DNA of 64,000 nucleotides from an uncultured Gammaproteobacteria bacterium (lineage in GTDB: Bacteria > Patescibacteriota > Patescibacteriia > Magasanikbacterales > GWA2-37-8). A program made the position numbers and the translations under genes. Positions 1 through 64,000 of this stretch are shown here, one piece after another. Each line of letters opens with the position of its first letter. Position 1 is the first letter of the stretch. The notes beneath the pieces are model-generated. The model had not been told where the DNA came from, ran no database searches, and was given only the letters and a program-made list of their open reading frames with translations. The stretch spans positions 1,901 through 65,900 of the forward strand of contig CAZBWU010000003.1 in assembly GCA_964496095.1 (NCBI GenBank). Direction: 5' to 3'.

Positions 1-350
1 CCGCACAAAACACATTTAAACCCATCTCGTTGCATTACTTGGTACCTAAGCTTGGGTTGGATGCCTTTTCGCATGTCTTTTGATTTTACCGATCGTTTGA
101 GGTGTTCGTATGACTTTCTTCCTTTCTCAATAGACAAGTTGAAAGCATCGCTAAAATTTCTTATCACATTTAATTTTTTAAGTTGACGTTGGATTGATCT
201 TGGTGTTATGGAAATTTTTGTTTTTAAAAGTAATTCGTCAGCTATTTCTATAGAAGAAAGTTTTTTATTCAAATAAAGATCCGAAATAACAGTATCAAAG
301 CTCTTCTGTAGAAGATGGGATATTCTTTGGGATTTGTTTAGATTAGCCAT
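1..350 (-). CDS. HNH endonuclease-like protein, 5' partial (N-terminal 116 aa visible; continues beyond window start)
   Basis: Reverse-strand ATG at 348-350 opens a frame running off the window. Translation MANLNKSQRISHLLQ...KLRYQVMQRDGFKCVLCG ends in the RDGxxCxxCG beginning of an HNH motif. Not in the ORF track because it is truncated. Confidence 0.35.
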   Translation of the reverse strand, partial: MANLNKSQRISHLLQKSFDTVISDLYLNKKLSSIEIADELLLKTKISITPRSIQRQLKKLNVIRNFSDAFNLSIEKGRKSYEHLKRSVKSKDMRKGIQPKLRYQVMQRDGFKCVLC

Positions 351-433
351 ATTGAATTGAGTGTAAGAGATATTATACTCAATTATATAATACTCCTAAA
401 ATAGAGTCAAATAACTTATTAACACCTCTCCCC

Positions 434-1495
434 CTACTTCCAATAAACCTTTTCACCAAAGCGGAGGTCAATGTACGCTTTTGGTTTTATTGTTGTTAAC
501 ATTTCCCTAAAGACGGTCATCTGTAAATTTGTATCATTTTTTGGTTGGAAGATAATATACCATGGCTCACCAGTCTCAATTACGATTCCGGAGTTCAAAT
601 TGTCAAAAACGAAGAATTTGGGCTTTAGTCTCCCCTGCTGGCTCAGTTCTTTGTTCCAAGCGATAATACTATCTATATATTCAGTTGGTAAAACATTTTT
701 TTGTTTATCTTCTATATTAATATTTCTTCTATCATAAACCACAGGATAATCTATAAAAAATCTTTTTATTTTTTCGTTATTTGGAGTGTGTTCGTAGGTT
801 GGAGTGCTTGATAGGCTTACTTGTAGCACGCTCAGCGTGCTAGTTACAACGCTTAGCGTTGTAGAGGTGGTACTTGTGCTGGATAGTTGGCTGTAAGAAG
901 GGCTCTGAGGCTTTAGTTTTAGCTCGTCAGCGCCCACATCTGCCAAAGGCTTGATAACTGTCCCTTCCTTATCTAAAAGAAAATATTTTTTGCTATTATC
1001 ATAAATAATAGCCGATATTTTTTCTTTAACTTCGATATTTAATCCATTTGGAAAAACTTTGGTAACAATAACGCTCTCTAGAGAAAAACGGTCTTTGATA
1101 TTGTTGGCCGACCTATTAGAATTGATAAAGAAGTAATTATCAACGGGTAGCCAGCTAGCCCGGTTGAGATAGTTGCTATGTATAAAAGATTCCAGTTCGG
1201 CGCGAGAAGTATTGCCAAGATTGAAGTATGAGATTTTATTTATTTTAAAATATGGCGTATAAGCCAAGCAAAATATCCATCCTAAAATTAGGATGATAAG
1301 AATGATTAGTTTTAGCTTGGTTTTGTTGGGTTTTAATTGATTTTGAGGTTTATATGGGTTTGATTTATAGTGAGAGGGTAAATCAGAAATGGGAATAGCT
1401 TTTTGTTTTCGTTTAAAAACACGCGAAAGTTTCTTTTTCCAACTTTCTTCAGGTTTGTACTTGGCGAATGCTTTTTCGGAACGAAAATGTTTCAT
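434..1495 (-). CDS. ftsQ: cell division protein FtsQ/DivIB-like (single TM + POTRA-like region)
   Basis: N-terminal basic tail, one TM helix (LIILIILILGWIF) and a POTRA-like segment (ISYFNLGN...GLNIEVKEK). Sits next to cell-wall genes (alr). Confidence 0.55.
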   Translation of the reverse strand: MKHFRSEKAFAKYKPEESWKKKLSRVFKRKQKAIPISDLPSHYKSNPYKPQNQLKPNKTKLKLIILIILILGWIFCLAYTPYFKINKISYFNLGNTSRAELESFIHSNYLNRASWLPVDNYFFINSNRSANNIKDRFSLESVIVTKVFPNGLNIEVKEKISAIIYDNSKKYFLLDKEGTVIKPLADVGADELKLKPQSPSYSQLSSTSTTSTTLSVVTSTLSVLQVSLSSTPTYEHTPNNEKIKRFFIDYPVVYDRRNINIEDKQKNVLPTEYIDSIIAWNKELSQQGRLKPKFFVFDNLNSGIVIETGEPWYIIFQPKNDTNLQMTVFREMLTTIKPKAYIDLRFGEKVYWK

Positions 1496-1513
1496 GTGCT
1501 TATTAGTGTGTAT

Positions 1514-2617
1514 TTATAGGCGTGGTAAAGTTGGATTAATTCTATCTACGATTTCGTAGTTGATGGTCAGGCACCATTTAGCTAGGTCATCTATAGAGAC
1601 AATCTTTTTTCCACTTTGGCCAACAAGCGTCACTCTATCCCCTGCTTTTACTTTTAAACCGGTAATATCCACCATGCAAATATTCATGCAAACCCTGCCG
1701 ATAATTTTACAAAATTTATTTTTTATTAAAACATGACCGTTGTTTGATAATCTCCTATCATAGCCGTCCCAATAACCAACTGCCAGCACAGCCACTTGAG
1801 TTTGTTTTTTGGTTGTATAAGTGCCCCCATACCCTACTTTTGTGCCCTTAGGCAGATCTTTTGTCTGGATTATGGTTGTATACCATGAAAGAGCGGGTTT
1901 CAATTTGATAGTTTGTTTTTTATCTGGGTATAAGCCATACAAACTAATGCCTAATCTTACAGCATTTTCATGAGTAAATTTTGTGTTCAAGGTAGCTGAA
2001 GAGCAAGCGATGTGTTTTATGGGAATATTAAAACCATTTTTTTGCAAAGTATCGTCAACTGACATTAATATACTATGTTGAGTTTTAGTATATTCTGGAT
2101 CATCTTCGCTTGAAGCAAAATGGCTCCATAATCCTTCTAATTCCAGGTGCTTAAATTTTTGCAAAGCTTTGACAAAACTAAGGGTGTCCTTTGGTGAAAT
2201 GCCCAGACGAGAGGCGCCAGTATCAATTTTTAAATGTACTTTTATTTTTTTCTTTAGCCTCTCCCCTGCTCTATTTAAAATCCGGGCATTTTTGAGATCG
2301 TATAATGGAAAGATTATATTATTTTTTATAGCCAAATTGAATTTTTCACTGTCTTGATTATCAAAAAAACTTAAGATAATTACTGGTTTATTAGTAAGTT
2401 TATTTTTGATAAGATCGACTGCTTCATCTAGATTGACAACGCAAATTCTATCTACTTCTTTTATATCTTGAAGAATCTTGGCTACTTTTAGAAATCCATG
2501 ACCATAAGCATTGGCCTTGATTACAGGCATGAGCAAGACTTTTGGTCCGATCAGTTTTTTGAATTGCTTTGCATTATATTTGATAGCCTCAGCATCTATT
2601 TTTAGCCAAGTGAGCAT
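1514..2617 (-). CDS. alr: alanine racemase
   Basis: PLP-lysine motif VIKANAYGHG near the N-terminus, length ~367 aa. Confidence 0.9.
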   Translation of the reverse strand: MLTWLKIDAEAIKYNAKQFKKLIGPKVLLMPVIKANAYGHGFLKVAKILQDIKEVDRICVVNLDEAVDLIKNKLTNKPVIILSFFDNQDSEKFNLAIKNNIIFPLYDLKNARILNRAGERLKKKIKVHLKIDTGASRLGISPKDTLSFVKALQKFKHLELEGLWSHFASSEDDPEYTKTQHSILMSVDDTLQKNGFNIPIKHIACSSATLNTKFTHENAVRLGISLYGLYPDKKQTIKLKPALSWYTTIIQTKDLPKGTKVGYGGTYTTKKQTQVAVLAVGYWDGYDRRLSNNGHVLIKNKFCKIIGRVCMNICMVDITGLKVKAGDRVTLVGQSGKKIVSIDDLAKWCLTINYEIVDRINPTLPRL

Positions 2618-2632
2618 ACAAAATATAATTGT

Positions 2633-3868
2633 TTAGAGTTTTTCAAAGCCGGTATATTTTTGTAAAACTTTTGGAATAAGAACGCTGCCATCAGCTTGCT
2701 GGAAGTTTTCAACAATGGCAATTGGAAAACGGCTCAGTACCACCGCAGTGCCATTTAAGGTATGAACAAATTCATTTGAGCCGTCTTCTTTTTTGTATTT
2801 AATATTAAGTCTGCGCGCTTGGTAGTCTGTACAGTTGCTAGTACTGGTTATCTCTCCGTAATCATTTTTCATAGTCATCCAAGCCTCAATATCATATTTG
2901 CGATATGCTGGTCCGCCTAGATCACCACTAGCAATATCAATCACTCTGTATGGTATTTCTAGGCCAGTAGCAATTTCCCGCTCGATACCCAAGAGCTCTT
3001 GGTGCATTTTCTCACTATCTTCCGGTCGACAATAGACAAACATTTCCAATTTTGTGAATTGGTGTACTCGGTATAAACCCTTGCTAGTACGTCCGTAGGC
3101 ACCAGCTTCTTTGCGGAAACAATGTGAAACAGCCGCGTATTTGATTGGTCCTTTTGACAAGTCTAAAACTTCGTTGGCATGATAACCACCCATAGTTATT
3201 TCAGCGGTACCAATCAAGCTCATCTCTTCGCCGGCTACTTGGTAAATTTGGTCTTCTTCACCTCTTGGATTAAAGCCAAGGCCAGTCAGGATTTCGTTTT
3301 TAGCCATATCTGGTGTTTCTACCAGGGTAAAACCATGGCGGCTAACAACATCCATACCGTAATTTATTAAGGCTTGATTGAGTCGTACTAGATTATTTTT
3401 GGTAAAATAAAACTTGGAACTAGCCACTTTGGCGCCACGTTCAAAATCAATCAAATCAAGGTTTGTCATTAATTCCTCATGGTCTTTGGCAGGGAAAGAA
3501 AACTCAGGTGGATTACCACTTGTTATAATAACTTTATAATCCTCTTCTCCGCCGACTGGAGTTTCTGAGTGAGTAAGATTAGGAATTTTTAATAAAAGAT
3601 CCAAATATTTTGGTTCTAAATCTGATATTTTATTTTCCAACAAAGCTATCTCATCCCCCATTTTACGAAGCTTTAGCATGTCTTCTTCGCTGGGCTTGCC
3701 TTTGGATTGGCTTTTTCTTTGAGCCCTTAAGCTCTCTATTTCTTTTTGAATAGAGCGTTTTTCTTCGTCAATTTTTAATAGTTCGTCTAGATCTACTTTA
3801 ACAAAACGATTAGCGCAATTTTGTCTTATTAACTCTATGTTTTCTCTGATAAATTTTATGTCTAGCAT
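2633..3868 (-). CDS. serS: seryl-tRNA synthetase
   Basis: N-terminal coiled-coil tRNA-binding arm, class II motifs (FRKEAGAYGRTSKGLYRVHQFTKLE), GTAVVLSRF near the C-terminus. Confidence 0.9.
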   Translation of the reverse strand: MLDIKFIRENIELIRQNCANRFVKVDLDELLKIDEEKRSIQKEIESLRAQRKSQSKGKPSEEDMLKLRKMGDEIALLENKISDLEPKYLDLLLKIPNLTHSETPVGGEEDYKVIITSGNPPEFSFPAKDHEELMTNLDLIDFERGAKVASSKFYFTKNNLVRLNQALINYGMDVVSRHGFTLVETPDMAKNEILTGLGFNPRGEEDQIYQVAGEEMSLIGTAEITMGGYHANEVLDLSKGPIKYAAVSHCFRKEAGAYGRTSKGLYRVHQFTKLEMFVYCRPEDSEKMHQELLGIEREIATGLEIPYRVIDIASGDLGGPAYRKYDIEAWMTMKNDYGEITSTSNCTDYQARRLNIKYKKEDGSNEFVHTLNGTAVVLSRFPIAIVENFQQADGSVLIPKVLQKYTGFEKL

Positions 3869-3920
3869 ATTGATTTAACGAAATCACGTCGCGCAATCGT
3901 CTATTGAAGCGCGACGGTTT

Positions 3921-4946
3921 TTACTTAATATATTTTAAAAGTATTTTTTTGTTATTTTTAGATTGAATAAGTTTTTTGTTCAAAGGTAACATGTCCATCT
4001 TCAAAGCTTCTTTGTAGGTAAACCATCCATAGTCAGAACTTTCGGCTTCAGCTATTTTTATTTTTCCCGACACGATTGAGCAAATACACATAAATAAATG
4101 TACTTGGTAGTGTTCTTTTTTAACGAGAGACGTCAAAATATCAGGCAACTGTTCTTCAACCTTCACCTTAAAGCCGGACTCTTCTAGGACTTCATCTCTT
4201 ACTGTCTCTATAAAAGTTGCACCGTCTTCTACTCCACCACCGGGAAATTCCCACTTGTCATTAAAGTCAGGTCTATGGTCACGTCGTTTGGTCATAAGCA
4301 TCTTGCCGTCTTTGACAACAATGCCAGCAGCGCAGATTATTTGTTTTGGTTGGTAATTTTTTATTAAAAAATACCTAACCTGGTTAATCATCTTTCCTCT
4401 GTGGCTAATTCTGTTTTTTTCTAAAATATTCATTTCAGAAAATAATTTTTTAAGGTTCGGAAAATAAAAAATCGGATCATAACCCATATCTTCATTGAGA
4501 TCGCTGCCAATTTTATCTGTAATCAAACCATCCAACCTTCCGTTAAACGTAAAAAAATTATCTGTTTGTGGATCAAAAAGACAGCCAGTAGTTTCAAAGT
4601 AAGCACTGCGTTTTTTTTCAGGTATGCCTTTTAATTGTTCTAAAATTTTAGTATTTCTCTCTAGAGCTGTCGGGGCGTATCTTTTTGATTTTATTCCAGG
4701 TTGACCTTTTAGATGATTTATAAATAAGCCTGTGTCTTCGGCTAAAGTCAGTAGCCCACTTTTTTTTGCAAAAAATCTAGCCTTTTCTAAAGCATTTTGC
4801 CAAGTGGTGTCGTGCGGTTCATCTACTTCGATTTTGTCTAAGCCTACGTCTTTGAGGCTGACAAACTTAAAATGCATGTCGGCCAACTCAGCTGTTATTT
4901 CTCTAAACTTTTCTTTATTACCAGTAGCGATAAGAATTTTTTGCAT
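3921..4946 (-). CDS. fusion protein: RdgB/HAM1 non-canonical NTP pyrophosphatase (N-terminal) + NUDIX hydrolase (C-terminal)
   Basis: N-terminus MQKILIATGNKEKFREI...KGQPGIKSKRY matches the HAM1/RdgB family. The C-terminus carries the Nudix box GGGVEDGATFIETVRDEVLEESGF. Confidence 0.75.
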   Translation of the reverse strand: MQKILIATGNKEKFREITAELADMHFKFVSLKDVGLDKIEVDEPHDTTWQNALEKARFFAKKSGLLTLAEDTGLFINHLKGQPGIKSKRYAPTALERNTKILEQLKGIPEKKRSAYFETTGCLFDPQTDNFFTFNGRLDGLITDKIGSDLNEDMGYDPIFYFPNLKKLFSEMNILEKNRISHRGKMINQVRYFLIKNYQPKQIICAAGIVVKDGKMLMTKRRDHRPDFNDKWEFPGGGVEDGATFIETVRDEVLEESGFKVKVEEQLPDILTSLVKKEHYQVHLFMCICSIVSGKIKIAEAESSDYGWFTYKEALKMDMLPLNKKLIQSKNNKKILLKYIK

Positions 4947-4951
4947 ATTAG

Positions 4952-5365
4952 CTATTCTTGATTTTGCATTTTTTCTTTTATTTTTGAGCTTTTATAAATT
5001 TCCGGTTGAAATGGTTGGAGGCGAACTATTTTTATAGTATCTTTTATATTTTCTTTGAGCTTATCAACAAAAGCGACTTGATCATATCCTAGCGCGATAA
5101 TATCAGGGTCCTCTTCTCTGATAGCTTGATATCTATCTTCTCCCAAGTTTCCTAGCCTGACTTTGTCGGCAATATTTAATTGTTTAACGTGTTCTAATCG
5201 TGTTTTTTCATCTAGCATTGGCGCTTTGCCTTTTACTTGGTGGGTGATTTCGTCCCTAGAAACAATTACAATAAGATAATCACCGTAGGTTTTGGCTTCT
5301 TTTAACATATGGATATGCCCGGGATGGACAATATCAAATGTGCCAAATACCATTACTTTCTGCAT
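4952..5365 (-). CDS. cytidylyltransferase-like nucleotidyltransferase (TagD/RibL/RfaE-domain-II-like)
   Basis: FGTFDIVHPGHIHMLKEAKTYGDYLIVIVSRDE contains the HxGH nucleotidyltransferase motif. At ~137 aa it has the size of glycerol-3-phosphate cytidylyltransferase. Confidence 0.6.
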   Translation of the reverse strand: MQKVMVFGTFDIVHPGHIHMLKEAKTYGDYLIVIVSRDEITHQVKGKAPMLDEKTRLEHVKQLNIADKVRLGNLGEDRYQAIREEDPDIIALGYDQVAFVDKLKENIKDTIKIVRLQPFQPEIYKSSKIKEKMQNQE

Positions 5366-5369
5366 ACAA

Positions 5370-6836
5370 CTATTCTTTATTTTCCGGTTTTAAGGTGGGG
5401 AATAAAATTACTTCTTTTAGATTTTGGACATCCATTAAAAGTTTGACTAGTCTATCAATACCCATGCCAAGACCTGCGGTTGGTGGCATGCCGTGCTTGA
5501 GAGCAGTCACAAAATCTTCGTCATAAGGCATGCTCTCTTCATCTCCGGCTGCGCCAAGGCGTTCTTGGTCTTTGAATCTTGATTCTTGATCTATTGGGTC
5601 GTTGAGCTCAGAGAAGCCATTACATAATTCGTTTCCTCCCACACAAACAAGCTGTAGACGTTCTACATATTTGTCGTTGTCGGTTTTGCGTTTGGCCAGT
5701 GGAGAAAGTTCTACTGGGTGGTCAATCATAAATATCGGATTGATGATTTTTGGTCGGGCGTAAGTTTTATAAATTTCATCAACCATCTTGCCATAGCCGG
5801 TATCCTTGTCCACGCCATCTATATGAAGATCTTTTATTTTTTCATATAAAGATTTTTGGTCAGCAAATTCTTCTATATCAATTTTGGCATATTCCATGAT
5901 AATTGCGCGCATAGTTTGGCGAGGATAAGGAGGGGTAAAATCAACATCATCATCCCCTACTTTAAATTTGAGAGGTAAGCCGGCGGCTGTAATTATTTTT
6001 GGTAATAAATCTTCTACCAAATTCATTAGATCTTGGTAGTTAGCATATGCCCAATAAAATTCAATCTGAGTAAATTCGGGATTATGATTATTGTCTATTC
6101 CTTCATTTCTAAAACATTTGGCTACTTCATAGACTTTTTCAAAACCACCAACAATCAAGCGTTTGAGATATAGCTCCGGAGCAACACGAAGATATAAAGG
6201 AATGTCTAAAGCATTGTGATGGGTCACAAACGGTTTGGCTAGAGCGCCACCATAAAGAGTTTGTAAAACTGGAGTTTCTACTTCAAAAAAACCTTTACTA
6301 TCAAAATAATTTCTAATTTCTCGAACGATAAGACTACGAACTTTGGCAATTCGCATTGATTCTTCGTTGGCAATCAAATCCAAATATCTTTGTCTGTACC
6401 TAGTTTCTATATCATTGAGACCGTGAAATTTTTCAGGCATCGGCAGAAGCGCCTTGCTTAGTAGTTGATATTTTTTTACTAGAACTGTCAGTTCGCCTTT
6501 GTGGGTAGTAAAAATATCGCCTTCAATATGCAAAAAATCACCTAAGTCAAAATATTTTATAAAAAGTTTATATTGGTCTTTGCCAAGTTCTTTTTCAGAA
6601 AAAGCGACTTGAATTTTACCGCTAGCATCTCTAAGATGAGAAAAACTAATTTTTCCCATCTCTCTTTTGGCTATAAGTCTCCCAGCAATTTTAACTGGAG
6701 TAGCTTCCGGCTTAGTCAAAGCTTCGGAAATAGAAATTCTTTCTTCTGTCAGGCTTGGGTAAGGATTAATACCAGCCGAGCGCAAATAATTTAGTCTTTC
6801 CAATCGTACGATATCTTCTCTGATTTCATTTGGCAT
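5370..6836 (-). CDS. lysS: lysyl-tRNA synthetase (class II)
   Basis: N-terminal OB anticodon-binding domain, class II motif 2 FRNEGIDNNHNPEFTQIEFY, motif 3 GMGIDRLVKLL. Confidence 0.9.
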   Translation of the reverse strand: MPNEIREDIVRLERLNYLRSAGINPYPSLTEERISISEALTKPEATPVKIAGRLIAKREMGKISFSHLRDASGKIQVAFSEKELGKDQYKLFIKYFDLGDFLHIEGDIFTTHKGELTVLVKKYQLLSKALLPMPEKFHGLNDIETRYRQRYLDLIANEESMRIAKVRSLIVREIRNYFDSKGFFEVETPVLQTLYGGALAKPFVTHHNALDIPLYLRVAPELYLKRLIVGGFEKVYEVAKCFRNEGIDNNHNPEFTQIEFYWAYANYQDLMNLVEDLLPKIITAAGLPLKFKVGDDDVDFTPPYPRQTMRAIIMEYAKIDIEEFADQKSLYEKIKDLHIDGVDKDTGYGKMVDEIYKTYARPKIINPIFMIDHPVELSPLAKRKTDNDKYVERLQLVCVGGNELCNGFSELNDPIDQESRFKDQERLGAAGDEESMPYDEDFVTALKHGMPPTAGLGMGIDRLVKLLMDVQNLKEVILFPTLKPENKE

Positions 6837-6866
6837 ATTTAAAAAATTACTATGGATGATTCGCTA

Positions 6867-7337
6867 TTACTTTACTTCTAAAATTTCGTATGTTTGTTTT
6901 CCTGCTGGGGTGTGAGCCAAAACTTCATCCCCTACCTTATGGCCAAGGAAAGCTTCTCCTAAAGGTGATTGGTTGGAAATTTTACCTTGCAAAGGATCTG
7001 CTTCTTGCGGACCGACAATGGTATAAGTTTTTGTTTTGTCGTTTGTTTTAATAACAATGGTACTGCCGACGATTATCTTGCCTTGTTTTTGAGGAGCAGA
7101 ACTTACTACTTGGGCGTTATCTATAATATATTCAAGCTCTTGGCGTCTTCCGTGAGCCCAGGCCATCTCTTCTTTAGCTTGGTGGTATTCAGCATTTTCT
7201 GATAAGTCGCCATGCTGTTTGGCGTCATCTATACGAGTGGCGATGTTTGGGATTTTTTCATCTTTGAGGTGAATCAATTCTTGTTTTAATTCTTCCAATC
7301 TTTGAGGGCTTACATACTGAATTTTTTCATCTGACAT
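6867..7337 (-). CDS. greA: transcription elongation factor GreA
   Basis: GreA N-terminal coiled coil with DLSENAEYHQAKEE, C-terminal FKBP-like domain, 156 aa. Confidence 0.9.
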   Translation of the reverse strand: MSDEKIQYVSPQRLEELKQELIHLKDEKIPNIATRIDDAKQHGDLSENAEYHQAKEEMAWAHGRRQELEYIIDNAQVVSSAPQKQGKIIVGSTIVIKTNDKTKTYTIVGPQEADPLQGKISNQSPLGEAFLGHKVGDEVLAHTPAGKQTYEILEVK

Positions 7338-7419
7338 AGGGTATTTTAGTTGGCTTAAAAGTTTAAAATTTACTTAAATAGCTTTTAAAAGTATAGCATA
7401 CCGTATAAATAAATCAACC

Positions 7420-9390
7420 TTAATTTTGATACTTTTTACCCCACCAGAGCAGAAAGTCTCGAGCGATCGGTTCGACGGCTGTGCTTCCTTCGACCCCCTC
7501 TTCTACAAGCACGGTAACCACGATTTTTGGGTTTTCTAAAGGCGCAAATGAGGTAAACCAAGCATGGTTATCTTTGTTTGAGTTCCATTGGGCAGTTCCC
7601 GTTTTACCACCACTTGAGAATGGCAAAGCTTTCATCATCTGACAGCTACCGTAGCTGACACAGTCTCGCATACCTTGACGCACCAAAGCTAGATTATAGT
7701 CACTCACTGGAACCTTGGTTTTTTTAAAGTCTAGATTAGTCTTATTGTGAGTGACTGGTTCTTCCAATTGTTGAGCTAGGTGTGGCTGGACAACACTTCC
7801 ACCGTTGGCTACAGCCGCAGTCCAAACTGCAACTTGAATAGGTGTGACTAGTAAGTCTCCCTGGCCGATAGAAAGATTATAAGTATCACCCACATACCAA
7901 GTTTCTTTTTTGGTCGCCAGCTTCCAATCTTTGCTTGGTAAAAAACCAGTGGCTTCGCCGTTTATATCAATGCCTGATTTTTTAGAAATTCCAAAAGCCT
8001 GCATGTATTTTACAATTCTATCCACCCCTAAGCCAACAAAATTTTTGTATCCACCACCAACATAATAGAAAAAAGTATTCACTGACCAAGCCAGAGCCTT
8101 GCCTACATTTGTAATTCCATGCCCCCCAACCTTCCAATCTCTGAATAAGTGGTCTCCTAGTTGCAAGCCACCAGTACTTAAAAAAGTAGTTGCCGAAGTA
8201 ATAACTTTTTCTTCTAAAGCAGCGGCTGCGATAATTAGTTTGATTGTAGATCCTGAAGGATAAGTACCGCCGACAGATCTGTTGAATAAAGGATGGTCGA
8301 GGTCATTACTATATTTAGAGTAATCAGCCTGAGAAATACCGCCTGAAAAATCATTATTATTAAAAGCTGGCAAACTGACCATAGCGATGATTGAGCCGTC
8401 GCGCGGATCCATAGCAATAGCCGAGGCACGTTTTTTGTTTAGATGAGTCAACATTTTTTGAGTCAAATCTTCCAGTTTTTTTTGCGCTTCAAAATCTAAT
8501 GAGAGAATAAGATTTTTACCTGGGTATGGAGGTTCTTCGGCCAGAACATTTTGTTCGTGACCAATAGCATTTACTTCAACTTTTTTTAAGCCGTATTTAC
8601 CACGCAGATCTGATTCATAAGTTTTTTCTAAACCTGTTTTACCAATATTATCAAATGGTAAATATTCATTTTGTCCCTTTAAATTTTCCAGTTCTGTTTC
8701 GTTTAATTTCCCTAGATAGCCAAGCAAATGAGAGATACTTAGACTGCTACTAACGCTAACACTGTCGTGAATGTAGTTTCGTTTACTGCCTTTTTCAATG
8801 GAAATGCCTGGCAGTTGGGAACTTTTTATATATAGCTTAAGAGCAGATTCGTAATCTAGATTTTCTTTGATTACCAAAGAAGCGTAACTATAAAATTGGT
8901 ACTTATTCAATAAATCAGTAATTTGTTCTTTGGGAATACTGCTTAATTCTACCACTTTATTAATTATTTCTTCCCTCTTTTCTTTATTACGAGGCAAATC
9001 TTGAGGGACAAGATTGAGAGAAAAGTTTGGAATGTTCTGGACAAGTTCGTTATGAAATCTGTCGTAGATAATCCCCCGTTCTGCCAAAATTGGTCTCAGA
9101 CGAATACGATTGCCTTCCGCCAAAGTTTCGTAATAATTACCTTTTAAAATTTGTAAATAAAAAGTTTTACCAAAAAGCACGCCTAAACCTAAAGCAACCA
9201 CGATTGTCAAAATGGCAACGGTTTTTTTGGAGATGCTGGTGCCCAGATAATTGTTGGTATGGGAAACGGCCACTTGTTTGCCACTCTGACCTTCGAAATT
9301 AAAAGACTCTTCTACCCAGTTACGGCTATATTTCCCATCCAGATTGGCATCCCCTATTTTTTCTTCAGATACATTAAAAAGTTTTGCCAT
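7420..9390 (-). CDS. mrdA: penicillin-binding protein 2 / peptidoglycan D,D-transpeptidase (class B PBP)
   Basis: SXXK (SGSTIK), SXN (SVN) and KTG (KTGTA) motifs plus an N-terminal TM helix. The start was moved to the internal Met (MAKLFNV) because the ORF-track start would overlap mreD by 100 nt. Gene order is mreB-mreC-mreD-pbp2. Confidence 0.8.
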   Translation of the reverse strand: MAKLFNVSEEKIGDANLDGKYSRNWVEESFNFEGQSGKQVAVSHTNNYLGTSISKKTVAILTIVVALGLGVLFGKTFYLQILKGNYYETLAEGNRIRLRPILAERGIIYDRFHNELVQNIPNFSLNLVPQDLPRNKEKREEIINKVVELSSIPKEQITDLLNKYQFYSYASLVIKENLDYESALKLYIKSSQLPGISIEKGSKRNYIHDSVSVSSSLSISHLLGYLGKLNETELENLKGQNEYLPFDNIGKTGLEKTYESDLRGKYGLKKVEVNAIGHEQNVLAEEPPYPGKNLILSLDFEAQKKLEDLTQKMLTHLNKKRASAIAMDPRDGSIIAMVSLPAFNNNDFSGGISQADYSKYSNDLDHPLFNRSVGGTYPSGSTIKLIIAAAALEEKVITSATTFLSTGGLQLGDHLFRDWKVGGHGITNVGKALAWSVNTFFYYVGGGYKNFVGLGVDRIVKYMQAFGISKKSGIDINGEATGFLPSKDWKLATKKETWYVGDTYNLSIGQGDLLVTPIQVAVWTAAVANGGSVVQPHLAQQLEEPVTHNKTNLDFKKTKVPVSDYNLALVRQGMRDCVSYGSCQMMKALPFSSGGKTGTAQWNSNKDNHAWFTSFAPLENPKIVVTVLVEEGVEGSTAVEPIARDFLLWWGKKYQN

Positions 9391-9392
9391 AT

Positions 9393-9923
9393 TTAGTAGC
9401 TTATTCGAAAATTTTTGCGAAAAATTCTGATAAATTTGGAATAAATAAAATAGAGAATAGCAACTTCTAAAGAAGTTAATAAAACTTCCCAAGCAATATC
9501 GCTAAATACCTCCTTGCCTGGTAATAAGGGATTGTTACCGAAATAATTATAAATAACTAAAAAGGAAAAAAATATAGCTCGATAAAAAATCATGCCAATA
9601 GCTGTAGAGATAAAAATGATATAGGCAGAACGATTAGTAAGGATATTTAGCTGAAACCAATTGATGGCAATCAGGCTAATAATTAGAGAAGCTTGGCCAA
9701 TGCCAAAAGGAATACCGCTGAGAAGCTCTAAAAAATAGGAAAGAATAATTGCTAGCCAAATAATCTGTCGGCTAGGTTTGATAGTAAGAAAAAATAGCAA
9801 CATTCCAAAAACAGTATTGAGATGATTATATGGATAAGGAAATAGATTGATTATAAAAATATGTGCTACCAAAATAAGCAGGACAGATAAAAATAAAAAT
9901 AGTGTTTTTTGTAAAAATTTCAT
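9393..9923 (-). CDS. mreD: rod shape-determining protein MreD-like membrane protein
   Basis: Polytopic small membrane protein immediately downstream of mreC and upstream of pbp2. Confidence 0.5.
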   Translation of the reverse strand: MKFLQKTLFLFLSVLLILVAHIFIINLFPYPYNHLNTVFGMLLFFLTIKPSRQIIWLAIILSYFLELLSGIPFGIGQASLIISLIAINWFQLNILTNRSAYIIFISTAIGMIFYRAIFFSFLVIYNYFGNNPLLPGKEVFSDIAWEVLLTSLEVAILYFIYSKFIRIFRKNFRISY

Positions 9924-9937
9924 AACCGGTTTGAAAA

Positions 9938-10741
9938 TTAGTTGGAAATCAAAACACTAACAATAAAGAGTTTGGAAAGATCTACAGCGGGGGTAAGTAC
10001 TGCTTGCTGGAAGGGTTGGTAGGCTTCGTTTTCAGCTACTGATACTTCTCCAATCAAAAGTCCTCTGGGCACGTTTTCTTCTAAGCCTGAAGTAATTACC
10101 TTATCTCCAACTAACACAACTTCGTTTCTAGGGATAAAATTCATTTTAATACTTAGACCATAACCACCTTCCACTACACCCAAACTACCGTCTTTGTTGA
10201 GTAGAGTTGCAGCAACTTTACTTTGGTTGTCGTTTATCAGGCGTACCATGGAAATATCTTTTTCTACCTTAGCGATAGTGCCAACGATTACACCGTCTCC
10301 TACAATCACCGGCTGATCATTTTTCAAACCATCCTGCTCTCCGGCATTAATAATTATCATTTTTTCAATATTGTCGGTATTAAGCCCTACAACATTAGCA
10401 GTGACATGAGTAAAATTACGGCGATGAAAAAAACCAAGCTGTTTTCTTAGTTCGTTGTTTTCTTGTTCTAAGTCTTTTGATTTTACATCAGCCACTTCGC
10501 TGTCTTGATTTTTTGCCAGGCATTTATTGTAGCTTTCTACAAGTTCGTCCTTATTGGAAAAATAACTATTAAAAAAATCTTGAGAAGATACCCGCCAATG
10601 AGTAATTCTTGTAGAAATTGGAATAATCAGAGCCTTAATAGGTCTTTCGATAAAATTTAACCAGCCGAAGTAGTGAAAAAAGATAATTAAAATCAAGATA
10701 AATCCTAAAAATAGATAATTTCTTGTTTTAAAACGAAGCAT
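9938..10741 (-). CDS. mreC: rod shape-determining protein MreC
   Basis: N-terminal TM helix, a coiled-coil segment (DLEQENNELRKQL) and a beta-rich C-terminus. Positioned after mreB. Confidence 0.75.
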   Translation of the reverse strand: MLRFKTRNYLFLGFILILIIFFHYFGWLNFIERPIKALIIPISTRITHWRVSSQDFFNSYFSNKDELVESYNKCLAKNQDSEVADVKSKDLEQENNELRKQLGFFHRRNFTHVTANVVGLNTDNIEKMIIINAGEQDGLKNDQPVIVGDGVIVGTIAKVEKDISMVRLINDNQSKVAATLLNKDGSLGVVEGGYGLSIKMNFIPRNEVVLVGDKVITSGLEENVPRGLLIGEVSVAENEAYQPFQQAVLTPAVDLSKLFIVSVLISN

Positions 10742-10750
10742 ATTTACAAA

Positions 10751-11803
10751 TTAAAGTTCAGTCCCCTTCTGTCTGTTTTTAATTGCAATTTCATTAAGAA
10801 GTTCGTCGTCATCTAAAAGAATGCCTGTGCCTCGCACAACCGAAGTAAGTGGATCATCAGCAATGCGTACTGGAATCTCAACAGCTCTGGCAATTAGCTG
10901 ATCAAAACCTCGCAGAAGCGCGCCACCACCGGAAAGGACAATACCTCGTTCGTGAATGTCGGCCACTAATTCTGGTGGAGTAGTTTCCAAGACTCCTTTG
11001 ATATTTTCAATAATGGTTCGCAGTGATTTTGTCATTGATTCTCTGACCTGAGTATCATTAATCATTATTTCTTTTGGCAGACCAGTCACCAGATCTCGTC
11101 CACGCATTGGGAACAGCATAGGTTCGTTGAGCTCGATAGCTGAACCGATCTTTATTTTTATTTCTTCAGATTGTTTTTCACCCAAAAGAAGATTAAATTT
11201 TTCTCTGGCATATTGTACAATATTGCGATTGAGTTCATCCCCCGCTACTGGAATTGATCGCCATGTCACAATTCCGCTTAGTGATATAACTGCAATCTCT
11301 GATGTTCCGCCACCCATTTCCACAATAAAATTTCCGACCGGTTCGCGGATGGGCATACGAGCGCCAATAGCAGCGGCCATTGGTTCTTGGACAACAATCA
11401 CTTCTCTGGCGCCGGCATTGGTAGCGGCGTCGTTAATAGCTTTTAATTCTACTTCGGTAATTTCAAGAGGCGCGCCCACAACTACTCGCGGACGAGTCAT
11501 AATATTCATGTTGTCTTCGTAGACTTTATCAATAAAATATTTTAACATTTTTTCCGTCACTTCGAAATCAGAAATAATACCGCTGATGAGTGGTCTGGTA
11601 GTGACAATATGAGGTGGAGTTTTGCCAAGCATGTCCTTGGCTTCGTTGCCAACTGCCAAAATCTGTTCCGTTTTGGTATTGACGGCCACCACGCTTGGTT
11701 CGTTGATAACTATCCCCCGTCCTTTGACATAGACAAGAGTGTTGGCTGTGCCCAAATCAATGCCAATATCTTTTCTGAATTTTTTTAATAATCCTTCAAA
11801 CAT
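10751..11803 (-). CDS. mreB: rod shape-determining protein MreB (actin homolog)
   Basis: DLGTANTLVYVKGRGIVINEPSVVAV phosphate-1 motif and actin-fold motifs, 350 aa. Confidence 0.9.
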   Translation of the reverse strand: MFEGLLKKFRKDIGIDLGTANTLVYVKGRGIVINEPSVVAVNTKTEQILAVGNEAKDMLGKTPPHIVTTRPLISGIISDFEVTEKMLKYFIDKVYEDNMNIMTRPRVVVGAPLEITEVELKAINDAATNAGAREVIVVQEPMAAAIGARMPIREPVGNFIVEMGGGTSEIAVISLSGIVTWRSIPVAGDELNRNIVQYAREKFNLLLGEKQSEEIKIKIGSAIELNEPMLFPMRGRDLVTGLPKEIMINDTQVRESMTKSLRTIIENIKGVLETTPPELVADIHERGIVLSGGGALLRGFDQLIARAVEIPVRIADDPLTSVVRGTGILLDDDELLNEIAIKNRQKGTEL

Positions 11804-11805
11804 AT

Positions 11806-12201
11806 TTATAAATCACGATTGTTATATTTACGACTGGTAAAAATAACTCCTTCTATTGTGGCAAAGAGCAGAATAAGTAAAATCGCGCTCCACCAAGCTA
11901 GTAATTTTATCTGTAAAAGAATCAAACCTGAAATGATGAGAAGGGCGGTCAAAGTTCCTTGTCTAAAAGTTGACTTCACATGATGAAAAACAACCTGGTC
12001 TTCTTTTAAAATTATTTTTTTAATCAGAAAGCCAATAACAGATATAGTGCCAGTAAGAGCCAAAAACAGACTGAGATAGAAAAATAGAAACCCAAAAAAC
12101 TTGGCTTGGGTTGGATCAATACTGCCTAAAACAAAAAACCAGGCCAACCAACAAATAAACGCCCCGATGGACATTAAGATTAGATAATGACGTAAAGTCA
12201 T
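11806..12201 (-). CDS. hypothetical membrane protein (3-4 TM)
   Basis: Hydrophobic ORF packed tightly between mreB and the DUF721 gene. Confidence 0.4.
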   Translation of the reverse strand: MTLRHYLILMSIGAFICWLAWFFVLGSIDPTQAKFFGFLFFYLSLFLALTGTISVIGFLIKKIILKEDQVVFHHVKSTFRQGTLTALLIISGLILLQIKLLAWWSAILLILLFATIEGVIFTSRKYNNRDL

Positions 12202-12274
12202 AAGTTTAGGTAGTTGTCAGGTTATTTTAGCCCTATTTTATGGGTTTGGCAACCCTGTGTATTTATGTCTTATT

Positions 12275-12571
12275 TTACACCAAATACTTGATTTGTTCCA
12301 CTACATTTGAGCCGAGTTTGTTGTTGGTAGTTAGAAGTATTTTCTTTTCGTTTAGCTTGATTTCCTGAGCCATAACCGAGCTCAGACAAGTAATAGCAAT
12401 AACTTTGTTTTTAAAGTAAATTGCCTGGGCGTATTTACCTGCTCCCTGGCCGAATAATTCTTTGATAACATCATTTACTTTTTCTACCACAAGAGTAGCT
12501 GTCACTTGTTTCCAGACAGGGGTTTGTTTCATCTGACGTTTGAGAATGTCTCCGAGTGATCTCATGACCAT
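12275..12571 (-). CDS. DUF721 (DciA-like) family protein
   Basis: ~98 aa with the LGDIL...W..V...L...V......V.......WAQEL pattern of DUF721. Confidence 0.5.
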   Translation of the reverse strand: MVMRSLGDILKRQMKQTPVWKQVTATLVVEKVNDVIKELFGQGAGKYAQAIYFKNKVIAITCLSSVMAQEIKLNEKKILLTTNNKLGSNVVEQIKYLV

Positions 12572-12603
12572 AAAAAGTAATTAATTTCTATAGATGTAAG
12601 TTT

Positions 12604-13059
12604 TTATTCACTAATTGGCATAAATACTCCTTTGACAATAGGCATATCTCGGAATAAAAGTATTGGTGATTTGGAAACATTGCTTATCTCAAGTGTTTGT
12701 TTACAATCAGTATCAGGTTCAGCAAAATGTGATCCGAGCAAAATGCTTAATCCGATTTGGGCGCACGAACCGCGAGCGCTTAACATGCAGGCGTACTTAC
12801 CATTTAATGTTAATTTTTCTTTAGTAAACCCAAGCACAAACTGACCAGGTTCAAGAATATATCCTTCGTCTGGTATTGAATGTTCTGTGTGTTTTGGTTT
12901 TGTATCTGCTCGCAATATTTGTCCTTCGTCTAAGCAGTGTATTGTTGCATCGAGAGTAAATGTATAGCTTGCGCCTTTAATATTAGCCTCGTTAAACGAA
13001 TCAATACCAAGCTTACCTTCTTGTACCACCTCCTTAATTTGTTGAGCAGAGAGAATCAT
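12604..13059 (-). CDS. dcd: dCTP deaminase family protein (dUTPase fold)
   Basis: ARGSCAQIGLSIL resembles the Dcd GRSSLARLGL motif, ~150 aa. Start trimmed to the internal Met (MILSAQQIKE) to avoid overlapping the helicase gene. Confidence 0.6.
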   Translation of the reverse strand: MILSAQQIKEVVQEGKLGIDSFNEANIKGASYTFTLDATIHCLDEGQILRADTKPKHTEHSIPDEGYILEPGQFVLGFTKEKLTLNGKYACMLSARGSCAQIGLSILLGSHFAEPDTDCKQTLEISNVSKSPILLFRDMPIVKGVFMPISE

Positions 13060-13069
13060 ACTAAAAATA

Positions 13070-16012
13070 TTAAACTCTAAATTGGCAAATATTTCTAAAA
13101 TCACAACTCTTACATACTTGCGCGCTCGGAGTGGCTTTAAAATTTCCAGATTTAATTTCAGACATAGTGTTAGTCATTTTTTCTTTAAGCTTTTCTATTT
13201 CTTTCTCAGTGCCTAGGAAAGATAGTTTGGCATTATCATTTAGATAAAAATAAGTCAGCTTGCCAGCGTTGCCCACTTGGTTATATTCTGGTAATTGATT
13301 AACAGCTATTTGGTAAATTAATAATTGGTCTTTATCTTCGCTCTCTAATTTTTCTTTACTCTTGCCGGTTTTGTAATCAATAATTTCTAAAGTGCCATCG
13401 GCTGATTGATCTATTCTATCTATGCGTCCATGCACTAGATGTTCCCCAACTTTGATTTTGAACCAGCCTTCCATTGCCACTGGCACAGTCCAATTTTCTT
13501 TTTCTGACTCATAAAAAGCGCGCAAAATTTCTTTACCGGTTTTATAATATTTTTCTTTTTGAGCTGCGTCCTGGTACCAATCGCCTATCCACGATTCTTC
13601 ATAAAATGCCATTAATTCATCTAGACTAGGGGCTTTTACACCATTACTAGAAACTTTGCCAGCAGGTGTTTCGGTAAACAAAGAGGTTTGGGTAGCTTGG
13701 TTTAGCTCTTTTAATTTCTCGTAAAATTTTTGCATGGTGCTGTGCATGCTCTGGCCAAAGCTAAAACTGGCGCTACCGCTAGTTGGAATTCTCAAGATAT
13801 GTGCCAGTTTATACTGATATGGACAAGTACGATAGGCCTTTATTTGAGAAAAGGAAAAAACTTTTGGCAACTCGTAAACAAACTCCGCATCATCTTTGTG
13901 TTTGGTTGGGTTGGAAAGTTTGAAGTCTTCTTTTTGGGCGGCGGTTTTTTCTAAGACATTGAAACCCAGCTCGGGCAAGAAACGAGAAATTTTTTTATTT
14001 TTTACCCCGCCGTAATCATCAGCGCTTGTAAGGTATAGTCGTTCTTTGGCTCTGGTAATGGCCACATAAAACAAACGCCGTTCTTCTTGCATATGATTAT
14101 CCCCTTCTGACAGTTGTTCTTTGATAAAAGCGCTTGGGAGCTCTATAGACTCGCCACGGCGACGACCAGGAAATCTGTCTTCCACCATATTTACCACAAA
14201 CGCATACTTAAACTCCAAACCTTTGGATTTGTGAACAGTAATAATATTGATAGCGTCTGTGTTGTCGCTTGCTTGATACATTCCGCCAGGATCGCCAGAC
14301 TCTATCACATAATTAAAATGTTCTAGGAAATTCACAACCGTTGCGCCCATCACGCTTGTTTCGTAATTTTTTATATACTCAAAAAATTCCTTGAGTTGGT
14401 ATATTTGTCTAATGACTTCTTTGTTTTGATTCAATTCTTCTTTGGTGAGATATTCCAACATGCCGCTGTCTTGGAGGAAGTGGAATAAAACCGTAGTTGG
14501 TTTTTCTTTTTTGGCATTTTGCAAACCGGAATTAATAATAGCGATCAGTTTGTTGGCTGTCTCAATTCCTTGGGGAGATAAACCAAACTGTTCGGCGTAT
14601 TTTAACGATTCGTAAAATGAAATAGCTTTTCTTTTGGCATTATAAGTGATTTTTTGTAAATCATGATCATCTATTTTCCAAACCGGTAGTAGTAGCAATC
14701 GAAAAACTGCGGTTGATTCTCGGTAATTATCAAGTAGTTTAAAGAAGTTGAGACAATCCAAAACTAATGGTTGGCGGTAGAGTCCGGAAGCGGCCAAAAA
14801 TTCATAAGGCATGCCCGATTTTTCTAGGGCAGAAATAAACGGCTCGCTATGACTATTGGCGCGTACTAAAATAGCAAAGTCACTCCATTTGGTATTGATA
14901 TCTGAATGTTTTAATCTCGCTATTTCTTCTAAGGTTTTCTTGACTTCTTCGTCGAGGGTGGCGCAGTGTATATGAGCTACGGCTGAAGTCTCAGATTCTT
15001 TTTTCTCCCCTGTAAAAATCAATTTTTTATTAACATTGAGTTTTACTTCCAAACGATCTGGGTTGTTATTTTGAATAAGCTTGTAGGCATAATCCAAAAT
15101 TTCTTGTTGAGAGCGGTAATTTTCATTGAGAACAATTTCTTTGGCTTGAGGAAAGTCATCTTTGAATCGTAAAATATTTGAGACCGAAGCACCTCTAAAG
15201 GCATAGATGCTTTGGTCATCATCCCCCACTACGGTTAGTTGGGAGGTGTCGCCTGTTAGTAGTCGCACCAATTGGTACTGCGACCAATTGACATCTTGAA
15301 ATTCATCAATCAAAATATATTTAAACTTTTTTTGTATGGCTTTCAAAATGGCTGGACGCTCTTTGAGTAGTTTGGTGGTATAAAAAATAAGATCAGCAAA
15401 ATCAAGCGCATTGTTATCCAAAAGCAATTGATTATATACGTGATAGGCATTGGCAATTTCCGTGAGCCGTGACTGGTCATCTAGTTCAATATTGTCTTGA
15501 TTAGCAACGATACCTTCAGCATACTTGAGATAATCTGCCGGAGTGATAAGTTCGTCTTTACATTTTTGGAAATGTGAAATCAGGGCGTGTAAGTGACTAG
15601 CCGGATTGCCCATTGGACGATAATAATCAAGATTAAATTTATCTAAATTTTGTCTAGCGAGAAGCCAAGCATCTGTTTCAGTAATGAGTTTGAATTTTTG
15701 ACTAAGGCCAATATGAAGACCGTATTCTTCTAAAATCTTTTGACAAAAGGCGTGAAAGGTAGAAATCTGTAAATCCACATAACCAATATCAATGTCAGCG
15801 TCTACTCGATCAAACATTTCGGTAGCGGCTTTTTCAGTAAAAGTGAGCGCCAAAACTTCTTCAGCCGTAGCCAAGTTATTTTTTAGAATATGAGAAATCT
15901 TTTCGGTAATAACAGTGGTTTTACCTGTCCCTGCCCCAGCCACAATAATTAGCGGTCCGCCAAAGTATTCCACAGCTTGTTTTTGGGCTTCGTTTAGTTT
16001 GTAATTAGCCAT
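13070..16012 (-). CDS. UvrD/PcrA-family helicase fused to a C-terminal PD-(D/E)xK (RecB/Cas4-like) nuclease with a Cys cluster
   Basis: Walker A GAGTGKTT, UvrD helicase motifs (DEFQD, VVGDDDQSIYAFRGA), and a C-terminal GRIDRID...IIDYKTG nuclease core followed by CKSCDFRNIC. Confidence 0.8.
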   Translation of the reverse strand: MANYKLNEAQKQAVEYFGGPLIIVAGAGTGKTTVITEKISHILKNNLATAEEVLALTFTEKAATEMFDRVDADIDIGYVDLQISTFHAFCQKILEEYGLHIGLSQKFKLITETDAWLLARQNLDKFNLDYYRPMGNPASHLHALISHFQKCKDELITPADYLKYAEGIVANQDNIELDDQSRLTEIANAYHVYNQLLLDNNALDFADLIFYTTKLLKERPAILKAIQKKFKYILIDEFQDVNWSQYQLVRLLTGDTSQLTVVGDDDQSIYAFRGASVSNILRFKDDFPQAKEIVLNENYRSQQEILDYAYKLIQNNNPDRLEVKLNVNKKLIFTGEKKESETSAVAHIHCATLDEEVKKTLEEIARLKHSDINTKWSDFAILVRANSHSEPFISALEKSGMPYEFLAASGLYRQPLVLDCLNFFKLLDNYRESTAVFRLLLLPVWKIDDHDLQKITYNAKRKAISFYESLKYAEQFGLSPQGIETANKLIAIINSGLQNAKKEKPTTVLFHFLQDSGMLEYLTKEELNQNKEVIRQIYQLKEFFEYIKNYETSVMGATVVNFLEHFNYVIESGDPGGMYQASDNTDAINIITVHKSKGLEFKYAFVVNMVEDRFPGRRRGESIELPSAFIKEQLSEGDNHMQEERRLFYVAITRAKERLYLTSADDYGGVKNKKISRFLPELGFNVLEKTAAQKEDFKLSNPTKHKDDAEFVYELPKVFSFSQIKAYRTCPYQYKLAHILRIPTSGSASFSFGQSMHSTMQKFYEKLKELNQATQTSLFTETPAGKVSSNGVKAPSLDELMAFYEESWIGDWYQDAAQKEKYYKTGKEILRAFYESEKENWTVPVAMEGWFKIKVGEHLVHGRIDRIDQSADGTLEIIDYKTGKSKEKLESEDKDQLLIYQIAVNQLPEYNQVGNAGKLTYFYLNDNAKLSFLGTEKEIEKLKEKMTNTMSEIKSGNFKATPSAQVCKSCDFRNICQFRV

Positions 16013-16020
16013 AAATTGTT

Positions 16021-16045
16021 AGATAAAACAGCCCTTTTGGGGCTG
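16021..16045 (-). terminator. rho-independent terminator after the ABC transporter gene
   Basis: Hairpin cagccc-tttt-gggctg (16029-16045) followed on the minus strand by TTTTATCT. Confidence 0.55.
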
Positions 16046-16087
16046 CTTTATTATAAACGAAATGAGTCAGTGAAGCAAGGAGATTTT

Positions 16088-17848
16088 TTAAGCAATAAAC
16101 CCGCCTGCCTGCACTTCCCAGAGTTTTTTATACAAGCCTTTTTCTTGCTGTAATAATTCTTGATGGGATCCGTTCTCTACAATCTTACCCTCTTTAATCA
16201 CGATAATTCTATCCATTTTCATAATCGTAGATAAACGATGAGCCACCACAATCACAGTCTTGCCTTTTATAAGGACATCCAGGGCTTTTTGAATCAATTG
16301 TTCAGATTCAGAATCAAGACTAGAAGTCGCTTCATCTAGAATAAGTATTGGTGCGTTGTGCAGAATCGCCCTAGCTATAGCTACGCGCTGACGTTCACCA
16401 CCGGATAATTTTACCCCTCTTTCACCTACAAAAGTATTATACCCTTCTGGCAAGTCTTTGATAAATTCGTGACAGTGAGCCAGTTTGGCAGCTTTAATAA
16501 CTTCTTCTTCGGTGGCGTCTGGTTTGCCATAGCGAATATTTTCTAGCAAGCTTCTGTGGAAAAGAATTGGATCTTGCGGAACCATGCTAACATTTTTCCA
16601 TAAACTTTCCATTTTGACATGGCTGATATTTTGCCCATCAATCACAATACTTCCTGCGCTTACATCGTACATGCGCAAAAGCAATTTAATGATTGTGGTT
16701 TTACCTCCTCCAGATGGACCGACTAAAGCCACCTTTTCTTTGGCAGAAATACTAAGGTTGAATTTTTCTAGAATAGGACGAGTTTTATGGTAGAAGAAAT
16801 CAACTTTGTTGAATTCAATTTTACCTTCGGTAATTTTTAAGTCTTTGGCATTTTTAGTGTCTACTATGCTGTGCGGTTCACTTAAAACAGCGCTCATCTC
16901 ATCCGCTTCAGCCAGGCTTTCATATATATCTCGAATTACGCGACCAAAATCCCATGTTCTCATAATAACAATCAATATGTATGACTGTATGAGAATAAAA
17001 TCACCAATTGTTAAAATATTTTGTTTCCATAATAAAATAGCAATATAAAAAATTCCGACTTCTAAAACTGTAGTGAGTAAAGCTTGAGTTGCCTCATAAA
17101 CATTGCTCAGATTCCAGGTAAATAAGCGTAGTTTTTTTACGGTACCAATCGCTTTGGCAAAGTTTTTTACTTCAGCCATATAGCCGCCAAACAATTTAAC
17201 GTTGGTATTATTTGTTATTGTATCTGCTAGAATTCCAGTCGCGGAAGAATCTGCTTCGCTTCGCGCGAGATCGTATTTGAGCTTAAATTTTGTAAACAAT
17301 ATATTTATAATAAAAAAGATGGTAATCCAAACGCCGATTGCGATAGCAAGATAAGCATTCTTTCTAATTAAAACAAAGATTATTAAACTTATATTTATTA
17401 ATAATTGTAAAATATCAAAAGATAACTTATCTGTAATATGTTCGAATGACCTGGTAAAACGATTTACTTTTTTTACAAGTGACCCAACAAAATTATCATT
17501 AAAATAAGCAAAAGAATGCTTGTGAATGTATCTAAAACAAAAATCAGACAAATTTACCATTACGGAAACTTGAAAATAAGAGATAAAAAAAGTGCTGATA
17601 CGCCAAAACATCCAGCCGATAAATTCTATAACCGCAATAATAAACAGGTTGTGAATCAGCTGAGGTGCCAAAATTTCTTTTGGCTGTGATTGGGCCAAAA
17701 GGTCAAAGATTTTTTTAAAATACAAGGGGGTTATAACAGTTACAGCCGAAGCTAAGATAACAGCAAAAAACACAACCAGCGCTGAAATTTTGTGTTGCTT
17801 TATCTGGTCCCAATATATTTCAATTGTTTTCTTTGTATTTACTTGCAT
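16088..17848 (-). CDS. ABC transporter, fused permease/ATP-binding (MsbA-like exporter)
   Basis: Six-TM N-terminal domain, Walker A GPSGGGKTT, signature LSGGERQRVAIARA, Walker B ILILDEATS. Confidence 0.85.
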   Translation of the reverse strand: MQVNTKKTIEIYWDQIKQHKISALVVFFAVILASAVTVITPLYFKKIFDLLAQSQPKEILAPQLIHNLFIIAVIEFIGWMFWRISTFFISYFQVSVMVNLSDFCFRYIHKHSFAYFNDNFVGSLVKKVNRFTRSFEHITDKLSFDILQLLINISLIIFVLIRKNAYLAIAIGVWITIFFIINILFTKFKLKYDLARSEADSSATGILADTITNNTNVKLFGGYMAEVKNFAKAIGTVKKLRLFTWNLSNVYEATQALLTTVLEVGIFYIAILLWKQNILTIGDFILIQSYILIVIMRTWDFGRVIRDIYESLAEADEMSAVLSEPHSIVDTKNAKDLKITEGKIEFNKVDFFYHKTRPILEKFNLSISAKEKVALVGPSGGGKTTIIKLLLRMYDVSAGSIVIDGQNISHVKMESLWKNVSMVPQDPILFHRSLLENIRYGKPDATEEEVIKAAKLAHCHEFIKDLPEGYNTFVGERGVKLSGGERQRVAIARAILHNAPILILDEATSSLDSESEQLIQKALDVLIKGKTVIVVAHRLSTIMKMDRIIVIKEGKIVENGSHQELLQQEKGLYKKLWEVQAGGFIA

Positions 17849-17864
17849 AATTTTTATAAAACAG

Positions 17865-17900
17865 CATTATCTCCCCTGTTTGGGGAGATATGTGTATATT
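17865..17900 (-). terminator. probable atp-operon terminator hairpin
   Basis: Stem tatctcccc / ggggagata (17878-17900) followed on the minus strand by a T-rich run. Confidence 0.4.
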
Positions 17901-17965
17901 ATAGAAGACGTAAAAACTGAGGTTTTGTTACCGTGAAGGCTAATCTTAGAGAAAAATTGAAGTTT

Positions 17966-18103
17966 TTAGGCGTTTACCTTATCAATACATTCACAACCGC
18001 AAGTCTGATCACATTCACAACAAGCCACACATATACTTTCATTACACAAGCAAGGATCTGCTTGCTCTCCTAAAACTGTTTTGCATTTTGGGCATTTTTC
18101 CAT
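17966..18103 (-). CDS. unannotated small Cys-rich protein (45 aa, 11 Cys)
   Basis: ATG at 18103 and TAA at 17966-17968. Translation: MEKCPKCKTVLGEQADPCLCNESICVACCECDQTCGCECIDKVNA. It lies 29 nt downstream of atpC and is below the ORF-track length cutoff. Confidence 0.35.
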   Translation of the reverse strand: MEKCPKCKTVLGEQADPCLCNESICVACCECDQTCGCECIDKVNA

Positions 18104-18132
18104 ATGAATGTTTGATTATTAATTTAAAGTTT

Positions 18133-18558
18133 TTATTTACTTGCTGGTAAATTCCTGTATTTTTTTGCTACTCTCAATCTATTGAGCTCTCTGTCTATAA
18201 CTGCTTGCAACTTGGCAAAGTCGACGTCTTGAACGTTCTTAATATTCTTCATTTGTTCTTGAGCGCGTACTCTGGCTTCTTCGGCTCTGGTAATATCTAT
18301 CTGGTCTACTCGTTCAGCGTGATCGGCTAAAATCACAATTTCATTTTTTCCTCTTACTTCCAAAAATCCTCCCGAAACTGCCATCTGATGTTCGCCATCC
18401 TTGTCTTTGAATTTTAATTCACCGGCTTTAAGAACAGAGACAAGCGGAATATGATTTGGTAAAACTGTAATTTCACCGTCCATAGTCGGAATGGTAATTT
18501 GAAAAATTTCATTTTCATAGATACTTTTTTCCGGAGTGACGATTTTGAATTTTAACAT
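18133..18558 (-). CDS. atpC: F-type ATP synthase subunit epsilon
   Basis: 141 aa, MLKFKIVTPEK...ITVLPNHIP beta-sandwich plus C-terminal helices. Last gene of the atp operon. Confidence 0.85.
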   Translation of the reverse strand: MLKFKIVTPEKSIYENEIFQITIPTMDGEITVLPNHIPLVSVLKAGELKFKDKDGEHQMAVSGGFLEVRGKNEIVILADHAERVDQIDITRAEEARVRAQEQMKNIKNVQDVDFAKLQAVIDRELNRLRVAKKYRNLPASK

Positions 18559-18571
18559 AAATTTTTATTTT

Positions 18572-18670
18572 TTGTCATCCCGAGCGAGGCCGTAGCCGAC
18601 GAGGGATCTATTCCGATTATTAAAATAAAGTATAGATTCCTCATCCCACAAGAGGGATTCGGAATGACAA
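18572..18670. mobile_element. MITE-like palindromic element, copy 1 (intergenic atpC/atpD)
   Basis: tgtcatcccgagcgagg...gacgagggatc ... gattcctcatccc...gggattcggaatgacaa. Both half-units recur in reverse complement at 34083 and 41785. Confidence 0.7.
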
Positions 18671-18676
18671 CAAACT

Positions 18677-20077
<1,401 letters not shown>

Positions 20078-20089
20078 TTATTAGTAATT

Positions 20090-21040
20090 TTATTCAAGTG
20101 CCGCTGCTCCACCCGCAATCTCGGCAATTTCCTGGGTAATACCTGCTTGTCTAGCTTTGTTAAATGTCAGGTTCAACTCTTCTATCATATCTTTAGCAGA
20201 TTCGCTGGCGTTTTTCATAGCTACCATACGGCTACTATGTTCACTAGCTGATGACTCTAACAGAGTTTGATAAATCTGACTTTCTACCAATCTTGGTAAA
20301 ACTATTTTTAAAACATCCGTTCGGTTTGGTTCAAATAAATATTCATTCAAGTCTGTTTTTTTAGGAATTTTGGATTGGTGGGTTTCGCTCACATCAGAAA
20401 TCATTTTTTCTAAATCAATTTCAGAAATTGGTAATACTTGTCTTAGTTTGGCTACTTGTAATAGAGCGGATTTAAAATCAGTGTAAGCTACAACCACCTT
20501 GTCATAAGTTTGCTTTTCATAAGCGTCAATAATCATTCTAGCAACCGGCAAGGCGTCTTCTAAACTTGGAGTGTCAGTAAGATTATTAAATGAAGCAATC
20601 AAATTATATCCCATTTTTTTGGCAAAGTCTGCACCCTTCTTGCCAATGCCAATAACTTCTACAGAAATTGGTTTGTTTGATAAAACTTCCTTGCCCTTTA
20701 TTCTTTGCTTGGCAATATTTTGTGGGTTTTTTAACTGAGCCGCTGTTTTTCTGATTATGTTAGCATTAAAACTTCCACACAAACCTCGGTTTGAAGTAAT
20801 AATAATCATTAAAATCTTTTCTACCGGACGAACATCCAGAAGTGGCATCTTTTCTTTTTGAACAGTAGAAAGATTTACTAAAAGTTCCCAAGCCAAAGTG
20901 GCATAGCTTCTAGTATCTAAAGCAGCGTTAACCGCTTTGCGCATTTTGGCAGCCGCAATCATTTCCATGGCTTTGGTAATTTTTTTGGTACTACCAATGG
21001 ATTTGAGGCGACGTTTAATTACTTTTGTGTTTACGGCCAT
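20090..21040 (-). CDS. atpG: F-type ATP synthase subunit gamma
   Basis: MAVNTKVIKRRLKSIGSTKKITKAMEMIAAAKMRKA N-terminus and C-terminal ...ITQEIAEIAGGAAALE. Start moved to the internal Met because the 25-aa extension in the ORF track overlaps the upstream ORF. Confidence 0.85.
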   Translation of the reverse strand: MAVNTKVIKRRLKSIGSTKKITKAMEMIAAAKMRKAVNAALDTRSYATLAWELLVNLSTVQKEKMPLLDVRPVEKILMIIITSNRGLCGSFNANIIRKTAAQLKNPQNIAKQRIKGKEVLSNKPISVEVIGIGKKGADFAKKMGYNLIASFNNLTDTPSLEDALPVARMIIDAYEKQTYDKVVVAYTDFKSALLQVAKLRQVLPISEIDLEKMISDVSETHQSKIPKKTDLNEYLFEPNRTDVLKIVLPRLVESQIYQTLLESSASEHSSRMVAMKNASESAKDMIEELNLTFNKARQAGITQEIAEIAGGAAALE

Positions 21041-21044
21041 ATAT

Positions 21045-21455
21045 TTATTTTTTGTGGAATACACTATATTCTTCGACTGCGTTTCTATACCCCAGTATAG
21101 ACAAATCATTAGCACGATTGGTCATTAATCGATTTTCTTCTTCCAGATCAGCATCTAAGTGGTTGCTTTCTGCAAAGTCTAAATCAACTGCAATTACAGT
21201 TATTATCTGGTATAATTCAAGGTCTGTGTCAGTAATCAAATAGTGCGTTGAATTTCTTGGGTTTTTTTTAGCGTGTGCTTTACTAAACTCTTTTTCAAGA
21301 TCAATTATGGATTGTAGGATAAGTAAACGGTCAGTTTTTTCAAAACCAATCAAATTTTCATGCTCTTCTAAACGTTCAGCTATTATTTGCACTGAAAGTC
21401 TATCAACCTCTGCATTTAATTCTTGGCTTGGGAATTCCCTCATCATACCTAGCAA
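21045..21455 (-). CDS. hypothetical acidic protein inserted between atpA and atpG
   Basis: The open frame fills the whole atpA-atpG gap. It begins at a TTG abutting the atpA stop (first ATG at 21446). I recognise no motif. Confidence 0.35.
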   Translation of the reverse strand: MLGMMREFPSQELNAEVDRLSVQIIAERLEEHENLIGFEKTDRLLILQSIIDLEKEFSKAHAKKNPRNSTHYLITDTDLELYQIITVIAVDLDFAESNHLDADLEEENRLMTNRANDLSILGYRNAVEEYSVFHKK

Positions 21456-22952
21456 CTAAATCTTAAATTCTTTACAAGCCTCTTTTAACTCTCCTTCAAC
21501 TTTTTCATCCCACTCCCCTTTTTCCATTTTTCCTAAGAGTGAACCTTTGGATTTTTCCAAGAAATCGTGGAATTTTTCTTCCCAATCACGAATGTCTTTG
21601 ACCGCTACTTGGCTGGCATAGCCATTACTGACAGCATAAATTACCGCTACTTGCTGAGCCACTGACATTGGACTATATTGAGGCTGTTTGAGAACTTCTA
21701 CCATTCTCTGACCAAGATCAATCTGATTCTTTGTTTCTGCATCTAGGTCACTTGAGAATTGAGCAAAGGCTTCCATTTCACGAAATTGCGCCAAAGAAAG
21801 TTTGAGTTTTCCGGCTACTTTTTTCATTGGTTTGATTTGAGCTGTTCCACCAACGCGAGATACGGATATACCAACATTGAGAGCTGGGCGAACACCTTTA
21901 TAGAATAAATCTGTTTCCAAGAAAATCTGACCATCAGTAATAGAAATTACGTTGGTAGGGATATAGGCAGAGATATCACCAGCTTGAGTTTCGATAATTG
22001 GCAAGGCGGTAATAGAACCTCCGCCGGATTCTTTATTGCGTCGGCAAGAACGTTCAAGTAAACGAGAATGCAGATAGAAGACGTCGCCAGGGTAAGCTTC
22101 ACGACCCGGTGGACGACGAAGTAAAAGAGATATTTCACGGTAAGCCCAAGCTTGCTTGGACAAATCATCATAAACACACAAAACATCTTTGCCCTGATCC
22201 ATAAAATATTCAGCCATAGCCACGCCAGCATAAGGAGCAATATAGGAAAGAGCTGCAGGCTGAGAAGCGCCGGCTACTACCACGATTGTATATTCCATCG
22301 CCCCAGCTTCTTTGAGCTTAGCTACAATACGAGCAACTTTAGATTCTTTTTGACCAACTGCAACATAGACACAAATAATATCTTTGCCTTTTTGGTTGAT
22401 AATAGCATCAATCGCGACAGCAGTTTTACCAGTCTGGCGGTCACCAATGATAAGTTCGCGCTGACCGCGACCAACGGGAATGAGAGCGTCAATTGCTTTA
22501 ATACCAGTTTGTAAAGGCTGATTTACAGGCTCTCTAGTCATAACACCCGGAGCCACTTTTTCAATTGGGTAAAATTTACCAGATTTTATTTCTTTACCTC
22601 CGTCAATCGCTTGCCCTAACGGATTGACTACGCGTCCGATTAATTCTTCTCCAACTGGCACAGATAAAATTCTGCTTGTTCTTTTAACTGTATCGCCTTC
22701 TTTAATATATCTATATTCGCCGAGCAAAACACAACCAACAGTCTCTTCTTCAAGGTTTAAAGCCAAGCCATAGGTAGTTTCACCATTGGCGATAAACTCA
22801 AGCATTTCTCCAGCTTGACATTTGGTTAAACCTGAAAGACGGGCAATACCATCGCCTACTTCAATTACTTTTCCAGTTTCCTCTTTAGTTGTTTCTTTTT
22901 GGAAAAGGGAAATATTTTTTCTGATTTCTTCAACGATCGTGTTTGTGGACAT
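21456..22952 (-). CDS. atpA: F-type ATP synthase subunit alpha
   Basis: [18 protein letters not shown] Walker A, 498 aa. Confidence 0.95.
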
Positions 22953-22962
22953 ACAATTTTAG

Positions 22963-23352
22963 TTAAGCTAGTAATGATTGTTTTAATTTAGATAATTGAG
23001 TTTTGAGACTGCCGTCGTATATAGTATCATCAACTTTTATTTTTACTCCACCTAATAGATCTTTATTTAATGTTTGGGATATTTCCGCATCTTGACCAAA
23101 TACTTTTTTTATTTTATTTAATAAGTCCTGATCTGCCGGATGAGCGGTTTCAACATTAACTGTTTTTATTCCGGATTGTTTTTTTGAATATTTTATAAAC
23201 TCGTCGATAATATAATTTATTTTGTTTAACTTGTTATTTTTTTGTAGAACTAAAAAGAATTGTTTTACAACTTCGGAAGTTTTGGCCTCTGGTAAATCTT
23301 TGGTCACTTCGTATAAGGCCTTGGCAAATTGTAAATTGCTTTGTTTTTTCAC
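22963..23352 (-). CDS. atpH: F-type ATP synthase subunit delta (OSCP)
   Basis: 129 aa helical protein sitting between atpF and atpA. Confidence 0.75.
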   Translation of the reverse strand: MKKQSNLQFAKALYEVTKDLPEAKTSEVVKQFFLVLQKNNKLNKINYIIDEFIKYSKKQSGIKTVNVETAHPADQDLLNKIKKVFGQDAEISQTLNKDLLGGVKIKVDDTIYDGSLKTQLSKLKQSLLA

Positions 23353-23356
23353 ACTA

Positions 23357-23902
23357 TTATTTTAAACCTTTAATTGCTTCTTCTACTACTTTATTATCTT
23401 TTTCTATATCAATTTTTCCAGCTAAAATCTTTTCAGCTGCTTCTACTACCAAATTCGCTACCTGCTGTTTGATTTCAGCAATTGATTCAGTTCTTTCAGT
23501 TTTAATATTTTTTCTAGCGTCTTCCACTAGCTGTTCTATTTCTTTTCTAGTTTTTTCTTTGGCTACTTCGGCTACTGCCAAAGCTTCAGTGCTGGCTTTT
23601 TCGATAATTTTATTAGCATCAACTTTGGCTTGATCTATTTTTTCTTGATATTTCTTTTCGCTCATACCAAGGTTAGTTTCAATTTTCTTTACATTATCAA
23701 CACTGTCCTCAATCATTTTTTGTCTCTCAGCCATTTTCTTGGTAAGTGGTTTTAAAATTAAAAACCATAAAATTACAGAAACCAAGGCAAAGTTAAACAT
23801 CTGTTCAGCGATTTGAATTCCGTGTATACCAAGAGAAGCAAGTACCCCTTCGTCAGTTGCGGTTTTAGCTACTTCACTAGCGTAAGCAATATCTATAAAC
23901 AT
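23357..23902 (-). CDS. atpF: F-type ATP synthase subunit b
   Basis: One TM helix (FNFALVSVILWFLIL) followed by a long charged helix. The ORF-track start at 24067 reads through MITE copy 2 (VILSRAKNPCPKK...GVQDDK); I place the start at the first Met after the element. Confidence 0.65.
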   Translation of the reverse strand: MFIDIAYASEVAKTATDEGVLASLGIHGIQIAEQMFNFALVSVILWFLILKPLTKKMAERQKMIEDSVDNVKKIETNLGMSEKKYQEKIDQAKVDANKIIEKASTEALAVAEVAKEKTRKEIEQLVEDARKNIKTERTESIAEIKQQVANLVVEAAEKILAGKIDIEKDNKVVEEAIKGLK

Positions 23903-23921
23903 ACCTATTAAGTTAGTTATT

Positions 23922-24021
23922 TTGTCATCCTGAACCCCCGCAAGCGAGGATAAATTCCATGAAGGACCTCTGTCCGTTTGTTTTTTTGGACAGGGATTCT
24001 TCGCTCTGCTCAGAATGACAA
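23922..24021. mobile_element. MITE-like palindromic element, copy 2 (just upstream of atpF)
   Basis: tgtcatcctgaac...ggacctctgtcc...ggacagggattcttcgctctgctcagaatgacaa, with terminal inverted repeats and an internal hairpin. Confidence 0.7.
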
Positions 24022-24072
24022 AACGGTAAATAATCCCACTAAGCTGGGTATTTACATACCCAGCCAATTGAA

Positions 24073-24294
24073 TTACTTCAAAGTGAATACTACTACGAGT
24101 GCGTAGATAGCGATAGCTTCGGCAAAAGCGGCGCCAAGCAACATGGGTACGAACAACTTATCAGAAGCTTCTGGGTTACGGCCAATAGCTTCCATAGCCT
24201 TACCTACTAAATTTCCGATTGCCAAAGCTGGCAAAAAACCTCCGACAGCCATGGTAAAAGCCTTGGCTAAAACTACGATGGATTCGTGCTCCAT
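24073..24294 (-). CDS. atpE: F-type ATP synthase subunit c
   Basis: Two-helix proteolipid, ...GRNPEASDKLFVPMLLGAAFAEAIAIYALVVVF, start at MEHES. Confidence 0.85.
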   Translation of the reverse strand: MEHESIVVLAKAFTMAVGGFLPALAIGNLVGKAMEAIGRNPEASDKLFVPMLLGAAFAEAIAIYALVVVFTLK

Positions 24295-24451
24295 ATTTTT
24301 ACTCCCCAAAGATTTTCCTTGGGACTTTCTGATATCAAACCGGTTGAGGAGGGTTGGGTTTTACCTCGCGGGTGATATCAATTAATTAGTTAACTCGTTA
24401 ATTTGTTCATTGACCGTTTACTAATCAACAAATTAACTAATCAACAAATGC

Positions 24452-25243
24452 TTACGCATGTTGTTTTTCTTCGTGTCCATGCGGTTTGGTAGATAACACT
24501 GTTAGATAAACAAGAGTTAACATGGTAAATACGCTTGCTTGGATCAAACCAACTAAAATTTCCAACATCATAAATGGGGCTGGTACAATTAGTCCAGCGA
24601 TACTACTAATAACAGAAATTAAAACTTCTCCAGCAAAAATATTTCCGAATAATCTTAGTGACAAAGAAACAACTTTAGCCATCTCACTTACAATTTCAAT
24701 AAGGCCTACAGCTAACTCAATGATGGCAGTAAAAATAGCAATTGGACCTTTTCTTAAACTTTTTATAAAAGTCCCTAATTGAATAAATTTGTTTAAATGA
24801 GTAAAAAGACCAACGCTAAAAAGACCAAATAAGTGGGATGAAACAACTGCCACTAACGCCATAGATACAGTCAGGTTCAAATCTGTGTTGGCTGGTCGCA
24901 GTAGTGGCGCTTCACCTACAAAAATACTACCAGTCCCTGGTAATAGTCCTAACCAATTAGATAATAAGATAAAGAAAAAAACAGGGCCAACCACCGGAAG
25001 AAACTTTATTGTTTTTGCGCGACTACCTGTGACCTGGTCAAAATAAATAAAGATTTTTTCTAAGAAAAATTCAATAAAATTTTGAACTTTAGTTGGTTTA
25101 AGATGAATTTTTTTGCGAAGATATAAACCCAAAACAAGAAATATAGTTATAGCTAACCAAGTATTTATAATTGTATTTGTAATCGGAAGACTCCCTATAT
25201 GAAAGAGAATTTCAGGAGCTAAAGTTGGGATGTGTAATTCCAT
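24452..25243 (-). CDS. atpB: F-type ATP synthase subunit a
   Basis: Polytopic, 263 aa, with the conserved Arg-containing helix (LSLRLFGNIFAGE). Confidence 0.85.
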   Translation of the reverse strand: MELHIPTLAPEILFHIGSLPITNTIINTWLAITIFLVLGLYLRKKIHLKPTKVQNFIEFFLEKIFIYFDQVTGSRAKTIKFLPVVGPVFFFILLSNWLGLLPGTGSIFVGEAPLLRPANTDLNLTVSMALVAVVSSHLFGLFSVGLFTHLNKFIQLGTFIKSLRKGPIAIFTAIIELAVGLIEIVSEMAKVVSLSLRLFGNIFAGEVLISVISSIAGLIVPAPFMMLEILVGLIQASVFTMLTLVYLTVLSTKPHGHEEKQHA

Positions 25244-25251
25244 AGAGGTGA

Positions 25252-25524
25252 TTATTCTTTCTTTTCTCCAAGTTTTTTATATTCCGCACCGTAGGTGTTG
25301 GCTTTTTTGTATACAATCCTTCCGGAAATAAGAGCTGAAACCACAAAGCCTAAAATCGTAAATAATGGCGATAAATTGTATTTTTGGTCTAAATATTGCC
25401 CTAGTAAAACGAGCGCAACTACTGGTATCGCAATCGAAGCTCCAAAGTCACCGATGATCTTTAAAGCAAAAATCTGATACTCGCGACTGGAAGATTTTTG
25501 TGATTTTTTTTCTTCCATACGCAT
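25252..25524 (-). CDS. AtpI/AtpZ-like small membrane protein (first gene of the atp operon)
   Basis: 90 aa with two TM helices, located directly upstream of atpB. Confidence 0.45.
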   Translation of the reverse strand: MRMEEKKSQKSSSREYQIFALKIIGDFGASIAIPVVALVLLGQYLDQKYNLSPLFTILGFVVSALISGRIVYKKANTYGAEYKKLGEKKE

Positions 25525-25663
25525 TATTGATAACTATACAATAAAAACAGTAGAACGCCATTATTCTACATAGAATTTTGGATAAAGTCAATACCCTTGA
25601 AAAATCGGTTTTTTGTTGATTTGTATGATTGACTATGCTAACTTTATATATGAGGAGGTTGCG

Positions 25664-25822
25664 ATGTTGATCCAGCACTTTGTAGATTTCCTCGCATCAC
25701 AAATCAGGGGTGTGAGGAAGACCACCGCGGTCCTCGCGGTGGGAATCCCGCTGGCTACCATACTCGGTCTTTACCTTCGACTGACCCGCAAGGGTAAGCC
25801 GACGGACGAGATCGGATGGTGA
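25664..25822 (+). CDS. small GC-rich hydrophobic peptide (52 aa) with canonical SD
   Basis: GAGGAGG lies 5 nt upstream of the ATG. Translation: MLIQHFVDFLASQIRGVRKTTAVLAVGIPLATILGLYLRLTRKGKPTDEIGW, with one TM helix. GC content ~60% against ~35% background. Confidence 0.35.
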   Translation: MLIQHFVDFLASQIRGVRKTTAVLAVGIPLATILGLYLRLTRKGKPTDEIGW

Positions 25823-25837
25823 TCCAGCGCTGTCGTC

Positions 25838-25863
25838 CCCCGCCCCGCAGTTGCGGGGCGGGG
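25838..25863. other. GC-rich perfect hairpin (ccccgccccgc-agtt-gcggggcgggg)
   Basis: 11-bp G/C stem immediately after the small + strand ORF, with no T-tract. Confidence 0.5.
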
Positions 25864-25883
25864 TTAAGCACTCCAAAAAAAAC

Positions 25884-25915
25884 AAAAGCACCTTATGAAA
25901 ATAGGTGCTTTTGTC
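25884..25915. terminator. bidirectional rho-independent terminator separating the tatD and atp transcription units
   Basis: aaaagcacct-tatgaaaat-aggtgctttt, with an A-tract upstream and a T-tract downstream. Confidence 0.6.
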
Positions 25916-26156
25916 TGTTAAGTATTGACTTTTTAATTAAAAAATGATAAAAGCTTTCTATGAAAAATGTTCCTTCCTTTTTCAAAGTGGTTGTCATGGC
26001 CACCTGGACGATCCTGCTCCACGACATGCTCGAGATCCTCGACTACGGTCGAGAGATCAAGATCGACAACCTCTGAGCCGTCGACGAGCCTCCTCGTCCC
26101 GTCTCGCAACCCCTGCCCCTCGCACGCGACCTGTTCGCCGCGAGGGTTCGTCATTT

Positions 26157-26996
26157 TTAAGAAGAAATTCCAAATAACCTTTTTGCATTTTCCGTAGTCG
26201 CTTTTTCCACTTCTGCAAAAGAAAGATTTTTTAACTCAGCGATTTTTTTAATAACTTCTTCTACCATTGGCGGTTCGCAACGAGTACCTCTGTATGCTTG
26301 CGGAGCTAGGTAAGGTGCATCTGTCTCTATAACTATTCTTTCTAATGGACAGTTTTTGACAACTTCTAACAAATCCAATTGTGCCTGTGGATCTGTTTTG
26401 CGAGGAGGAAAAGTTAAAACACCAGTAAAACCAAGGTTGAGACCTAAATCTAAATATTGTTTGGCAAAATGCCAGTTGCTGGTATAGCAATGAACAGTGC
26501 CTCGAACAGCAGAAGTCATTGTTTTTAATAAATCAATCAATTGTTGATGGGCTTCACGACAATGAATAACCATCGCCAAATTTAATTCCTGCGCCAATTT
26601 ATATTGCAAAGTAAAAACTTTTTTTTGTTTTTCCAACACTTCTTCTACAGTTCTGCCTTCAGGCAAACGATACAAATCAAGACCACATTCACCAACGGCA
26701 ACCACCTTTGGGTTTTGGCAAAGGGCTTTATAATATTCATAATCAAAATCTTCTTCGCGTGAAGTAAAACTACTTTCTTCCTCATCTATATGAGTAGAAA
26801 ATAAATGCACCGGATGGAGGCCGATACTAGCGTAAGTAAAAGAATATTTTTGAGCCATCTCAACTCCGGCACGACTTGTATCCTTTTGCGTCCCAACCAA
26901 ATTAAGTATCATCCCCTTCTCTCCGCATTTTTTTACAATTTCTTCAGCATCTTTTTTAAAACCTTGAAATTGGACATGGCAGTGGGTATCAAACAT
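26157..26996 (-). CDS. tatD: TatD-family metal-dependent DNase/hydrolase
   Basis: MFDTHCHVQF N-terminal His motif, TIM-barrel pattern, 279 aa. Confidence 0.85.
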   Translation of the reverse strand: MFDTHCHVQFQGFKKDAEEIVKKCGEKGMILNLVGTQKDTSRAGVEMAQKYSFTYASIGLHPVHLFSTHIDEEESSFTSREEDFDYEYYKALCQNPKVVAVGECGLDLYRLPEGRTVEEVLEKQKKVFTLQYKLAQELNLAMVIHCREAHQQLIDLLKTMTSAVRGTVHCYTSNWHFAKQYLDLGLNLGFTGVLTFPPRKTDPQAQLDLLEVVKNCPLERIVIETDAPYLAPQAYRGTRCEPPMVEEVIKKIAELKNLSFAEVEKATTENAKRLFGISS

Positions 26997-27021
26997 ATAT
27001 ATTTATTTTATAACTCCAAAC

Positions 27022-27519
27022 CTAAACTCCTGATAAACAGTCGCCTATCATCATCAAACCAAAAGGTTTACCGAACAAATCGTACTGCTTGCTCATTAAC
27101 ATAATATTTTTATCTCTAAATAGTGTAAAAATATTTAAATTGCCGAAGGCGGTTTTTTCAATCAAGTAAATGGTCGAACCATTATCAATCTTAATAAGCG
27201 GTGCTTTATCTCCAAGATTACCCACTATCGAAGGGTTCTCTGCATCTATATCAACAAATGTTAACACTGTGGGCTTATTATCAATTTTAGCTTCTCCATT
27301 AATATGGCCTTCTTCAAATTTAGTTACTGTGGATATTTTCAAACTACAAACAACATCATTTGAATAAGGAGTTTGCGCCTCTTTCCAATTTTTATCAACA
27401 GACAGCTTCTTACTATTAAGTGACAACAAATTTGTACATCCACTTAAAAACAAGGTCGAAAGTAGGACTGCTGGTAAAATAACTCTTTTAGTGATAAGGC
27501 TATTTAAATGAAATTTCAT
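27022..27519 (-). CDS. hypothetical lipoprotein
   Basis: Signal peptide with lipobox LFLSGC. Confidence 0.5.
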   Translation of the reverse strand: MKFHLNSLITKRVILPAVLLSTLFLSGCTNLLSLNSKKLSVDKNWKEAQTPYSNDVVCSLKISTVTKFEEGHINGEAKIDNKPTVLTFVDIDAENPSIVGNLGDKAPLIKIDNGSTIYLIEKTAFGNLNIFTLFRDKNIMLMSKQYDLFGKPFGLMMIGDCLSGV

Positions 27520-27536
27520 ACAAACACTAAATTCTT

Positions 27537-28061
27537 TTAAATCAAATTATCAACTGTACTACGCAACATGCGTAAAGCCTCGGGAAAAAGCGGTACTAAT
27601 ATAGAAGCAATTTTAACAAGTGGTGGAGCGATTTGCGATGTAGATAGTCCGTTCATAAAAATTGCACTGATAGGAAAACGAGAAATAAAAAATAAAGAAA
27701 CCCCCACCACAATGACTCCTTCCAAAGCTCCCAGAACCATACCTAGTATCTTGTCTATACTATGCAAAAATGGCAACCTGGTAATAATAGAAAAAACCTT
27801 TTCAATAATCCAAAAAATAAAACCGACCAACCGAGTAATGATAAGAAACGAAGCCACAAAGACAATTACTTTGACATAGTTTTGACTCCAACCCGTAAAA
27901 CCTATTACCCAATTTGCCAACGCCTCATAATAACGACCAGCCACATAGACACCGACAAGTGTACCAATCAGAGACCCTAGAGTTCGCACTAAGCCGAACC
28001 ATAATCCAAACAACGCAAAACCACCTATTATAATAAGAAGTGCTATGTCGAAGATTGACAT
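27537..28061 (-). CDS. cvpA: CvpA-family membrane protein
   Basis: MSIFDIALLIIIGGFALFGLWFGLVRTLGSLIGTLVGVYVAGRYY is the typical CvpA N-terminus. Confidence 0.65.
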   Translation of the reverse strand: MSIFDIALLIIIGGFALFGLWFGLVRTLGSLIGTLVGVYVAGRYYEALANWVIGFTGWSQNYVKVIVFVASFLIITRLVGFIFWIIEKVFSIITRLPFLHSIDKILGMVLGALEGVIVVGVSLFFISRFPISAIFMNGLSTSQIAPPLVKIASILVPLFPEALRMLRSTVDNLI

Positions 28062-28069
28062 AAAATAAA

Positions 28070-29605
28070 TTAATTATTTAATCTTGGAAAAAGTTGTTCT
28101 GGTTTTGCAATTTTATTTCCTACCATCAATTGTACCCAATTTTGCAATTCTGATAAAGACTTAGAGAGCTCTACAGACACATCTAATCCTAACTGAGAAA
28201 ATATTTTCTCAGCAGTCTCTGGCATTATCGGCCAAATCATAACGGCAATATGACGCAAGCCTTCGGCTAAGTGATAAAGCATATCTTTTACTTCAGCTTC
28301 TTTACCAACTTTGATCATTGCCCACGGCTGACGGTCGGAAATCATTTGATCGCAATAAGACACAAACTTCCAAACAGACTCTAAAGCTCTGTCAAAACGC
28401 CAAATATCCATACTCTTGGCATAATCAACATAAATAGTTTTGCTCAAAAATTCTATTATCTCTGAATTTGCTTCTGTCACTTCTGGAACAAGACTGTCAC
28501 AATATTTTTCAATCATCACCATAATACGATTGGTAAGATTTCCCAAACCATTGGCCAAATCTGCCTGGTAACGTTCGTTAAATTTTGTATAAGAAAAATC
28601 TCCGTCATTATCAAATTGGATTTCGCGCATCAAAAAATATCGCACGGCTTCTATAGGATATTTCTCTACAAGTTCTATCGGATCCACTACATTACCGATA
28701 CTCTTGCTCATCTTCTGGCCATCAACGGTAATCCAACCATGCACTGCTATTTGTTTTGGGAGCTCTATGCCAGCAGACATCAGCATCGCTGGCCACAGAA
28801 GAGAATGAAAACGATTAATTTCCTTACCAATTACATGCGCGTCCACTGGCCAGAATTTTTTAAATAATTTATCATCATCACTCCCCCAACCTAAAGCGGT
28901 AATATAGTTGGTGAGTGCGTCAAACCAAACATACATGACTTGGGTTTTATCGTCAGGCACAGGTATTCCCCAAGGTAACTTGTCTTTCACTCTAGAAATA
29001 CTCACATCTTCCAAACCATTTTTGAGCATATTTTTCATTTCTTTGAAACGGTGCTCAGGATAAACAAACTCTGGATTTTTCTCAAACAAAGATTCTATAT
29101 CTTTTTGGTATTTTGAAAGTTTGAAGAAATAGTTTTCTTCGGAAAATTCCTCCGGAGCTTTGAGATGGTCAGGACATTTACCGTCTACCAAGTCTGTTTC
29201 AAGTTTAAATGATTCACAACCTACACAATACAAACCCGTATAACTTTTTTTATAAATATCGCCGTTAGTCAAAGATTTTTTCCAAAACTCTTGCGCAGAT
29301 TGCATGTGACGAGCTTCGGTGGTACGAATAAAATCGTCATTAGATATATTCCACTGATCTGCTAAGTTTGAATAAGTCGCTGATTTTTCAGCGACAAAAT
29401 CCTCCACAGATTGATTATTTTCTTTAGCGCTTTTGAGAATCTTTTGACCATGTTCGTCCGTACCAGTTAAGAAATGCACATCTTTACCAAGAAGTCTTTG
29501 GTAGCGAGCCATTACATCTGTGTATAAAAACTCTAAAGCATGGCCAATGTGCGGACTAGCATTAACATAGAAAATGGCTGTAGTGAGATAATATTTATTT
29601 TTCAT
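28070..29605 (-). CDS. metG: methionyl-tRNA synthetase
   Basis: HIGH-type motif (ASPHIGHALE) and KMSKS (KMSKSIGN), 511 aa. Confidence 0.9.
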   Translation of the reverse strand: MKNKYYLTTAIFYVNASPHIGHALEFLYTDVMARYQRLLGKDVHFLTGTDEHGQKILKSAKENNQSVEDFVAEKSATYSNLADQWNISNDDFIRTTEARHMQSAQEFWKKSLTNGDIYKKSYTGLYCVGCESFKLETDLVDGKCPDHLKAPEEFSEENYFFKLSKYQKDIESLFEKNPEFVYPEHRFKEMKNMLKNGLEDVSISRVKDKLPWGIPVPDDKTQVMYVWFDALTNYITALGWGSDDDKLFKKFWPVDAHVIGKEINRFHSLLWPAMLMSAGIELPKQIAVHGWITVDGQKMSKSIGNVVDPIELVEKYPIEAVRYFLMREIQFDNDGDFSYTKFNERYQADLANGLGNLTNRIMVMIEKYCDSLVPEVTEANSEIIEFLSKTIYVDYAKSMDIWRFDRALESVWKFVSYCDQMISDRQPWAMIKVGKEAEVKDMLYHLAEGLRHIAVMIWPIMPETAEKIFSQLGLDVSVELSKSLSELQNWVQLMVGNKIAKPEQLFPRLNN

Positions 29606-29610
29606 AAGTT

Positions 29611-29820
29611 TTACAAGGCTCTGTTTATCAAGACAATTAAAGGATAGATAGTTAGATAGTAAACAATAGTCCCTAAAACCAAAGATGGTATAAAAAATAT
29701 TTTCTTCAAAAAATTACTTGCTCTACGACTAGTAAACGCAAAGTAACTTGCATAAATAACCGGATAAATCAAAGCACTTATGAATCCTATACTTACTAAA
29801 AGAAAAATTAAATCGTACAT
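29611..29820 (-). CDS. hypothetical small membrane protein
   Basis: 69 aa with two TM helices. Confidence 0.3.
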   Translation of the reverse strand: MYDLIFLLVSIGFISALIYPVIYASYFAFTSRRASNFLKKIFFIPSLVLGTIVYYLTIYPLIVLINRAL

Positions 29821-29826
29821 ATATAA

Positions 29827-30501
29827 TTATATAGAGTTAATAACAATAACAAACTCTCCCCTCTCATCGTGCATCTTTTCACAAATTTCATCAATTGTTC
29901 CCCTGTAAATTGTTTCAAACTTTTTTGTAAGCTCCCGACAAATCATCAATTTTCTTTTTGGGTCTAGGTATTCTTTTAATTCCCCCAAGCATTTTTTGAT
30001 TCTGTGGCCTGATTCATAAAAAACCACCACACTTTCGTTCATTGCTACTTCTTTGAAATATTTCTGTCTTTTATTTTTATGTGGAGGAAAACCCATGAAA
30101 ATAAATCTATCTGTGGGAAATCCGGAAATAGACAAGGCCGAAACCATAGCTGAAGCTCCGGGAATAGGAATTATTTCTACTGATTGTGAAAAATTTACAA
30201 TCTGACTTATTAGGATTCCTCCTGGATCACTAATACCGGGCGTGCCAGCATCTGTCACTAGTGCTATGTTTTTACCATCTTCTAACCAAGAAATTATTTC
30301 TTTCATTTTTTTTGTATCGGTGTGTTGGTGATAGCTACTTAGCGTTTTGCGGATATCGTAATGTTCTAATAAATTTTTGGTAACTCTAGTATCTTCGCAT
30401 AAAATAACATCAACGCTTTTTAGCGTTTCCAGGGCTCGAAGTGTAATATCGCCAAGATTACCAATGGGCGTGGCGACAATATAGATTTTTCCTGTTGACA
30501 T
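29827..30501 (-). CDS. rsmI: 16S rRNA (cytidine1402-2'-O)-methyltransferase RsmI (tetrapyrrole-methylase fold)
   Basis: KIYIVATPIGNLGDITLRALETLKSVDVILCEDTRVT. Confidence 0.85.
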   Translation of the reverse strand: MSTGKIYIVATPIGNLGDITLRALETLKSVDVILCEDTRVTKNLLEHYDIRKTLSSYHQHTDTKKMKEIISWLEDGKNIALVTDAGTPGISDPGGILISQIVNFSQSVEIIPIPGASAMVSALSISGFPTDRFIFMGFPPHKNKRQKYFKEVAMNESVVVFYESGHRIKKCLGELKEYLDPKRKLMICRELTKKFETIYRGTIDEICEKMHDERGEFVIVINSI

Positions 30502-30524
30502 AAAATTTTTTCACCATCATTTCG

Positions 30525-30600
30525 CTGTCATCCTGAGCTTTAGCGAAGGATCCCTTTCAGTTGTAGTTTAAGGGATTCTTCATTTCATTCAGAATGACAA
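30525..30600. mobile_element. MITE-like palindromic element, copy 3
   Basis: tgtcatcctgagctttagcgaaggatccc...gggattcttcatttcattcagaatgacaa. Confidence 0.65.
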
Positions 30601-30636
30601 TACCTGACCTAAGCTTAACAATAATCTAACGAATAA

Positions 30637-31125
30637 TCAACTTTTCTTAGTTTTACTTTTAACCTTAACAACTTCAGCAACTTTTTCTGCTTTCTTGAAA
30701 AAATCGGAAATATACCAACCTAAAACAAAAGAGATTGAGCCAAGCATGCCCATAATCATATCTTTCATAGTGTCGTCTACGCTGGGTTGAGAAAGATATG
30801 GCCCAGGGAAAAATTTATCATGGAAATATTCATAATATTCCCAAAAACTAGCTACACACATGGCGGAGATAACTAACAACAAAAAATCAAACCATTTGTT
30901 TGATGTGGAAATAAACTTATTGGCTTTGGCCCATTTAAGAACAATGAAAATAGGCACAGAGATGCTTAGGCCTCCAAGAAAATGAACTACTCGGTTCGGC
31001 CATTCAAGCAATTGATAAACTGGCACAAAATTTTCTAAGCAATAACCAATCATAAAAACAAAAAACGGAGCCACTGCCATTTTTAAAATATCTTTTATAC
31101 TAAGTTTAGAGTGCATATAATTCAT
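30637..31125 (-). CDS. hypothetical membrane protein
   Basis: 162 aa, polytopic. Confidence 0.4.
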   Translation of the reverse strand: MNYMHSKLSIKDILKMAVAPFFVFMIGYCLENFVPVYQLLEWPNRVVHFLGGLSISVPIFIVLKWAKANKFISTSNKWFDFLLLVISAMCVASFWEYYEYFHDKFFPGPYLSQPSVDDTMKDMIMGMLGSISFVLGWYISDFFKKAEKVAEVVKVKSKTKKS

Positions 31126-31438
31126 CTTCTAAAATTTTATTTAAATTTTCTTCTTTTTGTTTTTTGGTAAGCGGAGTAGCGTTTGCAATCTTGGCAATTT
31201 CGGACATAACTGTCTCTGGTTTTAAACCCATCACAATCTCGCTATTAACTAAAATATTTGGTCCAAAATCACAACCACCTAGACAACCGCTGCGATCAAA
31301 ATCATATTTACTATTTTGTTCGCCCATTTCCAAACCAGTACCTTCTTCAATACTTTTAATTACTGCCAAAGCCCCATTGTCTACACAAGAACAATCTTCA
31401 CAAGCTCGGATAACAATCTTTTTTTTAGATTTAGACAT
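31106..31438 (-). CDS. thioredoxin-like [2Fe-2S] ferredoxin family protein
   Basis: Cys pairs CEDCSC and CLGGCDFGP. Located directly downstream of the cysteine desulfurase. Confidence 0.55.
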   Translation of the reverse strand: MSKSKKKIVIRACEDCSCVDNGALAVIKSIEEGTGLEMGEQNSKYDFDRSGCLGGCDFGPNILVNSEIVMGLKPETVMSEIAKIANATPLTKKQKEENLNKILEDELYAL

Positions 31439-31440
31439 AT

Positions 31441-32643
31441 TTATTTTGTTTTTTGCATAGCACGCACTTGCGCCACTATCACTGGTAAATGTTTCATTGC
31501 ATAATCTATTTCTTGTTTGGTGTTATTATGCCCAACAGAAAATCGCAAAGCGCCTTTGGCTTCGGTATAAGTTCTACCCATCGCTTTGAGCACATGCGAA
31601 GCTTCTTGCAACCTACTAGAGCAAGCCGAACCGGTAGAACACATAATCCCCTTCGCGCTAAGATATAATAATAACGCATCACCTTCGGCTCCGGCAAAAG
31701 AAATATTGAGATTATTCGGCAATCTAGTTTCGCCAATCTCTGGACCATTTAATTCTATATCTGGAATCTGTTTTTTAATTTTTTCAAAAAAATATTTGGT
31801 TAGTTGGGTAGCTTGTTTAAATCTTTTGTCTTTTTCAGCCATCGCCAAACTTAAAGCTTTGGTAAAACCAACAATGGCTGGCAAGTTCTGGGTACCCGCG
31901 CGCAAACCCATTTCTTGCTCTCCACCAACTAACATCGGACTAATCGGCACACCTCGACGGACGTATAACACTCCAGATCCTTTTGGTCCGTAAATTTTAC
32001 TTCCAGACAAAGTCATTAGGTCGATATGAAGTTTTTCTACACTCAAATCCAAGTATTGAGTTGCTTGACAAGCGTCCGTATGAAAAAATGGATAAATAGT
32101 TTTATTTGTTTTTCGGTATTGCAAAATCTTGCGACCAATTTCGGCAATGGGAGCAATGCTGCCAACTTCGTTATTGGCATAGCCAATAGAAATCAAAACT
32201 GTTTCGGGTTTGATCGCTTTTATCACCTGATCAGCAGTTACCAAGCCCTCCCTACTAGGTTGAAGATACGTCACTTGCCAACCATAAGTCTGCAGTTCTT
32301 CTAAAGGCTTGAGAATAGCGCTATGTTCTATGGCGGTAGTGATAATATGTCCTGGCCGAGCAGATTTACTTACCGCTTTGGCTAATCCGTAGATGGCCAA
32401 GTTATCAGATTCAGTCCCCCCAGTCGTAAAAATTATATTGTCAGGCAAAGCGCCAATAAAACCTGCGACATCCTTGCTACATCTGACTAATTCTTTTTCC
32501 GCTTTTTGGCCTTCGGCATGCAAAGAAGAAGGGTTGGCAAAAACCTTATCAAAAATCGGACGCATCGCCGCCAAAACTCGAATATCAGTTGGAGTTGATG
32601 CGGCATTGTCTAAATAAATTGTTTTTATTTTTTTCTGTGGCAT
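31441..32643 (-). CDS. cysteine desulfurase (class V aminotransferase, IscS/NifS-like)
   Basis: PLP-lysine context SGSKIYGPKGSGVLYVRRG, C-terminal catalytic Cys (CSTGSACSS), 400 aa. Confidence 0.85.
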   Translation of the reverse strand: MPQKKIKTIYLDNAASTPTDIRVLAAMRPIFDKVFANPSSLHAEGQKAEKELVRCSKDVAGFIGALPDNIIFTTGGTESDNLAIYGLAKAVSKSARPGHIITTAIEHSAILKPLEELQTYGWQVTYLQPSREGLVTADQVIKAIKPETVLISIGYANNEVGSIAPIAEIGRKILQYRKTNKTIYPFFHTDACQATQYLDLSVEKLHIDLMTLSGSKIYGPKGSGVLYVRRGVPISPMLVGGEQEMGLRAGTQNLPAIVGFTKALSLAMAEKDKRFKQATQLTKYFFEKIKKQIPDIELNGPEIGETRLPNNLNISFAGAEGDALLLYLSAKGIMCSTGSACSSRLQEASHVLKAMGRTYTEAKGALRFSVGHNNTKQEIDYAMKHLPVIVAQVRAMQKTK

Positions 32644-32648
32644 ACCAA

Positions 32649-33230
32649 TTAAAACGGCAATGTCAAATTAATATTCTTTTTCGCACTTGCATTTTCTTTT
32701 CCAGAATTAGGCATTTCAAAATTAACTGCAAAAGGCAAAACTTCACCGGTTAAATTTTTATAAAATAATTGTTTGTTATTCTTGCCAAATTCATAGACTT
32801 CTTTAGTCACTTTTACATCCTGCTCACAATATTTTTTTATTTCATCTATTTTACCTTCTTTCCACCATTTCATGGCCTGCAAACCATCTGCGCTTTTACT
32901 AATATCTAGCGTCGCCTCAGCCACATCGTTTAGTCTCAACCTTCGCCCGATAGAATCTTTGATAACTCGCAAAAGATCTAAACTCGGAAAAGCCAGTAAA
33001 TCTCCAGGATAATAACGATTAAGAATGGGAATATCAAAATGTTCACTATTATAACCGATTAGACAAGTAGCTTTTTCCAAAATAGGCCACAGTTTGCCTA
33101 GCTCATGCCGTTCAAAAGAACTATAAGCGTCTTTCTCATATTCATAGATAGAAACCACAGTTATTTCCATTGTAGTCAGGTCGGTAATATCGCCGATTGT
33201 TTCTATATCAAAGATGACTTCATTACTCAT
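32649..33230 (-). CDS. DEDD-type 3'-5' exonuclease-like protein
   Basis: Exo I motif FDIETIG plus YNSEHFDIPIL, 193 aa. Confidence 0.5.
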   Translation of the reverse strand: MSNEVIFDIETIGDITDLTTMEITVVSIYEYEKDAYSSFERHELGKLWPILEKATCLIGYNSEHFDIPILNRYYPGDLLAFPSLDLLRVIKDSIGRRLRLNDVAEATLDISKSADGLQAMKWWKEGKIDEIKKYCEQDVKVTKEVYEFGKNNKQLFYKNLTGEVLPFAVNFEMPNSGKENASAKKNINLTLPF

Positions 33231-33301
33231 AATTTTTATTATAACTTGATATTTTACCGAAATACTATATCATAACTAGGCTATATTAACAATATAATTA
33301 T

Positions 33302-33700
33302 ATGTCCAAAAACATCGCCATAATCCTCGGAGAGTTCCATAAAAAAGAAGTGGCAGAAATGCTAAACGAAGCTCGCAAAATAGCCAAGGAAAATAATTTA
33401 AAAATTACAGAAGAAATTTGGGTTACCGGTTCCTATGAAAAGCCTTTAGCTTTGAAGCGGGTTTTGAAGAAGAAAAATATTGCGGGTGCGGTGCTGCTTG
33501 GTATTATTGAGCGTGGAGAAACCAAGCATGGTCTGGTTATGGGTCAAGTGGTCATGCAAGCTGTAGTTAATTTGGAACTAGAATTTATGAAACCAGTTGG
33601 TATTGGTATTTTGGGCCCAGAAATTTTACCTGAACAAATCAACCCTCGCTTATTACCACATGCCAGACAGGCGGTGTTGGCGGTGGCAAAAATGTTATAA
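33302..33700 (+). CDS. 6,7-dimethyl-8-ribityllumazine synthase-like protein
   Basis: 132 aa. IAIILGEF...IWVTGSYEKP...GAVLLGIIERGETKHG resembles RibH flavodoxin-fold motifs. Confidence 0.45.
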   Translation: MSKNIAIILGEFHKKEVAEMLNEARKIAKENNLKITEEIWVTGSYEKPLALKRVLKKKNIAGAVLLGIIERGETKHGLVMGQVVMQAVVNLELEFMKPVGIGILGPEILPEQINPRLLPHARQAVLAVAKML

Positions 33701-35917
33701 ATTTACAACCTTCAAAATCTTCTCCTTAATCCCCTCTGGTGACATCCCAGCCAAATCATAAACTTCTTTTACATTTCCAGATTTGAGGTAATGATTTATC
33801 CCGATGGCCTTTTGATTATAATTTTCTGTCAACATAAATGGATATAAAAACCCTGGCCAACCATTATGTAATGTGACAACTAGTTTTCTTTCTTCATCTG
33901 ACAAAATACTTTCCGCTTTTTCAGGATTTGTTTTTCTAAGGTCTTCAAATAATTCTGGCGAAGTGACAGCGATAATTTTTACATCAAGATTTTGTTTTTC
34001 AAGTTCTGGTAAAATTTCTAGAACATTTTGTAATATTTGGGAGCCGGAGATTACTAAGACGATTTTTTTATTGTTAGGAATAGATCCCTCGTCGGCTACG
34101 GCCTCGCTCGGGATGACAGTGTTGGAAAATTGTTTGTAAACATACGCACCGTTGCTAGATTCAATCGCTTTTGGCACACCATTAGACCTGTTCAAAACTG
34201 GCATTTCCGGCCTAGAGACAGACAAAACAATCGGTTCGCCTTTTTCTAAAGATGCAAAAAGCATCTCAATAGTCTCGTTGGCATCTAGGGGCTTGTAGAC
34301 CTTGATCCCAGGCAAAGCAGTATAAAGTGACATCCAATACATTCCCTGATGTGTAGGACCATCCTCGCCGGTTTCTGGACCATCGTGGGCTGCGAGTGCG
34401 ATAAAAAAGCCTTTCAATTCGGGGTTGAGCTGGTTGCCAATGACAGCCAAGCGAATAGCATTACCCATCATCGTAGTAAAGACTGCAAAAGTGCCAAACA
34501 CCGATACTGGTCTATACCCACCAGGCAAAACATCCATCGTCAGTCCTGCACCCATCATCGCCATATTTTGTTCGGCAATACCAAAGCGAATACCACGACC
34601 CAAAGGATTCTGTTTACTAATAATTCCATAAACTTCTTCGGCGCTATTGGTAAAGACAGATTTTGATAAGTCCCCTGCTCCGGCATAAAAAAACGCAGTC
34701 TGTTTCATAAACCAATTCATCCAGGCTTGTGCAGCTTTGCGAGTAGAAACTTTTTCTCCTTCTTTAAAAACTAATTCGGGAGGTAAATTTTTTGGACGAC
34801 GAATAGAAAGTGGATTAACAATCGGTCTACCTGCCAACGATTTTTTCATTTGATTTACCAATACTGATTCAGGTAAAACTTTTTTGGCACCCACTTCCAA
34901 TCTTTCTAAAATATATTTTTCATCTTCTGCGCTTATTTCACTCATCACAGTTTCTATATCAGACATCACGTCACCTTTTTTACCCTCTATAAAAAACCCT
35001 AATTGTTTCATTATCTCTACATAGTCATCATGCTTGACTGGTGAACCGTGAGAAGCAGCAGTGTTTTCTAGTTTGCCATAGCCTTTACCTTTGAGAGTAT
35101 GACACAGCACGACTGTCGGCTGATTATTTTCAAACCCTTGAGCTGCTAGGTGGTAGGCTTGCGCGACTTCTACAACATTATGACCGTTTACTTCTATCAA
35201 ATTCCAACCTAGCCCTAGCCAATGATTGATATATGGCGAAGAAATAACTTCTTCGATATCGGCGTCAATACCAAAATGATTATAATCCAAACTGACAATC
35301 AAATTTTTGAGACCATTGGTGGAGGCCAAATTGCGCGCTTCATAGGTCATACCTTCTTCGCTCTCGGCATCACCCATAAATACCCAAGTTTTGGTATCTA
35401 GTCCCGAGGCTTGGTGAGACATCGCAATTCCTACCGCTGCTGAAAAACCATGACCAGATGGGCCGGTAGTAAAATCAGAATAAGGATAACTAGACTCAGC
35501 ATGTCCTTGCGGACCATCGGCGTGACGGAAACGAATTAAGTCTTCTAATGTAGCTGCTTTGACCACGGCTTCAGAGAATTGCCGACCACCTCGACGCAAG
35601 ATTTCATAATACAAAGCTTGCCCGGCAAAAAGTAATGGTGTGCAGTGCCCTGCGCTCCAAATCAATCTGTCTCGGCCAGGATTTTTGGGCAACATTGGAT
35701 CATAAGCCAATACTCCACCCAAAGTCATAGCCAAAAATTGTTCTACCTTGCCACTACTACCAGGATGACCAGACTGCCCCGCTTCAACAGTGGCAAAAAT
35801 AAGGCCACGTAAAACTCTGGCTAACTTTTCCATCTTAGGAATATCTATACCTTCTAGATTTGTTATTTTTTTCTTTTGGAGGTTTAGGTATTGGGGGGCT
35901 GAGGGGTTTTTGGTCAT
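33695..35917 (-). CDS. tkt: transketolase (740 aa; carries an in-frame 13-codon MITE half-element)
   Basis: TPP-binding GHPGSSGKVEQF, pyrimidine-binding and C-terminal domains. The segment TVIPSEAVADEGS is encoded by the repeat unit at 34083-34119. Confidence 0.8.
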   Translation of the reverse strand: MTKNPSAPQYLNLQKKKITNLEGIDIPKMEKLARVLRGLIFATVEAGQSGHPGSSGKVEQFLAMTLGGVLAYDPMLPKNPGRDRLIWSAGHCTPLLFAGQALYYEILRRGGRQFSEAVVKAATLEDLIRFRHADGPQGHAESSYPYSDFTTGPSGHGFSAAVGIAMSHQASGLDTKTWVFMGDAESEEGMTYEARNLASTNGLKNLIVSLDYNHFGIDADIEEVISSPYINHWLGLGWNLIEVNGHNVVEVAQAYHLAAQGFENNQPTVVLCHTLKGKGYGKLENTAASHGSPVKHDDYVEIMKQLGFFIEGKKGDVMSDIETVMSEISAEDEKYILERLEVGAKKVLPESVLVNQMKKSLAGRPIVNPLSIRRPKNLPPELVFKEGEKVSTRKAAQAWMNWFMKQTAFFYAGAGDLSKSVFTNSAEEVYGIISKQNPLGRGIRFGIAEQNMAMMGAGLTMDVLPGGYRPVSVFGTFAVFTTMMGNAIRLAVIGNQLNPELKGFFIALAAHDGPETGEDGPTHQGMYWMSLYTALPGIKVYKPLDANETIEMLFASLEKGEPIVLSVSRPEMPVLNRSNGVPKAIESSNGAYVYKQFSNTVIPSEAVADEGSIPNNKKIVLVISGSQILQNVLEILPELEKQNLDVKIIAVTSPELFEDLRKTNPEKAESILSDEERKLVVTLHNGWPGFLYPFMLTENYNQKAIGINHYLKSGNVKEVYDLAGMSPEGIKEKILKVVNL
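34083..34119. mobile_element. MITE half-unit inserted in-frame in tkt
   Basis: gatccctcgtcggctacggcctcgctcgggatgaca is the exact reverse complement of the left half of copy 1. Confidence 0.7.
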
Positions 35918-35939
35918 AGAACAAACTAAAATTTTTAAA

Positions 35940-36353
35940 CTATGTCAAAATTATAATTGCAACTAACGCTCCTTGTTCCTTAATTCTGAAAGTTCCCCCT
36001 ACTTCATCTTGAAAAACTTCCTCTAATCTTTCGGGGTCATAAACAGCTATAGCTGGTTTACTATAACCACTGAGCGAAGTTGCGAATAAAAAAGGGTTTT
36101 CATGCCGATCTTCTTCAGGATTAAAATTTATTTCTGGTCTAGCATAAAAGATATTATCTGGATCTAACATCTGGTCTAGAGATTTTTTATTAGCATTAAA
36201 ACCGCAATATAAAAGACCCGGACGGTAAAATTTTTGTTTTTTTAATTCGTCAAGAAAAATGCTAATTTGTTGAGATTCGTCCCACCCTACTGATGTATCA
36301 ATTATAAATTTTAACGATTCAAGTTCTTTACCGTCTATTCGTTCAATTGTCAT
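35940..36353 (-). CDS. hypothetical protein
   Basis: 137-aa ORF, no recognised motif. Confidence 0.35.
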   Translation of the reverse strand: MTIERIDGKELESLKFIIDTSVGWDESQQISIFLDELKKQKFYRPGLLYCGFNANKKSLDQMLDPDNIFYARPEINFNPEEDRHENPFLFATSLSGYSKPAIAVYDPERLEEVFQDEVGGTFRIKEQGALVAIIILT

Positions 36354-36382
36354 AAAAGCTCAACTTAATAGAGTAATTTTAA

Positions 36383-37003
36383 TTAATCATTTATTAGATT
36401 AATTCTTTTGGCACAAATATTTACTACCTCTTCTGCATTGCTTACACCACAAATACAGACTTCGTTTAGGAAAGCACGGTGTAGATCAAATCGGCTCATA
36501 GGTAACGGACCTGTTTTCATTTTTAAAACCACCACATTTTTTTCACTTCCACCAATCTTTGTACCATCGGCAAATTCCTTCCATTGAATTGAGTTTATCT
36601 TGCTTTTTTGAAGATGTATTAATCTGGTAGGCGTGCTTACAAAAATACCACTATTTTTAAACAAGGGTTTAATACCAAGCACTAGCAGAACAATTCCAGC
36701 CACTATCAAGGCACCAGCGAACACAACCGCCGAAGTGGCTTGCTCTAAATGGCCTGGAGAAACACGTTCAAACTGAAAATGTGTAATGAAATTTGAATAA
36801 AAATAAGCTTCTTTACCCTGAAAAATTCGTAAAAAATTATAGACCAAATCAGAAATTGACCACAAACAAATAGCTAATCCAAAAAGTATAAAGTACTTTG
36901 ATGTCTCAGCTATGTAAAAACCCTTGGACTCTAAAACAAAATCTGGTTTTTCAGAACCAATTATATCGTTTAATTCTGCCGGTAAGGGAATATTCTTGAT
37001 CAT
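36383..37003 (-). CDS. hypothetical membrane protein
   Basis: 206 aa, 2-3 TM helices. Confidence 0.4.
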   Translation of the reverse strand: MIKNIPLPAELNDIIGSEKPDFVLESKGFYIAETSKYFILFGLAICLWSISDLVYNFLRIFQGKEAYFYSNFITHFQFERVSPGHLEQATSAVVFAGALIVAGIVLLVLGIKPLFKNSGIFVSTPTRLIHLQKSKINSIQWKEFADGTKIGGSEKNVVVLKMKTGPLPMSRFDLHRAFLNEVCICGVSNAEEVVNICAKRINLIND

Positions 37004-37019
37004 AATTTAATAAATAATG

Positions 37020-37150
37020 TTTTTATTTTCTCCAGAACCTTTCCTGTTCAAACATCTACCCTTCCCACTTATAAAATTTCTAAATAATTACAAAAAGTTA
37101 ACGGCATACTGGTTCTAATTGTATCATTTTCTACTTTGCACTACAAATTA
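37020..37150 (-). pseudogene. remnant duplicate of the 3' end of the LtaS-like sulfatase gene
   Basis: ~80% nt identity to 37975-38100. The reverse frame gives VENDTIRTSMPLTFCNYLEIL*, compared with DVENDTVNSSTPLTLCEYLEFYKW... at the C-terminus of the intact gene. Confidence 0.5.
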
Positions 37151-37261
37151 ATCTCCCGGCCGGGATTTCTTGGTAATATCAATACCTCCTAGGTTTGGTT
37201 TTTTTCTTTTGAAGATTTAGGTATAAAAAATGAAAGGTTAGTTAAGGGAATATTTTTTTAA

Positions 37262-37633
37262 TTACTTTTTTGGAATTATAGAAATAGGTAAATAAATTAC
37301 TTTGGCTTCTTTGCCAGTTTCAAGCCCATCTTCCCTTGCCTCTCTTTCAGGCATTTTAAGAAAAGCTCGAACATTACGGGTGGCTTCATGGATTTCTTCC
37401 GAGGGTATATATAAATCCCGTAACTGCATGGTGAAACTTATCCATGCTTTATTAATCACTTGTGTAATATCATTGGGATTGGACACCCCTTTCTTTGCAT
37501 CAAAATAACAAACAAAAAACTTATCCTTTAAATCTTTTTCACTATTACCAGAAAGCAAACTCAGCTTTCGGATTATAGGATTAGTTATTTTTGAAATCAA
37601 CTGCTTCTCAATATTAGAAATATCGCCAATCAT
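37262..37633 (-). CDS. hypothetical protein
   Basis: 123-aa ORF. Confidence 0.35.
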   Translation of the reverse strand: MIGDISNIEKQLISKITNPIIRKLSLLSGNSEKDLKDKFFVCYFDAKKGVSNPNDITQVINKAWISFTMQLRDLYIPSEEIHEATRNVRAFLKMPEREAREDGLETGKEAKVIYLPISIIPKK

Positions 37634-37650
37634 AAAATAAACTTAACTCC

Positions 37651-37968
37651 CTATTTGCCTCTGTATTTTTTAGTGATAAATTTAGCAATTCTATAAACGT
37701 AGAAAAAAATAAATCCATAAATTAGAACGGTAAGGATAGCCATCGCAAAATATATCCAAGCTTCGAAATCATCCTTAAAATAATACTGCCCAAAAGCACC
37801 AAACATTAGTCCTCCAAGAACAAAAGCTACTGGTAATGCTAAAAATGCAGGAGCAAAGAAAAAATCCAACCCCGGTTCATTTCTAAAGATAATTAGAATA
37901 ACCCCGAATAAACAGCCGGCGAGAAAAAAATGTAACTCCCTTGATCTAATTATACTTCCTACATTCAT
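37651..37968 (-). CDS. hypothetical membrane protein
   Basis: 105 aa, 3 TM helices. Confidence 0.4.
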   Translation of the reverse strand: MNVGSIIRSRELHFFLAGCLFGVILIIFRNEPGLDFFFAPAFLALPVAFVLGGLMFGAFGQYYFKDDFEAWIYFAMAILTVLIYGFIFFYVYRIAKFITKKYRGK

Positions 37969-37974
37969 AAGATT

Positions 37975-40359
37975 TTATATTCCCCAAAATCTACCTTCCT
38001 GAAACATCTGTCGTTTCCACTTATAAAATTCTAAATATTCACACAAAGTTAACGGCGTACTAGAATTAACTGTATCATTTTCCACATCACACTTCAAATC
38101 ACTTGGAATCTGATAACTTACGTTACGTTTTCCATTTTCTTCTTGATTAATATACAAGCCGTATTCATGCATGCCCAAAATATTTTGATATTTTTCTCTA
38201 TCATCAAAAATTGAATGACCTTCAAAATTATTTTCCGGATTAATATTTAAAATTTGTAATAAAGTGGGAGCGATATCTATACTAGAAGAATAGAGGTTAA
38301 CTTCTTTTGACAATGTCGGTTGTCTGTCATTCTGAGCGGAGTGAAGAATCTTTCCGTTTGAAAGCTCTTGCTCGGAAAGATCCCTCGTCGCCTTTAAAGG
38401 CTCGCTCGGGATGACAGTTGTTGATTGTGGCACGTACATCATCAACATGTTTTCATCATAAAAACTCAGTTTTTTTGCATCTGCAGGAAATAAATTTTTA
38501 ATCTCAGCTCCTGGAAAGGCTGAGTGATCTGCTACTGCCACCACAATTGTATTGTCGTAATATTCACTATTTCTGAACTGCTCCCAAAACTGACCAAAAG
38601 CATCGTCGGCTGTATAGTATGAATTTAAAACATTATTTTTACCATCTCCATACATAATCATATCTTTGGCCAAATCAAATGGCGGATGCGTATCTACCGT
38701 GGAGAGCATCATTAAAAATGGCTCTTCTTGTTTTTTACTAATTAATTTTCTTTCTACCATATCCCACATAAAATTAAAAAGTTGGTGATCCGAATAACCC
38801 CAAGATAACGGTTCGTTTCCCGTTAGTTTTTTAATCTCTGCTTGTCCATAGATATTTTCCACATCCATACTTCCAAAAATCGAAGCTTTGTTTTCAAATT
38901 CTTTAGGTACGGCGGTGATATAAGTGTTGTAATAACCATTTTCTTTCAAGATGTTTGACAAACAAAGCAAACGTAGTCTCTGTAAATTTTTATTATCTTC
39001 TATCTCAGTATAACCGGTCGGAGGCAAAAAAGAACAAAGCTGAGCCAGAATACCGTTGATAGTCGGTGTTGAAGCGTTAAAATAATTTTTAAAAATAGTT
39101 GTGTGCGGATCGTTAGCCATTTTTTCTAAGTTAGGTGTGAGTCCTGATAAATTTTTGTTGTAAACACTTGTCAATCGACTGGAGAAAGATTCAAAAAAAA
39201 GAATAATAACATTTGGCTTTTGCTTGATTAAATCTTCTGGCAAAAGTTTTTTAACGGCAGTGAAAACCTTATCTCGATGCGCCAAATCAAACCGATCGGT
39301 GTCATAAAACAGACCAAATTTTTCTAACTTTTGTTTTACCACTGGACTTAAAACTGCCTCTGATTTGTCACCTTTAAAAAATTCATAAAAATTTCTGGCG
39401 ATTGTATATTCCGGAGTGTTTTGGAAAGAACTTAAGCCCAACAAAGACACCAGCGCCACCGCAATCAAAGCCATACTATAATATGACCATTGGCGAAAAG
39501 AACTTTTTTGATATGATTTAATAATTTGACGAAAGATTAAAATAAAAATTATAAGAACTAATACACCAATAGATCCAACCAGAATACTAAAACTATTCAA
39601 CGTAACACCCGATGAACCTTGGGCCACTTCTAGCATTAAAGGACTAAGATAAAGCCCTGTAAAATATAAAATACCTATGTTTGCAACCCATACAGACAAA
39701 ATTAAAACAAAAAACAAAACCCATAATCCTAAAACTAAATAACGCCAAATTGATTTTGTTTTCGAGTAAATCAGCGTAGCTAGAGCAAAACCCAAAATCA
39801 AAAACATGGTCATTGCCCAAGCGCGGAACAAAACTATGTTATGAAATTTTAAGTAGTTGTCAAAGTTGGCCAGACGAAATGCTAAATATTGAAACACGGA
39901 AAAGAAAATAAACAAGAAAAAAATTAAAGTAAAAATATTTTTGTTTACCAACTTCCACTGATGAGCGTCGGGATGAAAGGAAATATATTTTTGGGTTCGC
40001 CAGAAAAACAAACCCATTAGCAACAAAAATACTACTAGACTCAAAATTTGATTTGGACTAAAAAATACCAAGAAAAAAAGTGAGAAATAAAAAAACAGGT
40101 TGTCTAAAAATAAACCGAATTCTTTTTGCCAAAAAATATGGCGATTAAATTTGGCAGTAAAGAAATGATAGGACCACTTGAAAATATGGTAGCCGACAAA
40201 AACCGTAATCCAAATCACAAACACCTTAATCAAAAAAGGGTTATAGGGTTTATGTTTGAAGTGGTACCAGCTCCAACCAGAGGAAATAATAAAAGAACCG
40301 GCTAAGGTCTGCACTATCCCCCACCAAGATTTAAGTTTACCGAAGATTGTTTTAAGCAT
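37975..40359 (-). CDS. LtaS-like membrane sulfatase / alkaline-phosphatase-superfamily protein (794 aa; carries a full in-frame MITE)
   Basis: N-terminal polytopic domain followed by a C-terminal sulfatase domain. The stretch VIPSEPLKATRDLSEQELSNGKILHSAQNDRQ is the translation of MITE copy 5. Confidence 0.65.
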   Translation of the reverse strand: MLKTIFGKLKSWWGIVQTLAGSFIISSGWSWYHFKHKPYNPFLIKVFVIWITVFVGYHIFKWSYHFFTAKFNRHIFWQKEFGLFLDNLFFYFSLFFLVFFSPNQILSLVVFLLLMGLFFWRTQKYISFHPDAHQWKLVNKNIFTLIFFLFIFFSVFQYLAFRLANFDNYLKFHNIVLFRAWAMTMFLILGFALATLIYSKTKSIWRYLVLGLWVLFFVLILSVWVANIGILYFTGLYLSPLMLEVAQGSSGVTLNSFSILVGSIGVLVLIIFILIFRQIIKSYQKSSFRQWSYYSMALIAVALVSLLGLSSFQNTPEYTIARNFYEFFKGDKSEAVLSPVVKQKLEKFGLFYDTDRFDLAHRDKVFTAVKKLLPEDLIKQKPNVIILFFESFSSRLTSVYNKNLSGLTPNLEKMANDPHTTIFKNYFNASTPTINGILAQLCSFLPPTGYTEIEDNKNLQRLRLLCLSNILKENGYYNTYITAVPKEFENKASIFGSMDVENIYGQAEIKKLTGNEPLSWGYSDHQLFNFMWDMVERKLISKKQEEPFLMMLSTVDTHPPFDLAKDMIMYGDGKNNVLNSYYTADDAFGQFWEQFRNSEYYDNTIVVAVADHSAFPGAEIKNLFPADAKKLSFYDENMLMMYVPQSTTVIPSEPLKATRDLSEQELSNGKILHSAQNDRQPTLSKEVNLYSSSIDIAPTLLQILNINPENNFEGHSIFDDREKYQNILGMHEYGLYINQEENGKRNVSYQIPSDLKCDVENDTVNSSTPLTLCEYLEFYKWKRQMFQEGRFWGI
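38325..38416. mobile_element. MITE-like palindromic element, copy 5 (in-frame in the sulfatase-like gene)
   Basis: tgtcattctgagcggagtgaagaatc...gatccctcgtcgcc...ggctcgctcgggatgaca. Confidence 0.7.
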
Positions 40360-40363
40360 TAAA

Positions 40364-40723
40364 TTAGAGCTCGATTTCGTATTCTTTGGCTTGGCGTCTT
40401 TGTTTCTTTTCTTTTTCAGTGACTCTTTGTTTCATTTTATATTTTTTAAGTTCTGATTCCAAGTAATCACGAATCATATCAATGGCTTTGTAAAGTGTGT
40501 CAGCTGATTTGGAAGCAAACAGATCCTTGCCAGCGACTTGTAATTTATACTCTGCAAAAAACATATCCCCTTTGGTGTGGTGTTTACTGTTTATACCCAC
40601 CACTACCTCAGTACGAATAATGCCGTTATTGTAAAATTTATTTAATGACTCGGCTTTTTTGGTAGCATACTCTTTGATAGCGTCTGTGAGATCCATGCCT
40701 CGGCCTGTTATTTGTGTTTTCAT
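40364..40723 (-). CDS. hpf: ribosome hibernation promoting factor (RaiA/HPF, S30AE family)
   Basis: MKTQITGRGMDLTDAIKEYATKK..., 119 aa. Confidence 0.85.
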   Translation of the reverse strand: MKTQITGRGMDLTDAIKEYATKKAESLNKFYNNGIIRTEVVVGINSKHHTKGDMFFAEYKLQVAGKDLFASKSADTLYKAIDMIRDYLESELKKYKMKQRVTEKEKKQRRQAKEYEIEL

Positions 40724-40742
40724 ACTAGAATGAATTAATTTC

Positions 40743-40821
40743 TGTCATCCTGAACGCACTGAAGGATCTCTATCAGTTCTTAAAAATTGGACAGAGATTC
40801 TTCGCGTTGCTCAGAATGACA
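40743..40821. mobile_element. MITE-like palindromic element, copy 6
   Basis: tgtcatcctgaacgcactgaaggatctct...agagattcttcgcgttgctcagaatgaca. Confidence 0.7.
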
Positions 40822-40829
40822 TTTTTAAA

Positions 40830-41777
40830 TTATTTAACTATTTGTACTTCTGGCTCCAATTCTATTCCATATCTATCATACACTTTTTGCTTAATCTTTT
40901 CAACCAAACCTAAAACATCCGCTTGGGTGGCATGATCAAAATTTATTAAGTAGTTGCCGTGCTCATCTGAAATCTTGGCTCCACCCACTGCCAAACCGCG
41001 CAAACCTAACTGTTCCGTAAGCCAACCCACAGGCACAGTACCTCTTTTTAAAAATAATTCTGGTAAATCTTTTGTATCCTGCACCCACTGATGTAATTTG
41101 ATATTTTTAAAGAAACTGCCAGCCGAAGGAAAAGCTGTGTGTTTGCGTTGTTTGAGGTATCCTTGCATCCTCTCCATAATTTCTGCCTTATCTCCCGGTT
41201 CCAAATAAATTTCTCCGCGTAAAATAATATCTTTATTATGTTTAAAATCACTATTGCGATAACTAAAACCACACTCTTCTACTTTGAGCCTTATTACTTC
41301 TCCATCACGCCACACTTCTGCCCAAGTTAAATTATTTTTTATTTCTTTTCCCATCGCTCCCGCATTGCCCCGAATCGCTCCACCAAAGGTACCTGGAATA
41401 CCAATCGCCCAATCAAACCCTGTCAGACTGTTCTGAGATGCCAAATTAACCACAGCACTAAGTTTTACTCCAGCTTCAGCTTCTATCAGCATCCCATTAC
41501 CGCTAGGTGTTATTTTTGGCGCAGTATTTGTAGAAATTTTGACTACGACCCCGTCGAAACCATCGTCACTCATAAGTAGATTGGACCCACCTGCAACCAC
41601 AAAATAATCCAACCCCTCAGCGCTTAGATAGTTAAATAACCCAACAAGCTTATCAGTTTTAGTCACATTAACAAACAGACGAGCAGGACCGCCGATTTTG
41701 AAGGTCGTATGTTTTGTTAAAGATTCATTGATTTTAACATCGCCGAATTCTTTGAGTTTTTGGTATTGTTCGTCCAT
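40830..41777 (-). CDS. murB: UDP-N-acetylenolpyruvoylglucosamine reductase
   Basis: FAD-binding TTFKIGGPARLFV, 315 aa. Confidence 0.85.
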   Translation of the reverse strand: MDEQYQKLKEFGDVKINESLTKHTTFKIGGPARLFVNVTKTDKLVGLFNYLSAEGLDYFVVAGGSNLLMSDDGFDGVVVKISTNTAPKITPSGNGMLIEAEAGVKLSAVVNLASQNSLTGFDWAIGIPGTFGGAIRGNAGAMGKEIKNNLTWAEVWRDGEVIRLKVEECGFSYRNSDFKHNKDIILRGEIYLEPGDKAEIMERMQGYLKQRKHTAFPSAGSFFKNIKLHQWVQDTKDLPELFLKRGTVPVGWLTEQLGLRGLAVGGAKISDEHGNYLINFDHATQADVLGLVEKIKQKVYDRYGIELEPEVQIVK

Positions 41778-41784
41778 AATTTCT

Positions 41785-41900
41785 TGTCATTGTCATTCCG
41801 AATCCCCCTTGTGGGGTGAGGAATCTATTCATTAACTTTAAGGTACTAAAATGTATAGATCCCTCGTCAGCCGCAGGAGCGGCTTCGCTCGGGATGACAA
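41785..41900. mobile_element. MITE-like palindromic element, copy 7 (upstream of murB)
   Basis: tgtcattgtcattccgaatccccc...gaggaatc...gatccctcgtcagccgcaggagcggcttcgctcgggatgacaa. Confidence 0.7.
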
Positions 41901-42040
41901 CGGTACTACAACCTTGCTTTTACGCCCTTTTTAGGCTATTATATTCATCAGTATATATCATTTGATGATATAATTGCAATTCGCTCGGAATAGCTTACAA
42001 GTAAGCTATTCTCTCACTTCATTACAATTATAGTAAATTT

Positions 42041-43351
42041 ATGGCAATTTCAAATGCATTAAATTCGGCCATTGCCAAGCGGTTATCCAAACACCGCCTG
42101 TTTTATGTTTGCCGAGATGTGGAACGGGCTTTTGTGTCAGGCTTATCTTTAGGCAATTACTATATAATAACCAACTCAAACACTTATTCTGCCAAGCTAG
42201 CCAAATCTAACAATAACATTATTTTAATAAAAAATAAACAACCCCTTGATACAGCTGAACTTTTACAACACCTTGAAGTAAAAAAAATAATTCAAGCCAA
42301 AGATTTTGTAGTCGTTTTTAAAAATAACGCCATCGTCAAAAATATCTGTCAAAAAAATAAGTGGCAATTACTTAATCCTGACTTCAAATTGGCAGACGAA
42401 ATCGAAAGTAAAATTTCTCAAATAACATGGCTCGGAAAATTAGCGAAATATTTACCTCCACACAAAGTTGACCTTTGCCAAAATATAAACTGGGGTGGAG
42501 AAAAATTTATTTTACAGTTTAATCATTCTCATACTGGCGCTGGTACTTTTTTAATAAATTCCAAAAAACAATTAGCTGAATTAAAAAATAAATTTCCAAA
42601 TCGCGAGATTCGGACTATAAAATTTATCGAGGGGCCAGTTTTCACTAACAACAATGTGATTTGGAACGATAAAACATTAATAGGTAATATTAACTATCAA
42701 ATCACCGGCCTATCCCCTTTTACAGATAATAAATTTACGACCATTGGCAATGATTGGTCTCTACCACCTAAGATTTTAAACAACAACCAGATAAAGCAGT
42801 ACGAAAAAATTGCTCATGATATTGGCACAAAAATGGCTAAAAATGGTTGGAAAGGATTGTTTGGAATTGATATGATAATGGATGAAAAAAGCGGACAATT
42901 ATACCTATTAGAGATAAACGCTCGTCAGCCTGCTTCGACTACTTTTGAATCACAACTACAAACACTTGTCATTCTGAGTGAAGTCGCTCTTGAGGCTGAC
43001 GAGAAATCTATTCCAAAAAAACAAGACAGAGATCCCTCACCCCGTAAAGGGTTCGGGATGACAAAATTGACCACAACTTTTGAAGCACACTTGGCTAGCT
43101 TTTTAAACATACCTAATAAAAACTACCAGCTCACTGCCATAAACAATGGCGCGCAAATCATCCAACGTGTCACAAAAAATATTTCTAATCCTAAATTTAT
43201 TCTAAAAAATAAATCGATTTTAAATGTAATAAATTATAAAAATAAAACCATCGGCTCAGACCTAGTCCGTATTCAATGCCAAGAAGGTCTGATGGCCAAG
43301 CATAATGTTTTAAATAAGCTAGGAAAAAATATCCGAGACTCAATATGTTAA
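42041..43351 (+). CDS. ATP-grasp domain ligase (carries an in-frame MITE)
   Basis: LFGIDMIMDEKSGQLYLLEINARQPAST is an ATP-grasp C-terminal motif. VILSEVALEADEKSIPKKQDRDPSPRKGFGMT is encoded by MITE copy 8. Confidence 0.6.
   Translation: MAISNALNSAIAKRLSKHRLFYVCRDVERAFVSGLSLGNYYIITNSNTYSAKLAKSNNNIILIKNKQPLDTAELLQHLEVKKIIQAKDFVVVFKNNAIVKNICQKNKWQLLNPDFKLADEIESKISQITWLGKLAKYLPPHKVDLCQNINWGGEKFILQFNHSHTGAGTFLINSKKQLAELKNKFPNREIRTIKFIEGPVFTNNNVIWNDKTLIGNINYQITGLSPFTDNKFTTIGNDWSLPPKILNNNQIKQYEKIAHDIGTKMAKNGWKGLFGIDMIMDEKSGQLYLLEINARQPASTTFESQLQTLVILSEVALEADEKSIPKKQDRDPSPRKGFGMTKLTTTFEAHLASFLNIPNKNYQLTAINNGAQIIQRVTKNISNPKFILKNKSILNVINYKNKTIGSDLVRIQCQEGLMAKHNVLNKLGKNIRDSIC
42967..43064. mobile_element. 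MITE-like palindromic element, copy 8 (in-frame in the ATP-grasp gene)
   Basis: tgtcattctgagtgaagtcgctc...gatccctcaccccgtaaagggttcgggatgacaa. Confidence 0.7.
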
Positions 43352-44118
43352 ACCAAACAAAAATCTCACCTGAGGCTGAAAAGGTAATTGAAGATTATCT
43401 TAACCTCCCCTTTCCAAACATAGACGGAGTTAGATGTCCTTATTTTAATAATGCCAGACTTGGCCAAAGAGGACAGCTTAAAGTTTTGGTGGGCAAAGGC
43501 ACACCTCAAGAAATTGTAGAAGAAGCAAAAATAATTGCTATCCAATACAAACAAGAAATTTCAAAAGCCGGCATTACACCCGAACATATTCGTAAGTTTT
43601 TAATTGACCACAACCTTGGTGTTGATTGTTCCGGTTTTATTAGTAATGTTTTGATTGCTCACTTGGCTACTAGAGGTAGTCATCTCACCAAAAAAATGTT
43701 TATCACCCCAAAAGCAAATGTTTTGCGCTGGCTTATTAGTCATTTGCGACCTGTAGAGCAAATAAATGTAAAAGTTTATGCGGATAATAGAAACACAGAA
43801 AAAATTGACGACCTTTCCAAAATTGAAGCTGGTGATTTGGTGGTAATGCTTAGCACTGGTCCGAAAAAAAATCATGATCATATACTACTTATCACCGAAA
43901 CCCAAGATAATGTTTTACATTATGCCCATGCTCGTGCCTGGTCATCCGAGGGTAGATACGGCCATGGCGTTTCGACTGGTACTATTACCCTCAACAATCC
44001 AAATAAAGGACTACTAGATCAAACTTGGGAAGAAAAAGATAAATTAAATCAAAATAACGAAACATATTGGGAAGCAAGAGATGCAACTGTTTTGGAAATT
44101 AGACGCTTAAAATTTTAA
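43345..44118 (+). CDS. hypothetical protein, possible papain-fold (NlpC/P60- or BtrH-like) Cys peptidase/acyltransferase
   Basis: GVDCSGFISNVL, later NHDHILLITE and HYAHA, consistent with a Cys...His...His triad. Weak. Confidence 0.3.
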   Translation: MLNQTKISPEAEKVIEDYLNLPFPNIDGVRCPYFNNARLGQRGQLKVLVGKGTPQEIVEEAKIIAIQYKQEISKAGITPEHIRKFLIDHNLGVDCSGFISNVLIAHLATRGSHLTKKMFITPKANVLRWLISHLRPVEQINVKVYADNRNTEKIDDLSKIEAGDLVVMLSTGPKKNHDHILLITETQDNVLHYAHARAWSSEGRYGHGVSTGTITLNNPNKGLLDQTWEEKDKLNQNNETYWEARDATVLEIRRLKF

Positions 44119-44126
44119 ATACTACT

Positions 44127-45242
44127 ATGAACATGGGTCTAATCCAGCACGCCCTCACCTATATAATATTTTCCGCCATTGGCGCGTTTATTTGGGCGCC
44201 CTTGCTCACAAAATTTTTATACAAATACAAGATAACTCGTCGAGATGAATTTGATTTCAGTCTCAAAGGCGAAAGAAGCCAAAAGGTGGGCACGCCGATT
44301 ATGGGCGGACTCTTGGTAATAGTCACCGTCGTAATTATTACCATGATTTTTAACTGGAACCGAGAAAATACTTATGTGCCAATTGGTGTAATGACAATTG
44401 CAGCTTTACTTGGCGGAGCTGATGACCTACTAAATATTTTTGGCAAAAAAAGACGCGACCGAAAAATTTCACACATCATTACTCTAATCAAAGTTCATAA
44501 AAATATCTTCATGAAGCTTTGGTATATTTTTATTCTTCCTTGGGAAGTATTTCGTCGAGCGACAGCAATTCTAGGTTCTCATCCTGGCAGAGGTATACAG
44601 GTGCATGAAAAATTATTATTTCAATTTATCGCCGGCGCTATCACTGCTTGGTGGATCTATTTCAAACTCGGCATTCAATGGCACGCCTTATGGATACCGT
44701 TTGATGGTAATCCAAATATCGGCTGGTGGATAATTCCAATTGTTATCTTTTTTGTTATGTTTACGGCCAATGCAGTCAACTTTGCCGATGGACTCGATGG
44801 ACTGGTGGGCGGATCTCTTATCCTTACTTTTTTGGGACTGATGATTATTAGCTGGACCGAAGGCAGAGTTTCATTTATGTATCTCAACGCTACTGTTGTC
44901 GGCGCATTAGTTGCCTATACGTATTTTAATATCAAACCCGCGCGCTTCCAGATGGGAGATGTGGGGTCGCTTGGGTTGGGAGCGCTACTAGCAATTAATG
45001 CCATTGCTATTAACCGCACCATGCTTATCCCCTTCCTTGGTTTTATTTTTTATGTAGAAATTATTTCAGTAATTATTCAAGTATTTTTCCGTCGATTACT
45101 GGGACGAAGATTTTTCAAAATGGCTCCTATCCACCACCACTTTGAATTCCGTGGTTGGAGTGAAGAAAAAATTGTGATGCGCTTTTGGCTTATTCATGGA
45201 TTTTTTGTAATCTTGGCAATTTGGATGAGTCTTTACAAGTAA
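44127..45242 (+). CDS. mraY: phospho-N-acetylmuramoyl-pentapeptide transferase
   Basis: ANAVNFADGLDGLVGG and PIHHHFE signatures, 10 TM helices. Confidence 0.8.
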   Translation: MNMGLIQHALTYIIFSAIGAFIWAPLLTKFLYKYKITRRDEFDFSLKGERSQKVGTPIMGGLLVIVTVVIITMIFNWNRENTYVPIGVMTIAALLGGADDLLNIFGKKRRDRKISHIITLIKVHKNIFMKLWYIFILPWEVFRRATAILGSHPGRGIQVHEKLLFQFIAGAITAWWIYFKLGIQWHALWIPFDGNPNIGWWIIPIVIFFVMFTANAVNFADGLDGLVGGSLILTFLGLMIISWTEGRVSFMYLNATVVGALVAYTYFNIKPARFQMGDVGSLGLGALLAINAIAINRTMLIPFLGFIFYVEIISVIIQVFFRRLLGRRFFKMAPIHHHFEFRGWSEEKIVMRFWLIHGFFVILAIWMSLYK

Positions 45243-45245
45243 AAT

Positions 45246-45980
45246 ATGTACCTATCCTGGAACGAAAAAACAATAACCGATTTTTCTGATGAAAATATAG
45301 AGTCCGCTTATAATGACGGCTATGTTTTTACGCGTGTTGGCAAAGGTGTAATGAAACAAACCAGAAGCCTGAGAATTGATTTAAGTAAATTTGAGTTATC
45401 TTCGGAGAATAAAAGAATTTTAAAAAAAACCGAAGAGTTAGATTTGAGCATATTCCCTATTCCTTATGAGAAATATACTTGGGAGATACATAAGCTAGGC
45501 AAAAATTTTTATGAACATAAATTTGGCAAAGGAACTTTTAGCGCGCAAAAAATAAAAGAGCTAATAACAGACAAAGAAAAAAGTAATTTCAATCAGCTGT
45601 TTGTGTATTCACTTCCAACTGTCATTCTGAACGAAGTGAAGAATCCCTTAAGCCAAGACAAAAGGGATCCTTCGGTCGCAGAGCTCCCTCAGGATGACAA
45701 ACGACTCGAAACGGGCTACTGCATAGCCTTAGAAACAAAAAATGTCCTACACTACTGCTATCCGTTTTATAACCTAGAAGTAAACTATCCAAATCTTGGC
45801 ATGGGTATGATGCTCAAAGCTATTGTTTGGGCAAAAAAAAATAATAAAAAGTATATTTATCTGGGTAGTTTTTCACGACCAACCGATACTTACAAATTAC
45901 AGTTCTCCGGATTAGAATGGTTTGATGGAAAAAATTGGCAGACAAGCACAGATGAATTAAAAAATGTCTTACATAATTAA
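45246..45980 (+). CDS. hypothetical protein (carries an in-frame MITE)
   Basis: 244 aa. TVILNEVKNPLSQDKRDPSVAELPQDDK is encoded by MITE copy 9. The cell-wall context hints at a GNAT-fold aminoacyl-transferase-like protein, but this is unproven. Confidence 0.4.
   Translation: MYLSWNEKTITDFSDENIESAYNDGYVFTRVGKGVMKQTRSLRIDLSKFELSSENKRILKKTEELDLSIFPIPYEKYTWEIHKLGKNFYEHKFGKGTFSAQKIKELITDKEKSNFNQLFVYSLPTVILNEVKNPLSQDKRDPSVAELPQDDKRLETGYCIALETKNVLHYCYPFYNLEVNYPNLGMGMMLKAIVWAKKNNKKYIYLGSFSRPTDTYKLQFSGLEWFDGKNWQTSTDELKNVLHN
45620..45700. mobile_element. MITE-like palindromic element, copy 9 (in-frame, 81 nt = 27 codons)
   Basis: tgtcattctgaacgaagtgaagaatccc...gggatccttcggtcgcagagctccctcaggatgacaa. 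Confidence 0.7.
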
Positions 45981-46518
45981 TATGCCTAAAGAATATATAG
46001 ATATACAACTTTCAAAAATAGATGTGGCCAGACGGCAGCTAGACCACGCTCTTAAATTATTCTTCTTTAATGGCGATAGTGTAATTGTCCATGTTTTAGC
46101 AGGTAATGCACAAGAGATTTTATATTCTTTAGGAAAAAAATCAGGAATCAAATCTTTTATACTAGACGACATGTTTACAATGGTAAGACCTGAAAAAAAG
46201 AAAGATTTCTTATACACTATCAATGAACCTAAAAATTTTTTTAAACATGCGGCCACTGATAGTACCAAAACATTACCATTCAGTGATGGCAGAAATCATT
46301 ACTTGCTCTGGGACGCTTGTTTACTTTATAATAAATTAACTAATGAGCTAACGGACATAATGCAAGTATTTTTAAACTGGTTTTACGCAATATATCCCGA
46401 TATACTAACGGAAAAATCCGATATAGAGAAATACAGAAATTTTTTTTCCAACCCAAAAAATAGACCTACATTTTATCAAGAAGTAATGGATGTGCTCAGC
46501 CAAAAATATAAACTATGA
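45964..46518 (+). CDS. hypothetical protein
   Basis: 184-aa ORF overlapping its neighbours by a few nt on each side (operonic). Confidence 0.35.
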   Translation: MSYIINMPKEYIDIQLSKIDVARRQLDHALKLFFFNGDSVIVHVLAGNAQEILYSLGKKSGIKSFILDDMFTMVRPEKKKDFLYTINEPKNFFKHAATDSTKTLPFSDGRNHYLLWDACLLYNKLTNELTDIMQVFLNWFYAIYPDILTEKSDIEKYRNFFSNPKNRPTFYQEVMDVLSQKYKL

Positions 46519-48005
46519 AAATCCATTTTATCGGTATCTGTGGGGTTGCCATGAGCGCACTTGCTACTGCCTTTCACAATGATGGCTGGCAAGTAACTGG
46601 CAGCGATGTGGGATTTTTCCCGCCGATTTCTGATTTCTTAAAAGATAATAGCATCCAATTTTATCCAGGCTGGCATCCAGAGAAAATGATAGAAAACGGC
46701 ACACCTGATTTGATAGTAGTTGGCAATGTGGCCGGTTCAACTAACCCTGAATTTTTATTTGTCCAAAAAAATAATCTAAATTATAAATCTTACCCTGAGG
46801 TAATTGCGGAATATATTGTTGAAAAAAATTCTCTAGTTTGCGCTGGTACCTATGGCAAAACTTCTAGCGCCACATTACTTACTTTAATATTAAAAAACGC
46901 AAAACTTGATCCAAGCTATATGTTTGGCGGACTGAGTCTCAATCTGCCGTATAGCGCTAAACTAAAAAATAGTAATACTTGGAGCGTACTGGAAGGCGAC
47001 GAATATAAAACTGCGCGCTGGGATAATCGTCCAAAATTTGCGCTTTACTCCCCCACTCATTTATTACTTACTTCTGTTTCATGGGATCATGCTGATGTTT
47101 ACCCAACCGAAGAATCCTACCTACAGGCTTTCCGCGAACTAGTTGGCAAAATTCCAAAAGATGGCTTAATTGTTGCTTGTACCGATGGCGCTAATATCGA
47201 AACTATTTTGTCTAATAACAAAAACAAGGCAAAGATAATTAAATACGGCAAAACTCCAGATAATGATTATTACTACCACGACCTAAATCAGACAAAAGCT
47301 GGATTAGAATATAAAATAAAAAATAAAGATATTGAATATAATATTACGGCACCGGTTTTGGGAGAGCATATGTCCGAAAATATCTGCGGGGCATTTGCGA
47401 TGGCCAAAGAAATTGGAATAGAGGCAAGTATTATCATAGACACAATCAAACAATTTAGAGGTGTCAAACGTAGATTAGAAAAAAAATACGAAGGCGAAAT
47501 TACTGTCTATGACGACCTAGCCCACTCTCCCGCCAAAGCAAGTGCCAGTCTCAAAACCTTACGCAAAATTTATCCCCACAATAAAATCATCGCTATCTTT
47601 GAACCAAACACAGGCAATCGCAAACTCCAAGCTATGCCAGGATATAACAATGCTTTCAAAGATGCAGATGAAGTAATTATTCCAACTCTTACAAAATTGA
47701 AAATAGACCCAACTGACCTAGAACCACCATTTGATGGCGAATTTTTGAAAAATGTAATTGCCAAAACTCACCCGCATGCAATTTTTATTGAGAATGATAA
47801 AGCACTAATTGACTATGTAAAAAATAACAGCCGCGTTTCAGCTGACGGGGCGGGCCGGGTTTTAAAGGACGTTACCCGGCATGATTCCGTTGAATCACAT
47901 ATTCCGTTAGAATCAAAAAAGGAAGACGTTGTCGTCTTCCTTGGTTCGCATGGATTTCGAGGGATGATAGATTCTATTTCCCTTCATCAACCACCTCAGC
48001 CTTAA
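46515..48005 (+). CDS. Mur ligase family protein (MurC/Mpl-like)
   Basis: N-terminal IHFIGICGVAMSALA is the MurC/Mpl signature, plus a P-loop AGTYGKTSSATLL. The C-terminal ~55 aa are atypical and overlap a convergent gene and its terminator. Confidence 0.7.
   Translation: MKIHFIGICGVAMSALATAFHNDGWQVTGSDVGFFPPISDFLKDNSIQFYPGWHPEKMIENGTPDLIVVGNVAGSTNPEFLFVQKNNLNYKSYPEVIAEYIVEKNSLVCAGTYGKTSSATLLTLILKNAKLDPSYMFGGLSLNLPYSAKLKNSNTWSVLEGDEYKTARWDNRPKFALYSPTHLLLTSVSWDHADVYPTEESYLQAFRELVGKIPKDGLIVACTDGANIETILSNNKNKAKIIKYGKTPDNDYYYHDLNQTKAGLEYKIKNKDIEYNITAPVLGEHMSENICGAFAMAKEIGIEASIIIDTIKQFRGVKRRLEKKYEGEITVYDDLAHSPAKASASLKTLRKIYPHNKIIAIFEPNTGNRKLQAMPGYNNAFKDADEVIIPTLTKLKIDPTDLEPPFDGEFLKNVIAKTHPHAIFIENDKALIDYVKNNSRVSADGAGRVLKDVTRHDSVESHIPLESKKEDVVVFLGSHGFRGMIDSISLHQPPQP
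47911..47942 (-). terminator. rho-independent terminator for the LysW-like gene
   Basis: Perfect 10-bp stem aaggaagacg-ttgt-cgtcttcctt followed on the minus strand by TTTTGATT. Confidence 0.55.
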
Positions 48006-48138
48006 CTACATCATCTTTCATTTCATTTACTAACAAAGTAATACCACAGACATCACATTCAATCACATTTCCTACAGCCAAGTTGATATAACTAGAAAGA
48101 TTAACTTCATTTTGACATTCCGGACAAGTTAGTTTCAT
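47974..48138 (-). CDS. LysW/ArgW-like zinc-ribbon amino-group carrier protein candidate (54 aa)
   Basis: MKLTCPECQNEVNLSSYINLAVGNVIECDVCGITLLVNEMKDDVVKAEVVDEGK, i.e. CPxC...15...CxxCG plus an acidic C-terminal tail. Trimmed from the 94-aa ORF-track call to the Met preceding the zinc ribbon. Confidence 0.4.
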   Translation of the reverse strand: MKLTCPECQNEVNLSSYINLAVGNVIECDVCGITLLVNEMKDDVVKAEVVDEGK

Positions 48139-48302
48139 AGTGTTATACAAAATATTACGCAAATTAAGTTTAGAAAGGGGCAGGGGGGCCGAAATTAATA
48201 GACCCCTCCACTCCGACCTAGGTCGGAATATTCCCTTTTTAGGGAGAATACAAAACAAACCTAGACTAATTTTACTCTAAATCCCTTAAAAGTCAAGCTA
48301 GT

Positions 48303-49172
48303 ATGATTACTCCCCAAACAAAAACTCAAAAATTGGCTTCTGCGATCGGTCTAAACACCGATCTATATCTAAAACGCGAAGACCTACATCCTTACGGCTC
48401 ACACAAAGGCAGGTCTATTCCCGTAATGATTGAAATTTATATAAAGGAAGGTTGGAAAGATTTTTGTATTTCTTCATCTGGTAATGCAGCACTGGCAGCC
48501 ATCTATACAATCAAAGATTTAAATCAAAAATCAGGCAACCAAAATACTCTGCATGTTTTTGTTGGCAATCATATCAAACCAGAAAAATTAGAAAGATTAG
48601 AACAGACTAAAGATGATGACAAAAATATAACTATTGAAAAAGTAAGCAATCCGAAACAATCAGCATTTATACTGAATAAAGAAAATAAAGCTAAAAATCT
48701 TCGCCAATCTACAGATGATAATGCTTTGATTGGATACCAAACACTGGCTGACGAATTATCAGAAATAAAAAATCTCACTGCCGTATTTATTCCTACTTCT
48801 AGTGGCACAACCGCTCAAGGTTTATACGAAGGTTTTAGAAAAAACAATCTCAATCCTCAAATTCATATCGTTCAAACACCAAAATGCCACCCTCTCGTTG
48901 ACAATTCTCCAACTGGCGAATCAATCGCAAACGCTATTGTAGACACTGTTGGTTATCGTAAAGAAGCTATCCAAAAAATATTCCGAGAAACGGATGGAAA
49001 AGGTTGGATAGCAAAAGACAAAGATATTGTCGAAGCTCAAAAACTAATTAAAGAAAAAGAAGGATTAGATATTTCTCCTAACAGCGCCCTATCTTTGGCC
49101 GGATTGAACCTGGCTATAAATAATGACTGGAAATTTGAAGGCGTCGTTGTTTGTTTGATTACGGGATTATAA
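48303..49172 (+). CDS. PLP-dependent enzyme, tryptophan-synthase-beta superfamily (threonine/cysteine-synthase-like)
   Basis: LKREDLHPYGSHKGRS has the PLP-lysine context, plus a Gly-rich loop TSSGTTAQG. Confidence 0.65.
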   Translation: MITPQTKTQKLASAIGLNTDLYLKREDLHPYGSHKGRSIPVMIEIYIKEGWKDFCISSSGNAALAAIYTIKDLNQKSGNQNTLHVFVGNHIKPEKLERLEQTKDDDKNITIEKVSNPKQSAFILNKENKAKNLRQSTDDNALIGYQTLADELSEIKNLTAVFIPTSSGTTAQGLYEGFRKNNLNPQIHIVQTPKCHPLVDNSPTGESIANAIVDTVGYRKEAIQKIFRETDGKGWIAKDKDIVEAQKLIKEKEGLDISPNSALSLAGLNLAINNDWKFEGVVVCLITGL

Positions 49173-49174
49173 TT

Positions 49175-51271
49175 TTATTGTCCATTCATCAAAACAATTT
49201 CATCTCTTCCATCAAAATCCACATCAACCGCGCCAACCTTAAGAGCGCCAGTAGTAAAGCTACCCGACAGCTTAAATTGAGATAATAATTTACCCGCAAA
49301 ATTATATACTTTTACTTGCTTGCTCGTGCCGTAATCTAGCGCTACGATAATTTCTTTATTTTTGTCTCCGCTCACATCCCCAACCGCTACACCTAACTCC
49401 CCTCTTAATATTCTAGTATCTACAAAAAATCTTTTACTAATTTTTGATAAAGTACTATCAAAAATAACTACTTCCGGACGAGAATTTCCCCCTGTTCCCA
49501 AAATAATTTGGCCATTTTTGGCTATACCCGGTGAATTACTGTCTGCCACCGCTATATTTAATCCTAATTTAAACTTCTTACCCAGTGGAAATATTTTTTC
49601 TTTTATAACTCCACCATGATAATTATAAATAACAGCCTCACCGCCTTTATTCTCTGAAACCACAATCGAATCTGCAGGCTCTCCACCTAGTCTACCGATA
49701 GCAATATTAAGTTCTCCTTTGTAACTGCCGTCAAACGGAAAACCATCAAACCAAATTTCTCCGGCCGAATTAAAAATCTGTAATTTTTGCCCTGTAGCAA
49801 TAATTTTTTCTTCTAATCCATCGCCGTCCAAATCACCATAATATATTTTGGCTCCACCCAAGATACCTTCTTCATAGATAAACAAACCATTACGAGAACG
49901 CGTGCCGTTGGTATTAAAAAAACGCACAAAATTACCGTTTTTAAACACAACGTTCTTCAGGCTTTGCACTGGTCTTAACATTACCAAACCATCTTTAGAT
50001 TGGAGGTTTACCTGACTGACAATGGCGCCATCATTAACCGCTTTATCTTGCGTGCCTTTTATTTTTTCATAGTCCCCACCAAGATCAACATCTTGAGGTT
50101 GGCCTGTAGCATTGACTAAAGCAATCCCATTTTGATATTCACGACGCCAGACATCTTCTTCAAACTGAGGTTTGTTGTTGAGTGATATTGCCGAGCCTAA
50201 TGGATTACCAAGGTCAACACTATACTCATCATACCACCAAGTTTGACCATGATTTTGATCGCCAAAATCAAACGAATAATAACCGTCTAAAAGCAGAGTG
50301 CTAGCCAAACCAAAACGGACTTTTTTATAATTATTATTTTTGCCATTATTGCCAGTATTAACATTGATAATGGTAAATCGAGGCTGAATTTGACCCGTTT
50401 GATTAGAAGCATAAATTTTCATGGCTTGTTGCCAACCAAAAAATGATGGAAAGCTCTCAAGCATAATGCCATTTAAATCGTTCCTATAAGCATCACTGGT
50501 CGCATTACCCACCAAAATATATTTATTATTTGTTAACCGTCTAGTTTCTTGATAAATTTTGCGCATTCCTTGTTGCCAATGATAATCTATCTCCGTATCA
50601 AGCAAACCGTCTTTGTTCAAATCTACTGTATCTCCTGTCAGCCATTTTACTTCCTTCCAAGCATTGTCAAAAAAAACCCCATCCCACAATCCGGTAGACA
50701 AAACTTCTTGAGCTACAAAATTGGCAAAGTATTGATTATATTTTAGACCATTAACTACAGGCGCGTTATCGGCCAAATCTAACATCCAGGTACCTGGCCA
50801 AAAAGTAAGCTTATTATTATTAATATCGGTCAAATACGAATTCTCGCTAATACCACTAACAAACTTACGTCTCATAATACTAGTGCCGGAACTGGCATCC
50901 TTGCTAATTTCTTGTGGAGCAACATAAACCAATAAAATTATATTTGGATTAAGTTGTTTTATTCTTTTAATAGCCTCGGGACTAGTAATCTGCGTTTCCA
51001 TATCTAACACTAACAAATCCCATTGAGCGAGTTCAACTACTTTAGAAGCTGGTATATCCCAACCTAAAAAATAATTAGCCCGCTTGGGTGAACCTCGCAA
51101 AGCCAAGGATAAATTCGGAAATAACAAACCTATATAACCAAAAAATACTAAAACTAAAGCAACGGCTACCAAATAAGGCCGTTTTATTTTTGTTCTTTGC
51201 ACTTGCCTCCTCCTATGTACAGGCATACTTAAATTTGACTTTATTTTATCATAAAATAGTGCTATAATCAA
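49175..51271 (-). CDS. signal-anchored surface protein: TIM-barrel glycoside-hydrolase-like (GH114/GHL-like) domain + C-terminal FG-GAP/VCBS repeats
   Basis: N-terminal TM anchor, WDLLVLDME...GVFFDN motifs, and C-terminal repeats DGDGLEEKII, GDVSGDKNKEIIV, VDVDFDGRDEIVL. Confidence 0.5.
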   Translation of the reverse strand: MIIALFYDKIKSNLSMPVHRRRQVQRTKIKRPYLVAVALVLVFFGYIGLLFPNLSLALRGSPKRANYFLGWDIPASKVVELAQWDLLVLDMETQITSPEAIKRIKQLNPNIILLVYVAPQEISKDASSGTSIMRRKFVSGISENSYLTDINNNKLTFWPGTWMLDLADNAPVVNGLKYNQYFANFVAQEVLSTGLWDGVFFDNAWKEVKWLTGDTVDLNKDGLLDTEIDYHWQQGMRKIYQETRRLTNNKYILVGNATSDAYRNDLNGIMLESFPSFFGWQQAMKIYASNQTGQIQPRFTIINVNTGNNGKNNNYKKVRFGLASTLLLDGYYSFDFGDQNHGQTWWYDEYSVDLGNPLGSAISLNNKPQFEEDVWRREYQNGIALVNATGQPQDVDLGGDYEKIKGTQDKAVNDGAIVSQVNLQSKDGLVMLRPVQSLKNVVFKNGNFVRFFNTNGTRSRNGLFIYEEGILGGAKIYYGDLDGDGLEEKIIATGQKLQIFNSAGEIWFDGFPFDGSYKGELNIAIGRLGGEPADSIVVSENKGGEAVIYNYHGGVIKEKIFPLGKKFKLGLNIAVADSNSPGIAKNGQIILGTGGNSRPEVVIFDSTLSKISKRFFVDTRILRGELGVAVGDVSGDKNKEIIVALDYGTSKQVKVYNFAGKLLSQFKLSGSFTTGALKVGAVDVDFDGRDEIVLMNGQ

Positions 51272-51286
51272 GGAAAATTACCGTAC

Positions 51287-51412
51287 TGTCATTCTGAGTG
51301 TAGCGCCCGCCCGTACCGAACGAGTACGTTCGGGCGGGAAGAATCCCTGTCCAAATTTAATAATGACAAACGAACAGAGATCCCTCGGGGCGAACCCCGC
51401 TCGGGATGACAG
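51287..51412. mobile_element. MITE-like palindromic element, copy 10
   Basis: tgtcattctgagtgtagcgcccgcccgtaccgaacgagtacgttcgggcggg...gatccctcggggcgaaccccgctcgggatgaca. Its terminal ATGACA supplies the ATG called at 51406. Confidence 0.7.
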
Positions 51413-51423
51413 TTAAAAATCCT

Positions 51424-52800
51424 ATGAATTACCTCAAAAATTTTTCTCTTAGTGGCTTGACCGTGATTTTTTTGTCTATTTTTATAATTGGCAATGCCAA
51501 CACCGGTCTAGATGCGGTCTCTTTTCTACTTATCGCTTTTATTGTTTTACAAAAAATATTTGGAGAGTACTTTATTCTTATTCCTCTGGCGCTCCGCACT
51601 ATCCTGGACTATTGGCGAGATTATAATATTTTTTCATTTCATTTTTTTAACTTTAATATCAACGCCGCCCTCTCTTTATTTTTATTGATTTGGTCAATAA
51701 TATTTTTCATTAAAAATCATGAGTACTTCCGAAAAATTCCCTTAAATATAGTCTGGCCTGTGTTTATAGCTTGGTGCGCACTCTCATCTATTTATACCTA
51801 TAATATCTCATCAACATTTATTGAAACCTTAAAACTAACTAATTTGTTTAGCTTGTTTGGCATCTGCTATATTATGTCAGAAAAAGACGGAGGTAAATTC
51901 AAAAATACTTTTCTGAAATCCATGACAATAACTGCGGCCGTTCCAATCTCTGTTGCCACCTACCAGCTCATTACCAGAACTGGTATGACTATAGAAGAAA
52001 TCTCAAACCGAATATATGGCACTTTTACACACCCAAACGTCTTGGCCGCATTTGCCTTAGTAATGTTAATTGTTTTAGTTAACGAATTTTTAAAGACCAA
52101 AAAAGAAAATCGAAAGAAACTTAATCTGCTAAAATTCTTTAGCGTAATTCTTCTTCTAGTAATAGCCTTTACCTACACCCGCATCGCTTGGATTGGCACC
52201 GCCTTTTTGTTTATAGTGCTTGGCTTGGTCTATTACAGAAAAATTCTTCTATATACGCTAGGCGCCATTGTATTATTTTTTACTCTATTCTACCCTATCA
52301 ATAAATATCTAACCTCGCATTATAGCCTAAACTTACAAACAAATAGTCTGATAGCTCGCCTCACATCTCGCAACCCAGATTCTGATTCAGTCAGCTGGAG
52401 AACCGGGATTATTATGAAAACACTGCCGTTAATCAGAAAAAAATATTTAGCAGGCTATGGCTATGGCACTTTCCCTCGGGTGTGGGATGATAACAAAGAT
52501 CTGCAAAATATTTGGGACAATACTTCCGAAGCCCACAATGACTATATAAGAATCGCGCTTGAGTCAGGTATTGTTGGTTTGATTTTATTCCTTACTATCT
52601 TTACTAGTCTGCTATATAAACAGATAGGCATTACTTTCAAAACTCATTTTAAAAATATTGTTTTTCTCACTAGTATTTTTATCTACCTCATTTTAAGCCT
52701 CTCAGATAATATGCTTCATCATACGCCGGTAATCTGGTGGCTTTGGGCGGTATGGGGAGTTTGGATGCATGAAACAAAAATAGTTAACGCTAATTCTTAG
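51424..52800 (+). CDS. O-antigen ligase/polymerase-like (Wzy_C) membrane protein
   Basis: ~12 TM helices and the periplasmic-loop motif AHNDYIRIALESGIVGL. Start moved from 51406, which is inside the MITE, to the next Met (MNYLKNF). Confidence 0.65.
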   Translation: MNYLKNFSLSGLTVIFLSIFIIGNANTGLDAVSFLLIAFIVLQKIFGEYFILIPLALRTILDYWRDYNIFSFHFFNFNINAALSLFLLIWSIIFFIKNHEYFRKIPLNIVWPVFIAWCALSSIYTYNISSTFIETLKLTNLFSLFGICYIMSEKDGGKFKNTFLKSMTITAAVPISVATYQLITRTGMTIEEISNRIYGTFTHPNVLAAFALVMLIVLVNEFLKTKKENRKKLNLLKFFSVILLLVIAFTYTRIAWIGTAFLFIVLGLVYYRKILLYTLGAIVLFFTLFYPINKYLTSHYSLNLQTNSLIARLTSRNPDSDSVSWRTGIIMKTLPLIRKKYLAGYGYGTFPRVWDDNKDLQNIWDNTSEAHNDYIRIALESGIVGLILFLTIFTSLLYKQIGITFKTHFKNIVFLTSIFIYLILSLSDNMLHHTPVIWWLWAVWGVWMHETKIVNANS

Positions 52801-53220
52801 AATCCGCCAGAGGCGGATTGTTAGCCAGATGGATTCAAACTTCACCACTTTCAGTGGTTCTTTTTCATCTCATCGCTAACAACAAAAAAACCATCCAGAG
52901 AGAGTCACCTAAATAACTAATCGAAATTATTTATTCAGGCGATCGGATGGTGATTTTGCAAGACAGATAAATCTGTCTATTTTTATTTACTAACTTGTTT
53001 GCCCACTCCTTATTAAGGAGGGGGGGAGGTCTTATCTATAACCCCTCCTGCGCCTCCCCTTCTTAAAGGGAGGACAACTAGTAAATACAAATAGCTAGAT
53101 TTGAATTGTAGATTTGAAAGAGCGGTAAAGCCGAGGAGGAAGCGCGTAGGGTGACCAGGCTAACGCGTGTCGCGCAGCCCGGCAATAGCCAGGCGACATC
53201 CTCCTGTTTGGGAGTGGCGG

Positions 53221-54000
53221 TTAGCCGCCCCCGACCTTCACGACCACACTGGCCCGGTAGGGCCCGCACGCGATCGTGTAGGTGTAGGTGCCGGGGTTAC
53301 CATTCCCGGCCAGAAATATACTGCTACGGCCGGTGCCTGGCCGATCGATGGCGGGCCAATCACCATCGCCACTGGAGTCGCAGGCTGCTGCCAATGACTC
53401 CCAGTCGAGGTAAATTCTGTCGCCAGCCGCGACAGAATACCACCCACCGGTGTTCCAGGTGGCGGGCGTGGGCACGCCGGCGATGTTGACAAGGACATCA
53501 AAGCGCATCGCGTAGGCCACCAGGGCCTTCGCGTCGCTCATGTCCTCATCCTCGCACACCAGACCGTAGATCGTCTCGCCGAATGGCAGGACGACCTCAG
53601 TCTGCCCAGTCGTCGGCGGCAGGTCCTGGGCCACCCAGTCCCCGCTAACCTGCGCCACGCCGTTGATGGCGGTCGCCCGTTCGCAGGTAGTGGACGAGAT
53701 GGCACTTACCACCTCGTAGCCGAGGACCACCGGCTCCCCAACACGGAGGTTCCGCACCTCCTGCGGGGCCGCCAGCTCCGCGGCCGTGAGGCTCACGGAG
53801 AGAACAGGCCTCGGCGGCAGCGGCAGGCCGATCTCCTGGTTGCCCAGGAACCCCACTGCGGCCGCCGGCGGCTTGCCCGGAGGCTGGTCATCGCCACCCC
53901 CGCCAGCGGGGGTGAAGCCGCACCCCTCGAGAAGGAGTGCGAGCGCGAAGACGAGCGCGCAGAGCGCGCACACCAAGAGGCATTTACGGATGTCCCACAT
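53221..54000 (-). CDS. GC-rich island gene 4: secreted lipoprotein
   Basis: MWDIRKCLLVCALCALVFALALLLEGCG has a lipobox, and AGGGGG lies 8 nt upstream. GC content ~68%. Confidence 0.55.
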   Translation of the reverse strand: MWDIRKCLLVCALCALVFALALLLEGCGFTPAGGGGDDQPPGKPPAAAVGFLGNQEIGLPLPPRPVLSVSLTAAELAAPQEVRNLRVGEPVVLGYEVVSAISSTTCERATAINGVAQVSGDWVAQDLPPTTGQTEVVLPFGETIYGLVCEDEDMSDAKALVAYAMRFDVLVNIAGVPTPATWNTGGWYSVAAGDRIYLDWESLAAACDSSGDGDWPAIDRPGTGRSSIFLAGNGNPGTYTYTIACGPYRASVVVKVGGG

Positions 54001-54457
54001 GATGGACACCCCCTTTCCGGCCCAAGCGGGCCATTACCCAACGGGCCCAGAAAATGTCAAAGTACCGAACGACACAGCATGTGTCGCCCTTCATTGAGTT
54101 TAGAAAATCAATTCTAAACTCTAGAAGAACAACATTTTTTTAAAATGCTATACATTTAGTATAGCATTTTAGTTTTTTTCTGACTATTTATAATCTTTTA
54201 GAACCTATCATTCCCCTACCTAGTAGGAAAATAAATTAGTTTTAAACTTTAAACCTTGCTTCCGACGAGGTGTGTGTTACCACAACACCTCGTCGTCCTC
54301 ACCTAGACCTGGCCGTGGCGCTCGAAACTCGAGCGGCCAGATTGGCCATGCGATGGTCCAGAGTGAGATTTTGGGCAGCTTGTTAAAGCCACCACTTCCC
54401 TGGGGGTAAAACCCCTCCTCCGATTAGGGCAGGTCGGATGAGGCTCGAGGCGCGCTA

Positions 54458-55129
54458 CTACGGCAGGGTGTGCCGGTTGCGCCCGTCGATGTTGCAGCCG
54501 AAGCCACCCTCCCCACCGGCCAGCCAGTAGGCCGGTTGGGTCGCCGGCTGGCCCGGCCACGACAGGTTGCAGGTGCAGCCCTGCGGGAGGTGGGCCAGCC
54601 ACCACGCCGGACCCTTGGTGAAGTCCTCCCAGCGGAGGACCCACAGGATCGTGACCGACGTGGCCGTCGTCGGCGCGACGCGGTTGCCGCTGCCGTTGGC
54701 CGCGAGGGGCACCGGGTCGCCGACCGGCGTGGCCGCCGGGGCGGCGTACCACTGGACGCCCGTGGTGATCCGCTCGAGATCCGTGCTGGCCGCGCACGTG
54801 ATCGACCAGGGCTGGCCGGTCGGGCTGCAGACGTTCGGGCTGGCCGTGTTGCAGGACCAGCCGGTCTCGACCGTGCAGGTCGAGCTGCAGCCGTCGCCGT
54901 TGGCGAGGTTGCCCTGGTCGCACTGCTCGGCGCCGGCCTTGATGCCGTCGCCGCAGATGGCGGCGGACGGGGCGTCCGGGGGCGTCACCGCACCGTCGAT
55001 CGGGGGCGGGTTGGCGGCGTCGACCTCGTCACCGCCGGAGGGGTTCTCGCCCTCCATGGTGCAACCGACGCCGATGACCGCCGTGATGCCGATGATGGAC
55101 GCGCACAGGAACTTGCTGAACTTGAACAT
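54458..55129 (-). CDS. GC-rich island gene 1: secreted Cys-rich protein with Myxococcales-type Cys repeat
   Basis: GGAGG SD 5 nt upstream, signal peptide MFKFSKFLCASIIGITAVIGVGC, and the repeat ICGDGIKAGAEQCDQGNLANGDGCSSTC. Confidence 0.6.
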   Translation of the reverse strand: MFKFSKFLCASIIGITAVIGVGCTMEGENPSGGDEVDAANPPPIDGAVTPPDAPSAAICGDGIKAGAEQCDQGNLANGDGCSSTCTVETGWSCNTASPNVCSPTGQPWSITCAASTDLERITTGVQWYAAPAATPVGDPVPLAANGSGNRVAPTTATSVTILWVLRWEDFTKGPAWWLAHLPQGCTCNLSWPGQPATQPAYWLAGGEGGFGCNIDGRNRHTLP

Positions 55130-55626
55130 GAGAACCTCCGCTTGAGAATGCGTCCACCGCCGGAATGGCGACAGACATTGGGAAACGTTGGGTGCCGAAC
55201 AACTTGGTTTGATTCCTTGCATCTCCAATACGATAGGAGATGAGGATTCTTACCTTGTTCTCGACATTTCAATATCCCTTATTAAATAAAGAATGGTTTT
55301 AATTCTTTGCTTAATGCGGGATATTGATCCGGGTGGTTCTTCTTTTTTGATTGGTTTGATTTGTAAAGAGCTGATTTCCATCTCTATCATTCCCCTATCA
55401 TATAAGGAAATGATTCGATGTGGCCAGGTGCGTGAGCAGAGCTGGCCGTCGATCCGAACGAGGGCCTCCTAGATCCTCGTCGGGGTGATGGCGACTGCAG
55501 TGGCTCCGGATGGAGCCAACGAACAGCACGCACAGGATGTGCAGGTTGACGACGCGGGCGACGCGCGTCGTCGCTCCGACCGGTTGCACTTCCGGTCGGA
55601 GGGGGGTGGGGTCAGAGCGCGACGCG
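55130..55626. repeat. island upstream module copy A (leader + promoter + terminator block)
   Basis: 55257-55626 is ~100% identical (one 1-nt indel) to 56586-56962. 55111-55270 is identical to 57496-57670 apart from 1 nt. Confidence 0.9.
55214..55246 (-). promoter_or_regulatory. conserved 5'-leader hairpin (catctcc...ggagatg) ~85 nt upstream of the start codon
   Basis: Retained in all three leader copies (55214-55246, 56553-56585, 57609-57641) even in the diverged copy B. Confidence 0.5.
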
Positions 55627-56460
55627 GACACCGCCGAAGCCGGCACCGACGATGCTCTTGTCGAGCGGCGCCATCTCCGGCGCGTCGTAGGTCTGCCGGA
55701 GCACGTCGCCCCGCAGGAACACCTCGACACCGAGCTTCTTCGACTCGACCTGGTAGACCGCCTCGAAGGCCGCGCCGTAGAAGCGGAGGGTCGGGGTGTC
55801 CAGCATGTTCCCGAGGTGGATGCGCTGGGTGATCGTGGCGCCGCCGGCGAGCATGATGTGCTCGCTGACGTAACCGTGGATCATCGCATCCGCCCCGTAC
55901 ATGCCCTTCCCCTCGTCGCCGGCGGCGCCACCCTCGTTGATGCCGAGGCGGCCGGTCAGCCGCATCCGACCGTCGAGGAAGGTACCGGAGAAACCGACGA
56001 AGCCGACCGGTCCGGCCTCGCCCATGTACCCGCCCAGGAGCCCGATGTGCAACCGGCCGGGCTTCGTCTGCCGGGTGGCGAGGCGCGCGAGCGCCTCGGC
56101 CTGCGCCTTCTGCGCGGCCGCCAGCTCGTCGAGACGGGCCTTGTCGGCCTGCTGGGCCGCGAGCGCGTCGGCCTGCTGCTTGGCGAGCTCGTCGAGCCGC
56201 TTCTGCTGGTCGCTGCCCTCCATCTCGATGCCCTCGTCGCCGGGGGCCGTGGTGAAGTGGGTGCACGCACCCACTTCGACTTCGACGGTCTTGGTGACGA
56301 GCGGGCCGCCCTCGATGGTCTTCATGCCGTCGGGGCAGGGCTGCGTCGTGACGATGACCTTGTGGTTGTCATCCTCCGCCGCCGCCGGCTTGACGCCGAT
56401 GACGGTGAGGCTGGCGACCGCGACGATGGACGCGCACAGGAACTTGCTGAACTTGAACAT
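55612..56460 (-). CDS. GC-rich island gene 2: secreted protein with coiled-coil and beta-rich C-terminal domain
   Basis: GAGGAG SD, signal peptide MFKFSKFLCASIVAVASLTVIGV...AAA, an Ala/Gln-rich coiled coil, and an alternating-hydrophobic C-terminal half. Confidence 0.55.
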   Translation of the reverse strand: MFKFSKFLCASIVAVASLTVIGVKPAAAEDDNHKVIVTTQPCPDGMKTIEGGPLVTKTVEVEVGACTHFTTAPGDEGIEMEGSDQQKRLDELAKQQADALAAQQADKARLDELAAAQKAQAEALARLATRQTKPGRLHIGLLGGYMGEAGPVGFVGFSGTFLDGRMRLTGRLGINEGGAAGDEGKGMYGADAMIHGYVSEHIMLAGGATITQRIHLGNMLDTPTLRFYGAAFEAVYQVESKKLGVEVFLRGDVLRQTYDAPEMAPLDKSIVGAGFGGVRVAL

Positions 56461-56962
56461 GACGTAGCTCCTCATGAGAGAGTGGTGCGTCCATCGCCGG
56501 AATGGCGGACGGACATTGGGAACCATTCGGGTATCGAACAACTCAGTTTGATTCCTTGCATCTCCACTACGATAGGAGATGAGGAGTCATTCTTTGTTCT
56601 CGACATTTTCAATATCCCTTATTAAATAAAGAATGGTTTTAATTCTTTGCTTAATGCGGGATATTGATCCGGGTGGTTCTTCTTTTTTGATTGGTTTGAT
56701 TTGTAAAGAGCTGATTTCCATCTCTATCATTCCCCTATCATATAAGGAAATGATTCGATGTGGCCAGGTGCGTGAGCAGAGCTGGCCGTCGATCCGAACG
56801 AGGGCCTCCTAGATCCTCGTCGGGGTGATGGCGACTGCAGTGGCTCCGGATGGAGCCAACGAACAGCACGCACAGGATGTGCAGGTTGACGACGCGGGCG
56901 ACGCGCGTCGTCGCTCCGACCGGTTGCACTTCCGGTCGGAGGGGGGTGGGGTCAGAGCGCGA
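56461..56962. repeat. island upstream module copy B
   Basis: See copy A. The leader part (56461-56588) has diverged by ~20%, while the 370-bp promoter/terminator block is identical. Confidence 0.9.
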
Positions 56963-56963
56963 C

Positions 56964-57524
56964 CTACTTGGTGATCGAGACGACGGTCGCCGCCTTGCTG
57001 CCGAGGTTGCGGGCACGCCGCAGGTTGTTGAACTGCGCCTGGAGGCGCAACATGTCCGCCGCGAAGCGGCGGATGAACCACCCCTGCATGTGATCGCGGT
57101 TCTGGGCGTGCTTGGCCATGGCGACGGGGTCCGGCGTCGCGCAGTCCGCGCTGCAGCCGTCGCCGTCCTGCGTCACGCAGACCGCGTCGTCGCCGGGGCA
57201 CTCGCTGTCCCGGGTGCAGAACGCACCCTTCTGGGGTCCGCTGTCGCAGTGACGACCGTTGTCGCACGCCTCGCCGTCCTCGACGACGTCGTTGCCGCAG
57301 ACGGCGTCCCACGACATGTTGATGGTGGCGGTGACCCAGCTGCAGTCCGCGCTGCAGCTATCGCCGTCGACCTTGTTGCCGTCGTCGCACATCTCGTCGC
57401 CGGCGGCGGTGCCGTCGCCGCAGACGACGGGCGGATCCTCCGCCGACGCCGACTTGACGCCGACGGTGGCGACCACGAGCCCGAGGATGATGGACGCGAA
57501 CGTGAGCTTGCTGAACTTGCACAT
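56964..57524 (-). CDS. GC-rich island gene 3: secreted Cys-rich protein with Myxococcales-type Cys repeats
   Basis: GGAGG SD, signal peptide MCKFSKLTFASIILGLVVATVGV, and repeats VCGDGTAAGDEMCDDGNKVDGDSCSADC and VCGNDVVEDGEACDNGRHC. Confidence 0.6.
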   Translation of the reverse strand: MCKFSKLTFASIILGLVVATVGVKSASAEDPPVVCGDGTAAGDEMCDDGNKVDGDSCSADCSWVTATINMSWDAVCGNDVVEDGEACDNGRHCDSGPQKGAFCTRDSECPGDDAVCVTQDGDGCSADCATPDPVAMAKHAQNRDHMQGWFIRRFAADMLRLQAQFNNLRRARNLGSKAATVVSITK

Positions 57525-57740
57525 GAGAACCTCCGCTTGAGAATGCGTCCACCGCCGGAATGGCGACAGACATTGGGAAACGTTGGGTGCCGAACAACTT
57601 GGTTTGATTCCTTGCATCTCCAATACGATAGGAGATGAGGATTCTTACCTTGTTCTCGACATTTCAATATCCCTTATTAAATAAAGAATGGTTTTAATTC
57701 TTTGCTTAATGCGGGATATTGATCCGGGTGGTTTCGCTGT
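57525..57740. repeat. island upstream module copy C (leader identical to A; promoter part truncated/diverged beyond 57740)
   Basis: Matches the A leader and the first ~85 nt of the AT-rich promoter block. Confidence 0.85.
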
Positions 57741-58102
57741 TTGGTTTGGTTGGGTTGTATGGTTTCACATACAAACTCATTCGCTCGACAATACTTTGCT
57801 TGCAAAGTATTGTTCTCGCTCATTTCGATTGTAAAGAGCTTATGCCTACTATTCTTGTTTGAACTACCAATTGCATATATAACTCAATTGATAATTCCAT
57901 TTAAAAACAGTAAAACCTCTACTTTGTGAGAGAGGCTACATATATAGACTATTTACCTGCTTTGTTGATGGCCTAGACAATACTCTCTCACGATATTGCG
58001 TTGGCCGTTAAAAAATCAACAATAGAATACTATACCACAAACTGGAGATATTGTCAAGAGTTCAATGAAAGTATAGCGGAATAATCTGTATTTTTTGGCT
58101 AA

Positions 58103-58136
58103 CTATAAACAAAAATGCCCTAGTATTAGGGCATTT
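58103..58136 (-). terminator. rho-independent terminator of the giant gene
   Basis: Perfect stem aaatgcccta-gtat-tagggcattt followed on the minus strand by TTGTTTAT. Confidence 0.55.
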
Positions 58137-58160
58137 ACTATCCAGAAAACTTTTTTATTC

Positions 58161-61100
58161 CTATCTTCCGCCAAGTATTTGTTGAGCAATCTTTTCACGC
58201 TGGCCAGCTTGACCATTAATCATAGCTATTGCTTCATTGTGCGTATATCTAATTACTTCACCTGTTTTAGAATTATTTTCAATAAGTTCGTCCTTATCGA
58301 CTGTAAATGTGCTACCCTCAGAAATAAACAAACGCTCGTTACCATTATCCATTAATCGAAATCCATTACTGCCGTTAGCCAACATGTCGGCCTTACTATC
58401 ATTAGACTCCTTGATTAAATCTATGATAGACATTTTAATTCCTCCAAATTTATCAGATGCTCCCCCTTTATAGGTGGCAATTGCCTTTTGTATATAATTA
58501 TAATTTTGTCGATCGGTAGCATCTAGGGCGGTACCGGCAACAATCTTATTTTCTATGCTTTCCATTGGACCTACCAAATGAGACGTCACCATATCTTCTA
58601 ATACCCTAATACTTCCTGGATCTACCTGAAAAAAATGACTCTCAGCGACCAAAGAAACATCCTTTAAAATTGTTTCTAAATCGTTTCCAATTTTTGGAAG
58701 CTCCTCTACAATTTCTACTATTTTTATTTCTTGTTCATGAGGTGTTGTATCAGGTGTGACTACTGCTGACTTCGCACCAGCTCCTGTATCAGGAGTAGTT
58801 CCACCACCCGAGGTCTGTTTATCAAAATCAACTCCAAAATCTTTAGCAATACCCTTAGCAAACTCTCCTGCTTGTGTGCCAGCCTTACCAAGACTATCAG
58901 CGGTATTCTTGACGGCATTCGTTAATGCCTGTTTATCTTGTTCTGTAGGCGGCACAGCTGCCATGGTTTCGCCAGCGTTTCCACTGCTCGTAGGCAAAGC
59001 TTCTACTACCTGACCACTTGGCCTAAATGTTTCTAGGGTTTTAACCTTAATTGTCCTTTGTTCGCCAAGCAAGCCCTCTCCAATAGGCACTGGATGACGG
59101 TGACCTTTGGAATCAAGCACGCCCTGAGCTCGGTTTAACACCTCAACATGCTCGGCTCCGGCTTGAGCAAATTTTATTTTATCGCCTTCTATCTCTGCCA
59201 ACACGGCTCGCTCATCAGCAGTCATCTCGGATGCCGGAACATTATTTTCGGTGTGTTCTCTATATGGATGATCACCTTGCATCTCATTTATTTTGCTGGC
59301 ATTATTCCACATTTGTTTATCAGGATTTTTATCAATAGCTATCTTGCGTCCACCCACAACTCGCATTTGATCCTTGGTAACATAGCCATCTTTACCCTCT
59401 ACAGCACTAAGAATTGGCTTACCTTTTTCATCTACACCAAAACTATAGATATGCCCATGAATATGAAGATCTACCCCCTTACCAGTAAGTCTGGCGTTGG
59501 CAAAATCTTGATTTTCTTCTCCTTGCATAGATCTCCACAACCCCTCTACCATCTTATGATCGGAACCATCTGTCTCTTTATATTTTGCTGCAAACGCTTT
59601 CCAATCAACTTTAGCGCTGGTCTTACCTTTACCTACCCAATCTTCAATGTATTTGAGTTGCGGACGACTAAATTTGAGGCTCTCTAAATATTTTGCCGCT
59701 CTTTCCGGACCGCCTTTGTCTAAAATTTCTTCAAAAATTACTTGCTGGCGTTCGGCTCCCACTTCTACCTCGGTATTTATTTCATATTTAATAAAACCGT
59801 GATGAGAATGCACACCGCTTCCACCTTCACTAGCTGACAATATACGTTGCAAAGATTCCGAATTGTTCAATTCTGGGAAACCTTTTTCACCGGTGACTAA
59901 TTTTTCTAAATGGGGATAAAAATCTTTATCTAATTTATTGTCGACGCCAAATTCTCGCACCGCTGATCCTGGTGTACGAACTTCAGCTATAGGTTGATCT
60001 GCTTCGACCGCAGTTCCTGGTTTATGCGAATCTCCTCCTGGTTGAGGCGCTGCTGGAATTGGAACTGGTATTGGTTCCGGGTGCGCTTGAGCAACCGCAT
60101 CATTCATCGCTCTTTTTAATATACCGTGGTCTGTTTGGCCCCCACCAGTTATCTTATCTTTTATGCTTTCAAGAGTTTCAATCGGATTAGCCACTGCATG
60201 TACGACACGCCCATAACTTTCCAAAGCCCGGCTAGCATTATGGATAGGTTCCTCCCAAATTTTTAAAACTTGACCGCTTTCAACACGATCAATAATCGCA
60301 TCTATTTGCTCTCCAGGTGAAGCGTGTGATGAAAGAAGGGAGCCGTAGATACCAACCGCGCGAGCGATAGTGCCCAAGGCTTTGACAAAATCCATAGCCT
60401 TACCAGTTCCACTCGTACCTTTCTTTGCTCCTTGCCCAGCCAAAGAACGCACTGTTTCCCAAGCAGCCCTTACCGTTACATCTTTGGCCACAAAACCAAA
60501 CTCCGATTCACCGTTAATGCTACCAGCATTCTTATACGTGTGTTCTCTACGTGCTTTTTGGACTCTTTCTGCTACAGAACCAACCGCATAGCCAATACCA
60601 CGCGCAAACAAACCGCCGCCAAGTGTCAGGAGCGTGTTGAGGCCATCTTTGGCAATTTGCGCCCCAGAAACTTTGGCGTGAATATACGATTCTAATAGAC
60701 GCCTGACTTCCGCATCTCTCTCTTCTCTGGCTTCATCCGTGTCTTCTTGGTGTTTGATCGAAATTGCCCATATTCTTTCTGTGATCTGCTGTTTAGCTTC
60801 TGGGCTAATTTTTTTGGTATCATTAATTATTGATTTTAAATCTTCCAAACGAACTCCCACTCCTTCATCCAAAGCCGAGGGCTCTCCTTTTTTTGTTCTT
60901 TCTGAAGATTGGAGTAATTTTTGATATGCATCAAAAATTGATTCCACAAATACCTTAGATTCTTTAGTGCCTTTTCTCCACTCGGCTATATCTCCCTTAC
61001 CAAAAGCTGCAAGGCCTAAATCAGTGATAGTCTTTATACCTAAGACTGAAGTTATTGTATTATAAGCAACTTTTCTGGAAAATTTACGTGTTTCTTTATC

Positions 61101-63989
61101 TTTAAAGGCATCCTTAAAACGCTCCCACCGACTCTTGTCTGGTGGAGGAGGAACTACTGTATCGGCTGGTTTTTTCTTGCCAAAACCTAACAATCCACCA
61201 ATGCGGGATATGATGCCTTTTTTTTCTGGAACAGCAACTATAGAGCCGTCTAAGAATTCAGATTCTGGGGACAATCCTTGTAATGCATCTTGAAATTGTT
61301 GATAGACATCTTTATTTGGATCATTTTTTACTAATTCTATAAATTCTGCAAGTTTAATTTTTACATTGTCTGTAGCAGCTAAGAATGCTTTAGACTCTTC
61401 TTCTGATGTGACTGGTAAATTACGTGCGTCATCAATAATACTAACTAGAGCGTCATAAGAGCCAAGATATTTATTTACTAGTTTAACATTCTTTTTATCC
61501 TTATATAAATTATTAAAAACTTCAGCTAATTTTGTAAGGTCTCTTTCATAGTTAATCAAACGTTCCTCTGCCATAGTTTCTGGTGAAGGTAAATCATTGA
61601 AATCTTCATACAAAGATGTGACACCACCTTCTATTTCCGTAATTAGAGGTTCCAACTCATTCTTACCATCAACTGCTTCGGCTGAAGTAATTTTAACTTC
61701 AATTTCATTAATTTTTTTTTCTATAGCTTCTGTACCAACTTTTTGGGGTAAATAATAATCTCTTAATCTTTGCAGATTTTTTTTAGTATTAGCAAGGGAT
61801 CTTGTTTGAATTTCCGTTTTTCGTTCTGGCAGAGCGCGGATATCTGCCGATAATTGACCAGAAAGAATTGTTTCTATCTGAGAAACCAAACCTTTCAATT
61901 TGCCATAATCTGTACACGTCTCTGCTTCTGTTATTTTACTCTCTAGATCTGCCATTGTAGCATCTATGGCCAGTGTCGAGATTCTTTTCTCTAATCGAGA
62001 CTCCAGGAGTGTAAAATAATTCTTATGACCAATCAAACTAGCTTCCAAATCCAAAGCTTCTATATCTTTTAATATCTCCTCAAGGAGATTATCTAATTCA
62101 GCATTTGGAGTTGAATTTATCAGTTCAATCTTATCATGAATAGGTGGCAACTTTGGTTCTAAGACAGTGAGCCTATTATCAGCGGCAAGACGGCTTCTTA
62201 AATCTCTAAATCTATTTGGAATGATTCTATCTATCCTAAATCTCTGCGCATCGGTAAGCAAAGACAGGTCAGGTCCAAGTGGCGGAAGGACATCCGTTCC
62301 AGCCCGAGGAAGTGGATCAAAATCCGGAAACTCTACATCTGGCTCTGATGAGCCAGCAGGTGGAAGCGCATTAAAATCTTCGTATAATTGCAAAATATCT
62401 CTATCTAGCACCAAAAGGAGAGGTTTTAATTCAGACTTATTAATAAAAGGTACTTTAGCCAAGGTCAAATTTGCCTCAATTTCATCAATTTGAGCTTTCA
62501 ATCTATCTGAATAGGCTTTTGTATGCAATCCATTTTTTACTATAGCTAAATTTTCTTTATACTCCCGTAATTTTTCTTCTTGCTCTGATGTCACAGATTC
62601 AACAGTATCCGAAGCACCAGTAGCTGCGTCAGGAGTTGGAACTGTTTTAGCAGGAAGCTTGCTTATATCTGCGCGCAGAGCATCAAGAATACCTTGTATG
62701 GTTTGAAGTATACCTTCCAAGGTGTTTTTATCGGTACATCTATTTGCCACTTCTAAATTCTTTTTCAACCGTATAAGCCCTGATTCAAGCCTAATCATCT
62801 CCTCATCTTCCCCATCTCTTTTATCTAGCATACCTCCGAGTAACACAAGCTGATCTCGACAATGTCGCAATTTTACTTTTTGCTGATCAGAAATAGGCTC
62901 GGTAGGTGGAGCTACATCCCCTTTAGCCGGAAGTGCCTCTATTTCCGCGACTAAATTACCAAGGCCTGTTTTTATACCATCAAGCGCAACAGCCATATCG
63001 GCACGCGTACGAATATGGCTCAATCTGGTATTCCCTATTTTGACATCAACTTCATCAAGCTTATCCTCCATACCTGGAGTACCTTGTTTTTGCATCAAAA
63101 GATCTTTTAACCTTTGAAGTTCCGTCCTATACCCTTGACGCACATTTATCTGTTCATTAGTAATAAACTCTTGAGAGGCCGGATTTCCAGCTACTCTACT
63201 CTCAAATTCCTGTTTTACTTGAGGCAGTAACTTATTTTCAATTTTCCCAAAATACTTGCCTACAGCTTCCATTTTTTTATCATAAACTTCAAGGTCATTT
63301 GTGCGCGCAGCCTGGTTTAAACATCTTTCTATATCAGTCACCCAGCCAGATATTTTGGATTTCTGTTTATCAGACATCATTTCATCACGAACCGTCACTA
63401 AAATACCTAGTTTACGCTCTGCTTTTTTTCGCTTTTCTATTCTATTCTCAGACTTCTCAGCATCGCTTTGACTTGGATTATCTGCACCATTCTCAGCCTT
63501 AGGTTCAGGCACTTTTTTCTTCGCCTTCAAAGCCTCCATTTCTGTATGAAATTGCTCCAATAAATCATCGACTTCTTTAGTTTTATTCTTGGAAAAATTC
63601 CATTTTTTATGATCAAACGCACTCTTCTCTGTTAAAAACGCCTTAATAAGTTCTTTTACCTTTTCTGTTAAACCAACCATCTCGGCACTATCTTTACCAA
63701 ATTTTTTTTCCATTTCTGCAATCTCTGGTCCAAGAGTTTTAAGATCTTCATCGTGTTTTTTTAATTTTTGACTATAGATTTTTTCTGGATCTAGCAATAC
63801 TTCTTTTTTAACGGCCAATGTTCGAAGTCCAACTTCAATATGTCCTAAAAGATTTTCAACAGTGGCCTTATTTTTACTAGCATAGTCAGACGACTTAAGG
63901 CTCTCTTCTAAACTCTTACATCGACGCAACAGTTCTTTTATCTTAGTTCTACTTTCAGGCAACGCGGCAGTCCCTGATAAATCTTCCAA
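58161..63989 (-). CDS. giant protein (>1,942 aa; N-terminus probably beyond the window end), largely alpha-helical/coiled-coil with a Gly/Thr-rich linker
   Basis: Single uninterrupted minus-strand frame with host-like AT-rich codon usage. The only large ORF on either strand here. I could assign no catalytic motif with confidence (GVDLHIHGHIYSFG and HSHHG noted). Confidence 0.7.
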   Translation of the reverse strand: MEDLSGTAALPESRTKIKELLRRCKSLEESLKSSDYASKNKATVENLLGHIEVGLRTLAVKKEVLLDPEKIYSQKLKKHDEDLKTLGPEIAEMEKKFGKDSAEMVGLTEKVKELIKAFLTEKSAFDHKKWNFSKNKTKEVDDLLEQFHTEMEALKAKKKVPEPKAENGADNPSQSDAEKSENRIEKRKKAERKLGILVTVRDEMMSDKQKSKISGWVTDIERCLNQAARTNDLEVYDKKMEAVGKYFGKIENKLLPQVKQEFESRVAGNPASQEFITNEQINVRQGYRTELQRLKDLLMQKQGTPGMEDKLDEVDVKIGNTRLSHIRTRADMAVALDGIKTGLGNLVAEIEALPAKGDVAPPTEPISDQQKVKLRHCRDQLVLLGGMLDKRDGEDEEMIRLESGLIRLKKNLEVANRCTDKNTLEGILQTIQGILDALRADISKLPAKTVPTPDAATGASDTVESVTSEQEEKLREYKENLAIVKNGLHTKAYSDRLKAQIDEIEANLTLAKVPFINKSELKPLLLVLDRDILQLYEDFNALPPAGSSEPDVEFPDFDPLPRAGTDVLPPLGPDLSLLTDAQRFRIDRIIPNRFRDLRSRLAADNRLTVLEPKLPPIHDKIELINSTPNAELDNLLEEILKDIEALDLEASLIGHKNYFTLLESRLEKRISTLAIDATMADLESKITEAETCTDYGKLKGLVSQIETILSGQLSADIRALPERKTEIQTRSLANTKKNLQRLRDYYLPQKVGTEAIEKKINEIEVKITSAEAVDGKNELEPLITEIEGGVTSLYEDFNDLPSPETMAEERLINYERDLTKLAEVFNNLYKDKKNVKLVNKYLGSYDALVSIIDDARNLPVTSEEESKAFLAATDNVKIKLAEFIELVKNDPNKDVYQQFQDALQGLSPESEFLDGSIVAVPEKKGIISRIGGLLGFGKKKPADTVVPPPPDKSRWERFKDAFKDKETRKFSRKVAYNTITSVLGIKTITDLGLAAFGKGDIAEWRKGTKESKVFVESIFDAYQKLLQSSERTKKGEPSALDEGVGVRLEDLKSIINDTKKISPEAKQQITERIWAISIKHQEDTDEAREERDAEVRRLLESYIHAKVSGAQIAKDGLNTLLTLGGGLFARGIGYAVGSVAERVQKARREHTYKNAGSINGESEFGFVAKDVTVRAAWETVRSLAGQGAKKGTSGTGKAMDFVKALGTIARAVGIYGSLLSSHASPGEQIDAIIDRVESGQVLKIWEEPIHNASRALESYGRVVHAVANPIETLESIKDKITGGGQTDHGILKRAMNDAVAQAHPEPIPVPIPAAPQPGGDSHKPGTAVEADQPIAEVRTPGSAVREFGVDNKLDKDFYPHLEKLVTGEKGFPELNNSESLQRILSASEGGSGVHSHHGFIKYEINTEVEVGAERQQVIFEEILDKGGPERAAKYLESLKFSRPQLKYIEDWVGKGKTSAKVDWKAFAAKYKETDGSDHKMVEGLWRSMQGEENQDFANARLTGKGVDLHIHGHIYSFGVDEKGKPILSAVEGKDGYVTKDQMRVVGGRKIAIDKNPDKQMWNNASKINEMQGDHPYREHTENNVPASEMTADERAVLAEIEGDKIKFAQAGAEHVEVLNRAQGVLDSKGHRHPVPIGEGLLGEQRTIKVKTLETFRPSGQVVEALPTSSGNAGETMAAVPPTEQDKQALTNAVKNTADSLGKAGTQAGEFAKGIAKDFGVDFDKQTSGGGTTPDTGAGAKSAVVTPDTTPHEQEIKIVEIVEELPKIGNDLETILKDVSLVAESHFFQVDPGSIRVLEDMVTSHLVGPMESIENKIVAGTALDATDRQNYNYIQKAIATYKGGASDKFGGIKMSIIDLIKESNDSKADMLANGSNGFRLMDNGNERLFISEGSTFTVDKDELIENNSKTGEVIRYTHNEAIAMINGQAGQREKIAQQILGGR

Positions 63990-64000
63990 TTGTTTTTTCG

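Follow-up and report, generated by a model that had tools for sequence, protein, structure and literature searches.

Small palindromic repeats of the CGTC-tagged REP superfamily, in which the tag may vary to TGTC or CCTC, have been described by Di Nocera, De Gregorio and Rocco (2013, BMC Genomics 14:522; PMC3733652). According to that paper, the stems start with A-T, T-A and are 8–9 bp long with a loop of 4–5 nt (its Table 1), followed by a short 3′ tail with the consensus CCA. The repeats are mostly inverted dimers with 20–100 bp spacers, heterodimers are common, and no dedicated transposase is known. Copies are found mainly in spacers between co-directional genes and were reported from five phyla. 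Intragenic singles and dimers encode approximately 8–30 residues, the dimers 20–30 residues that start with VIP or VIA and end with GMT. RPE-4 is listed as CGTC-4 and RPE-6 as CGTC-1, and the Neisseria dRS3 is also assigned to CGTC-1.

The window analyzed here is a 64-kb stretch of DNA from a Candidatus Magasanikbacteria-like genome (CPR). The terminus TGTCATYCYGA occurs in it 19 times vs. 0.05 times expected from shuffled sequence. The termini form nine inverted doublets of 74–125 nt and one solo half, such that 18 of the 19 units are in doublets, and the tags point outward in all nine doublets without exception. The architecture is the same throughout (Table 1). Intergenic copies occupy short spacers between co-directional genes. 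A search of the whole window with Rfam covariance models at the gathering score gave no match and a tRNA search found none.

Table 1. Copies of the repeat element in the window
Copy	Positions	Strand	Location	Encoded peptide
Solo half-element inside transketolase	34077–34118	−	gene 33695–35917, minus strand	approximately TVIPSEAVADEGSIP
Doublet inside LtaS-type sulfatase	38325–38416		gene 37975–40359, minus strand	VIPSEPLKATRDLSEQELSNGKILHSAQNDRQ
Doublet inside ATP-grasp protein	42967–43063		gene 42041–43351, plus strand	VILSEVALEADEKSIPKKQDRDPSPRKGFGMT
Doublet inside ATE_C-like protein	45620–45699		gene 45246–45980, plus strand	VILNEVKNPLSQDKRDPSVAELPQDDK
Intergenic doublet	18573–18669		occupies the whole spacer between two minus-strand genes	
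Doublet just 5′ of atpF	23923–24020		one open frame, giving a spurious ORF extension to TTG at 24067	
Intergenic doublet	30526–30599		missing from L003	
Intergenic doublet between hpf and murB	40743–40821		kept in L001 and L003	
Intergenic doublet	41791–41899		divergent murB / ATP-grasp spacer; missing from L001 and L003	
Intergenic doublet	51287–51411		ATGACA terminus provides the ATG at 51406 of a Wzy_C-like ORF	

The half-element has the consensus TGTC-AT-YCY-GA-(variable stem-loop)-GA-RGR-AT-C. The basic unit, approximately 26–60 nt long, comprises the TGTC tag, a stem of 5 bp (AT-YCY/RGR-AT), an internal loop formed by tandem G.A/A.G and, innermost, a stem-loop that varies. With their inner hairpins, the units in the window measure 21–54 nt. 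In 19/19 window copies the tag lies 5′ of the stem and the stem starts with AT...AT; the 163 external copies are uninformative on the stem start, as the search pattern itself prescribed AT. The three variable stem pairs, which the pattern left free, are Watson-Crick in 161, 162 and 160 of the 163 copies from other phyla. In the window doublets the two halves always differ at stem position 3 (C vs. T), each half still being self-complementary. This covariation indicates that the hairpin is under selection. The structural claim rests on covariation because nearest-neighbour DNA folding z-scores of single halves are mostly non-significant; the folding model gives G.A pairs no credit. The inner heptamer RCGNAGY, found in 96 of the 163 external copies, belongs to the highly stable DNA mini-hairpins of d(GCGNAGC) type reported by Hirao and colleagues, and as such is a pointer to single-stranded DNA. 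A hammerhead-like core (CUGA...GA) and a kink-turn were both rejected, as the helix runs on directly to either side and Rfam gave no match.

The element resembles the CGTC/TGTC-tagged REPs in its tag, its AT stem start, its outward-tag dimers and the lack of a linked transposase. However, a tandem G.A/A.G pair breaks its stem, a GNA triloop makes up most inner loops, with variable hairpins of up to ~40 nt in its place in the window genome, no peptide tabulated in PMC3733652 is of the VILSE/VIPSE type, and the motif is found in more than 15 phyla including CPR vs. the five phyla reported there. The canonical unit has 9 stem positions, two of them G.A/A.G, and a loop of 3 nt. The base after the stem is C in every copy, though fixed by the pattern in the external ones, and the next bases vary (TCG, TGC, TCA, TCT...); a CCA tail follows the C in just 8 of 163 external copies. 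The window element is likely a GA-bulged branch of the superfamily, one that follows the superfamily stem and loop metrics loosely. With Rickettsia RPE-4 and RPE-6 it shares in-frame presence in housekeeping genes, the occurrence of both singles and dimers, and terminal codons (VIP..., ...GMT) that imply GTCATTCC/GGAATGAC ends. The RPE-4 and RPE-6 stems, as back-translated from the peptides listed in PMC3733652, differ in being continuous Watson-Crick helices (ATTCCGTGG/CCACGGAAT and ATTCCCGC/GCGGGAAT), and the host lineage is another one. The preliminary description had compared the element to Rickettsia palindromic elements by behaviour; this is supported, and with the tag, stem start and dimer layout shared with the superfamily that holds RPE-4 and RPE-6, the relationship looks like kinship beyond analogy.

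There are also similarities to REPINs with RAYTs and to the E. coli REP/BIME (Bertels and Rainey, 2011; Nunvar, 2010), i.e. a tagged hairpin, an inverted doublet as the apparent replicating unit, no target duplication and an ssDNA hairpin as the presumed substrate. The window tag is TGTC and not GTAG, however, no RAYT was found beside copies of the window family at 120 genomic loci, and REPINs are lineage-restricted whereas the window motif is pan-bacterial. The dRS3 element has a (C/T)GTC-ATTCC...GGAAT core in common with it, but the dRS3 stem is short and continuous and dRS3 copies are clustered in mosaic elements. dRS3 is an integration target of phages and insertion sequences. Rickettsia RPE-1, from the work of Ogata and co-workers in 2000, is reportedly a palindromic repeat inserted in-frame, through which essential proteins gain novel peptide stretches in their surface regions. 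RPE-1 and the window element are alike in this generation of new peptide segments by an in-frame palindrome, but RPE-1 is longer and has another sequence. A search of NCBIfam with the four element peptides gave no match at E ≤ 10, including any RPE-domain model held there.

Four copies lie within long intact open reading frames, as had been proposed. The transketolase, LtaS-type sulfatase, ATP-grasp and ATE_C-like reading frames are uninterrupted and keep their Pfam domains, and all four peptides initially quoted are present in the translations at the expected positions; an alternative peptide form ending in IRDE, also suggested at first, is not seen in these four genes. The four genes were compared with syntenic contigs of relatives, e.g. 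L003 and L001, at ~88% nt identity.

In the transketolase gene, positions 34073–34084 and 34090–34119 (42 nt in total) are missing in L003. The copy is in-frame, as first described, but it is a single half-element and not a full palindrome. Along 56 nt it matches the left half of the intergenic element at 18573–18669 with 91% identity. The encoded segment corresponds to a 17-residue gap relative to yeast transketolase, situated at the linker of the Pyr and C domains. In the sulfatase gene, 105 nt (38315–38378 and 38385–38425) are missing in L003, the protein being 794 aa in the window and 759 aa in L003. LtaS-like chains in the PDB have no counterpart of the insert region.

The ATP-grasp gene displays four states among orthologs that are 83–90% identical. 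Exactly positions 42966–43064 (99 nt) are missing in L001/P0004, L003 shares the element, though its left hairpin is a different one, and the identical position is occupied in L124 by an element of a different subfamily. In the AlphaFold (AF2) model the insert is within a coil of pLDDT < 50 (residues 297–344). In the ATE_C-like gene, 84 nt are missing in L003, and orthologs P0129, P0130, P0132 and P0133 are without the insert. Approximately two thirds of 30 aligned orthologs have some element-derived peptide in this loop, in differing frames and from differing families, and roughly 40% of the orthologs appear to carry a copy, as judged from protein lengths and not from a count; the ortholog sets consist of predicted proteins, in which frameshifted alleles would be hidden. 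The AF2 model shows a coil of pLDDT < 50 at residues 131–150, between strands 117–124 and 153–163. Thus the two modelled inserts are both in low-confidence coil and the transketolase insert is in a domain linker by alignment, and the insertions lie in predicted loops, in agreement with the surface-loop location that had been anticipated.

Each of the four segments is missing from a close relative, L003 or L001, in the ortholog and syntenic DNA comparisons. Since the gaps in relatives are multiples of three (42, 105, 99 and 84 nt), preservation of the reading frame holds at every site, and the comparisons of sequence confirm the four segments as lineage-specific in-frame insertions. If length were unconstrained, the chance that all four indels are divisible by three would be ~1/81. 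An alternative is that the segments are ancestral, fast-evolving protein loops that resemble the repeat by chance, and the same loop does vary in length over many orthologs. But the coding copies share with the intergenic ones the complete 11-nt termini and the doublet layout, the transketolase copy closely resembles an intergenic one, and relatives as close as ~88% nt identity are cleanly without the segments in filled/empty pairs; ancestral loops have a vanishingly small probability. Pseudogene status of the host genes, or an origin of the insertions in misassembly, is very improbable as well. Repeats can misassemble and CPR genomes are metagenome-derived, but the four genes are without a stop or frameshift and have full domain complements, the indels keep to multiples of three, and the same insertions appear in independent assemblies (an identical protein in L002 and the same ATP-grasp element in L003).

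The element copies would add 14–35 residues to the host proteins. Because the frame is preserved, the element would be translated as a disordered loop of this length, and predicted junction-spanning peptides include ...QFSNTVIPSEAVADEGSIPNNK... and ...LQTLVILSEVALEADEK.... The elements might instead be removed from or skipped in the mRNA, by intron-like excision or ribosomal bypass, and never appear in protein. The elements form stable hairpins, and unusual insertions within rRNA genes are a known trait of CPR genomes. Such removal would have no need of a frame or of stop-free reading, yet the four window copies and the independent same-site variants keep frame, and no ribozyme or intron family of Rfam matched; we consider removal from mRNA improbable, though less so than an artefact.

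Intergenic sites also differ in presence/absence between close relatives. Site turnover is rapid, and some loops undergo insertion or conversion time and again; occupancy of the hotspots could alternatively go back to a single old insertion with subsequent gene conversion and loss. The term mobile element is based here on presence/absence polymorphism and copy number. No consistent target-site duplication was found at six filled/empty pairs. When open reading frames of at least 90 aa were clustered over 120 genomic loci, no linked transposase was found and housekeeping families alone recurred, none of them at more than 7 loci; a RAYT (Y1 transposase) was likewise not found beside the copies at these loci. 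Over 120 viral loci no linked transposase was found either and only phage structural genes recur. A BLAST search of plasmids and phages with a synthetic consensus doublet, a short and filtered query, gave one weak plasmid match and no phage match and is uninformative for that reason. Bacteria of more than 15 phyla carry the motif itself, as do viral contigs.

The termini TGTCAT...ATGACA resemble inverted repeats, and the element has the usual size of a MITE, i.e. of a cut-and-paste unit derived by deletion from a DDE-transposase insertion sequence whose terminal inverted repeats are TG...CA. This origin is unlikely. It is opposed by the six sites without target-site duplication, by a solo half that looks functional, by covariation that fits local hairpins and not end-to-end pairing, by the 120 genomic and 120 viral loci without a linked transposase, and by conservation of the motif over more than 15 phyla, unlike the ends of insertion sequences.

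The copies are probably best explained as a non-autonomous REP/REPIN-like palindromic element that has spread genome-wide and is translated where it is tolerated in-frame. Two unlike tagged units, inverted with tags outward, make up the usual doublet of 74–125 nt. It would spread without target-site duplication, most likely via ssDNA hairpins and an enzyme encoded elsewhere, and most surviving copies are in intergenic spacers. Survival in a gene would need all three of a net length that is a multiple of three, a stop-free frame, and a linker or surface loop that tolerates the insert. By construction, stops are absent from the GTC-ATY-CYG-A frame and from two frames of the opposite terminus, and a surviving genic copy would be translated as a disordered loop of 14–35 residues.

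The hairpin could also be primarily a host-beneficial RNA or DNA signal (an operon spacer stabilizer, a terminator or a gyrase/IHF-type site), the coding copies being incidental. This is possible but on the doubtful side. Location in short co-directional spacers, as given for REPs in PMC3733652, and the strong structural covariation are in its favor, but the intergenic presence/absence differs among close relatives, and a host signal leaves the spread and the coding hotspots unexplained. It is compatible with, and not opposed to, the explanation by a REP/REPIN-like element.

In the literature found there is no description of the GA-bulged family, of CPR hosts or of its insertion hotspots. Searches with DNA strings and peptides of the element gave nothing relevant, those combining CPR with REP or MITE gave no description, and the motif is absent from the RepRanger and HUH phylogenomics papers. 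The family and its CPR host are thus new with respect to this literature. The novelty that the preliminary description had suggested for the behaviour in this element family applies in a narrow sense only, because intragenic copies are documented for the CGTC/TGTC superfamily, including the sister families RPE-4 and RPE-6, in PMC3733652, and the in-gene behaviour was already known. With these results, palindromes that encode protein segments, described from Rickettsia and a few other species, are extended to CPR/Patescibacteria and also to phage structural genes, and specific loops are shown as recurrent hotspots with fast turnover. The repeat, conserved over most bacterial phyla, offers a tangible way into the search for the missing enzyme of CGTC-type REPs. 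As a more speculative proposal, which we hold only tentatively, the GA-bulged TGTC hairpin TGTCAT-YCY-GA-GCGNAGC-GA-RGR-ATC may be an undescribed pan-bacterial mobile ssDNA hairpin, nearly unchanged in more than 15 phyla and phages, moved by a widely conserved enzyme and active enough in CPR to saturate permissive loops. If so, it would be a major source of new protein loop sequence in reduced genomes.

The element also makes false 5′ extensions and start codons, e.g. in atpF and the Wzy-like gene, and many false hypothetical proteins, and masking is advisable for annotators. Both 5′-end copies are as originally reported. The open reading frame at 23357–24067 begins at a TTG and reads through the element in its open frame. 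The Pfam ATP-synt_B match of this atpF reading frame begins at residue 88, and an ATG at ~23902, directly past the element, is the more likely predicted start. The ATG at 51406 falls within ...GGGATGACA, and a second in-frame ATG is found at 51424.

The AT-rich window (~36-38% GC), in which genes are densely packed, belongs by its protein matches to Candidatus Magasanikbacteria of the CPR/Patescibacteria. The palindromic copies reported in the preliminary description are real and far above chance. Counting both strands, there are 19 copies of the 11-mer TGTCATYCYGA, compared with an expectation of 0.05 from shuffles that preserve dinucleotides. Eighteen of these termini face outward at the two ends of nine 74-125 nt doublets, and the remaining one belongs to a solo half (see table). 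A half has the layout TGTC / AT-YCY / GA / variable stem-loop / GA / RGR-AT / C, in which the tetranucleotide tag is unpaired and the 5-bp basal stem is separated by a symmetric GA/GA internal loop from an inner hairpin; this hairpin sets the unit length (21 to 54 nt in the window). The doublet consists of a first half, a short spacer that is often partly palindromic itself, and an inverted second half. The stem starts with ATC... in one half and ATT... in the other in 9 of 9 doublets. Thus each half is self-complementary, and end-to-end pairing of a doublet always has a mismatch.

Copies of the element in the window and the corresponding sites in two syntenic relatives, L001 (NCBI MAG contig) and L003 (ENA contig)
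Element	Positions	Location	L001	L003
doublet	18573-18669			
doublet	23923-24020	ORF 23357-24067		
doublet	30526-30599	intergenic		missing
solo half	34077-34118	transketolase		42 nt missing
doublet	38325-38416	LtaS-type sulfatase		105 nt missing
doublet	40743-40821			present
doublet	41791-41899	intergenic	missing	missing
doublet	42967-43063	ATP-grasp	99 nt missing (exactly 42966-43064)	present
doublet	45620-45699	ATE_C-like		84 nt missing
doublet	51287-51411			

Four copies had been described as in-frame insertions inside intact genes, and this is borne out. The host open reading frames (740, 794, 436 and 244 aa) are all uninterrupted and contain the peptides quoted for them, and their respective domains (transketolase, LtaS-like sulfatase, ATP-grasp and ATE_C) are complete. 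L001 and L003, found via orthologues of the ATP-grasp protein, are each ~88% identical to the window at the DNA level. The gaps at the four coding sites are all divisible by three, though the doublets themselves measure 92, 97 and 80 nt. Protein alignments show the same absence. In the ATP-grasp orthologue P0004 (403 aa), ...FESQLQ is joined straight to KQGTSTFEAHL, and in four ATE_C-like orthologues (P0129, P0130, P0132, P0133) ...FVYSLNNA is joined to DAGYCIALE. By these comparisons the four coding copies are judged to be true in-frame insertions, and from frame preservation we infer that the inserts are translated.

The proposed likeness to Rickettsia palindromic elements (RPE), with in-frame insertion into intact genes at loops that tolerate it, is supported. 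The transketolase segment corresponds to a 17-residue gap relative to yeast transketolase, where the Pyr domain meets the C-terminal domain, and the sulfatase has ~44 additional residues at the insert position compared with LtaS-type structures. AlphaFold models were built from orthologue alignments for the other two proteins. The ATE_C-like insert is predicted as coil with pLDDT below 50 (residues 131-150), flanked by two confident strands (model pLDDT 81.8); the ATP-grasp insert lies within a coil of pLDDT below 50 (residues 297-344) in a model that is only moderate (pLDDT 65).

The conserved termini are stop-free in two of three frames per side. At one terminus TGT-CAT-YCY-GAG and GTC-ATY-CYG-AGC are open; at the far terminus a stop arises only in TCR-GRA-TGA, with CRG-RAT-GAC and RGR-ATG-ACA open. 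Of the 18 orientations given by the nine window doublets, 10 leave the GTC-ATY frame open, compared with 3 of 36 for the remaining frames. Each of the four coding copies has V-I-(L/P) in frame at one end and either ...Q-(N/D)-D or ...G-M-T at the opposite end, and the C-H-(S/P)-E frame is also used by orthologues.

The element is found at 5′ gene ends as well. From its TTG start, ORF 23357-24067 continues across the doublet in the doublet's open frame, but the ATP-synt_B match begins only at residue 88 and an ATG (~23902) directly follows the element. Thus the 5′ extension of this atpF gene is probably spurious, as had been proposed. The ATG at 51406 is supplied by the element, falling within ...GGGATGACA; another in-frame ATG lies 18 nt on, and both are candidate starts.

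Some insertion sites are variable among close relatives. Among ATP-grasp orthologues 83-90% identical in protein, one codon position displays four states: empty (L001); the window's own element; in L003 the same element, its right half and spacer unchanged (~60 nt, no difference) but its left inner hairpin heavily altered; and, in L124, an element from a different subfamily, its right half matching that of the 30526 window doublet without a difference. In the ATE_C-like loop, about two thirds of 30 aligned orthologues carry an element-derived peptide, in differing frames, and the occupants include a sister repeat family (TGTCATTGCGAG..., peptide CHCEE...). The sister family is found there in three proteins from other CPR genomes (P0146, P0169, P0171), with the peptides CHCEEV...DEAIP and SLRGGRFASADAAIP. 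This loop is evidently a hotspot common to several tagged-hairpin families. Hotspot occupancy could reflect repeated insertion at a permissive or preferred site, or, equally well, a single old insertion after which copies underwent gene conversion with one another and were occasionally lost precisely.

A GTDB set (one genome per species) was scanned with TGTCATYCYGARC-N2-8-YGARGRATC, a pattern unconstrained at the three variable stem positions. At least 120 loci match, where an estimate for the whole collection puts chance matches at roughly 30. The matches listed include Nitrospirota, Chloroflexota, Acidobacteriota, Bacteroidota, Bacillota, Verrucomicrobiota, Planctomycetota, Gemmatimonadota, several classes of Pseudomonadota, Saccharibacteria, Gracilibacteria, Uhrbacteria and others. 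Among the matches listed, Watson-Crick pairing at the three variable stem positions holds in 161, 162 and 160 of 163 copies, and tag-outward doublets, both homodimers and heterodimers, are frequent. On this sequence evidence the hairpin is under selection and the motif nearly pan-bacterial in distribution. The inner heptamer is RCGNAGY in 96 of the 163 listed copies, which is of the d(GCGNAGC) type, a DNA mini-hairpin reportedly found exceptionally stable by Hirao and colleagues. The heptamer and the tandem G.A pairs suggest that the active form is a hairpin of single-stranded DNA, a reading kept tentative since single halves have unremarkable standard folding energies. In a Dehalococcoidia chromosome (OZ244885.1; L029, 6246-7142), seven hairpins of alternating orientation lie in a ~329-bp tandem array, clustered rather than dispersed.

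Six pairs of filled and empty sites show no consistent target-site duplication, and clustering of open reading frames around 120 genomic loci among the matches listed gives only housekeeping families, at most 7 loci each, and no linked transposase. Thus the element behaves as a non-autonomous repeat resembling repetitive extragenic palindromic (REP) sequences, with the enzyme encoded elsewhere or a general host function. The same pattern matches at least 120 loci in IMG/VR viral contigs. In two of these, L142 (IMGVR_UViG_3300032160_001536) and L162 (IMGVR_UViG_3300031885_003864), the element-derived peptides ...SRSLASLGMT... and ...VILTLNEVKGKDL...SGASRNDR... lie within uninterrupted open reading frames matching the Pfam models for phage terminase large subunit and SPP1-type portal. 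Thus the in-frame behaviour reaches phage genes. Phages may carry the element between hosts, which is speculative since IMG/VR contigs can contain host DNA.

Rfam yields no match to the window, and no NCBIfam model matches the element peptides. The CGTC-tagged REP superfamily, known from five phyla, has a tag that varies to TGTC, stems beginning with AT, a short tail, mostly dimers with frequent heterodimers, and no dedicated transposase (Di Nocera et al., 2013; PMC3733652). It includes Rickettsia RPE-6 (CGTC-1) and RPE-4 (CGTC-4) and Neisseria dRS3 (CGTC-1). The supplementary table of that paper holds many intragenic singles and dimers, with peptides such as VIPWLDHGIQ...CGMT in R. conorii ampG and VIPAKAGI...IPAFAGMT in Sphingomonas. 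The terminal codons are the same as in the window's VILSE...GFGMT. Peptides of the VILSE/VIPSE type do not occur in the table, and the window element conforms only loosely to the published stem (8-9 contiguous bp) and loop (4-5 nt); bulged variants may have gone undetected according to the same authors. In-frame insertion is already known for sister families, so it is not a new category. The suggestion that it was undescribed for this family holds only to the extent that no description of the motif, or of any REP-like repeat in CPR genomes, was found in the open-access literature. We believe the following to be new: the GA-bulged family with its extremely broad range, the activity of this family in CPR genomes, the hotspots that recur and show several alleles in closely related genomes, and the copies in phage genes.

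The window has other features. An 87-nt segment of the murB / ATP-grasp spacer (41942-42028), missing in both L001 and L003, carries a different hairpin (CGCTCGGAATAGCTTACAAGTAAGCTATTC) and AT-rich inverted repeats, and is possibly a further small insertion, of a kind distinct from the element. Two ~130-nt stretches, 37021-37148 and 37973-38099 (repeats D12 and D16; 76-80% identical), cover the 3′ end of the sulfatase gene with downstream sequence and a region ~950 nt off, which suggests a partial duplication of the C-terminal end of that gene. A high-GC island at 52900-58100 (50-61% GC compared with ~36% elsewhere) contains no TGTCAT elements and may represent foreign DNA or an assembly chimera. 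It carries two to three paralogous minus-strand genes for secreted proteins with cysteine-rich CxDG...C repeats (e.g. ICGDGIKAGAEQCDQGNLANGDGCSSTC), and upstream DNA repeats of 270-300 nt that are almost identical (55267-55566 = 56607-56906; 55091-55361 ~ 57486-57756). A minus-strand open reading frame of 1942 aa (58161-63989), highly charged and of coiled-coil appearance, reaches nearly to the window end.

Follow-up and report, generated by a model that had tools for sequence, protein, structure and literature searches.

A GC-rich island of four tandem genes for putative exported proteins in the chromosome of a Shapirobacteria-like Patescibacterium

The window, that is the whole 64-kb stretch of DNA that was analysed, contained a single GC-rich block, located at ~53.1-57.75 kb and carrying four genes within 4.6 kb. 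The GC content was 0.62-0.75 in the island and 0.35-0.40 in the backbone, a deviation in the manner of a genomic island, which agrees with the GC jump reported in the initial annotation and with its description of the island as foreign. The block consists of four segments of 62-75% GC separated by AT-rich spacers of 32-35% GC; the latter value is close to that of the backbone intergenic regions (0.358) and fits the earlier proposal that the AT-rich control modules are host-like. The four ORFs, designated A to D, are all on the minus strand as first described, and exhibited a clear codon periodicity. Their GC3 values were 0.957 (A), 0.943 (B), 0.964 (C) and 0.814 (D), compared to a backbone mean of 0.312 and a backbone maximum of 0.398; the lower value of D differed from those of A, B and C with z = 7. 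Shine-Dalgarno (SD) sequences were present 5-8 nt ahead of all four start codons (GGAGG for A and C, GAGGAG for B and GGGGG for D), and no properly placed SD was found in the ~35 backbone genes checked, in line with the contrast noted earlier.

The backbone belongs to a Shapirobacteria-like Patescibacterium (CPR). Its genes are housekeeping genes throughout; AtpD is 92% and 77% identical to proteins of CPR MAGs, the closest relative (92%) being MAG CAZUFD01, and a GHL15 protein of the backbone clusters at at least 90% identity with a protein of Candidatus Shapirobacteria. A related contig, L087, stops 8 kb short of the island site. The two flanking genes named in the initial annotation were also recovered: a gene of the O-antigen-ligase family (Wzy_C) on one side and an ORF longer than 1,942 aa on the other. 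The neighbourhood comprises a surface-glycan cluster (Wzy, GT4, GHL15) and a giant protein that lacks annotation. At its low-coordinate edge (52801-53220, minus strand), the island contains the 3′ flank of gene D, with 67% GC over 91 nt, followed by an AT-rich region with purine/pyrimidine-rich palindromes that extends up to the converging Wzy gene. A candidate island border motif did not exceed chance expectation.

Gene A (57524-56964, minus strand) codes for a protein of 186 aa with a predicted Sec-type signal (MCKFSKL...SASA/ED), a mature part with 12 cysteine residues, which carries one canonical and one degenerate TIGR02232/DUF4215 Cys repeat, and a C-terminal basic helix. The 282-aa product of gene B (56460-55612, minus strand) also starts with a predicted Sec-type signal (MFKFSKF...AAA/ED), followed by a predicted coiled coil (residues ~84-130) and by a C-terminal half rich in beta structure; only two cysteine residues are present in its mature part. 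The 223-aa product of gene C (55129-54458, minus strand) carries a lipoprotein-type signal (MFKFSKF...IGVGC) and a single TIGR02232/DUF4215 repeat, and its C-terminal domain of ~130 aa is unique. The protein coded by gene D (54000-53221, minus strand; 259 aa) displays a hydrophobic N-terminal signal whose end, LLEGC, is an atypical lipobox; it also has two similar segments with Cys pairs and, in the mature part, four cysteine residues. The N-terminus M[FC]KFSK[FL] is common to A, B and C, as had been noticed before, and is absent from D. An N-terminal export signal, which had been claimed for each gene, could thus be recognised from the sequence in all four proteins, but the PROSITE-style lipobox pattern was passed by C only and the LLEGC of D failed it. 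A and B would be Sec-secreted and C a lipoprotein, with D probably membrane- or lipid-anchored.

The HMM searches assigned the Cys repeat to A and C, with E-values of 5.9e-10 and 1.1e-14, respectively. With TIGR02232 the scores were 38.8 bits for A and 54.0 bits for C, compared to a curated cut-off of 20.8; with PF13948 (DUF4215; cut-off 27) they were 32.8 bits for C and 25.1 bits, just under the cut-off, for A. Neither B nor D gave a match by HMM, so that TIGR02232/PF13948 membership is limited to two of the four genes, and the picture of four Cys-rich proteins with Myxococcales-type repeats is incorrect, B and D not being rich in cysteine. Apart from the Cys repeat, A and C resemble no other protein. 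The nearest repeat-bearing proteins are located on contigs of 62-69% GC, one of which is annotated as Labilithrix (Myxococcota). For B, no homologue other than itself was found among 5.8e9 and 1.84e9 proteins, the 1.84 billion being representatives, and the database search with D (P0011) returned itself only. No fold could be assigned from the structure prediction (pLDDT ~42). No homologues of the island were found that would identify a donor sequence: B and D have no homologue and A and C are similar to other proteins only in their repeat. The case for a transfer from Myxococcota is therefore limited to composition and one repeat type. This repeat type occurs elsewhere too, and is not confined to Myxococcota-like bacteria as had been stated: the DUF4215 repeat is also eukaryotic, for example in a diatom adhesive-trail protein (bioRxiv 10.1101/2023.03.06.531300).

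A mosaic module is common to A, B and C, and comprises an AT-rich spacer with an imperfect palindrome (26-nt arms, 7-nt spacer), a structured leader, the SD and the signal peptide. In front of A, this 5′ module (57525-57854, minus strand) contains the AT-rich spacer, the 26-nt-arm hairpin (57664-57722), the leader and the GGAGG SD. From ~57840 onwards it shares homology with the A/B and B/C spacers, with an extra insert of ~85 nt; the region upstream of A is a homologous yet "unfilled" form of the spacer. Downstream of A, the first copy of a shared 3′ module (56607-56963, minus strand) is composed of a GC-rich part (~240 nt, several hairpins), the motif TAGGGGAATGATAG (56724-56737) and an AT-rich spacer with the 26-nt-arm hairpin (56609-56667). 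The second copy (55267-55623, minus strand) is 100% identical to it over 357 nt, and the identity starts within the last three codons of B (gtcgcgctcTGA), which correspond to the bases right after the TAG stop of A. The leader of C (55130-55266, minus strand; GGAGG SD) is 98% identical to that of A, an identity that holds over 248 nt, and the leader of B (56461-56606, minus strand; GAGGAG SD) is a diverged copy, 85-94% identical to the A and C leaders, in which the substitutions mostly keep the local hairpins. Compared to shuffled sequences, the 271-nt C leader folded with z = -5.4 and the shared 3′ module with z = -3.9.

A similar layout is seen in the C-D region (54001-54457, minus strand), where the 3′ flank of C, with 60% GC, is followed by the motif TAGGGGAATGATAG (54205-54218), by an AT-rich spacer of 32% GC that contains a 14-bp hairpin of its own (54140-54172), and by the D leader, which carries the GGGGG SD. 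Its sequence is largely different, and only the layout and this 14-nt motif, which is conserved at three GC/AT transitions, are shared with the other modules. The description of conserved 5′ ends with variable payloads separated by identical modules holds for A, B and C but not for D. The promoter scan also revealed a strong sigma-70-like promoter (58029-58057, minus strand; TTGACA, 17 nt, TG-TATAGT; 11/12), located directly past the giant-gene terminator and ~500 nt upstream of A. The following 301 nt folded with z = -4.4 and had no match in an Rfam search; this promoter may serve for a structured RNA, for transcription into the array, or for both.

Such an arrangement might correspond to a contingency or antigenic-variation locus, whose units would be shuffled or switched at high frequency via the identical modules, changing the surface protein made. 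The conserved 5′ UTR and signal peptide and the divergent mature parts of the tandem genes A, B and C are indeed a vlp/vsp-type layout, and direct repeats of 357 nt with 100% identity would permit deletion, duplication and gene conversion. However, no phase-variable tract was found at the island: the longest homopolymers are of 6-7 nt, none of which is found in a promoter spacer or close to a start codon, and dinucleotide tracts were not detected. The mature regions have no tandem repeats save one in B (24 nt, 2.2 copies), and all gene-scale repeats are direct, with no inverted repeats or inversion sites. Pfam scans of all ORFs of at least 150 aa revealed no integrase, recombinase or transposase in the 64-kb window, Pfam scans gave no reverse transcriptase, and tRNA genes were also absent from the window. 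Each unit has its own start signals and there are, therefore, no silent cassettes. The matching contigs of three assemblies (GCA_013565595.1, GCA_013558295.1 and Logan run SRR10036081), which are consensus sequences that break at repeats and may all come from one site or population, were 100% identical to the window, so that neither variation between samples nor switching was seen. A contingency locus appears therefore unlikely, and the cassette or contingency mechanism put forward in the initial annotation was not borne out. A diversity-generating retroelement target was also considered and rejected: there is no reverse transcriptase in the window, and the sole intragenic repeat pair, A versus C (77% over 90 nt), shows differences at every type of base.

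The island might also be a functionless and very recent insertion of scavenged foreign (host) DNA, in which the ORFs are intact for want of time to decay. The GC3 of 0.94-0.96 indicates essentially no amelioration, the recipient matches neither the codon usage nor the SD dependence of these genes, and CPR bacteria take up foreign nucleic acids, according to literature cited in bioRxiv 10.64898/2026.09.16.751625. On the other hand, none of the four ORFs is disrupted and each retains a complete export signal, duplication and homogenisation extended to the native-like AT-rich upstream modules as well as to the units, and the substitutions in the B leader tend to preserve the hairpins. Random integration would not give exported proteins only, all on the same strand, and we consider this reading improbable.

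The extreme compositional contrast could, in principle, be produced by an assembly or binning chimera, in which GC-rich pieces of a different organism would have been joined erroneously into a CPR contig. Short-read assemblies break at repeats, two of the matching contigs (L004 and L005) end inside the shared modules, the Logan contigs break at 51383-51403, and proteins A and B are recorded from short contigs only. However, a Logan contig from a different assembler (L086; run SRR10036081) corresponds to window positions 55123-51383 at 100% identity and runs without interruption from gene C through gene D into the entire AT-rich Wzy gene, which reproduces the low-coordinate junction. Contigs of the two NCBI metagenome assemblies match unit B and unit A. 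The one that matches unit A, L004, comes from a separate assembly and covers the 5′ module of this unit at 100%, joining A to 130 nt of AT-rich upstream sequence that is unique. At the high-coordinate junction, the independent coverage stops at 57854, short of the giant gene. The backbone-like AT-rich spacers alternate with the GC-rich genes, which a simple misjoin of two organisms would not give, and the break at 51.38 kb falls at palindromic repeat elements that are rich in GC. Because independent contigs reproduce units A and B and the D-Wzy junction, the island is not an obvious misjoin and a chimera is very unlikely.

A very improbable reading is an integron-like, site-specific capture, with each unit a cassette at the 26-nt-arm hairpin or at a TAGGGGAATGATAG site: the array is co-oriented with payloads of foreign composition, the palindrome lies between three units and the motif recurs at the three transitions, but the 64 kb contain no tyrosine or serine recombinase, a regex search of both strands at 52.8-58.2 kb gave no attC-like paired cores (RYYYAAC...GTTRRRY, 40-130 nt apart), the hairpin included, the palindrome is located within the 5′ region of each gene and not at cassette 3′ ends, a search of 185,579 species genomes and of viral contigs gave no copy of its 26-mer, and the units share leader, signal peptide and 3′ module, far beyond a site, which points to duplication. 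The island is thus neither an integron nor a demonstrated contingency locus.

We consider it probable, at roughly 0.6, that the island is real and foreign and entered the chromosome of a Shapirobacteria-like Patescibacterium (CPR) recently, by transfer across phyla, that its four genes, arranged in tandem and all in the same orientation, code for exported proteins, and that tandem duplication and gene conversion followed in situ. One or more GC-rich bacterial donors would have provided the coding bodies and, with them, non-coding flanks of 74-85 nt (5′) and 91-202 nt (3′) that include the SD sites and the GC-rich hairpins. The donor of A, B and C would have had a GC3 of ~0.95 and proteins using the "myxo" Cys repeat, and D would have come from another donor or at another time. 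In the recipient, the AT-rich native-like spacer ahead of each gene would supply a candidate promoter and a long structured leader. The unit formed by spacer, leader, SD and signal peptide up to the 3′ module would then have given rise to the A, B and C family by tandem duplication, unequal crossing-over and gene conversion, with the mature parts exchanged or diverged. This reading does not account for the position of three or four distinct GC-rich payloads after modules that look alike and native. The most economical route of exchange would be recombination with further donor DNA anchored on the shared leader/signal-peptide end, as in homology-facilitated recombination in a competent, DNA-scavenging cell. 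Codons with a GC3 of 0.95 and SD-led starts in an AT-rich, SD-less organism cast doubt on efficient expression. The products would most likely be found at the cell surface or outside the cell, where they would serve to attach it to a partner organism or to interact with that partner, a role that fits because the island sits between the surface-glycan cluster and the giant unannotated protein. The near-identical AT-rich modules on three genes could point to the organism this symbiont lives on.

Like integron cassette arrays, the island comprises short co-oriented genes of foreign composition with structured repeats between them. It differs from these by the absence of intI, attI and attC cores, by a promoter-like region, SD and start codon in each unit, and by a shared signal-peptide coding sequence with long flanks. 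The vlp, vsp and vsa loci of Mycoplasma are tandem genes for variable surface lipoproteins, with a conserved 5′ UTR and signal peptide and divergent mature parts. The present locus resembles them in its tandem genes in a reduced, host-dependent bacterium, with conserved 5′ ends (A, B and C) and divergent mature parts. Unlike them, it shows a canonical lipobox in C only, no poly-A/SSR switch or invertible element, no internal tandem-repeat domains, a foreign composition and no variation between samples. With the TIGR02232/DUF4215 "myxo" proteins, A and C share the pattern CGDGxxxxxExCDDGNxxxGDGCSxxC above the curated cut-off (TIGR02232), but they contain one or two repeats and not long arrays, the rest of each protein is unique, B and D are repeat-free, and the host is a CPR bacterium of ~36% GC. 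Genomic islands and HGT are known in Patescibacteria (PMC12455944), and near-identical transfers from host Actinomycetota to Saccharimonadia have been reported (bioRxiv 10.64898/2026.09.16.751625). As in the acquired islands of this group, where transfers from GC-rich partners have been reported (PMC12455944; bioRxiv 10.64898/2026.09.16.751625), a compositionally deviant block of accessory genes is found in a streamlined CPR genome. In the present island there are no mobility genes, tRNA flank or identifiable donor sequence, the contrast is far stronger (GC3 of 0.95 versus 0.31), and the foreign genes form a tandem family in which they are interleaved singly with native-like AT-rich modules.

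The 300-nt sliding GC profile showed a rise from 0.35-0.40 to 0.62-0.75 between ~53.1 and 57.75 kb, in keeping with the jump described in the initial annotation, and this was the only such GC-rich block across the 64 kb in the 1-kb profile. The region, hereafter the island, is uneven, with four GC-rich blocks separated by dips of 0.39-0.46 in the 300-nt profile, the AT-rich spacers themselves being 32-35% GC. The GC-rich blocks hold four open reading frames, all on the minus strand: gene A (57524..56964, GC3 0.957), gene B (56460..55612, GC3 0.943), gene C (55129..54458, GC3 0.964) and gene D (54000..53221, GC3 0.814). In a frame-specific GC plot, one phase reached 0.9-1.0 along the whole of A, B and C and 0.8-0.9 in D. 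The GC3 of the ORFs in the AT-rich remainder of the window (the backbone) had a mean of 0.312 and a maximum of 0.398 (n = 37). Because of this phase-specific GC and the GC3 contrast with the backbone, we take the A-D frames to be the real coding frames; high GC accounts for the numerous ORFs that overlap them in other frames. The GC-rich blocks also take in non-coding DNA on both sides of the genes, 74-85 nt at the 5' end (54-58% GC) and 91-202 nt at the 3' end (60-67% GC), so that each foreign piece is a complete gene which brings its own translation signals and its GC-rich terminal hairpins.

Pfam annotation, applied to essentially every backbone ORF of at least 150 aa, returned housekeeping genes only, among them alanine racemase, Ser-, Lys/Asp-type and Met-tRNA synthetases, PBP2, MreB, MreC, an AddA-like helicase-nuclease, the F-type ATP synthase operon, MurB, a Mur ligase, a family-4 glycosyltransferase and transketolase. 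A GHL15/FG-GAP protein and a Wzy_C protein adjoin the island. AtpD is 92% identical to that of one MAG and 73-78% identical to those of MAGs labelled Patescibacteria, Saccharibacteria, Falkowbacteria, Woykebacteria and Nomurabacteria, and the GHL15 protein groups, in clustering at 90% identity, with one annotated Candidatus Shapirobacteria bacterium; from these matches the host is a Shapirobacteria-like bacterium of the Patescibacteria (CPR). A properly placed Shine-Dalgarno (SD) motif was found before none of the ~35 backbone genes, and this CPR lineage appears, from its gene starts, to initiate translation without SD pairing; the window contains no 16S rRNA gene from which the anti-SD tail could be read. 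All four island genes, in contrast, carry an SD 5-8 nt before the ATG (GGAGG in A and C, GAGGAG in B, GGGGG in D), so that the difference between island and backbone noted initially holds and is striking.

Given such a composition, the island might be suspected to be a misjoined fragment of another organism, but it is probably not an assembly artefact, judging from independent contigs. Protein D is on record from a 132,975-bp NCBI contig that also bears backbone proteins, and from the Logan assembly of run SRR10036081, a contig of which (3,741 nt) corresponds to 55123-51383 at 100% identity and spans most of C, the spacer between it and D, gene D itself, the AT-rich intergenic region and the Wzy gene in full. 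In two NCBI metagenome assemblies, JACCDK010066035 matches 57854-56746 at 100%, covering unit A with 130 nt of unique AT-rich upstream sequence, and JACCDN010583733 matches 56851-55497 at 100%, covering unit B; gene A is also present on a third small contig. These short contigs stop within shared modules, as repeats would predict, and where the Logan assembly breaks, at 51.38-51.40 kb, the GHL15/Wzy intergenic region contains GC-rich palindromic repeat elements. At the high-coordinate junction, independent coverage ends at 57854, short of the giant gene. The regular alternation of GC-rich genes with AT-rich spacers (0.32-0.35 GC, compared with 0.358 for backbone intergenic DNA) also argues against an artefact, since a misjoin of two organisms would not yield it. 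Extreme GC islands in CPR MAGs should therefore not be thrown out automatically as contamination.

The repeat elements at the Logan break (51290-51405) are two GC-rich palindromes (gtcattctgag...gcccgcccgtaccgaacgagtacgttcgggcggg... and atccctcggggcgaaccccgctcgggatgac) of REP/MITE-like appearance, and independent Logan contigs break exactly there. We observed also that the only records of proteins A and B come from contigs of 0.8-1.4 kb, though the 132,975-bp source contig must encode both; on that long AT-rich contig, the gene caller probably picked different starts or frames within the GC-rich block, and automated annotation of the island may be wrong.

The four proteins all start with two basic residues followed by a strongly hydrophobic stretch of at least 12 residues. 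AxA-type sites were read from the sequences of A and B (SASA|ED and AAA|ED), and C fits a PROSITE-style lipobox pattern (IGVGC) which D (LLEGC) fails. The initial annotation described four proteins with Cys repeats of a class largely restricted to Myxococcota-like high-GC bacteria. HMM searches supported the repeat for A and C, the only two of the four matched by TIGR02232 and PF13948, and contradicted it for B and D; the repeat, moreover, is not specific to Myxococcota, with reports from many bacteria and from eukaryotes, a diatom adhesive-trail protein among them (bioRxiv 10.1101/2023.03.06.531300). The nearest repeat proteins lie on contigs of 62-69% GC, one of them annotated Labilithrix. 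The similarity of A and C to their best database relatives is confined in alignments to the repeat, through which alone C matches homologues. The mature part of B has two cysteine residues, a predicted coiled coil and a beta-rich C-terminal half, and D has four cysteine residues in two similar segments. B matched only itself, both in a word-indexed search of 5.8 billion proteins and in an exhaustive phmmer search of 1.84 billion representatives, and a homologue search with D likewise returned only D. Searches of A-D against PHROGs, PADLOC and PDB sequences gave nothing significant, and single-sequence AlphaFold2 models of B and D were unusable (pLDDT 42).

Upstream of A, B and C, on the minus strand, the order is the same: a 14-nt motif, an AT-rich spacer, a leader, the SD with the ATG, and the codons of a shared signal peptide. 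The motif, TAGGGGAATGATAG, lies at the GC-to-AT transition, and the spacer contains an imperfect hairpin, its arms 26 nt and its loop 7 nt long; the window has three copies of each and no others. The leader holds two further local hairpins in all three genes. Between the leaders of A and C, identity is 98% along 248 nt that extend ~35 nt into the coding sequence; the leader of B is 85-94% identical to them. On the 3' side, a 357-nt stretch is 100% identical after A and B (55267-55623 = 56607-56963); the identity starts at gtcgcgctcTGA, which forms the last three codons and stop of B, yet lies just past the TAG stop of A. The segment 57726-57854 upstream of A is homologous to the spacers, with an insert of ~85 nt and no preceding GC-rich 3' module, and looks, by its sequence, like the native intergenic source from which the spacer was copied. 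D is laid out alike, with the 14-nt motif, an AT-rich hairpin, a short leader (~58% GC) and an SD, but has little sequence in common with the others. A border motif, AGCTCTTTACAAATC, was dropped as a candidate, being no commoner than chance outside the modules.

The 271-nt leader and the 228-nt 3' module each folded better than all of 200 shuffles (z = -5.4 and -3.9, respectively). In an alignment of the three leaders, which represent only two distinct sequences, one of the B substitutions in the local hairpins is compensatory, four alter a single side yet preserve the pair, and one breaks it; together they lend slight support to functional local hairpins. A long-range anti-SD stem predicted for the A and C leaders was rejected, as it is broken in B, and SD sequestration found no support. 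Candidate promoters were located at each GC/AT transition before B and C (TGGCCA-18-TATGAT) and before D (TAGTCA-17-TATACT), with a much stronger, near-consensus one (TTGACA-17-TG-TATAGT) at 58057-58029 on the minus strand, upstream of the entire array and after the giant-gene terminator.

Several further features were observed around these elements. In the minus-strand segment 57725-58057, the strong promoter is followed by ~300 nt of non-coding, highly structured sequence (z = -4.4) with a perfect 12-bp hairpin at ~57790-57815; this sequence could represent a small RNA that lacks annotation, or the 5' end of a transcript covering the whole array. Rfam gave no RNA family, at gathering score on the window or at E up to 1 on the island including this segment. 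The AT-rich spacers at 55257-55397 and 56593-56737 (minus strand) contain an ORF of ~43-46 codons which starts within the conserved motif TAGGGGAATGATAGAGATGG and spans the 26-nt-arm hairpin; the two copies are identical but for the 3' end and so uninformative on coding, and the ORF is missing from the C/D spacer. A single-phase GC periodicity of 0.87-0.90 over ~90 nt marks part of the GC-rich 3' module in both copies (56865-56955 and 55525-55615, minus strand), and this part may be the remnant of a donor gene once downstream of the imported gene. In the interval that separates D from the converging Wzy gene, an inverted repeat of 24 nt (52969-53102; 88% complementary) surrounds purine/pyrimidine-rich palindromes (CCTCCC...GGGGAGG, GGAGGGG...CTCCCCCCTCC), to which a GGAGGGGTT motif in the 3' flank of gene C is related.

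The initial annotation regarded the array as a cassette or contingency system. It is indeed a tandem family with homogenised flanks (100% and 98% identical tracts) and different payloads, but neither an integrase, a transposase, a reverse transcriptase nor any other mobility gene was detected in the 64-kb window, a tRNA scan of it was empty, and no attC-like cores, simple-sequence tracts longer than 7 nt or relevant tandem repeats were found. All gene-scale repeats are direct. Lacking a recombinase, attC-like core or long simple-sequence tract, the proposed mechanism was not upheld, and nothing positive for phase or antigenic variation emerged. A search for the module gave no copies in the rest of the window; its 26-mer was not found in GTDB (one genome per species), and among 241 million metagenome records the module occurred only in two contigs, both identical to the window. 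Three island patterns were not found in viral contigs, and blastn of the island DNA against plasmids and phages gave no match either. The lack of mobility genes and attC-like cores and the confinement of the module to the island count against explanations by an integron, MITE, DGR or generic promoter element, the last point bearing on the MITE and the promoter element in particular.

With synonymous sites at GC3 0.95, the genes cannot have spent long in a 36% GC genome, nor can the AT-rich spacers have arisen by decay of GC-rich intergenic DNA that left the codons intact. The simplest history we can infer from the sequence has three steps. A foreign gene would first have inserted downstream of a native AT-rich intergenic region; the unit would then have been duplicated in tandem through unequal crossing-over; and segments of the mature domains would have been replaced or added by recombination with further donor DNA that has the leader and signal-peptide end in common, along with the 3' module in the case of A and B. 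For D, a different donor or a separate event is indicated by the significantly lower GC3 (0.815 vs 0.955, z = 7) and by a signal peptide unrelated to the others. Overall the finding is real and of moderate interest, and the initial proposals on mechanism and domains were only partly right.

On one side of the island is a surface-glycan cluster (GT4, Mur ligase, GHL15/FG-GAP, Wzy), and on the other a giant protein of >1,942 aa without domain matches. The giant ORF (58161-63989, minus strand) extends past the window end and has no Pfam or PADLOC match; its C-terminal third (~58.8-60.9 kb) is 44-50% GC, clearly higher than the backbone. This ORF is the direct upstream neighbour of the island, and the two may be linked in function. 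Since all four proteins carry export signals, two contain a Cys repeat associated with adhesins and at least one has a lipoprotein anchor, a role at the cell surface or in partner contact is the most likely for A-D, on these features and the position of the locus. Their expression is uncertain because codon usage and SD dependence do not match the recipient, which raises the question of how SD-led genes of GC3 0.95 are used in an SD-less 36% GC genome. It has been suggested that complementary codon usage restricts translation of host-derived transcripts in Patescibacteria (bioRxiv 10.64898/2026.09.16.751625). The array might also be a dedicated capture-and-expression locus, through which a CPR episymbiont would repeatedly recruit exported-protein genes from a GC-rich (Myxococcota-like) host by recombination anchored on the leader and signal-peptide module, and express them from its own AT-rich promoters as host-mimicking surface or secreted products. 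We hold this to be improbable, at roughly one chance in eight; if true, it would reveal the host of this Shapirobacteria-like lineage and also establish a new way for symbionts to adapt. A bolder form of this idea, in which A-D have host-type codons and SD sites because host ribosomes translate their messages, is very unlikely.

To our knowledge, almost no Patescibacteria outside Saccharibacteria have a known host or known attachment factors. A fresh, unameliorated and compositionally foreign block of exported-protein genes with native-looking control modules at a cell-surface locus is a concrete lead to the partner of this lineage and to its means of contact. HGT and genomic islands are documented in Patescibacteria, mostly within the phylum, recent cross-phylum events being rarely captured (PMC12455944), and Saccharimonadia are reported to have received near-identical transfers from Actinomycetota hosts (bioRxiv 10.64898/2026.09.16.751625). 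What is new here, beyond the known HGT islands of Patescibacteria, is an island built into a tandem exported-protein family behind native-like modules. The vlp/vsp families of Mycoplasma are equipped with switching devices; the layout of the island is similar to theirs, but it does without these devices.

Follow-up and report, generated by a model that had tools for sequence, protein, structure and literature searches.

Near-identical modules between the genes of a variable GC-rich island in a Patescibacteria chromosome: probable recombination substrates with shared expression and export signals

Within the AT-rich chromosome (36% GC) of an ultra-small bacterium, a member of the Patescibacteria, the 64-kb stretch of DNA analysed here (the window) carries a GC-rich island of 4.7 kb. 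The GC content of the island (60-78%) and its GC3 (0.81-0.96) contrast with those of the host (36% and ~0.3, respectively), and it is bounded by a Wzy-like gene and by the gene of a ~1,900-aa protein. Its four genes, all located on the minus strand and likewise with a GC3 of 0.81-0.96, are predicted to encode secreted proteins or lipoproteins (Table 1). Coding frames are backed by GC3 values of 0.95-0.96 vs GC2 values of 0.45-0.61, by signal peptides and by matches to DUF4215.

Gene A (GC 67%, GC3 0.81) is the constant first cassette, which adjoins the Wzy-like gene. No match to it was found in Pfam, and positional counterparts with the same lipobox motif are present in four related genomes (L086, L087, L089 and L090). 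The proteins of gene B (GC 72%, GC3 0.96) and gene D (GC 69%, GC3 0.96) align at 35% over 88 aa; the homologues of B, one of them named Labilithrix, match the DUF4215 repeat only, and an identical copy of the D protein occurs on contigs of two other assemblies. Gene C (GC 70%, GC3 0.95) encodes a signal peptide, a coiled-coil stretch and a Gly-rich, beta-rich C-terminal part, and its product can be aligned to B or D over the first 23-30 residues only, that is, the signal peptide and a few positions beyond. In a word-index search of 5.8 G proteins and an exhaustive HMMER search of 1.84 G representatives, gene C retrieved only itself; a profile comparison found it unrelated to the L087_c/L089_c family, and its AlphaFold2 model, built without an alignment, was of low confidence (pLDDT 42) and unusable.

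Pfam and NCBIfam scans of ~40 window ORFs returned only housekeeping and cell-wall genes, with no integrase, transposase or other recombinase, and a tRNA scan of the 64-kb window was empty. A comparison with Rfam was empty both at E<=1 for 52500-58500 and at the gathering score for the window as a whole; blastn searches of phage and plasmid collections were likewise without a match, and PADLOC reported nothing for the four payload proteins and the giant protein. A tandem-repeat search found nothing relevant: the modules described below hold no long homopolymer or tandem repeat, and the coding regions no long in-frame repeats.

Table 1. Features of the island and its borders (window coordinates; SD, Shine-Dalgarno sequence).
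Feature	Position	Strand	Remarks
Left-flank conserved non-coding element	52885..52996	+	left border of the variable island
Gene A	53221..54000	-	lipoprotein-like, 259 aa; N-terminus ...LLLEGC/GFTPAGGGGDD
Spacer M0 (B to A)	54001..54457	-	outside the near-identical repeats, same architecture; GC-rich 3' tail, short hairpin and GGGGAATGATAG motif, GC-richer leader, SD
M0 perfect palindrome, 13-bp arms	54141-54171		
M0 promoter-like TAGTCA-17-TATACT	54186->54158	-	
Gene B	54458..55129	-	223 aa, predicted secreted protein or lipoprotein; one DUF4215 cysteine-rich repeat
Module M1 (C to B)	55091..55623	-	full set of parts
M1 first 12 codons of gene B	55094-55129	-	
M1 leader a	55130-55268	-	SD at 55135-55139
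M1 imperfect palindrome, 59 bp	55269-55327	-	
M1 TCTTTACAA box	55361-55369	-	
M1 short hairpin	55386-55414	-	
M1 GC-rich tail	down to ~55430	-	
M1 stem-loops	55574-55601 and 55548-55572	-	
M1 end codons/relic GTCGCGCTCTGA	55612-55623	-	
Gene C	55612..56460	-	282 aa, predicted secreted protein
Module M2 (D to C)	56421..56963	-	M1 parts at +1340
M2 leader b	56461-56608	-	~87% identical to leader a
M2 palindrome	56609-56667	-	
M2 TCTTTACAA box	56701-56709	-	
M2 stem-loops	56914-56941 and 56888-56912	-	
Gene D	56964..57524	-	186 aa, predicted secreted protein; DUF4215-type cysteine-rich repeats
Module M3 (upstream of D)	57486..57837	-	includes first codons of D
M3 leader a	57525-57663	-	
M3 palindrome	57664-57722	-	
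M3 extra segment, ~70 nt		-	absent from M1 and M2; perfect palindrome with 12-bp arms at 57788-57813
M3 TCTTTACAA box	57829-57837	-	overlaps the right-flank border
Right-flank conserved non-coding region	57829..58126	-	promoter, structured RNA, terminator
Right-flank promoter (predicted) CTCTTGACAA-17-TGGTATAGT	58057->58029	-	directed into the array

The genes are separated by repeated modules, of which three copies (M1, M2 and M3, ~270-540 bp each) lie in direct orientation on the minus strand within 2.7 kb, with no further copy in the 64-kb window. The perfect run shared by M1 and M2 extends over 357 nt (55267-55623 and 56607-56963, 100%, offset 1340) and the match continues for ~12 nt beyond a 1-nt indel in an A-run, giving an overall identity of 94.8% over 543 nt (55090-55623 vs 56421-56963). 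M1 and M3 share a perfect run of 213 nt (55126-55338 and 57521-57733, 100%, offset 2395) within an overall match of 95.9% over 266 nt (55091-55356 vs 57486-57751). Both pairs had been recognized in an earlier, sequence-only reading of this DNA, and both hold with slightly shifted coordinates. The near-identity claimed between 55257-55626 and 56586-56962, save for a 1-nt indel, stands, but the second interval was begun 7 nt ahead of its true start (the two measure 370 and 377 nt, with 366 matches); the partner of 55111-55270 is 57506-57665 rather than 57496-57670, and the perfect run is longer than had been claimed. The difference noted between the starts MFKFSK and MCKFSK is indeed a T/G difference at 55125. 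Approximately 87 nt, including the 59-bp palindrome, are exactly common to all three copies, and the sole length difference between modules is A3 vs A4 beside this palindrome. A search for a 22-mer taken from the region of the palindrome found no occurrence in GTDB genomes or viral contigs; in metagenomes only two short contigs contain it, both of them pieces of this same island.

In gene orientation, each module runs from a GC-rich 3' tail with two stem-loops through an AT-rich spacer to a structured leader, the SD and 12 signal-peptide codons, which bears out the view of the repeats as inter-genic expression and leader modules reaching into the start of the signal peptide. The modules had further been proposed to begin with the last codons and stop of the upstream gene. 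This applies to one copy, as GTCGCGCTCTGA (12 nt) provides the genuine end, V-A-L-stop, of gene C alone; the copy behind gene D comes after D's own TAG and is untranslated. The 3' tail folds strongly (-61.7 kcal/mol, z -5.0), and the GC hairpins that had been taken for terminators are present and stable, but they lack a following T-run and were not listed by the terminator scan. The AT-rich spacer contains a short hairpin, a purine-rich tract, the TCTTTACAA box and the 59-bp imperfect palindrome (-22.5 kcal/mol, z -5.7), which sits ~130-160 nt upstream of the next ATG. As a promoter block this spacer is AT-rich as described (32-37% GC in the middle), but its sigma-70-like match is only weak (TGGCCA-18-TATGAT, 9/12). 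The TCTTTACAA box is similar to the sequence around the -35 of the strong flank promoter (CTCTTGACAA); a role as a plain -35 element was rejected, given that most copies lack a -10 at 16-18 nt. On the opposite strand, TTGTAA-18-TATCAT reaches 9/12 in the window, and judged by this match there may be an antisense promoter. The leader, in which a hairpin had been noted, folds strongly (-47.2 kcal/mol, z -4.0); paired changes were seen between its variants a and b, and it ends in GGAGG plus ATG.

Both borders of the island are conserved, structured non-coding elements, which are not repeats of one another. The left element comprises a ~70-nt long hairpin followed by a terminator hairpin (AGACAGATAAATCTGTCT) with a T-run; it is 85-90% identical in L086, L087, L089 and L090 despite saturated 4-fold sites in the hosts, and a consensus fold was obtained. 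In the right flank, the strong predicted promoter is followed on its 3' side by a conserved structured RNA ending in a conserved terminator. All four genes are co-oriented downstream of this strong, conserved promoter, yet the terminator intervenes, and an AT-rich block and a leader precede every one of them.

The same locus is occupied by a GC-rich cassette island of the same spacer architecture in five further related genomes, with Wzy identities from 74% down to 59%. These islands consist of GC-rich minus-strand genes for secreted proteins, separated by spacers of 24-40% GC with the same order of hairpin, box and palindrome; the payloads, among which are DUF4215, TSP3, Big_9 and Calx-beta proteins, differ between genomes and the flanks are conserved. 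This lineage-wide conservation of island and spacer architecture with genome-specific payloads had been missed by the sequence-only reading. L089 carries a perfect 629-bp module repeat of its own, which starts at a stop codon, reaches codon 20 of the gene that follows and has a period of 1247 nt. The extra M3 segment (~70-80 nt) is 88% identical to two L089 modules and absent from a third, while host 4-fold sites differ between the window and L089 at 65%. Within M0, 54112-54189 matches L087, L089 and L090 at 83-89% identity.

The relation among the three copies indicates how their identity arose. At the informative sites, the module preceding B resembles first that of C, next that of D and finally that of C once more (cccccccc / 27 x d / ccccc; runs test P=2e-5). 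Such long alternating tracts, with at least two switches of partner, point to recent gene conversion or unequal crossing-over rather than to a single duplication, and they support the earlier suggestion that the modules recombine. Since the copies lie in direct orientation, they are substrates for the deletion, duplication and swapping of payloads, as had also been suggested, and three direct copies within 2.7 kb would allow homologous recombination to keep long tracts identical. DGR-like hypermutation was considered as a source of payload divergence and, for the time scale of sampling, rejected: the island does not differ from one sample to another, and no reverse transcriptase is encoded in the window.

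Taken together, the repeats are probably paralogous inter-cassette modules of a small array of tandem genes for secreted proteins and lipoproteins in a hypervariable GC-rich island, which recombine and supply shared expression and export signals. In the proposed scheme, the two GC-rich stem-loops just past the upstream stop would end transcription or stabilize the 3' end, the AT-rich spacer would act as promoter and operator region of the downstream gene, and the strongly folded 5' leader would present GGAGG ahead of the 12 codons of a predicted Sec-type signal peptide that close the module. Homologous recombination among the three copies probably maintains their identity, as the mosaic of 100%-identical tracts indicates, and the same process could delete, duplicate or exchange payload genes between modules. 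The module would thereby serve two functions, providing common expression and export signals for unrelated payloads and acting as a homology arm through which surface or secreted proteins are shuffled at this locus.

A further question is how GC-rich payloads came to reside, and persist, in this chromosome. At 4-fold sites the payloads have 0-1% A and 56-62% C, and their GARP values of 0.30-0.36 are typical of high-GC genomes; of the DUF4215 relatives, the two nearest with contigs examined (P0002 and P0007) lie on contigs of uniformly 55-63% GC. By codon and amino-acid composition and by the contigs of these relatives, the payloads look as if they derive from high-GC bacteria, and because gene C lacks a homologue, its high-GC donor is proposed from composition only. 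In GC and GC3 the island deviates from its host as a classical horizontally acquired island does, and no tRNA/att site, integrase or flanking direct repeats were found at it within the window; nor is the site empty in close relatives, the island being present in 5/5 further genomes examined. A single old transfer does not explain GC-rich payloads in lineages with saturated synonymous sites. A monotonic trend of GC3 along the array, which would have suggested ordered insertion, was not borne out: cassette A alone has lower values throughout, and the other cassettes follow no order. A possible but doubtful alternative is a fixed-site platform without a visible recombinase, in which high-GC, adhesin-like genes of foreign look or without known relatives would repeatedly be plugged in between AT-rich scaffolds (hairpin, TCTTTACAA box and palindrome), shuffled and replaced. 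Either this would be a new kind of gene capture without an integrase, supplied by a high-GC partner organism, or the GC of the genes would be upheld in place, in which case GC-biased gene conversion at a permanent recombination hotspot is the likely agent and the constrained scaffolds alone stay AT-rich.

Recent duplication alone, by which one module-plus-gene unit was tandemly copied and the payloads were then replaced or diverged with no continuing conversion, would fit the 100% identity of the tracts and the tandem direct units, which recur every 1340 nt in the window and every 1247 nt in L089. It is unlikely, however, because the partner switches of the B module in the three-copy mosaic require several exchange events, and because payloads that are unrelated between identical flanks could not credibly have diverged in the time since a duplication that still leaves 357 non-coding bases identical.

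The order and structure of the spacers also invite comparison with a site-specific, integron-like system, in which the hairpin, purine tract, TCTTTACAA box and palindrome would form recombination sites for the entry and exit of promoter-carrying cassettes, the right-flank promoter would play a Pc-like role and the right flank would be attI-like. The cassettes indeed share one orientation downstream of a strong conserved promoter, the box is nearly confined to island spacers, the right flanks of different genomes are homologous exactly as far as the first box, cassette content varies between genomes with conserved flanks, and one contig of another assembly comprises a single 1340-bp period. Furthermore, the imperfect palindromes of ~43-60 nt (~20-25 predicted pairs; apical arms AAAGAAT/ATTCTTT) keep their structure while their sequence varies, with double changes in 17/24 pairs, although this "covariation" is partly built in, as the palindromes were selected as palindromes. 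No recombinase was detected in the 64-kb window or among the called genes of relatives in the ~10 kb to the Wzy side, and no RYYYAAC...GTTRRRY pair on either strand of 52997-57837. The identical tracts, hundreds of bases long and mosaic, are what is expected from homologous exchange, and both assignments, of the sites and of the flank, are accordingly improbable.

An assembly artefact, raised together with the repeats in the earlier reading, would mean that collapse or looping of the assembler at similar sequence produced the repeats, the order in which they stand or the number of copies. Identity over 213-357 bases is more than a short read covers, the C unit loops in a de Bruijn graph, a loop that the contig L001 (one 1340-bp period plus 15 nt) resembles, and long reads are needed to fix the copy number of this unit. 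An artefact is nevertheless very improbable, since three contigs of two other public assemblies (L001, L002 and L003), which may share the window's reads, are 100% identical to it, span junctions and break inside the repeats. They reproduce the D-module, module-C and C-module junctions, with L001 covering M2 at 100%; the leader-a/gene-B junction had no match in a second assembly, and an exact look-up of gene B found no contig. The copies also have diagnostic differences of their own (leader a vs b, five differences between the first codons of D and B, and the extra M3 segment), and relatives from other studies share the architecture, one of them, L089, with its independent perfect repeat. Equally remote is a MITE-like origin of the AT-rich block as a small promoter-carrying mobile element inserted repeatedly between GC-rich genes, for despite the ~70-80-nt segment directly after the box, which has TACAA on either side and is present or absent among modules, and the long inverted repeats in the spacers, no copies exist elsewhere in the window, in GTDB genomes, in viral contigs or in phage or plasmid records, and the repeat units extend into GC-rich UTRs and coding sequence instead of ending at inverted termini.

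A life in attachment to other microbes is generally assumed for Patescibacteria (CPR), and to our knowledge, how they recognize and hold their hosts is largely unknown. With its conserved position, recombining modules and changing sets of predicted secreted, adhesin-like proteins, the locus is a candidate site of host interaction, and the composition of the payloads, which points to high-GC bacteria, may hint at hosts or gene donors. The persistence of GC3 values of 0.8-0.96 in genomes of 36-43% GC with saturated synonymous sites challenges a simple model of transfer followed by amelioration, and the locus is a natural system in which GC-biased conversion or codon selection could be tested in bacteria. 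As the identical modules break short-read assemblies, leaving public copies as fragments of 0.8-1.4 kb, and as gene calling in GC-rich patches like these assigns ORFs to the wrong strand, islands of this kind have probably gone under-reported among metagenome-assembled genomes.

Several known systems share part of this organization. GC-deviant genomic islands show the same sharp compositional contrast, accessory adhesin-like secreted payloads and domain relatives in high-GC bacteria; unlike classical islands, this one lacks a tRNA, integrase and flanking direct repeats, occupies the same site in all relatives examined, has conserved AT-rich internal scaffolds and is not ameliorated despite saturated synonymous divergence of the hosts. 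With integron arrays and CALINs it has in common short, one-directional single-gene units, a structured, imperfect palindrome of variable sequence between them, a strong promoter at one end, varying content and conserved flanks. It differs from them in the absence of IntI (which a CALIN does not need) and of R''/R' core sequences, in the position of the palindrome inside an AT-rich regulatory block, in cassettes that appear to carry their own leaders and in its long mosaic identical tracts.

Gene-conversion cassette systems for surface variation are found in the trypanosome VSG genes, with their 70-bp repeats and conserved 3' ends, and in Neisseria pilE/pilS. As in these systems, conserved sequence on both sides (an upstream repeat and the 3' end) encloses a coding body that varies and delimits the conversion tracts, whereas no separate silent archive or single expression site is visible and every copy has a full set of predicted expression signals. 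In the Mycoplasma vsp (M. bovis) and vlp (M. hyorhinis) loci, tandem clusters of surface-lipoprotein genes combine a conserved 5' non-coding region and signal peptide with divergent mature parts. The conserved parts are substrates of intrachromosomal recombination, in a small AT-rich genome of a cell living on other cells, and switching relies on an invertible promoter with a recombinase or on a homopolymer tract in the promoter. The tandem arrangement, with a shared 5' UTR and signal peptide and divergent mature regions, is found both here and in L089. Unlike vsp and vlp, this locus is without an invertase, a site-specific recombinase (none in the window), a promoter homopolymer or long in-frame coding repeats; it also shares its 3' flank, and its payloads, of 69-72% GC in a genome of 36% GC, are mostly unrelated to one another.

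The repeats described in the sequence-only reading exist as two identical pairs within wider matches of 94.8% over 543 nt and 95.9% over 266 nt, but the intervals first given for them were wrong by 5-15 nt. They belong to three module copies, located between genes C and B (M1), between D and C (M2) and upstream of D (M3), and no further copy occurs elsewhere in the 64-kb window. On the gene strand, a module comprises, from 5' to 3', the 12-mer GTCGCGCTCTGA, two GC stem-loops, ~110 nt of further GC-rich sequence, a short hairpin with GGGGAATGATAG at its end, a purine-rich tract, the box TCTTTACAA, an imperfect palindrome of 59 bp whose 26-nt arms are 85% complementary, a 139-nt leader (fold -47 kcal/mol, z -4.0) and, finally, GGAGG, ATG and 12 codons of signal peptide. 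The 12-mer is the true end of C, and after D it is an untranslated relic directly behind D's own TAG. The stem-loops lack a U-tract and are absent from the terminator calls, and the gene strand of the module holds only one, weak sigma-70-like match; therefore, the 'terminator' and 'promoter' proposed earlier stay putative.

The four payload genes A-D combine high GC3 with a far lower GC2 (0.45-0.61), while GC3 of host genes is ~0.3, a periodicity that would be expected of real genes under strong GC pressure. All four start with a signal peptide, and A and B carry a lipobox-like cysteine, as judged by eye. Pfam searches identified DUF4215 cysteine-rich repeats in B and D, which share 35% identity over 88 residues, and gave no match for A and C. 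C can be aligned to B or D over its first 23-30 residues only, and the payloads flanked by identical modules are unrelated or nearly so.

Features of the window and of contigs from related genomes (L086-L092)
Feature	Contig	Position	Strand	Remark
Gene A	window	53221-54000	-	ORF, GC3 0.81
Gene B	window	54458-55129	-	ORF, GC3 0.96
Gene C	window	55612-56460	-	ORF, GC3 0.95
Gene D	window	56964-57524	-	ORF, GC3 0.96
First repeat pair	window	55267-55623; 56607-56963		357 nt identical
Second repeat pair	window	55126-55338; 57521-57733		213 nt identical
M3 post-box segment	window	57760-57828	-	~70-80 nt
Its counterparts	L089	14964-15058; 16211-16305
Left-flank element	window	52885-52996	+	85-90% identity to relatives
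Its counterparts	L087; L089; L090; L086	7337-7448; 11419-11525; 7140-7259; 11877-11977
Cassette A promoter region	window	54112-54189		83-89% identity to relatives
Right flank	window	57829-58126		76-80% identity to relatives
Right-flank promoter and RNA	window	58057->57880	-
Promoter counterparts	L087; L089	~13470->13285; ~17995->17810
G/C-rich remnant	window	53041-53077		37 nt
DUF559 gene	L086; L090; L091; L092	11578-11904; 6702-7091; 1521-1910; 3223-3612
Right-neighbour ORF	window	58164-63989	-	1942 aa
PcrA/UvrD-like helicase	window	13073-16012	-	980 aa
Direct repeat	L089	14660-15288; 15907-16535		perfect, 629 bp, period 1247
AT-rich gene	L089	12797-13708	-	303 aa
Islands with plus-strand calls	L087; L090	8581-13084; 7676-12167

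The three module copies were aligned from the A-rich tract through codon 25, giving 52 informative sites. The module of B is C-like at the first 8 of these, D-like at the next 27, which cover the whole leader, and C-like again at 5 sites within the first 12 codons (10 runs among the 52 sites; P=2e-5, permutation). Such a mosaic cannot arise by a single duplication. It calls for several exchanges of recent date, each over tens to hundreds of bases, through gene conversion or through unequal crossing-over of the direct repeats, and it supports the conversion and shuffling proposed at the outset.

The alternative of an assembly artefact fares poorly. Three public contigs of two other assemblies (JACCDN01, JACCDK01), which may share reads with the window, match it at 100% and give the same D/M2 and M2/C/M1 structure: L002 begins in unique sequence upstream of M3 and crosses D into M2, L003 leads from leader a (the leader of M1 and M3) through D into M2, and L001 from M2 through its variant leader b and C into M1. 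All three end within repeats, the usual behaviour of short-read contigs where a repeat is real; no second contig carrying the junction of leader a and gene B was found. L001 measures exactly one 1340-bp period plus 15 nt, a length that would fit a graph loop, a tandem amplification and an excised circle alike, none of which is preferred. L001 (JACCDN010583733.1) and L003 (JACCDN010939746.1) show breaks equivalent to window positions 56837/56851 and both stop at one and the same base of the identical module, which suggests a graph branch there, due perhaps to a further variant, to a tandem copy or to a circle in that sample. The strongest argument against an artefact comes from the islands of related genomes.

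The chromosomal background of the window has 36-37% GC and is rich in housekeeping genes (ATP synthase operon, metG, lysS, serS, alr, mreBC, pbp2, pcrA-like helicase, transketolase, murB, mraY, Mur ligase); the C-terminal part of the helicase matches Cas4/AddB-type PD-(D/E)xK nuclease models. AtpD is most similar (92%) to a protein on a MAG contig mislabelled 'Gammaproteobacteria', followed by Patescibacteria, Saccharibacteria, Falkowbacteria, Minisyncoccia and Nomurabacteria MAGs, and relatives of the Wzy-like protein carry the names Magasanikbacteria, Parcubacteria and Patescibacteria. The host is accordingly a Patescibacteria (CPR) bacterium. Within 53,100-57,750, GC rises to 60-78%, broken by spacers of 20-40% GC.

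Five further related genomes, three of them recovered from two or three samples each, were fetched via the Wzy-like protein (identity 74% in L087/L088 and in L090-L092, 65% in L089, 62% in L086 and 59% in L095/L096). In all of them the gene order murB ... Mur ligase - PALP enzyme - GHL15 - Wzy is kept, and GC-rich genes (60-78% GC, GC3 0.61-0.96) with AT-rich spacers follow beyond Wzy, reaching the gene of a ~1,550-1,900-aa protein in L087, L089 and L095; the other contigs stop earlier. This protein, the constant right neighbour of the island in these three contigs, corresponds to the window ORF, which has no Pfam or PADLOC match. The convincing ORFs of the relatives' islands lie on the minus strand with signal peptides or lipoboxes, and their payloads include adhesin-type domains (Big_7, Calx-beta, Big_9/cadherin-like, TSP3, Disintegrin). 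Public gene calls in L087 and L090 place ORFs on the plus strand; these look wrong, the minus-strand ORFs having signal peptides, Pfam domains and GC3 far above GC2, and such islands are probably mis-annotated in MAGs generally. Payload sets vary genome by genome: cassette A alone has positional counterparts in all of them, with 26-43% identity and little beyond the lipoprotein N-terminus in common (GHL15, 64-91%). L089 has its own direct repeat, spanning a payload stop codon to codon 20 of the next payload (MNTLKTTLFAIVIAIAGTAA), with further module copies (85% and 81%) at adjoining junctions, and L087 has no near-identical module repeats; homogenised modules are therefore a recurrent and local product of this locus.

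Of the window's non-coding DNA, just three stretches can be aligned to relatives, all listed in the table. Spacers in the window, L086, L087, L089 and L090 share, with few exceptions, a constant order: a short hairpin, GAT(A/G)A, a purine-rich tract, (G/C)TTCTTTACAA or AGCTCTTTACAA, an imperfect palindrome of ~43-60 nt (~20-25 predicted pairs), a GC-richer folded leader, SD and ATG. Ahead of cassette A, a promoter-like hexamer stands where the box would be. The box is almost restricted to island spacers, where 3 of its 5 copies in the window lie (chance expectation, 1.2 copies for the whole window) and 3 of 4 each in L087 and L089. The palindromes vary in sequence but keep the apical arms AAAGAAT/ATTCTTT; among ten aligned, both sides changed in 17/24 pairs, which is not an independent test, as the sequences were picked as palindromes. 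Right-flank homology among the window, L087 and L089 stops exactly at the first box. The M3 post-box segment is 88% identical to two L089 modules, while 4-fold sites of GHL15 differ at 65% between the two genomes; the AT-rich scaffolds are therefore constrained residents of the locus rather than debris. This segment directly follows the TCTTTACAA box, contains a perfect 12-bp-arm palindrome, both arms of which changed together between the genomes, and is missing from M1, M2 and one L089 module; flanked by TACAA on both sides, it resembles a small insertion.

The left-flank element, conserved though the hosts' synonymous sites are saturated, consists of a ~70-nt hairpin followed by a terminator hairpin with a T-run and has no Rfam match; in relatives the preceding gene (Wzy in L087, a DUF559 gene in L086) extends into it, the C-terminal ...KNHPERVT* being encoded by the first bases of the element. 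The DUF559 gene, of Vsr-like endonuclease fold, lies between Wzy and the element in some relatives and is absent there in the window, L087 and L089; the window's 37-nt remnant matches sequence beside the DUF559 gene of L090, on the opposite side of the element. In the right flank, a strong conserved promoter (CTCTTGACAA-17-TGGTATAGT) is directed into the array, and downstream of it lies a conserved structured RNA of no Rfam family, ending in an intrinsic terminator (AGCCTCTCT..AGAGGTT + TTTACTGTTTTT). Upstream GTGAGAGAG could pair with CTCTCTCAC of the terminator stem, suggesting a switch, and the RNA may be a small RNA or a regulated leader.

The 4-fold sites of B, C and D hold 0-1% A, 4-6% T, 56-62% C and 33-40% G, and the amino-acid make-up of the three (GARP 0.30-0.36, FYMINK 0.16-0.20; host proteins, 0.15-0.25 and 0.25-0.40) is typical of proteins encoded by high-GC genomes. 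Relatives of B are DUF4215 proteins only, one named Labilithrix (Myxococcota), and the two whose contigs were read lie on ordinary, uniformly 55-63% GC contigs. Given this composition and these relatives, transfer of payloads from high-GC bacteria is the simplest origin. Searches of 5.8 billion clustered and of 1.84 billion representative proteins gave no homologue of C. Unrelated payloads have in common the GC-rich 3' tail as well as the GC-rich leader with signal-peptide start; these parts begin sharply at or beside the stop codon and therefore behave as belonging to the resident scaffold. Synonymous sites are saturated between the host genomes, with differences at 48-72% of 4-fold sites, and yet GC3 at the locus is 0.6-0.96 in every lineage; in homologous payload pieces (L087_d/L089_e, L087_c/L089_c), about half of the 4-fold sites differ, both members of a pair being GC-rich. 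By a rough, uncomputed estimate, passive decay from 0.95 would give ~0.6 since the split of the window and L087 and below ~0.45 at deeper splits. Accordingly, either GC-rich genes are re-supplied repeatedly to the site or GC is kept high in place. Location alone does not make a gene GC-rich, since the otherwise GC-rich L089 island includes an ordinary AT-rich gene (4-fold A+T = 77%). A single old transfer fits poorly with the orphan C, the shared tail and leader, and the GC3 that persists despite saturation, and hypermutation on short time scales is rejected because island copies across samples are identical or 1 base apart.

The 64 kb and the called Wzy-side genes of relatives yielded no integrase, transposase or reverse transcriptase, and the searches for tRNAs, an attC-type core pair, Rfam families, phage, plasmid or viral-contig matches, defence systems, and significant tandem repeats or homopolymer switches gave none. 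Taken together, the sequence comparisons support a reading of the modules as homogenised expression-and-export units of a recombining array of secreted-protein cassettes. The persistence of GC-richness is the aspect most worth pursuing. Multigene surface-protein loci with conserved 5' modules are a known kind, which this array resembles. Three features make it unusual: it carries high-GC, partly orphan payloads within the AT-rich genome of a CPR bacterium; the payloads are separated by a conserved AT-rich scaffold that has a box and a palindrome family of its own; and the arrangement is fixed at one chromosomal site across the lineage, with no recombinase found.

Follow-up and report, generated by a model that had tools for sequence, protein, structure and literature searches.

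The inverted repeat shared by the leaders of three secreted-protein genes is the tip of HP1, an imperfect hairpin of 74 nt with 26 pairs that appears when the leaders are folded in the sense (minus-strand) orientation. We propose tentatively, with a probability of about 0.4, that HP1 is a lineage-specific, cis-acting structural element of the mRNA leader which may affect stability or processing of the transcript; its closest functional analogues would be stem-loops known from the leaders of surface-protein genes. HP1 is outside all described families; leader stem-loops of such a kind are well known. We infer transcription of HP1, selection on it and its role. It would shield the 5' end of a primary or processed transcript from ribonucleases, and this protection would set the lifetime of the mRNA and its output.

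HP1 and the leaders of genes A, B and C

Within the window, as we call the whole 64 kb stretch of DNA that was analysed, the perfect inverted repeat CATCTCC-N9-GGAGATG is found at three sites and none besides (0 expected from shuffles), and all three are situated upstream of the minus-strand genes A, B and C (Table 1), so that the relevant RNA is the reverse complement of the motif. This agrees, at 3/3 positions, with an earlier note on this DNA, which ascribed the hairpin to all three cassette genes. The 33-nt string is free of mismatches in copies A and C, and its one mismatch in copy B is a loop position (A to C on the + strand). The core RNA, UCCUCAUCUCC-UAUCGUAUU-GGAGAUG-CA-AGGA, folds with -13.1 kcal/mol (z -3.5), and the core stem of the 7-N9-7 repeat contains zero G-U pairs.

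Folding of the leaders in silico confirmed the stem as an unusually stable structure: 0 shuffles fold as well as HP1 of copy A or copy B, the architecture of HP1 is the same in both, and the MFE and centroid folds of the leaders agree on one single architecture. HP1 folds about equally on both strands (sense -28.0 vs antisense -25.6 kcal/mol in copy A, sense -25.6 vs antisense -27.3 in copy B), so the strand test cannot separate a role in RNA from a role in DNA, and it leaves room for a protein-binding DNA site. According to that alternative, the 7-N9-7 repeat would be a double-stranded operator to which a putative dimeric regulator binds downstream of the promoter, co-regulating the three genes. 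The perfect 7-bp inverted repeat, its core without G-U pairs and the equal folding of both strands fit such a site, and palindromic operators seem to be in use in this island, given its perfect palindromes at 54135-54188 and 57755-57840, which overlap candidate -10 boxes and covary strictly by Watson-Crick pairing. However, the distance between the half-site centres, 16 bp or some 1.5 helical turns, would be atypical of a dimer, the 19 further imperfect, bulged pairs are not needed by a protein site, the motif is absent from related islands, and Pfam and NCBIfam scans of the submitted window ORFs of at least 150 aa revealed no regulator gene in or next to the island. We therefore regard an operator as very unlikely; the imperfect 26-pair complementarity with bulges, reaching far past the 7-N9-7 core, would be a better fit to a nucleic-acid hairpin than to a dimeric protein site.

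Table 1. Features of the island and of the leaders upstream of its genes (positions in the window)
Feature	Position	Strand	Remarks
Gene A, secreted DUF4215 cysteine-rich-repeat protein	54458-55129	-	GC3 0.96
Gene B, orphan secreted protein	55612-56460	-	GC3 0.94
Gene C, secreted DUF4215 protein	56964-57524	-	GC3 0.96
Gene D, fourth secreted-protein gene of the island	53221-54000		GC3 0.81
Apical hairpin, copy A	55214-55246	-	7-bp perfect stem, 9-nt loop, 2-nt bulge, then 4 more pairs
Apical hairpin, copy B	56553-56585	-	single loop difference vs A
Apical hairpin, copy C	57609-57641	-	identical to copy A
HP1, copy A	55193-55266	-	74 nt, 26 pairs, -28.0 kcal/mol, z -6.0
HP1, copy B	56532-56605	-	9 substitutions vs A; 25/26 pairs kept; 1 compensatory G-C to A-U; -25.6 kcal/mol, z -4.4
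HP1, copy C	57588-57661	-	identical to copy A
HP0, AT-rich 57-nt hairpin directly upstream of HP1	55270-55326	-	z -4.5; identical copies at 56610-56666 and 57665-57721
HP2, GC-rich hairpin between HP1 and Shine-Dalgarno	55152-55176	-	GUCUGUCGCC-AUUCC-GGCGGUGGAC
HP2, copy B	56489-56514	-	two one-sided pair-keeping changes and an inserted 1-nt bulge
HP2, copy C	57547-57571	-	
Shine-Dalgarno GGAGG and ATG, gene A	55127-55141	-	equivalents at 56458-56473 (B) and 57522-57536 (C)
AGCTCTTTACAA motif, candidate -35 TTTACA	55361-55372	-	upstream of A; also B 56701-56712, C 57829-57840, and L003 and L004 cassettes
Junction hairpin	55386-55414	-	pyrimidine-rich 5' arm, purine-rich 3' arm, two G-U pairs; second copy at 56726-56754

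HP1 is the middle one of three hairpins in a region of about 200 nt upstream of A, B and C, where HP0 corresponds to what the earlier note called a 'promoter block'. These hairpins are parts of a repeat unit of 365-566 nt that starts at the stop codon of one gene and reaches about a dozen codons into the following gene. It consists of the 3' hairpins of the upstream gene (a GC-rich hairpin block of about 215 nt after the stop codon), an AT-rich promoter-like stretch, the three hairpins, the Shine-Dalgarno sequence and the opening codons of a signal peptide common to the three genes (A and B, MFKFSKFLCASI; C, MCKFSKLTFASI). In a promoter scan all the candidate promoters, weak and inconsistent as they are, lie upstream of HP1, and any of them would thus place HP1 in the transcript.

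The junction hairpin folds well on the sense strand alone (-13.4 vs -5.3 kcal/mol); it is kept in three species (the window and the related genomes L003 and L004) with differing sequences, and its arms look like an anti-Shine-Dalgarno and Shine-Dalgarno pair. A separate observation concerns GAACCACC at 55329-55339, which is complementary to the Shine-Dalgarno region of gene A some 200 nt downstream (GGAGGUUC at 55133-55141); by this pairing the whole leader of gene A is predicted to fold up as a single multi-branch structure. The corresponding 5' segment of copy B is predicted to pair instead with UGGUUC, a site made by B-specific substitutions. The Shine-Dalgarno sequence is predicted to be paired both in A, masked by the distant GAACCACC, and in B, with the other partner, HP1 being uninvolved in both cases; its predicted accessibility varies with the 5' end assumed.

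A switch of the ligand, temperature or attenuation type is improbable for HP1, and two mechanisms offered in the earlier note, attenuator and thermosensor, had to be dropped. A stable leader stem-loop is what HP1 has in common with intrinsic terminators and attenuators, but its stem is followed by AAUCAAACC or CCCAACG rather than by a U-tract, no terminator was called on either strand, and the small ORFs of the leaders, which are in different frames and of differing sequence in A and B, reveal no conserved peptide, and the folds no alternative pairing. An RNA thermometer of the ROSE or fourU type was rejected as HP1 does not contain the Shine-Dalgarno sequence (55135-55139): the hairpin ends from about 54 nt (extended, at 55193) to 75 nt (33-nt core) upstream of it.

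Identity of the copies, pairing and selection

A stretch of 300 nt directly upstream of HP1 is 100% identical between A and B (55267-55566 equals 56607-56906), and they are identical again across the first 36 nt of the coding sequence. A and C share a 271-nt block of 95% identity, and their leaders are 100% identical throughout. The 300-nt and 271-nt blocks show that duplication or gene conversion is ongoing, and recent events of this sort account for most of the identity of the copies. Since A and C are identical, there are just two independent sequences, and A versus B is the sole informative comparison. The alignment of A and B from HP1 to the ATG has 148 columns and 26 differences (17.6%), which bears out the divergence of about 20% ascribed earlier to the leader of copy B, and in the 33-nt core the difference is 1/33, located in the loop. 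With differences placed at random, a 33-nt stretch with at most one of them has P = 0.15 and a 40-nt stretch P = 0.03; the local conservation of the core thus appears to be only marginally beyond chance.

Nine substitutions distinguish HP1 of copy B from that of A. Two of them together turn a G-C pair into A-U, two others alter one partner each with pairing retained through G-U, one adds a pair and one disrupts a pair; the remaining four lie where nothing is paired or in the loop. Of 5000 random mutants of A that matched B in number and type of changes, 2.1% kept at least 25/26 pairs and 5.1% folded as well as B. For the leaders of A, B and C together RNAalifold gave 36 pairs over HP1 and HP2, with 1 compensatory, 4 one-sided pair-keeping and 1 broken. 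The seven core pairs are invariant and therefore uninformative on selection either way. Covariation across the copies, which the earlier note had proposed as a check, is found in part: there is one compensatory pair and 25/26 pairs are kept, in what amounts, A being equal to C, to a single comparison. Selection on RNA structure, claimed from conservation of the core in the diverged copy, is marginal as far as the core goes (P 0.15 and 0.03); the nine B substitutions spare the hairpin more than random ones would. Template-switch correction of quasi-palindromes can yield paired changes without selection. The pair-keeping between A and B may be taken as suggestive of selection, not decisive, and the case for HP1 as a selected regulatory RNA is weak, with two distinct versions of it in existence.

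A different origin of the same pattern has to be weighed here. HP1 may be a functionless palindrome that hitch-hikes in a repeat homogenised by duplication or gene conversion, its conservation in B being a conversion patch or chance; we rate this as a strong rival and the main one, somewhat less probable than a leader element. The diverged patch of B is bounded by segments of 100% identity, which makes short gene-conversion tracts a live alternative, and the 271-nt block shared by A and C (95-100%), the 300-nt and 36-nt identities of A and B, and the weak scan statistic all agree with it. Against hitch-hiking speaks the behaviour of the outer helices, which lie beyond the identical core and changed in B in a pair-preserving manner, with one double change, two of the G-U type and one new pair vs one break.

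Searches for further copies, which the earlier note had proposed, did not enlarge the family in any of the collections searched. With the loop left free, CTCATCTCC-N9-GGAGATGCAAG had no match in 185,579 species genomes (one per species) and none in viral contigs, and in metagenomes it was found on two contigs alone, which are short, identical to the window, and carry base-for-base copies B and C. Apart from the window, a single contig carries gene C, and it is identical across the 123 nt of leader present on it. A covariance model comprising HP1 and HP2, run against 442 kb of related loci, hit nothing but the copies in the window and the antisense of two of them, the latter as expected for a palindrome; the same search found no HP1 counterpart in L003, L004 and 19 other related loci. 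None of the Rfam 15 families reached its gathering threshold, the best overlapping matches in a search to E 10 scoring 9.9-18.6 bits vs 50-120 (E at least 0.38). A profile of the three signal peptides gave no candidates, and an exact-sequence look-up of proteins A and Wzy no record; the inter-cassette unit upstream of A had no phage match, the region upstream of C no plasmid match, and the window no tRNA or tmRNA gene. HP1 thus appears to be a species-level, lineage-specific invention. Its absence outside the species is also what hitch-hiking would produce, the more so as conservation across species is limited to an 86-nt element and to the palindrome of gene D.

The GC-rich island and its counterparts

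Genes A to D form an island of 4.7 kb with 55-64% GC in 1-kb windows, vs about 36% GC for the window as a whole. Their GC3 (0.94-0.96 in A to C, 0.81 in D) compares with 0.28-0.37 in the flanking genes, and the housekeeping genes of the window include mreBC, pbp2, mur ligases, ATP synthase and aminoacyl-tRNA synthetases. Paceibacterota and Taylorbacteria are among the Patescibacteria/CPR assemblies with the nearest MurC relatives; identity is 81% and 70% for the two closest, whose automatic label 'Gammaproteobacteria' we consider unreliable. Directly upstream of the island, at 58161-63989 (minus), lies an ORF of 1942 aa without a Pfam domain, whose start is at or beyond the end of the window. 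We found nothing relevant in the literature on GC-rich islands or variable surface-gene families in CPR.

The array is made of same-strand cassettes in which mature proteins are unrelated and flanks are common. Protein B has no homologue except itself and no Pfam match, its PDB sequence matches are insignificant, and the single-sequence AlphaFold model is too poor to use (pLDDT 42). A profile of A and C matched only generic DUF4215 repeat proteins from Myxococcota and some eukaryotes, mainly in the repeat region, the matches covering 13-56% of the query and most of them 15-30%. We also had the impression that protein B and two proteins of the related genomes (L003 10478-11308, L004 18640-19413) resemble outer-membrane beta-barrels, judging by the alternating pattern of their C-terminal halves and a terminal aromatic residue; beta-barrels would be odd in a CPR organism.

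Islands at the same site, downstream of murC and wzy and on the same strand, are present in both close relatives, L003 and L004 (window 53000-57750, L003 7400-11902, L004 16300-21377). All three genomes are Patescibacteria-like with 36-41% GC, and GC3 is 0.90-0.96 in cassettes and 0.77-0.84 in D-type genes vs about 0.3 in host genes. The cassette proteins are mostly unrelated across the species (DUF4215, Ig/cadherin-like, orphans), and the parts follow a shared order: a GC-rich ORF with signal peptide, GC-rich 3' hairpins, the junction hairpin, AG(C/T)TCTTT(A/G)(C/A)AA, a long hairpin with further hairpins, GGAGG and ATG. Units are near-identical inside each genome and unalignable across genomes. 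L004 also carries, at 17491-18402, an AT-rich secreted-protein gene (GC3 0.26) within the GC-rich island, right after the GC-rich 3' block and junction hairpin, so that the unit can evidently drive genes of native composition too.

At positions equivalent to HP1 the hairpins of L003 and L004 are of unrelated sequence yet very stable, with z from -3.7 to -10.1. Between the two diverged L003 leaders, with 69 predicted pairs, 5 changes are compensatory and many are of the G-U type, and these leaders fold much better in sense than in antisense (-72.7 vs -54.6 kcal/mol). In the leaders of these genomes, then, hairpin structure appears to be kept up through a turnover of sequence, which lends indirect support to a role of HP1 and, together with the compensatory changes, would be hard to explain if the hairpins of the related genomes were neutral.

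The only upstream elements that are conserved between species are of another kind. The 86-nt element (57755-57840, minus) begins with AGCTCTTTACAA, contains two hairpins, is present upstream of C and precisely absent upstream of A and B, and had no Rfam match. It is 91% identical to L004 (20905-20999, 19655-19752) although the MurC proteins are just 70% identical, and 6/8 of the differences make up three compensated stem pairs, the other two being in the loop. Upstream of the D-type genes there is a promoter-like TAGTCA-N17-TGcTATACT (window 54135-54188, minus; L003 8504-8530; L004 about 17420-17470). A perfect 12-bp palindrome, AAAATGCTATAC-N5-GTATAGCATTTT, has the -10 box within its 5' arm; on the + strand it also scores as a terminator, and it may be an operator or a bidirectional terminator. 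Another promoter-like sequence, the near-consensus TTGACA-17-TATAGT with TG upstream of the -10, is located about 500 nt upstream of gene C and faces the array (58057-58029, minus). The next 180 nt (57845-58025, z -4.8) are unusually structured and may represent a small RNA or else the beginning of a single long transcript of the array.

Kept structure with lineage-specific sequence, in imperfect palindromes placed between same-strand cassettes, is reminiscent of integron attC sites. The inter-cassette hairpins could be integron-like folded single-strand sites of recombination or processing, or else intercistronic processing or stabiliser sites of one transcript from 58057-58029. In favour of this are the same-strand cassettes with unrelated mature proteins and shared flanks, the structure kept between species without sequence, as in attC sites, the near-consensus promoter upstream of the first cassette with its highly structured RNA, and the absence of the 86-nt element from A and B. 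Integron attC sites proper were nevertheless rejected. Pfam and NCBIfam scans of the submitted window ORFs of at least 150 aa and of the four cassette genes yielded housekeeping genes only and no integrase or other recombinase, pairs of RYYYAAC...GTTRRRY core sites numbered 0 on both strands of 53000-58000, and the units, with no phage or plasmid match, are much longer than attC and contain several hairpins and AT-rich promoter-like stretches. On this balance we hold recombination or intercistronic sites to be unlikely.

A wider reading, which we offer as a speculation of low probability, is that HP1 and its neighbours are parts of an undescribed CPR expression-and-exchange module at a fixed chromosomal site. 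Secreted-protein genes with the codon usage of an organism of roughly 70% GC would there receive a lineage-specific unit of terminator hairpins, AT-rich promoter, multi-hairpin leader and signal peptide. The donor would possibly be the host of the epibiont, DUF4215 pointing to Myxococcota, and the hairpins would serve both survival of the mRNA in an AT-rich host and recombination between cassettes.

HP1 among known systems

By itself HP1 is of modest interest: a leader stem-loop that is lineage-specific and absent from catalogues, and that would belong to a type by which mRNA stability is tuned. Its greater value is in marking the repeat unit around which a very unusual locus is organised. The island, being conserved and syntenic, with extreme GC3 and lineage-specific structured expression units, is more unusual than the hairpin, and its hosts are ultra-small, probably epibiotic bacteria with 36% GC genomes. 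Should these organisms use the unit to express and exchange surface or effector proteins, perhaps acquired from GC-rich hosts, it would be relevant to their interaction with a host and would provide a sequence handle for locating such islands in other genomes.

The arrangement of the array can be compared with vlp/vsp-type systems of Mycoplasma, in which a gene family encodes variable surface proteins behind a conserved 5' expression module. As there, the genes stand in tandem and have promoter region, leader and signal-peptide codons in common but unrelated mature parts, and the family evolves in concert inside a genome with rapid turnover between species. The differences are that no homopolymer tract or invertible promoter is seen here, nor an inverted-repeat pair of at least 20 nt flanking the promoter, and that our host is Patescibacteria-like, with GC3 of 0.90-0.96 in these genes vs about 0.3 for the host.

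For HP1 itself, which we tentatively regard as a structural leader element, the closest parallels are leader stem-loops in transcripts of abundant surface proteins. In E. coli the ompA transcript is stabilised by a stable stem-loop in its 5'-UTR. A stable 5'-UTR stem-loop likewise stabilises the transcript of the abundant surface protein SlpA of Lactobacillus (slpA; reviewed in PMC10221546). The slpA and ompA elements are cis-acting and ligand-free, lie upstream of an exposed Shine-Dalgarno sequence, and have as their defining position one within a few nt of the transcript 5' end. HP1 differs from them in being one of three hairpins of a repeat unit shared by paralogues, and in having no sequence or Rfam relationship to them; what it has in common with both is a long leader, a very stable stem-loop upstream of the Shine-Dalgarno sequence, and an association with genes for secreted or surface proteins.
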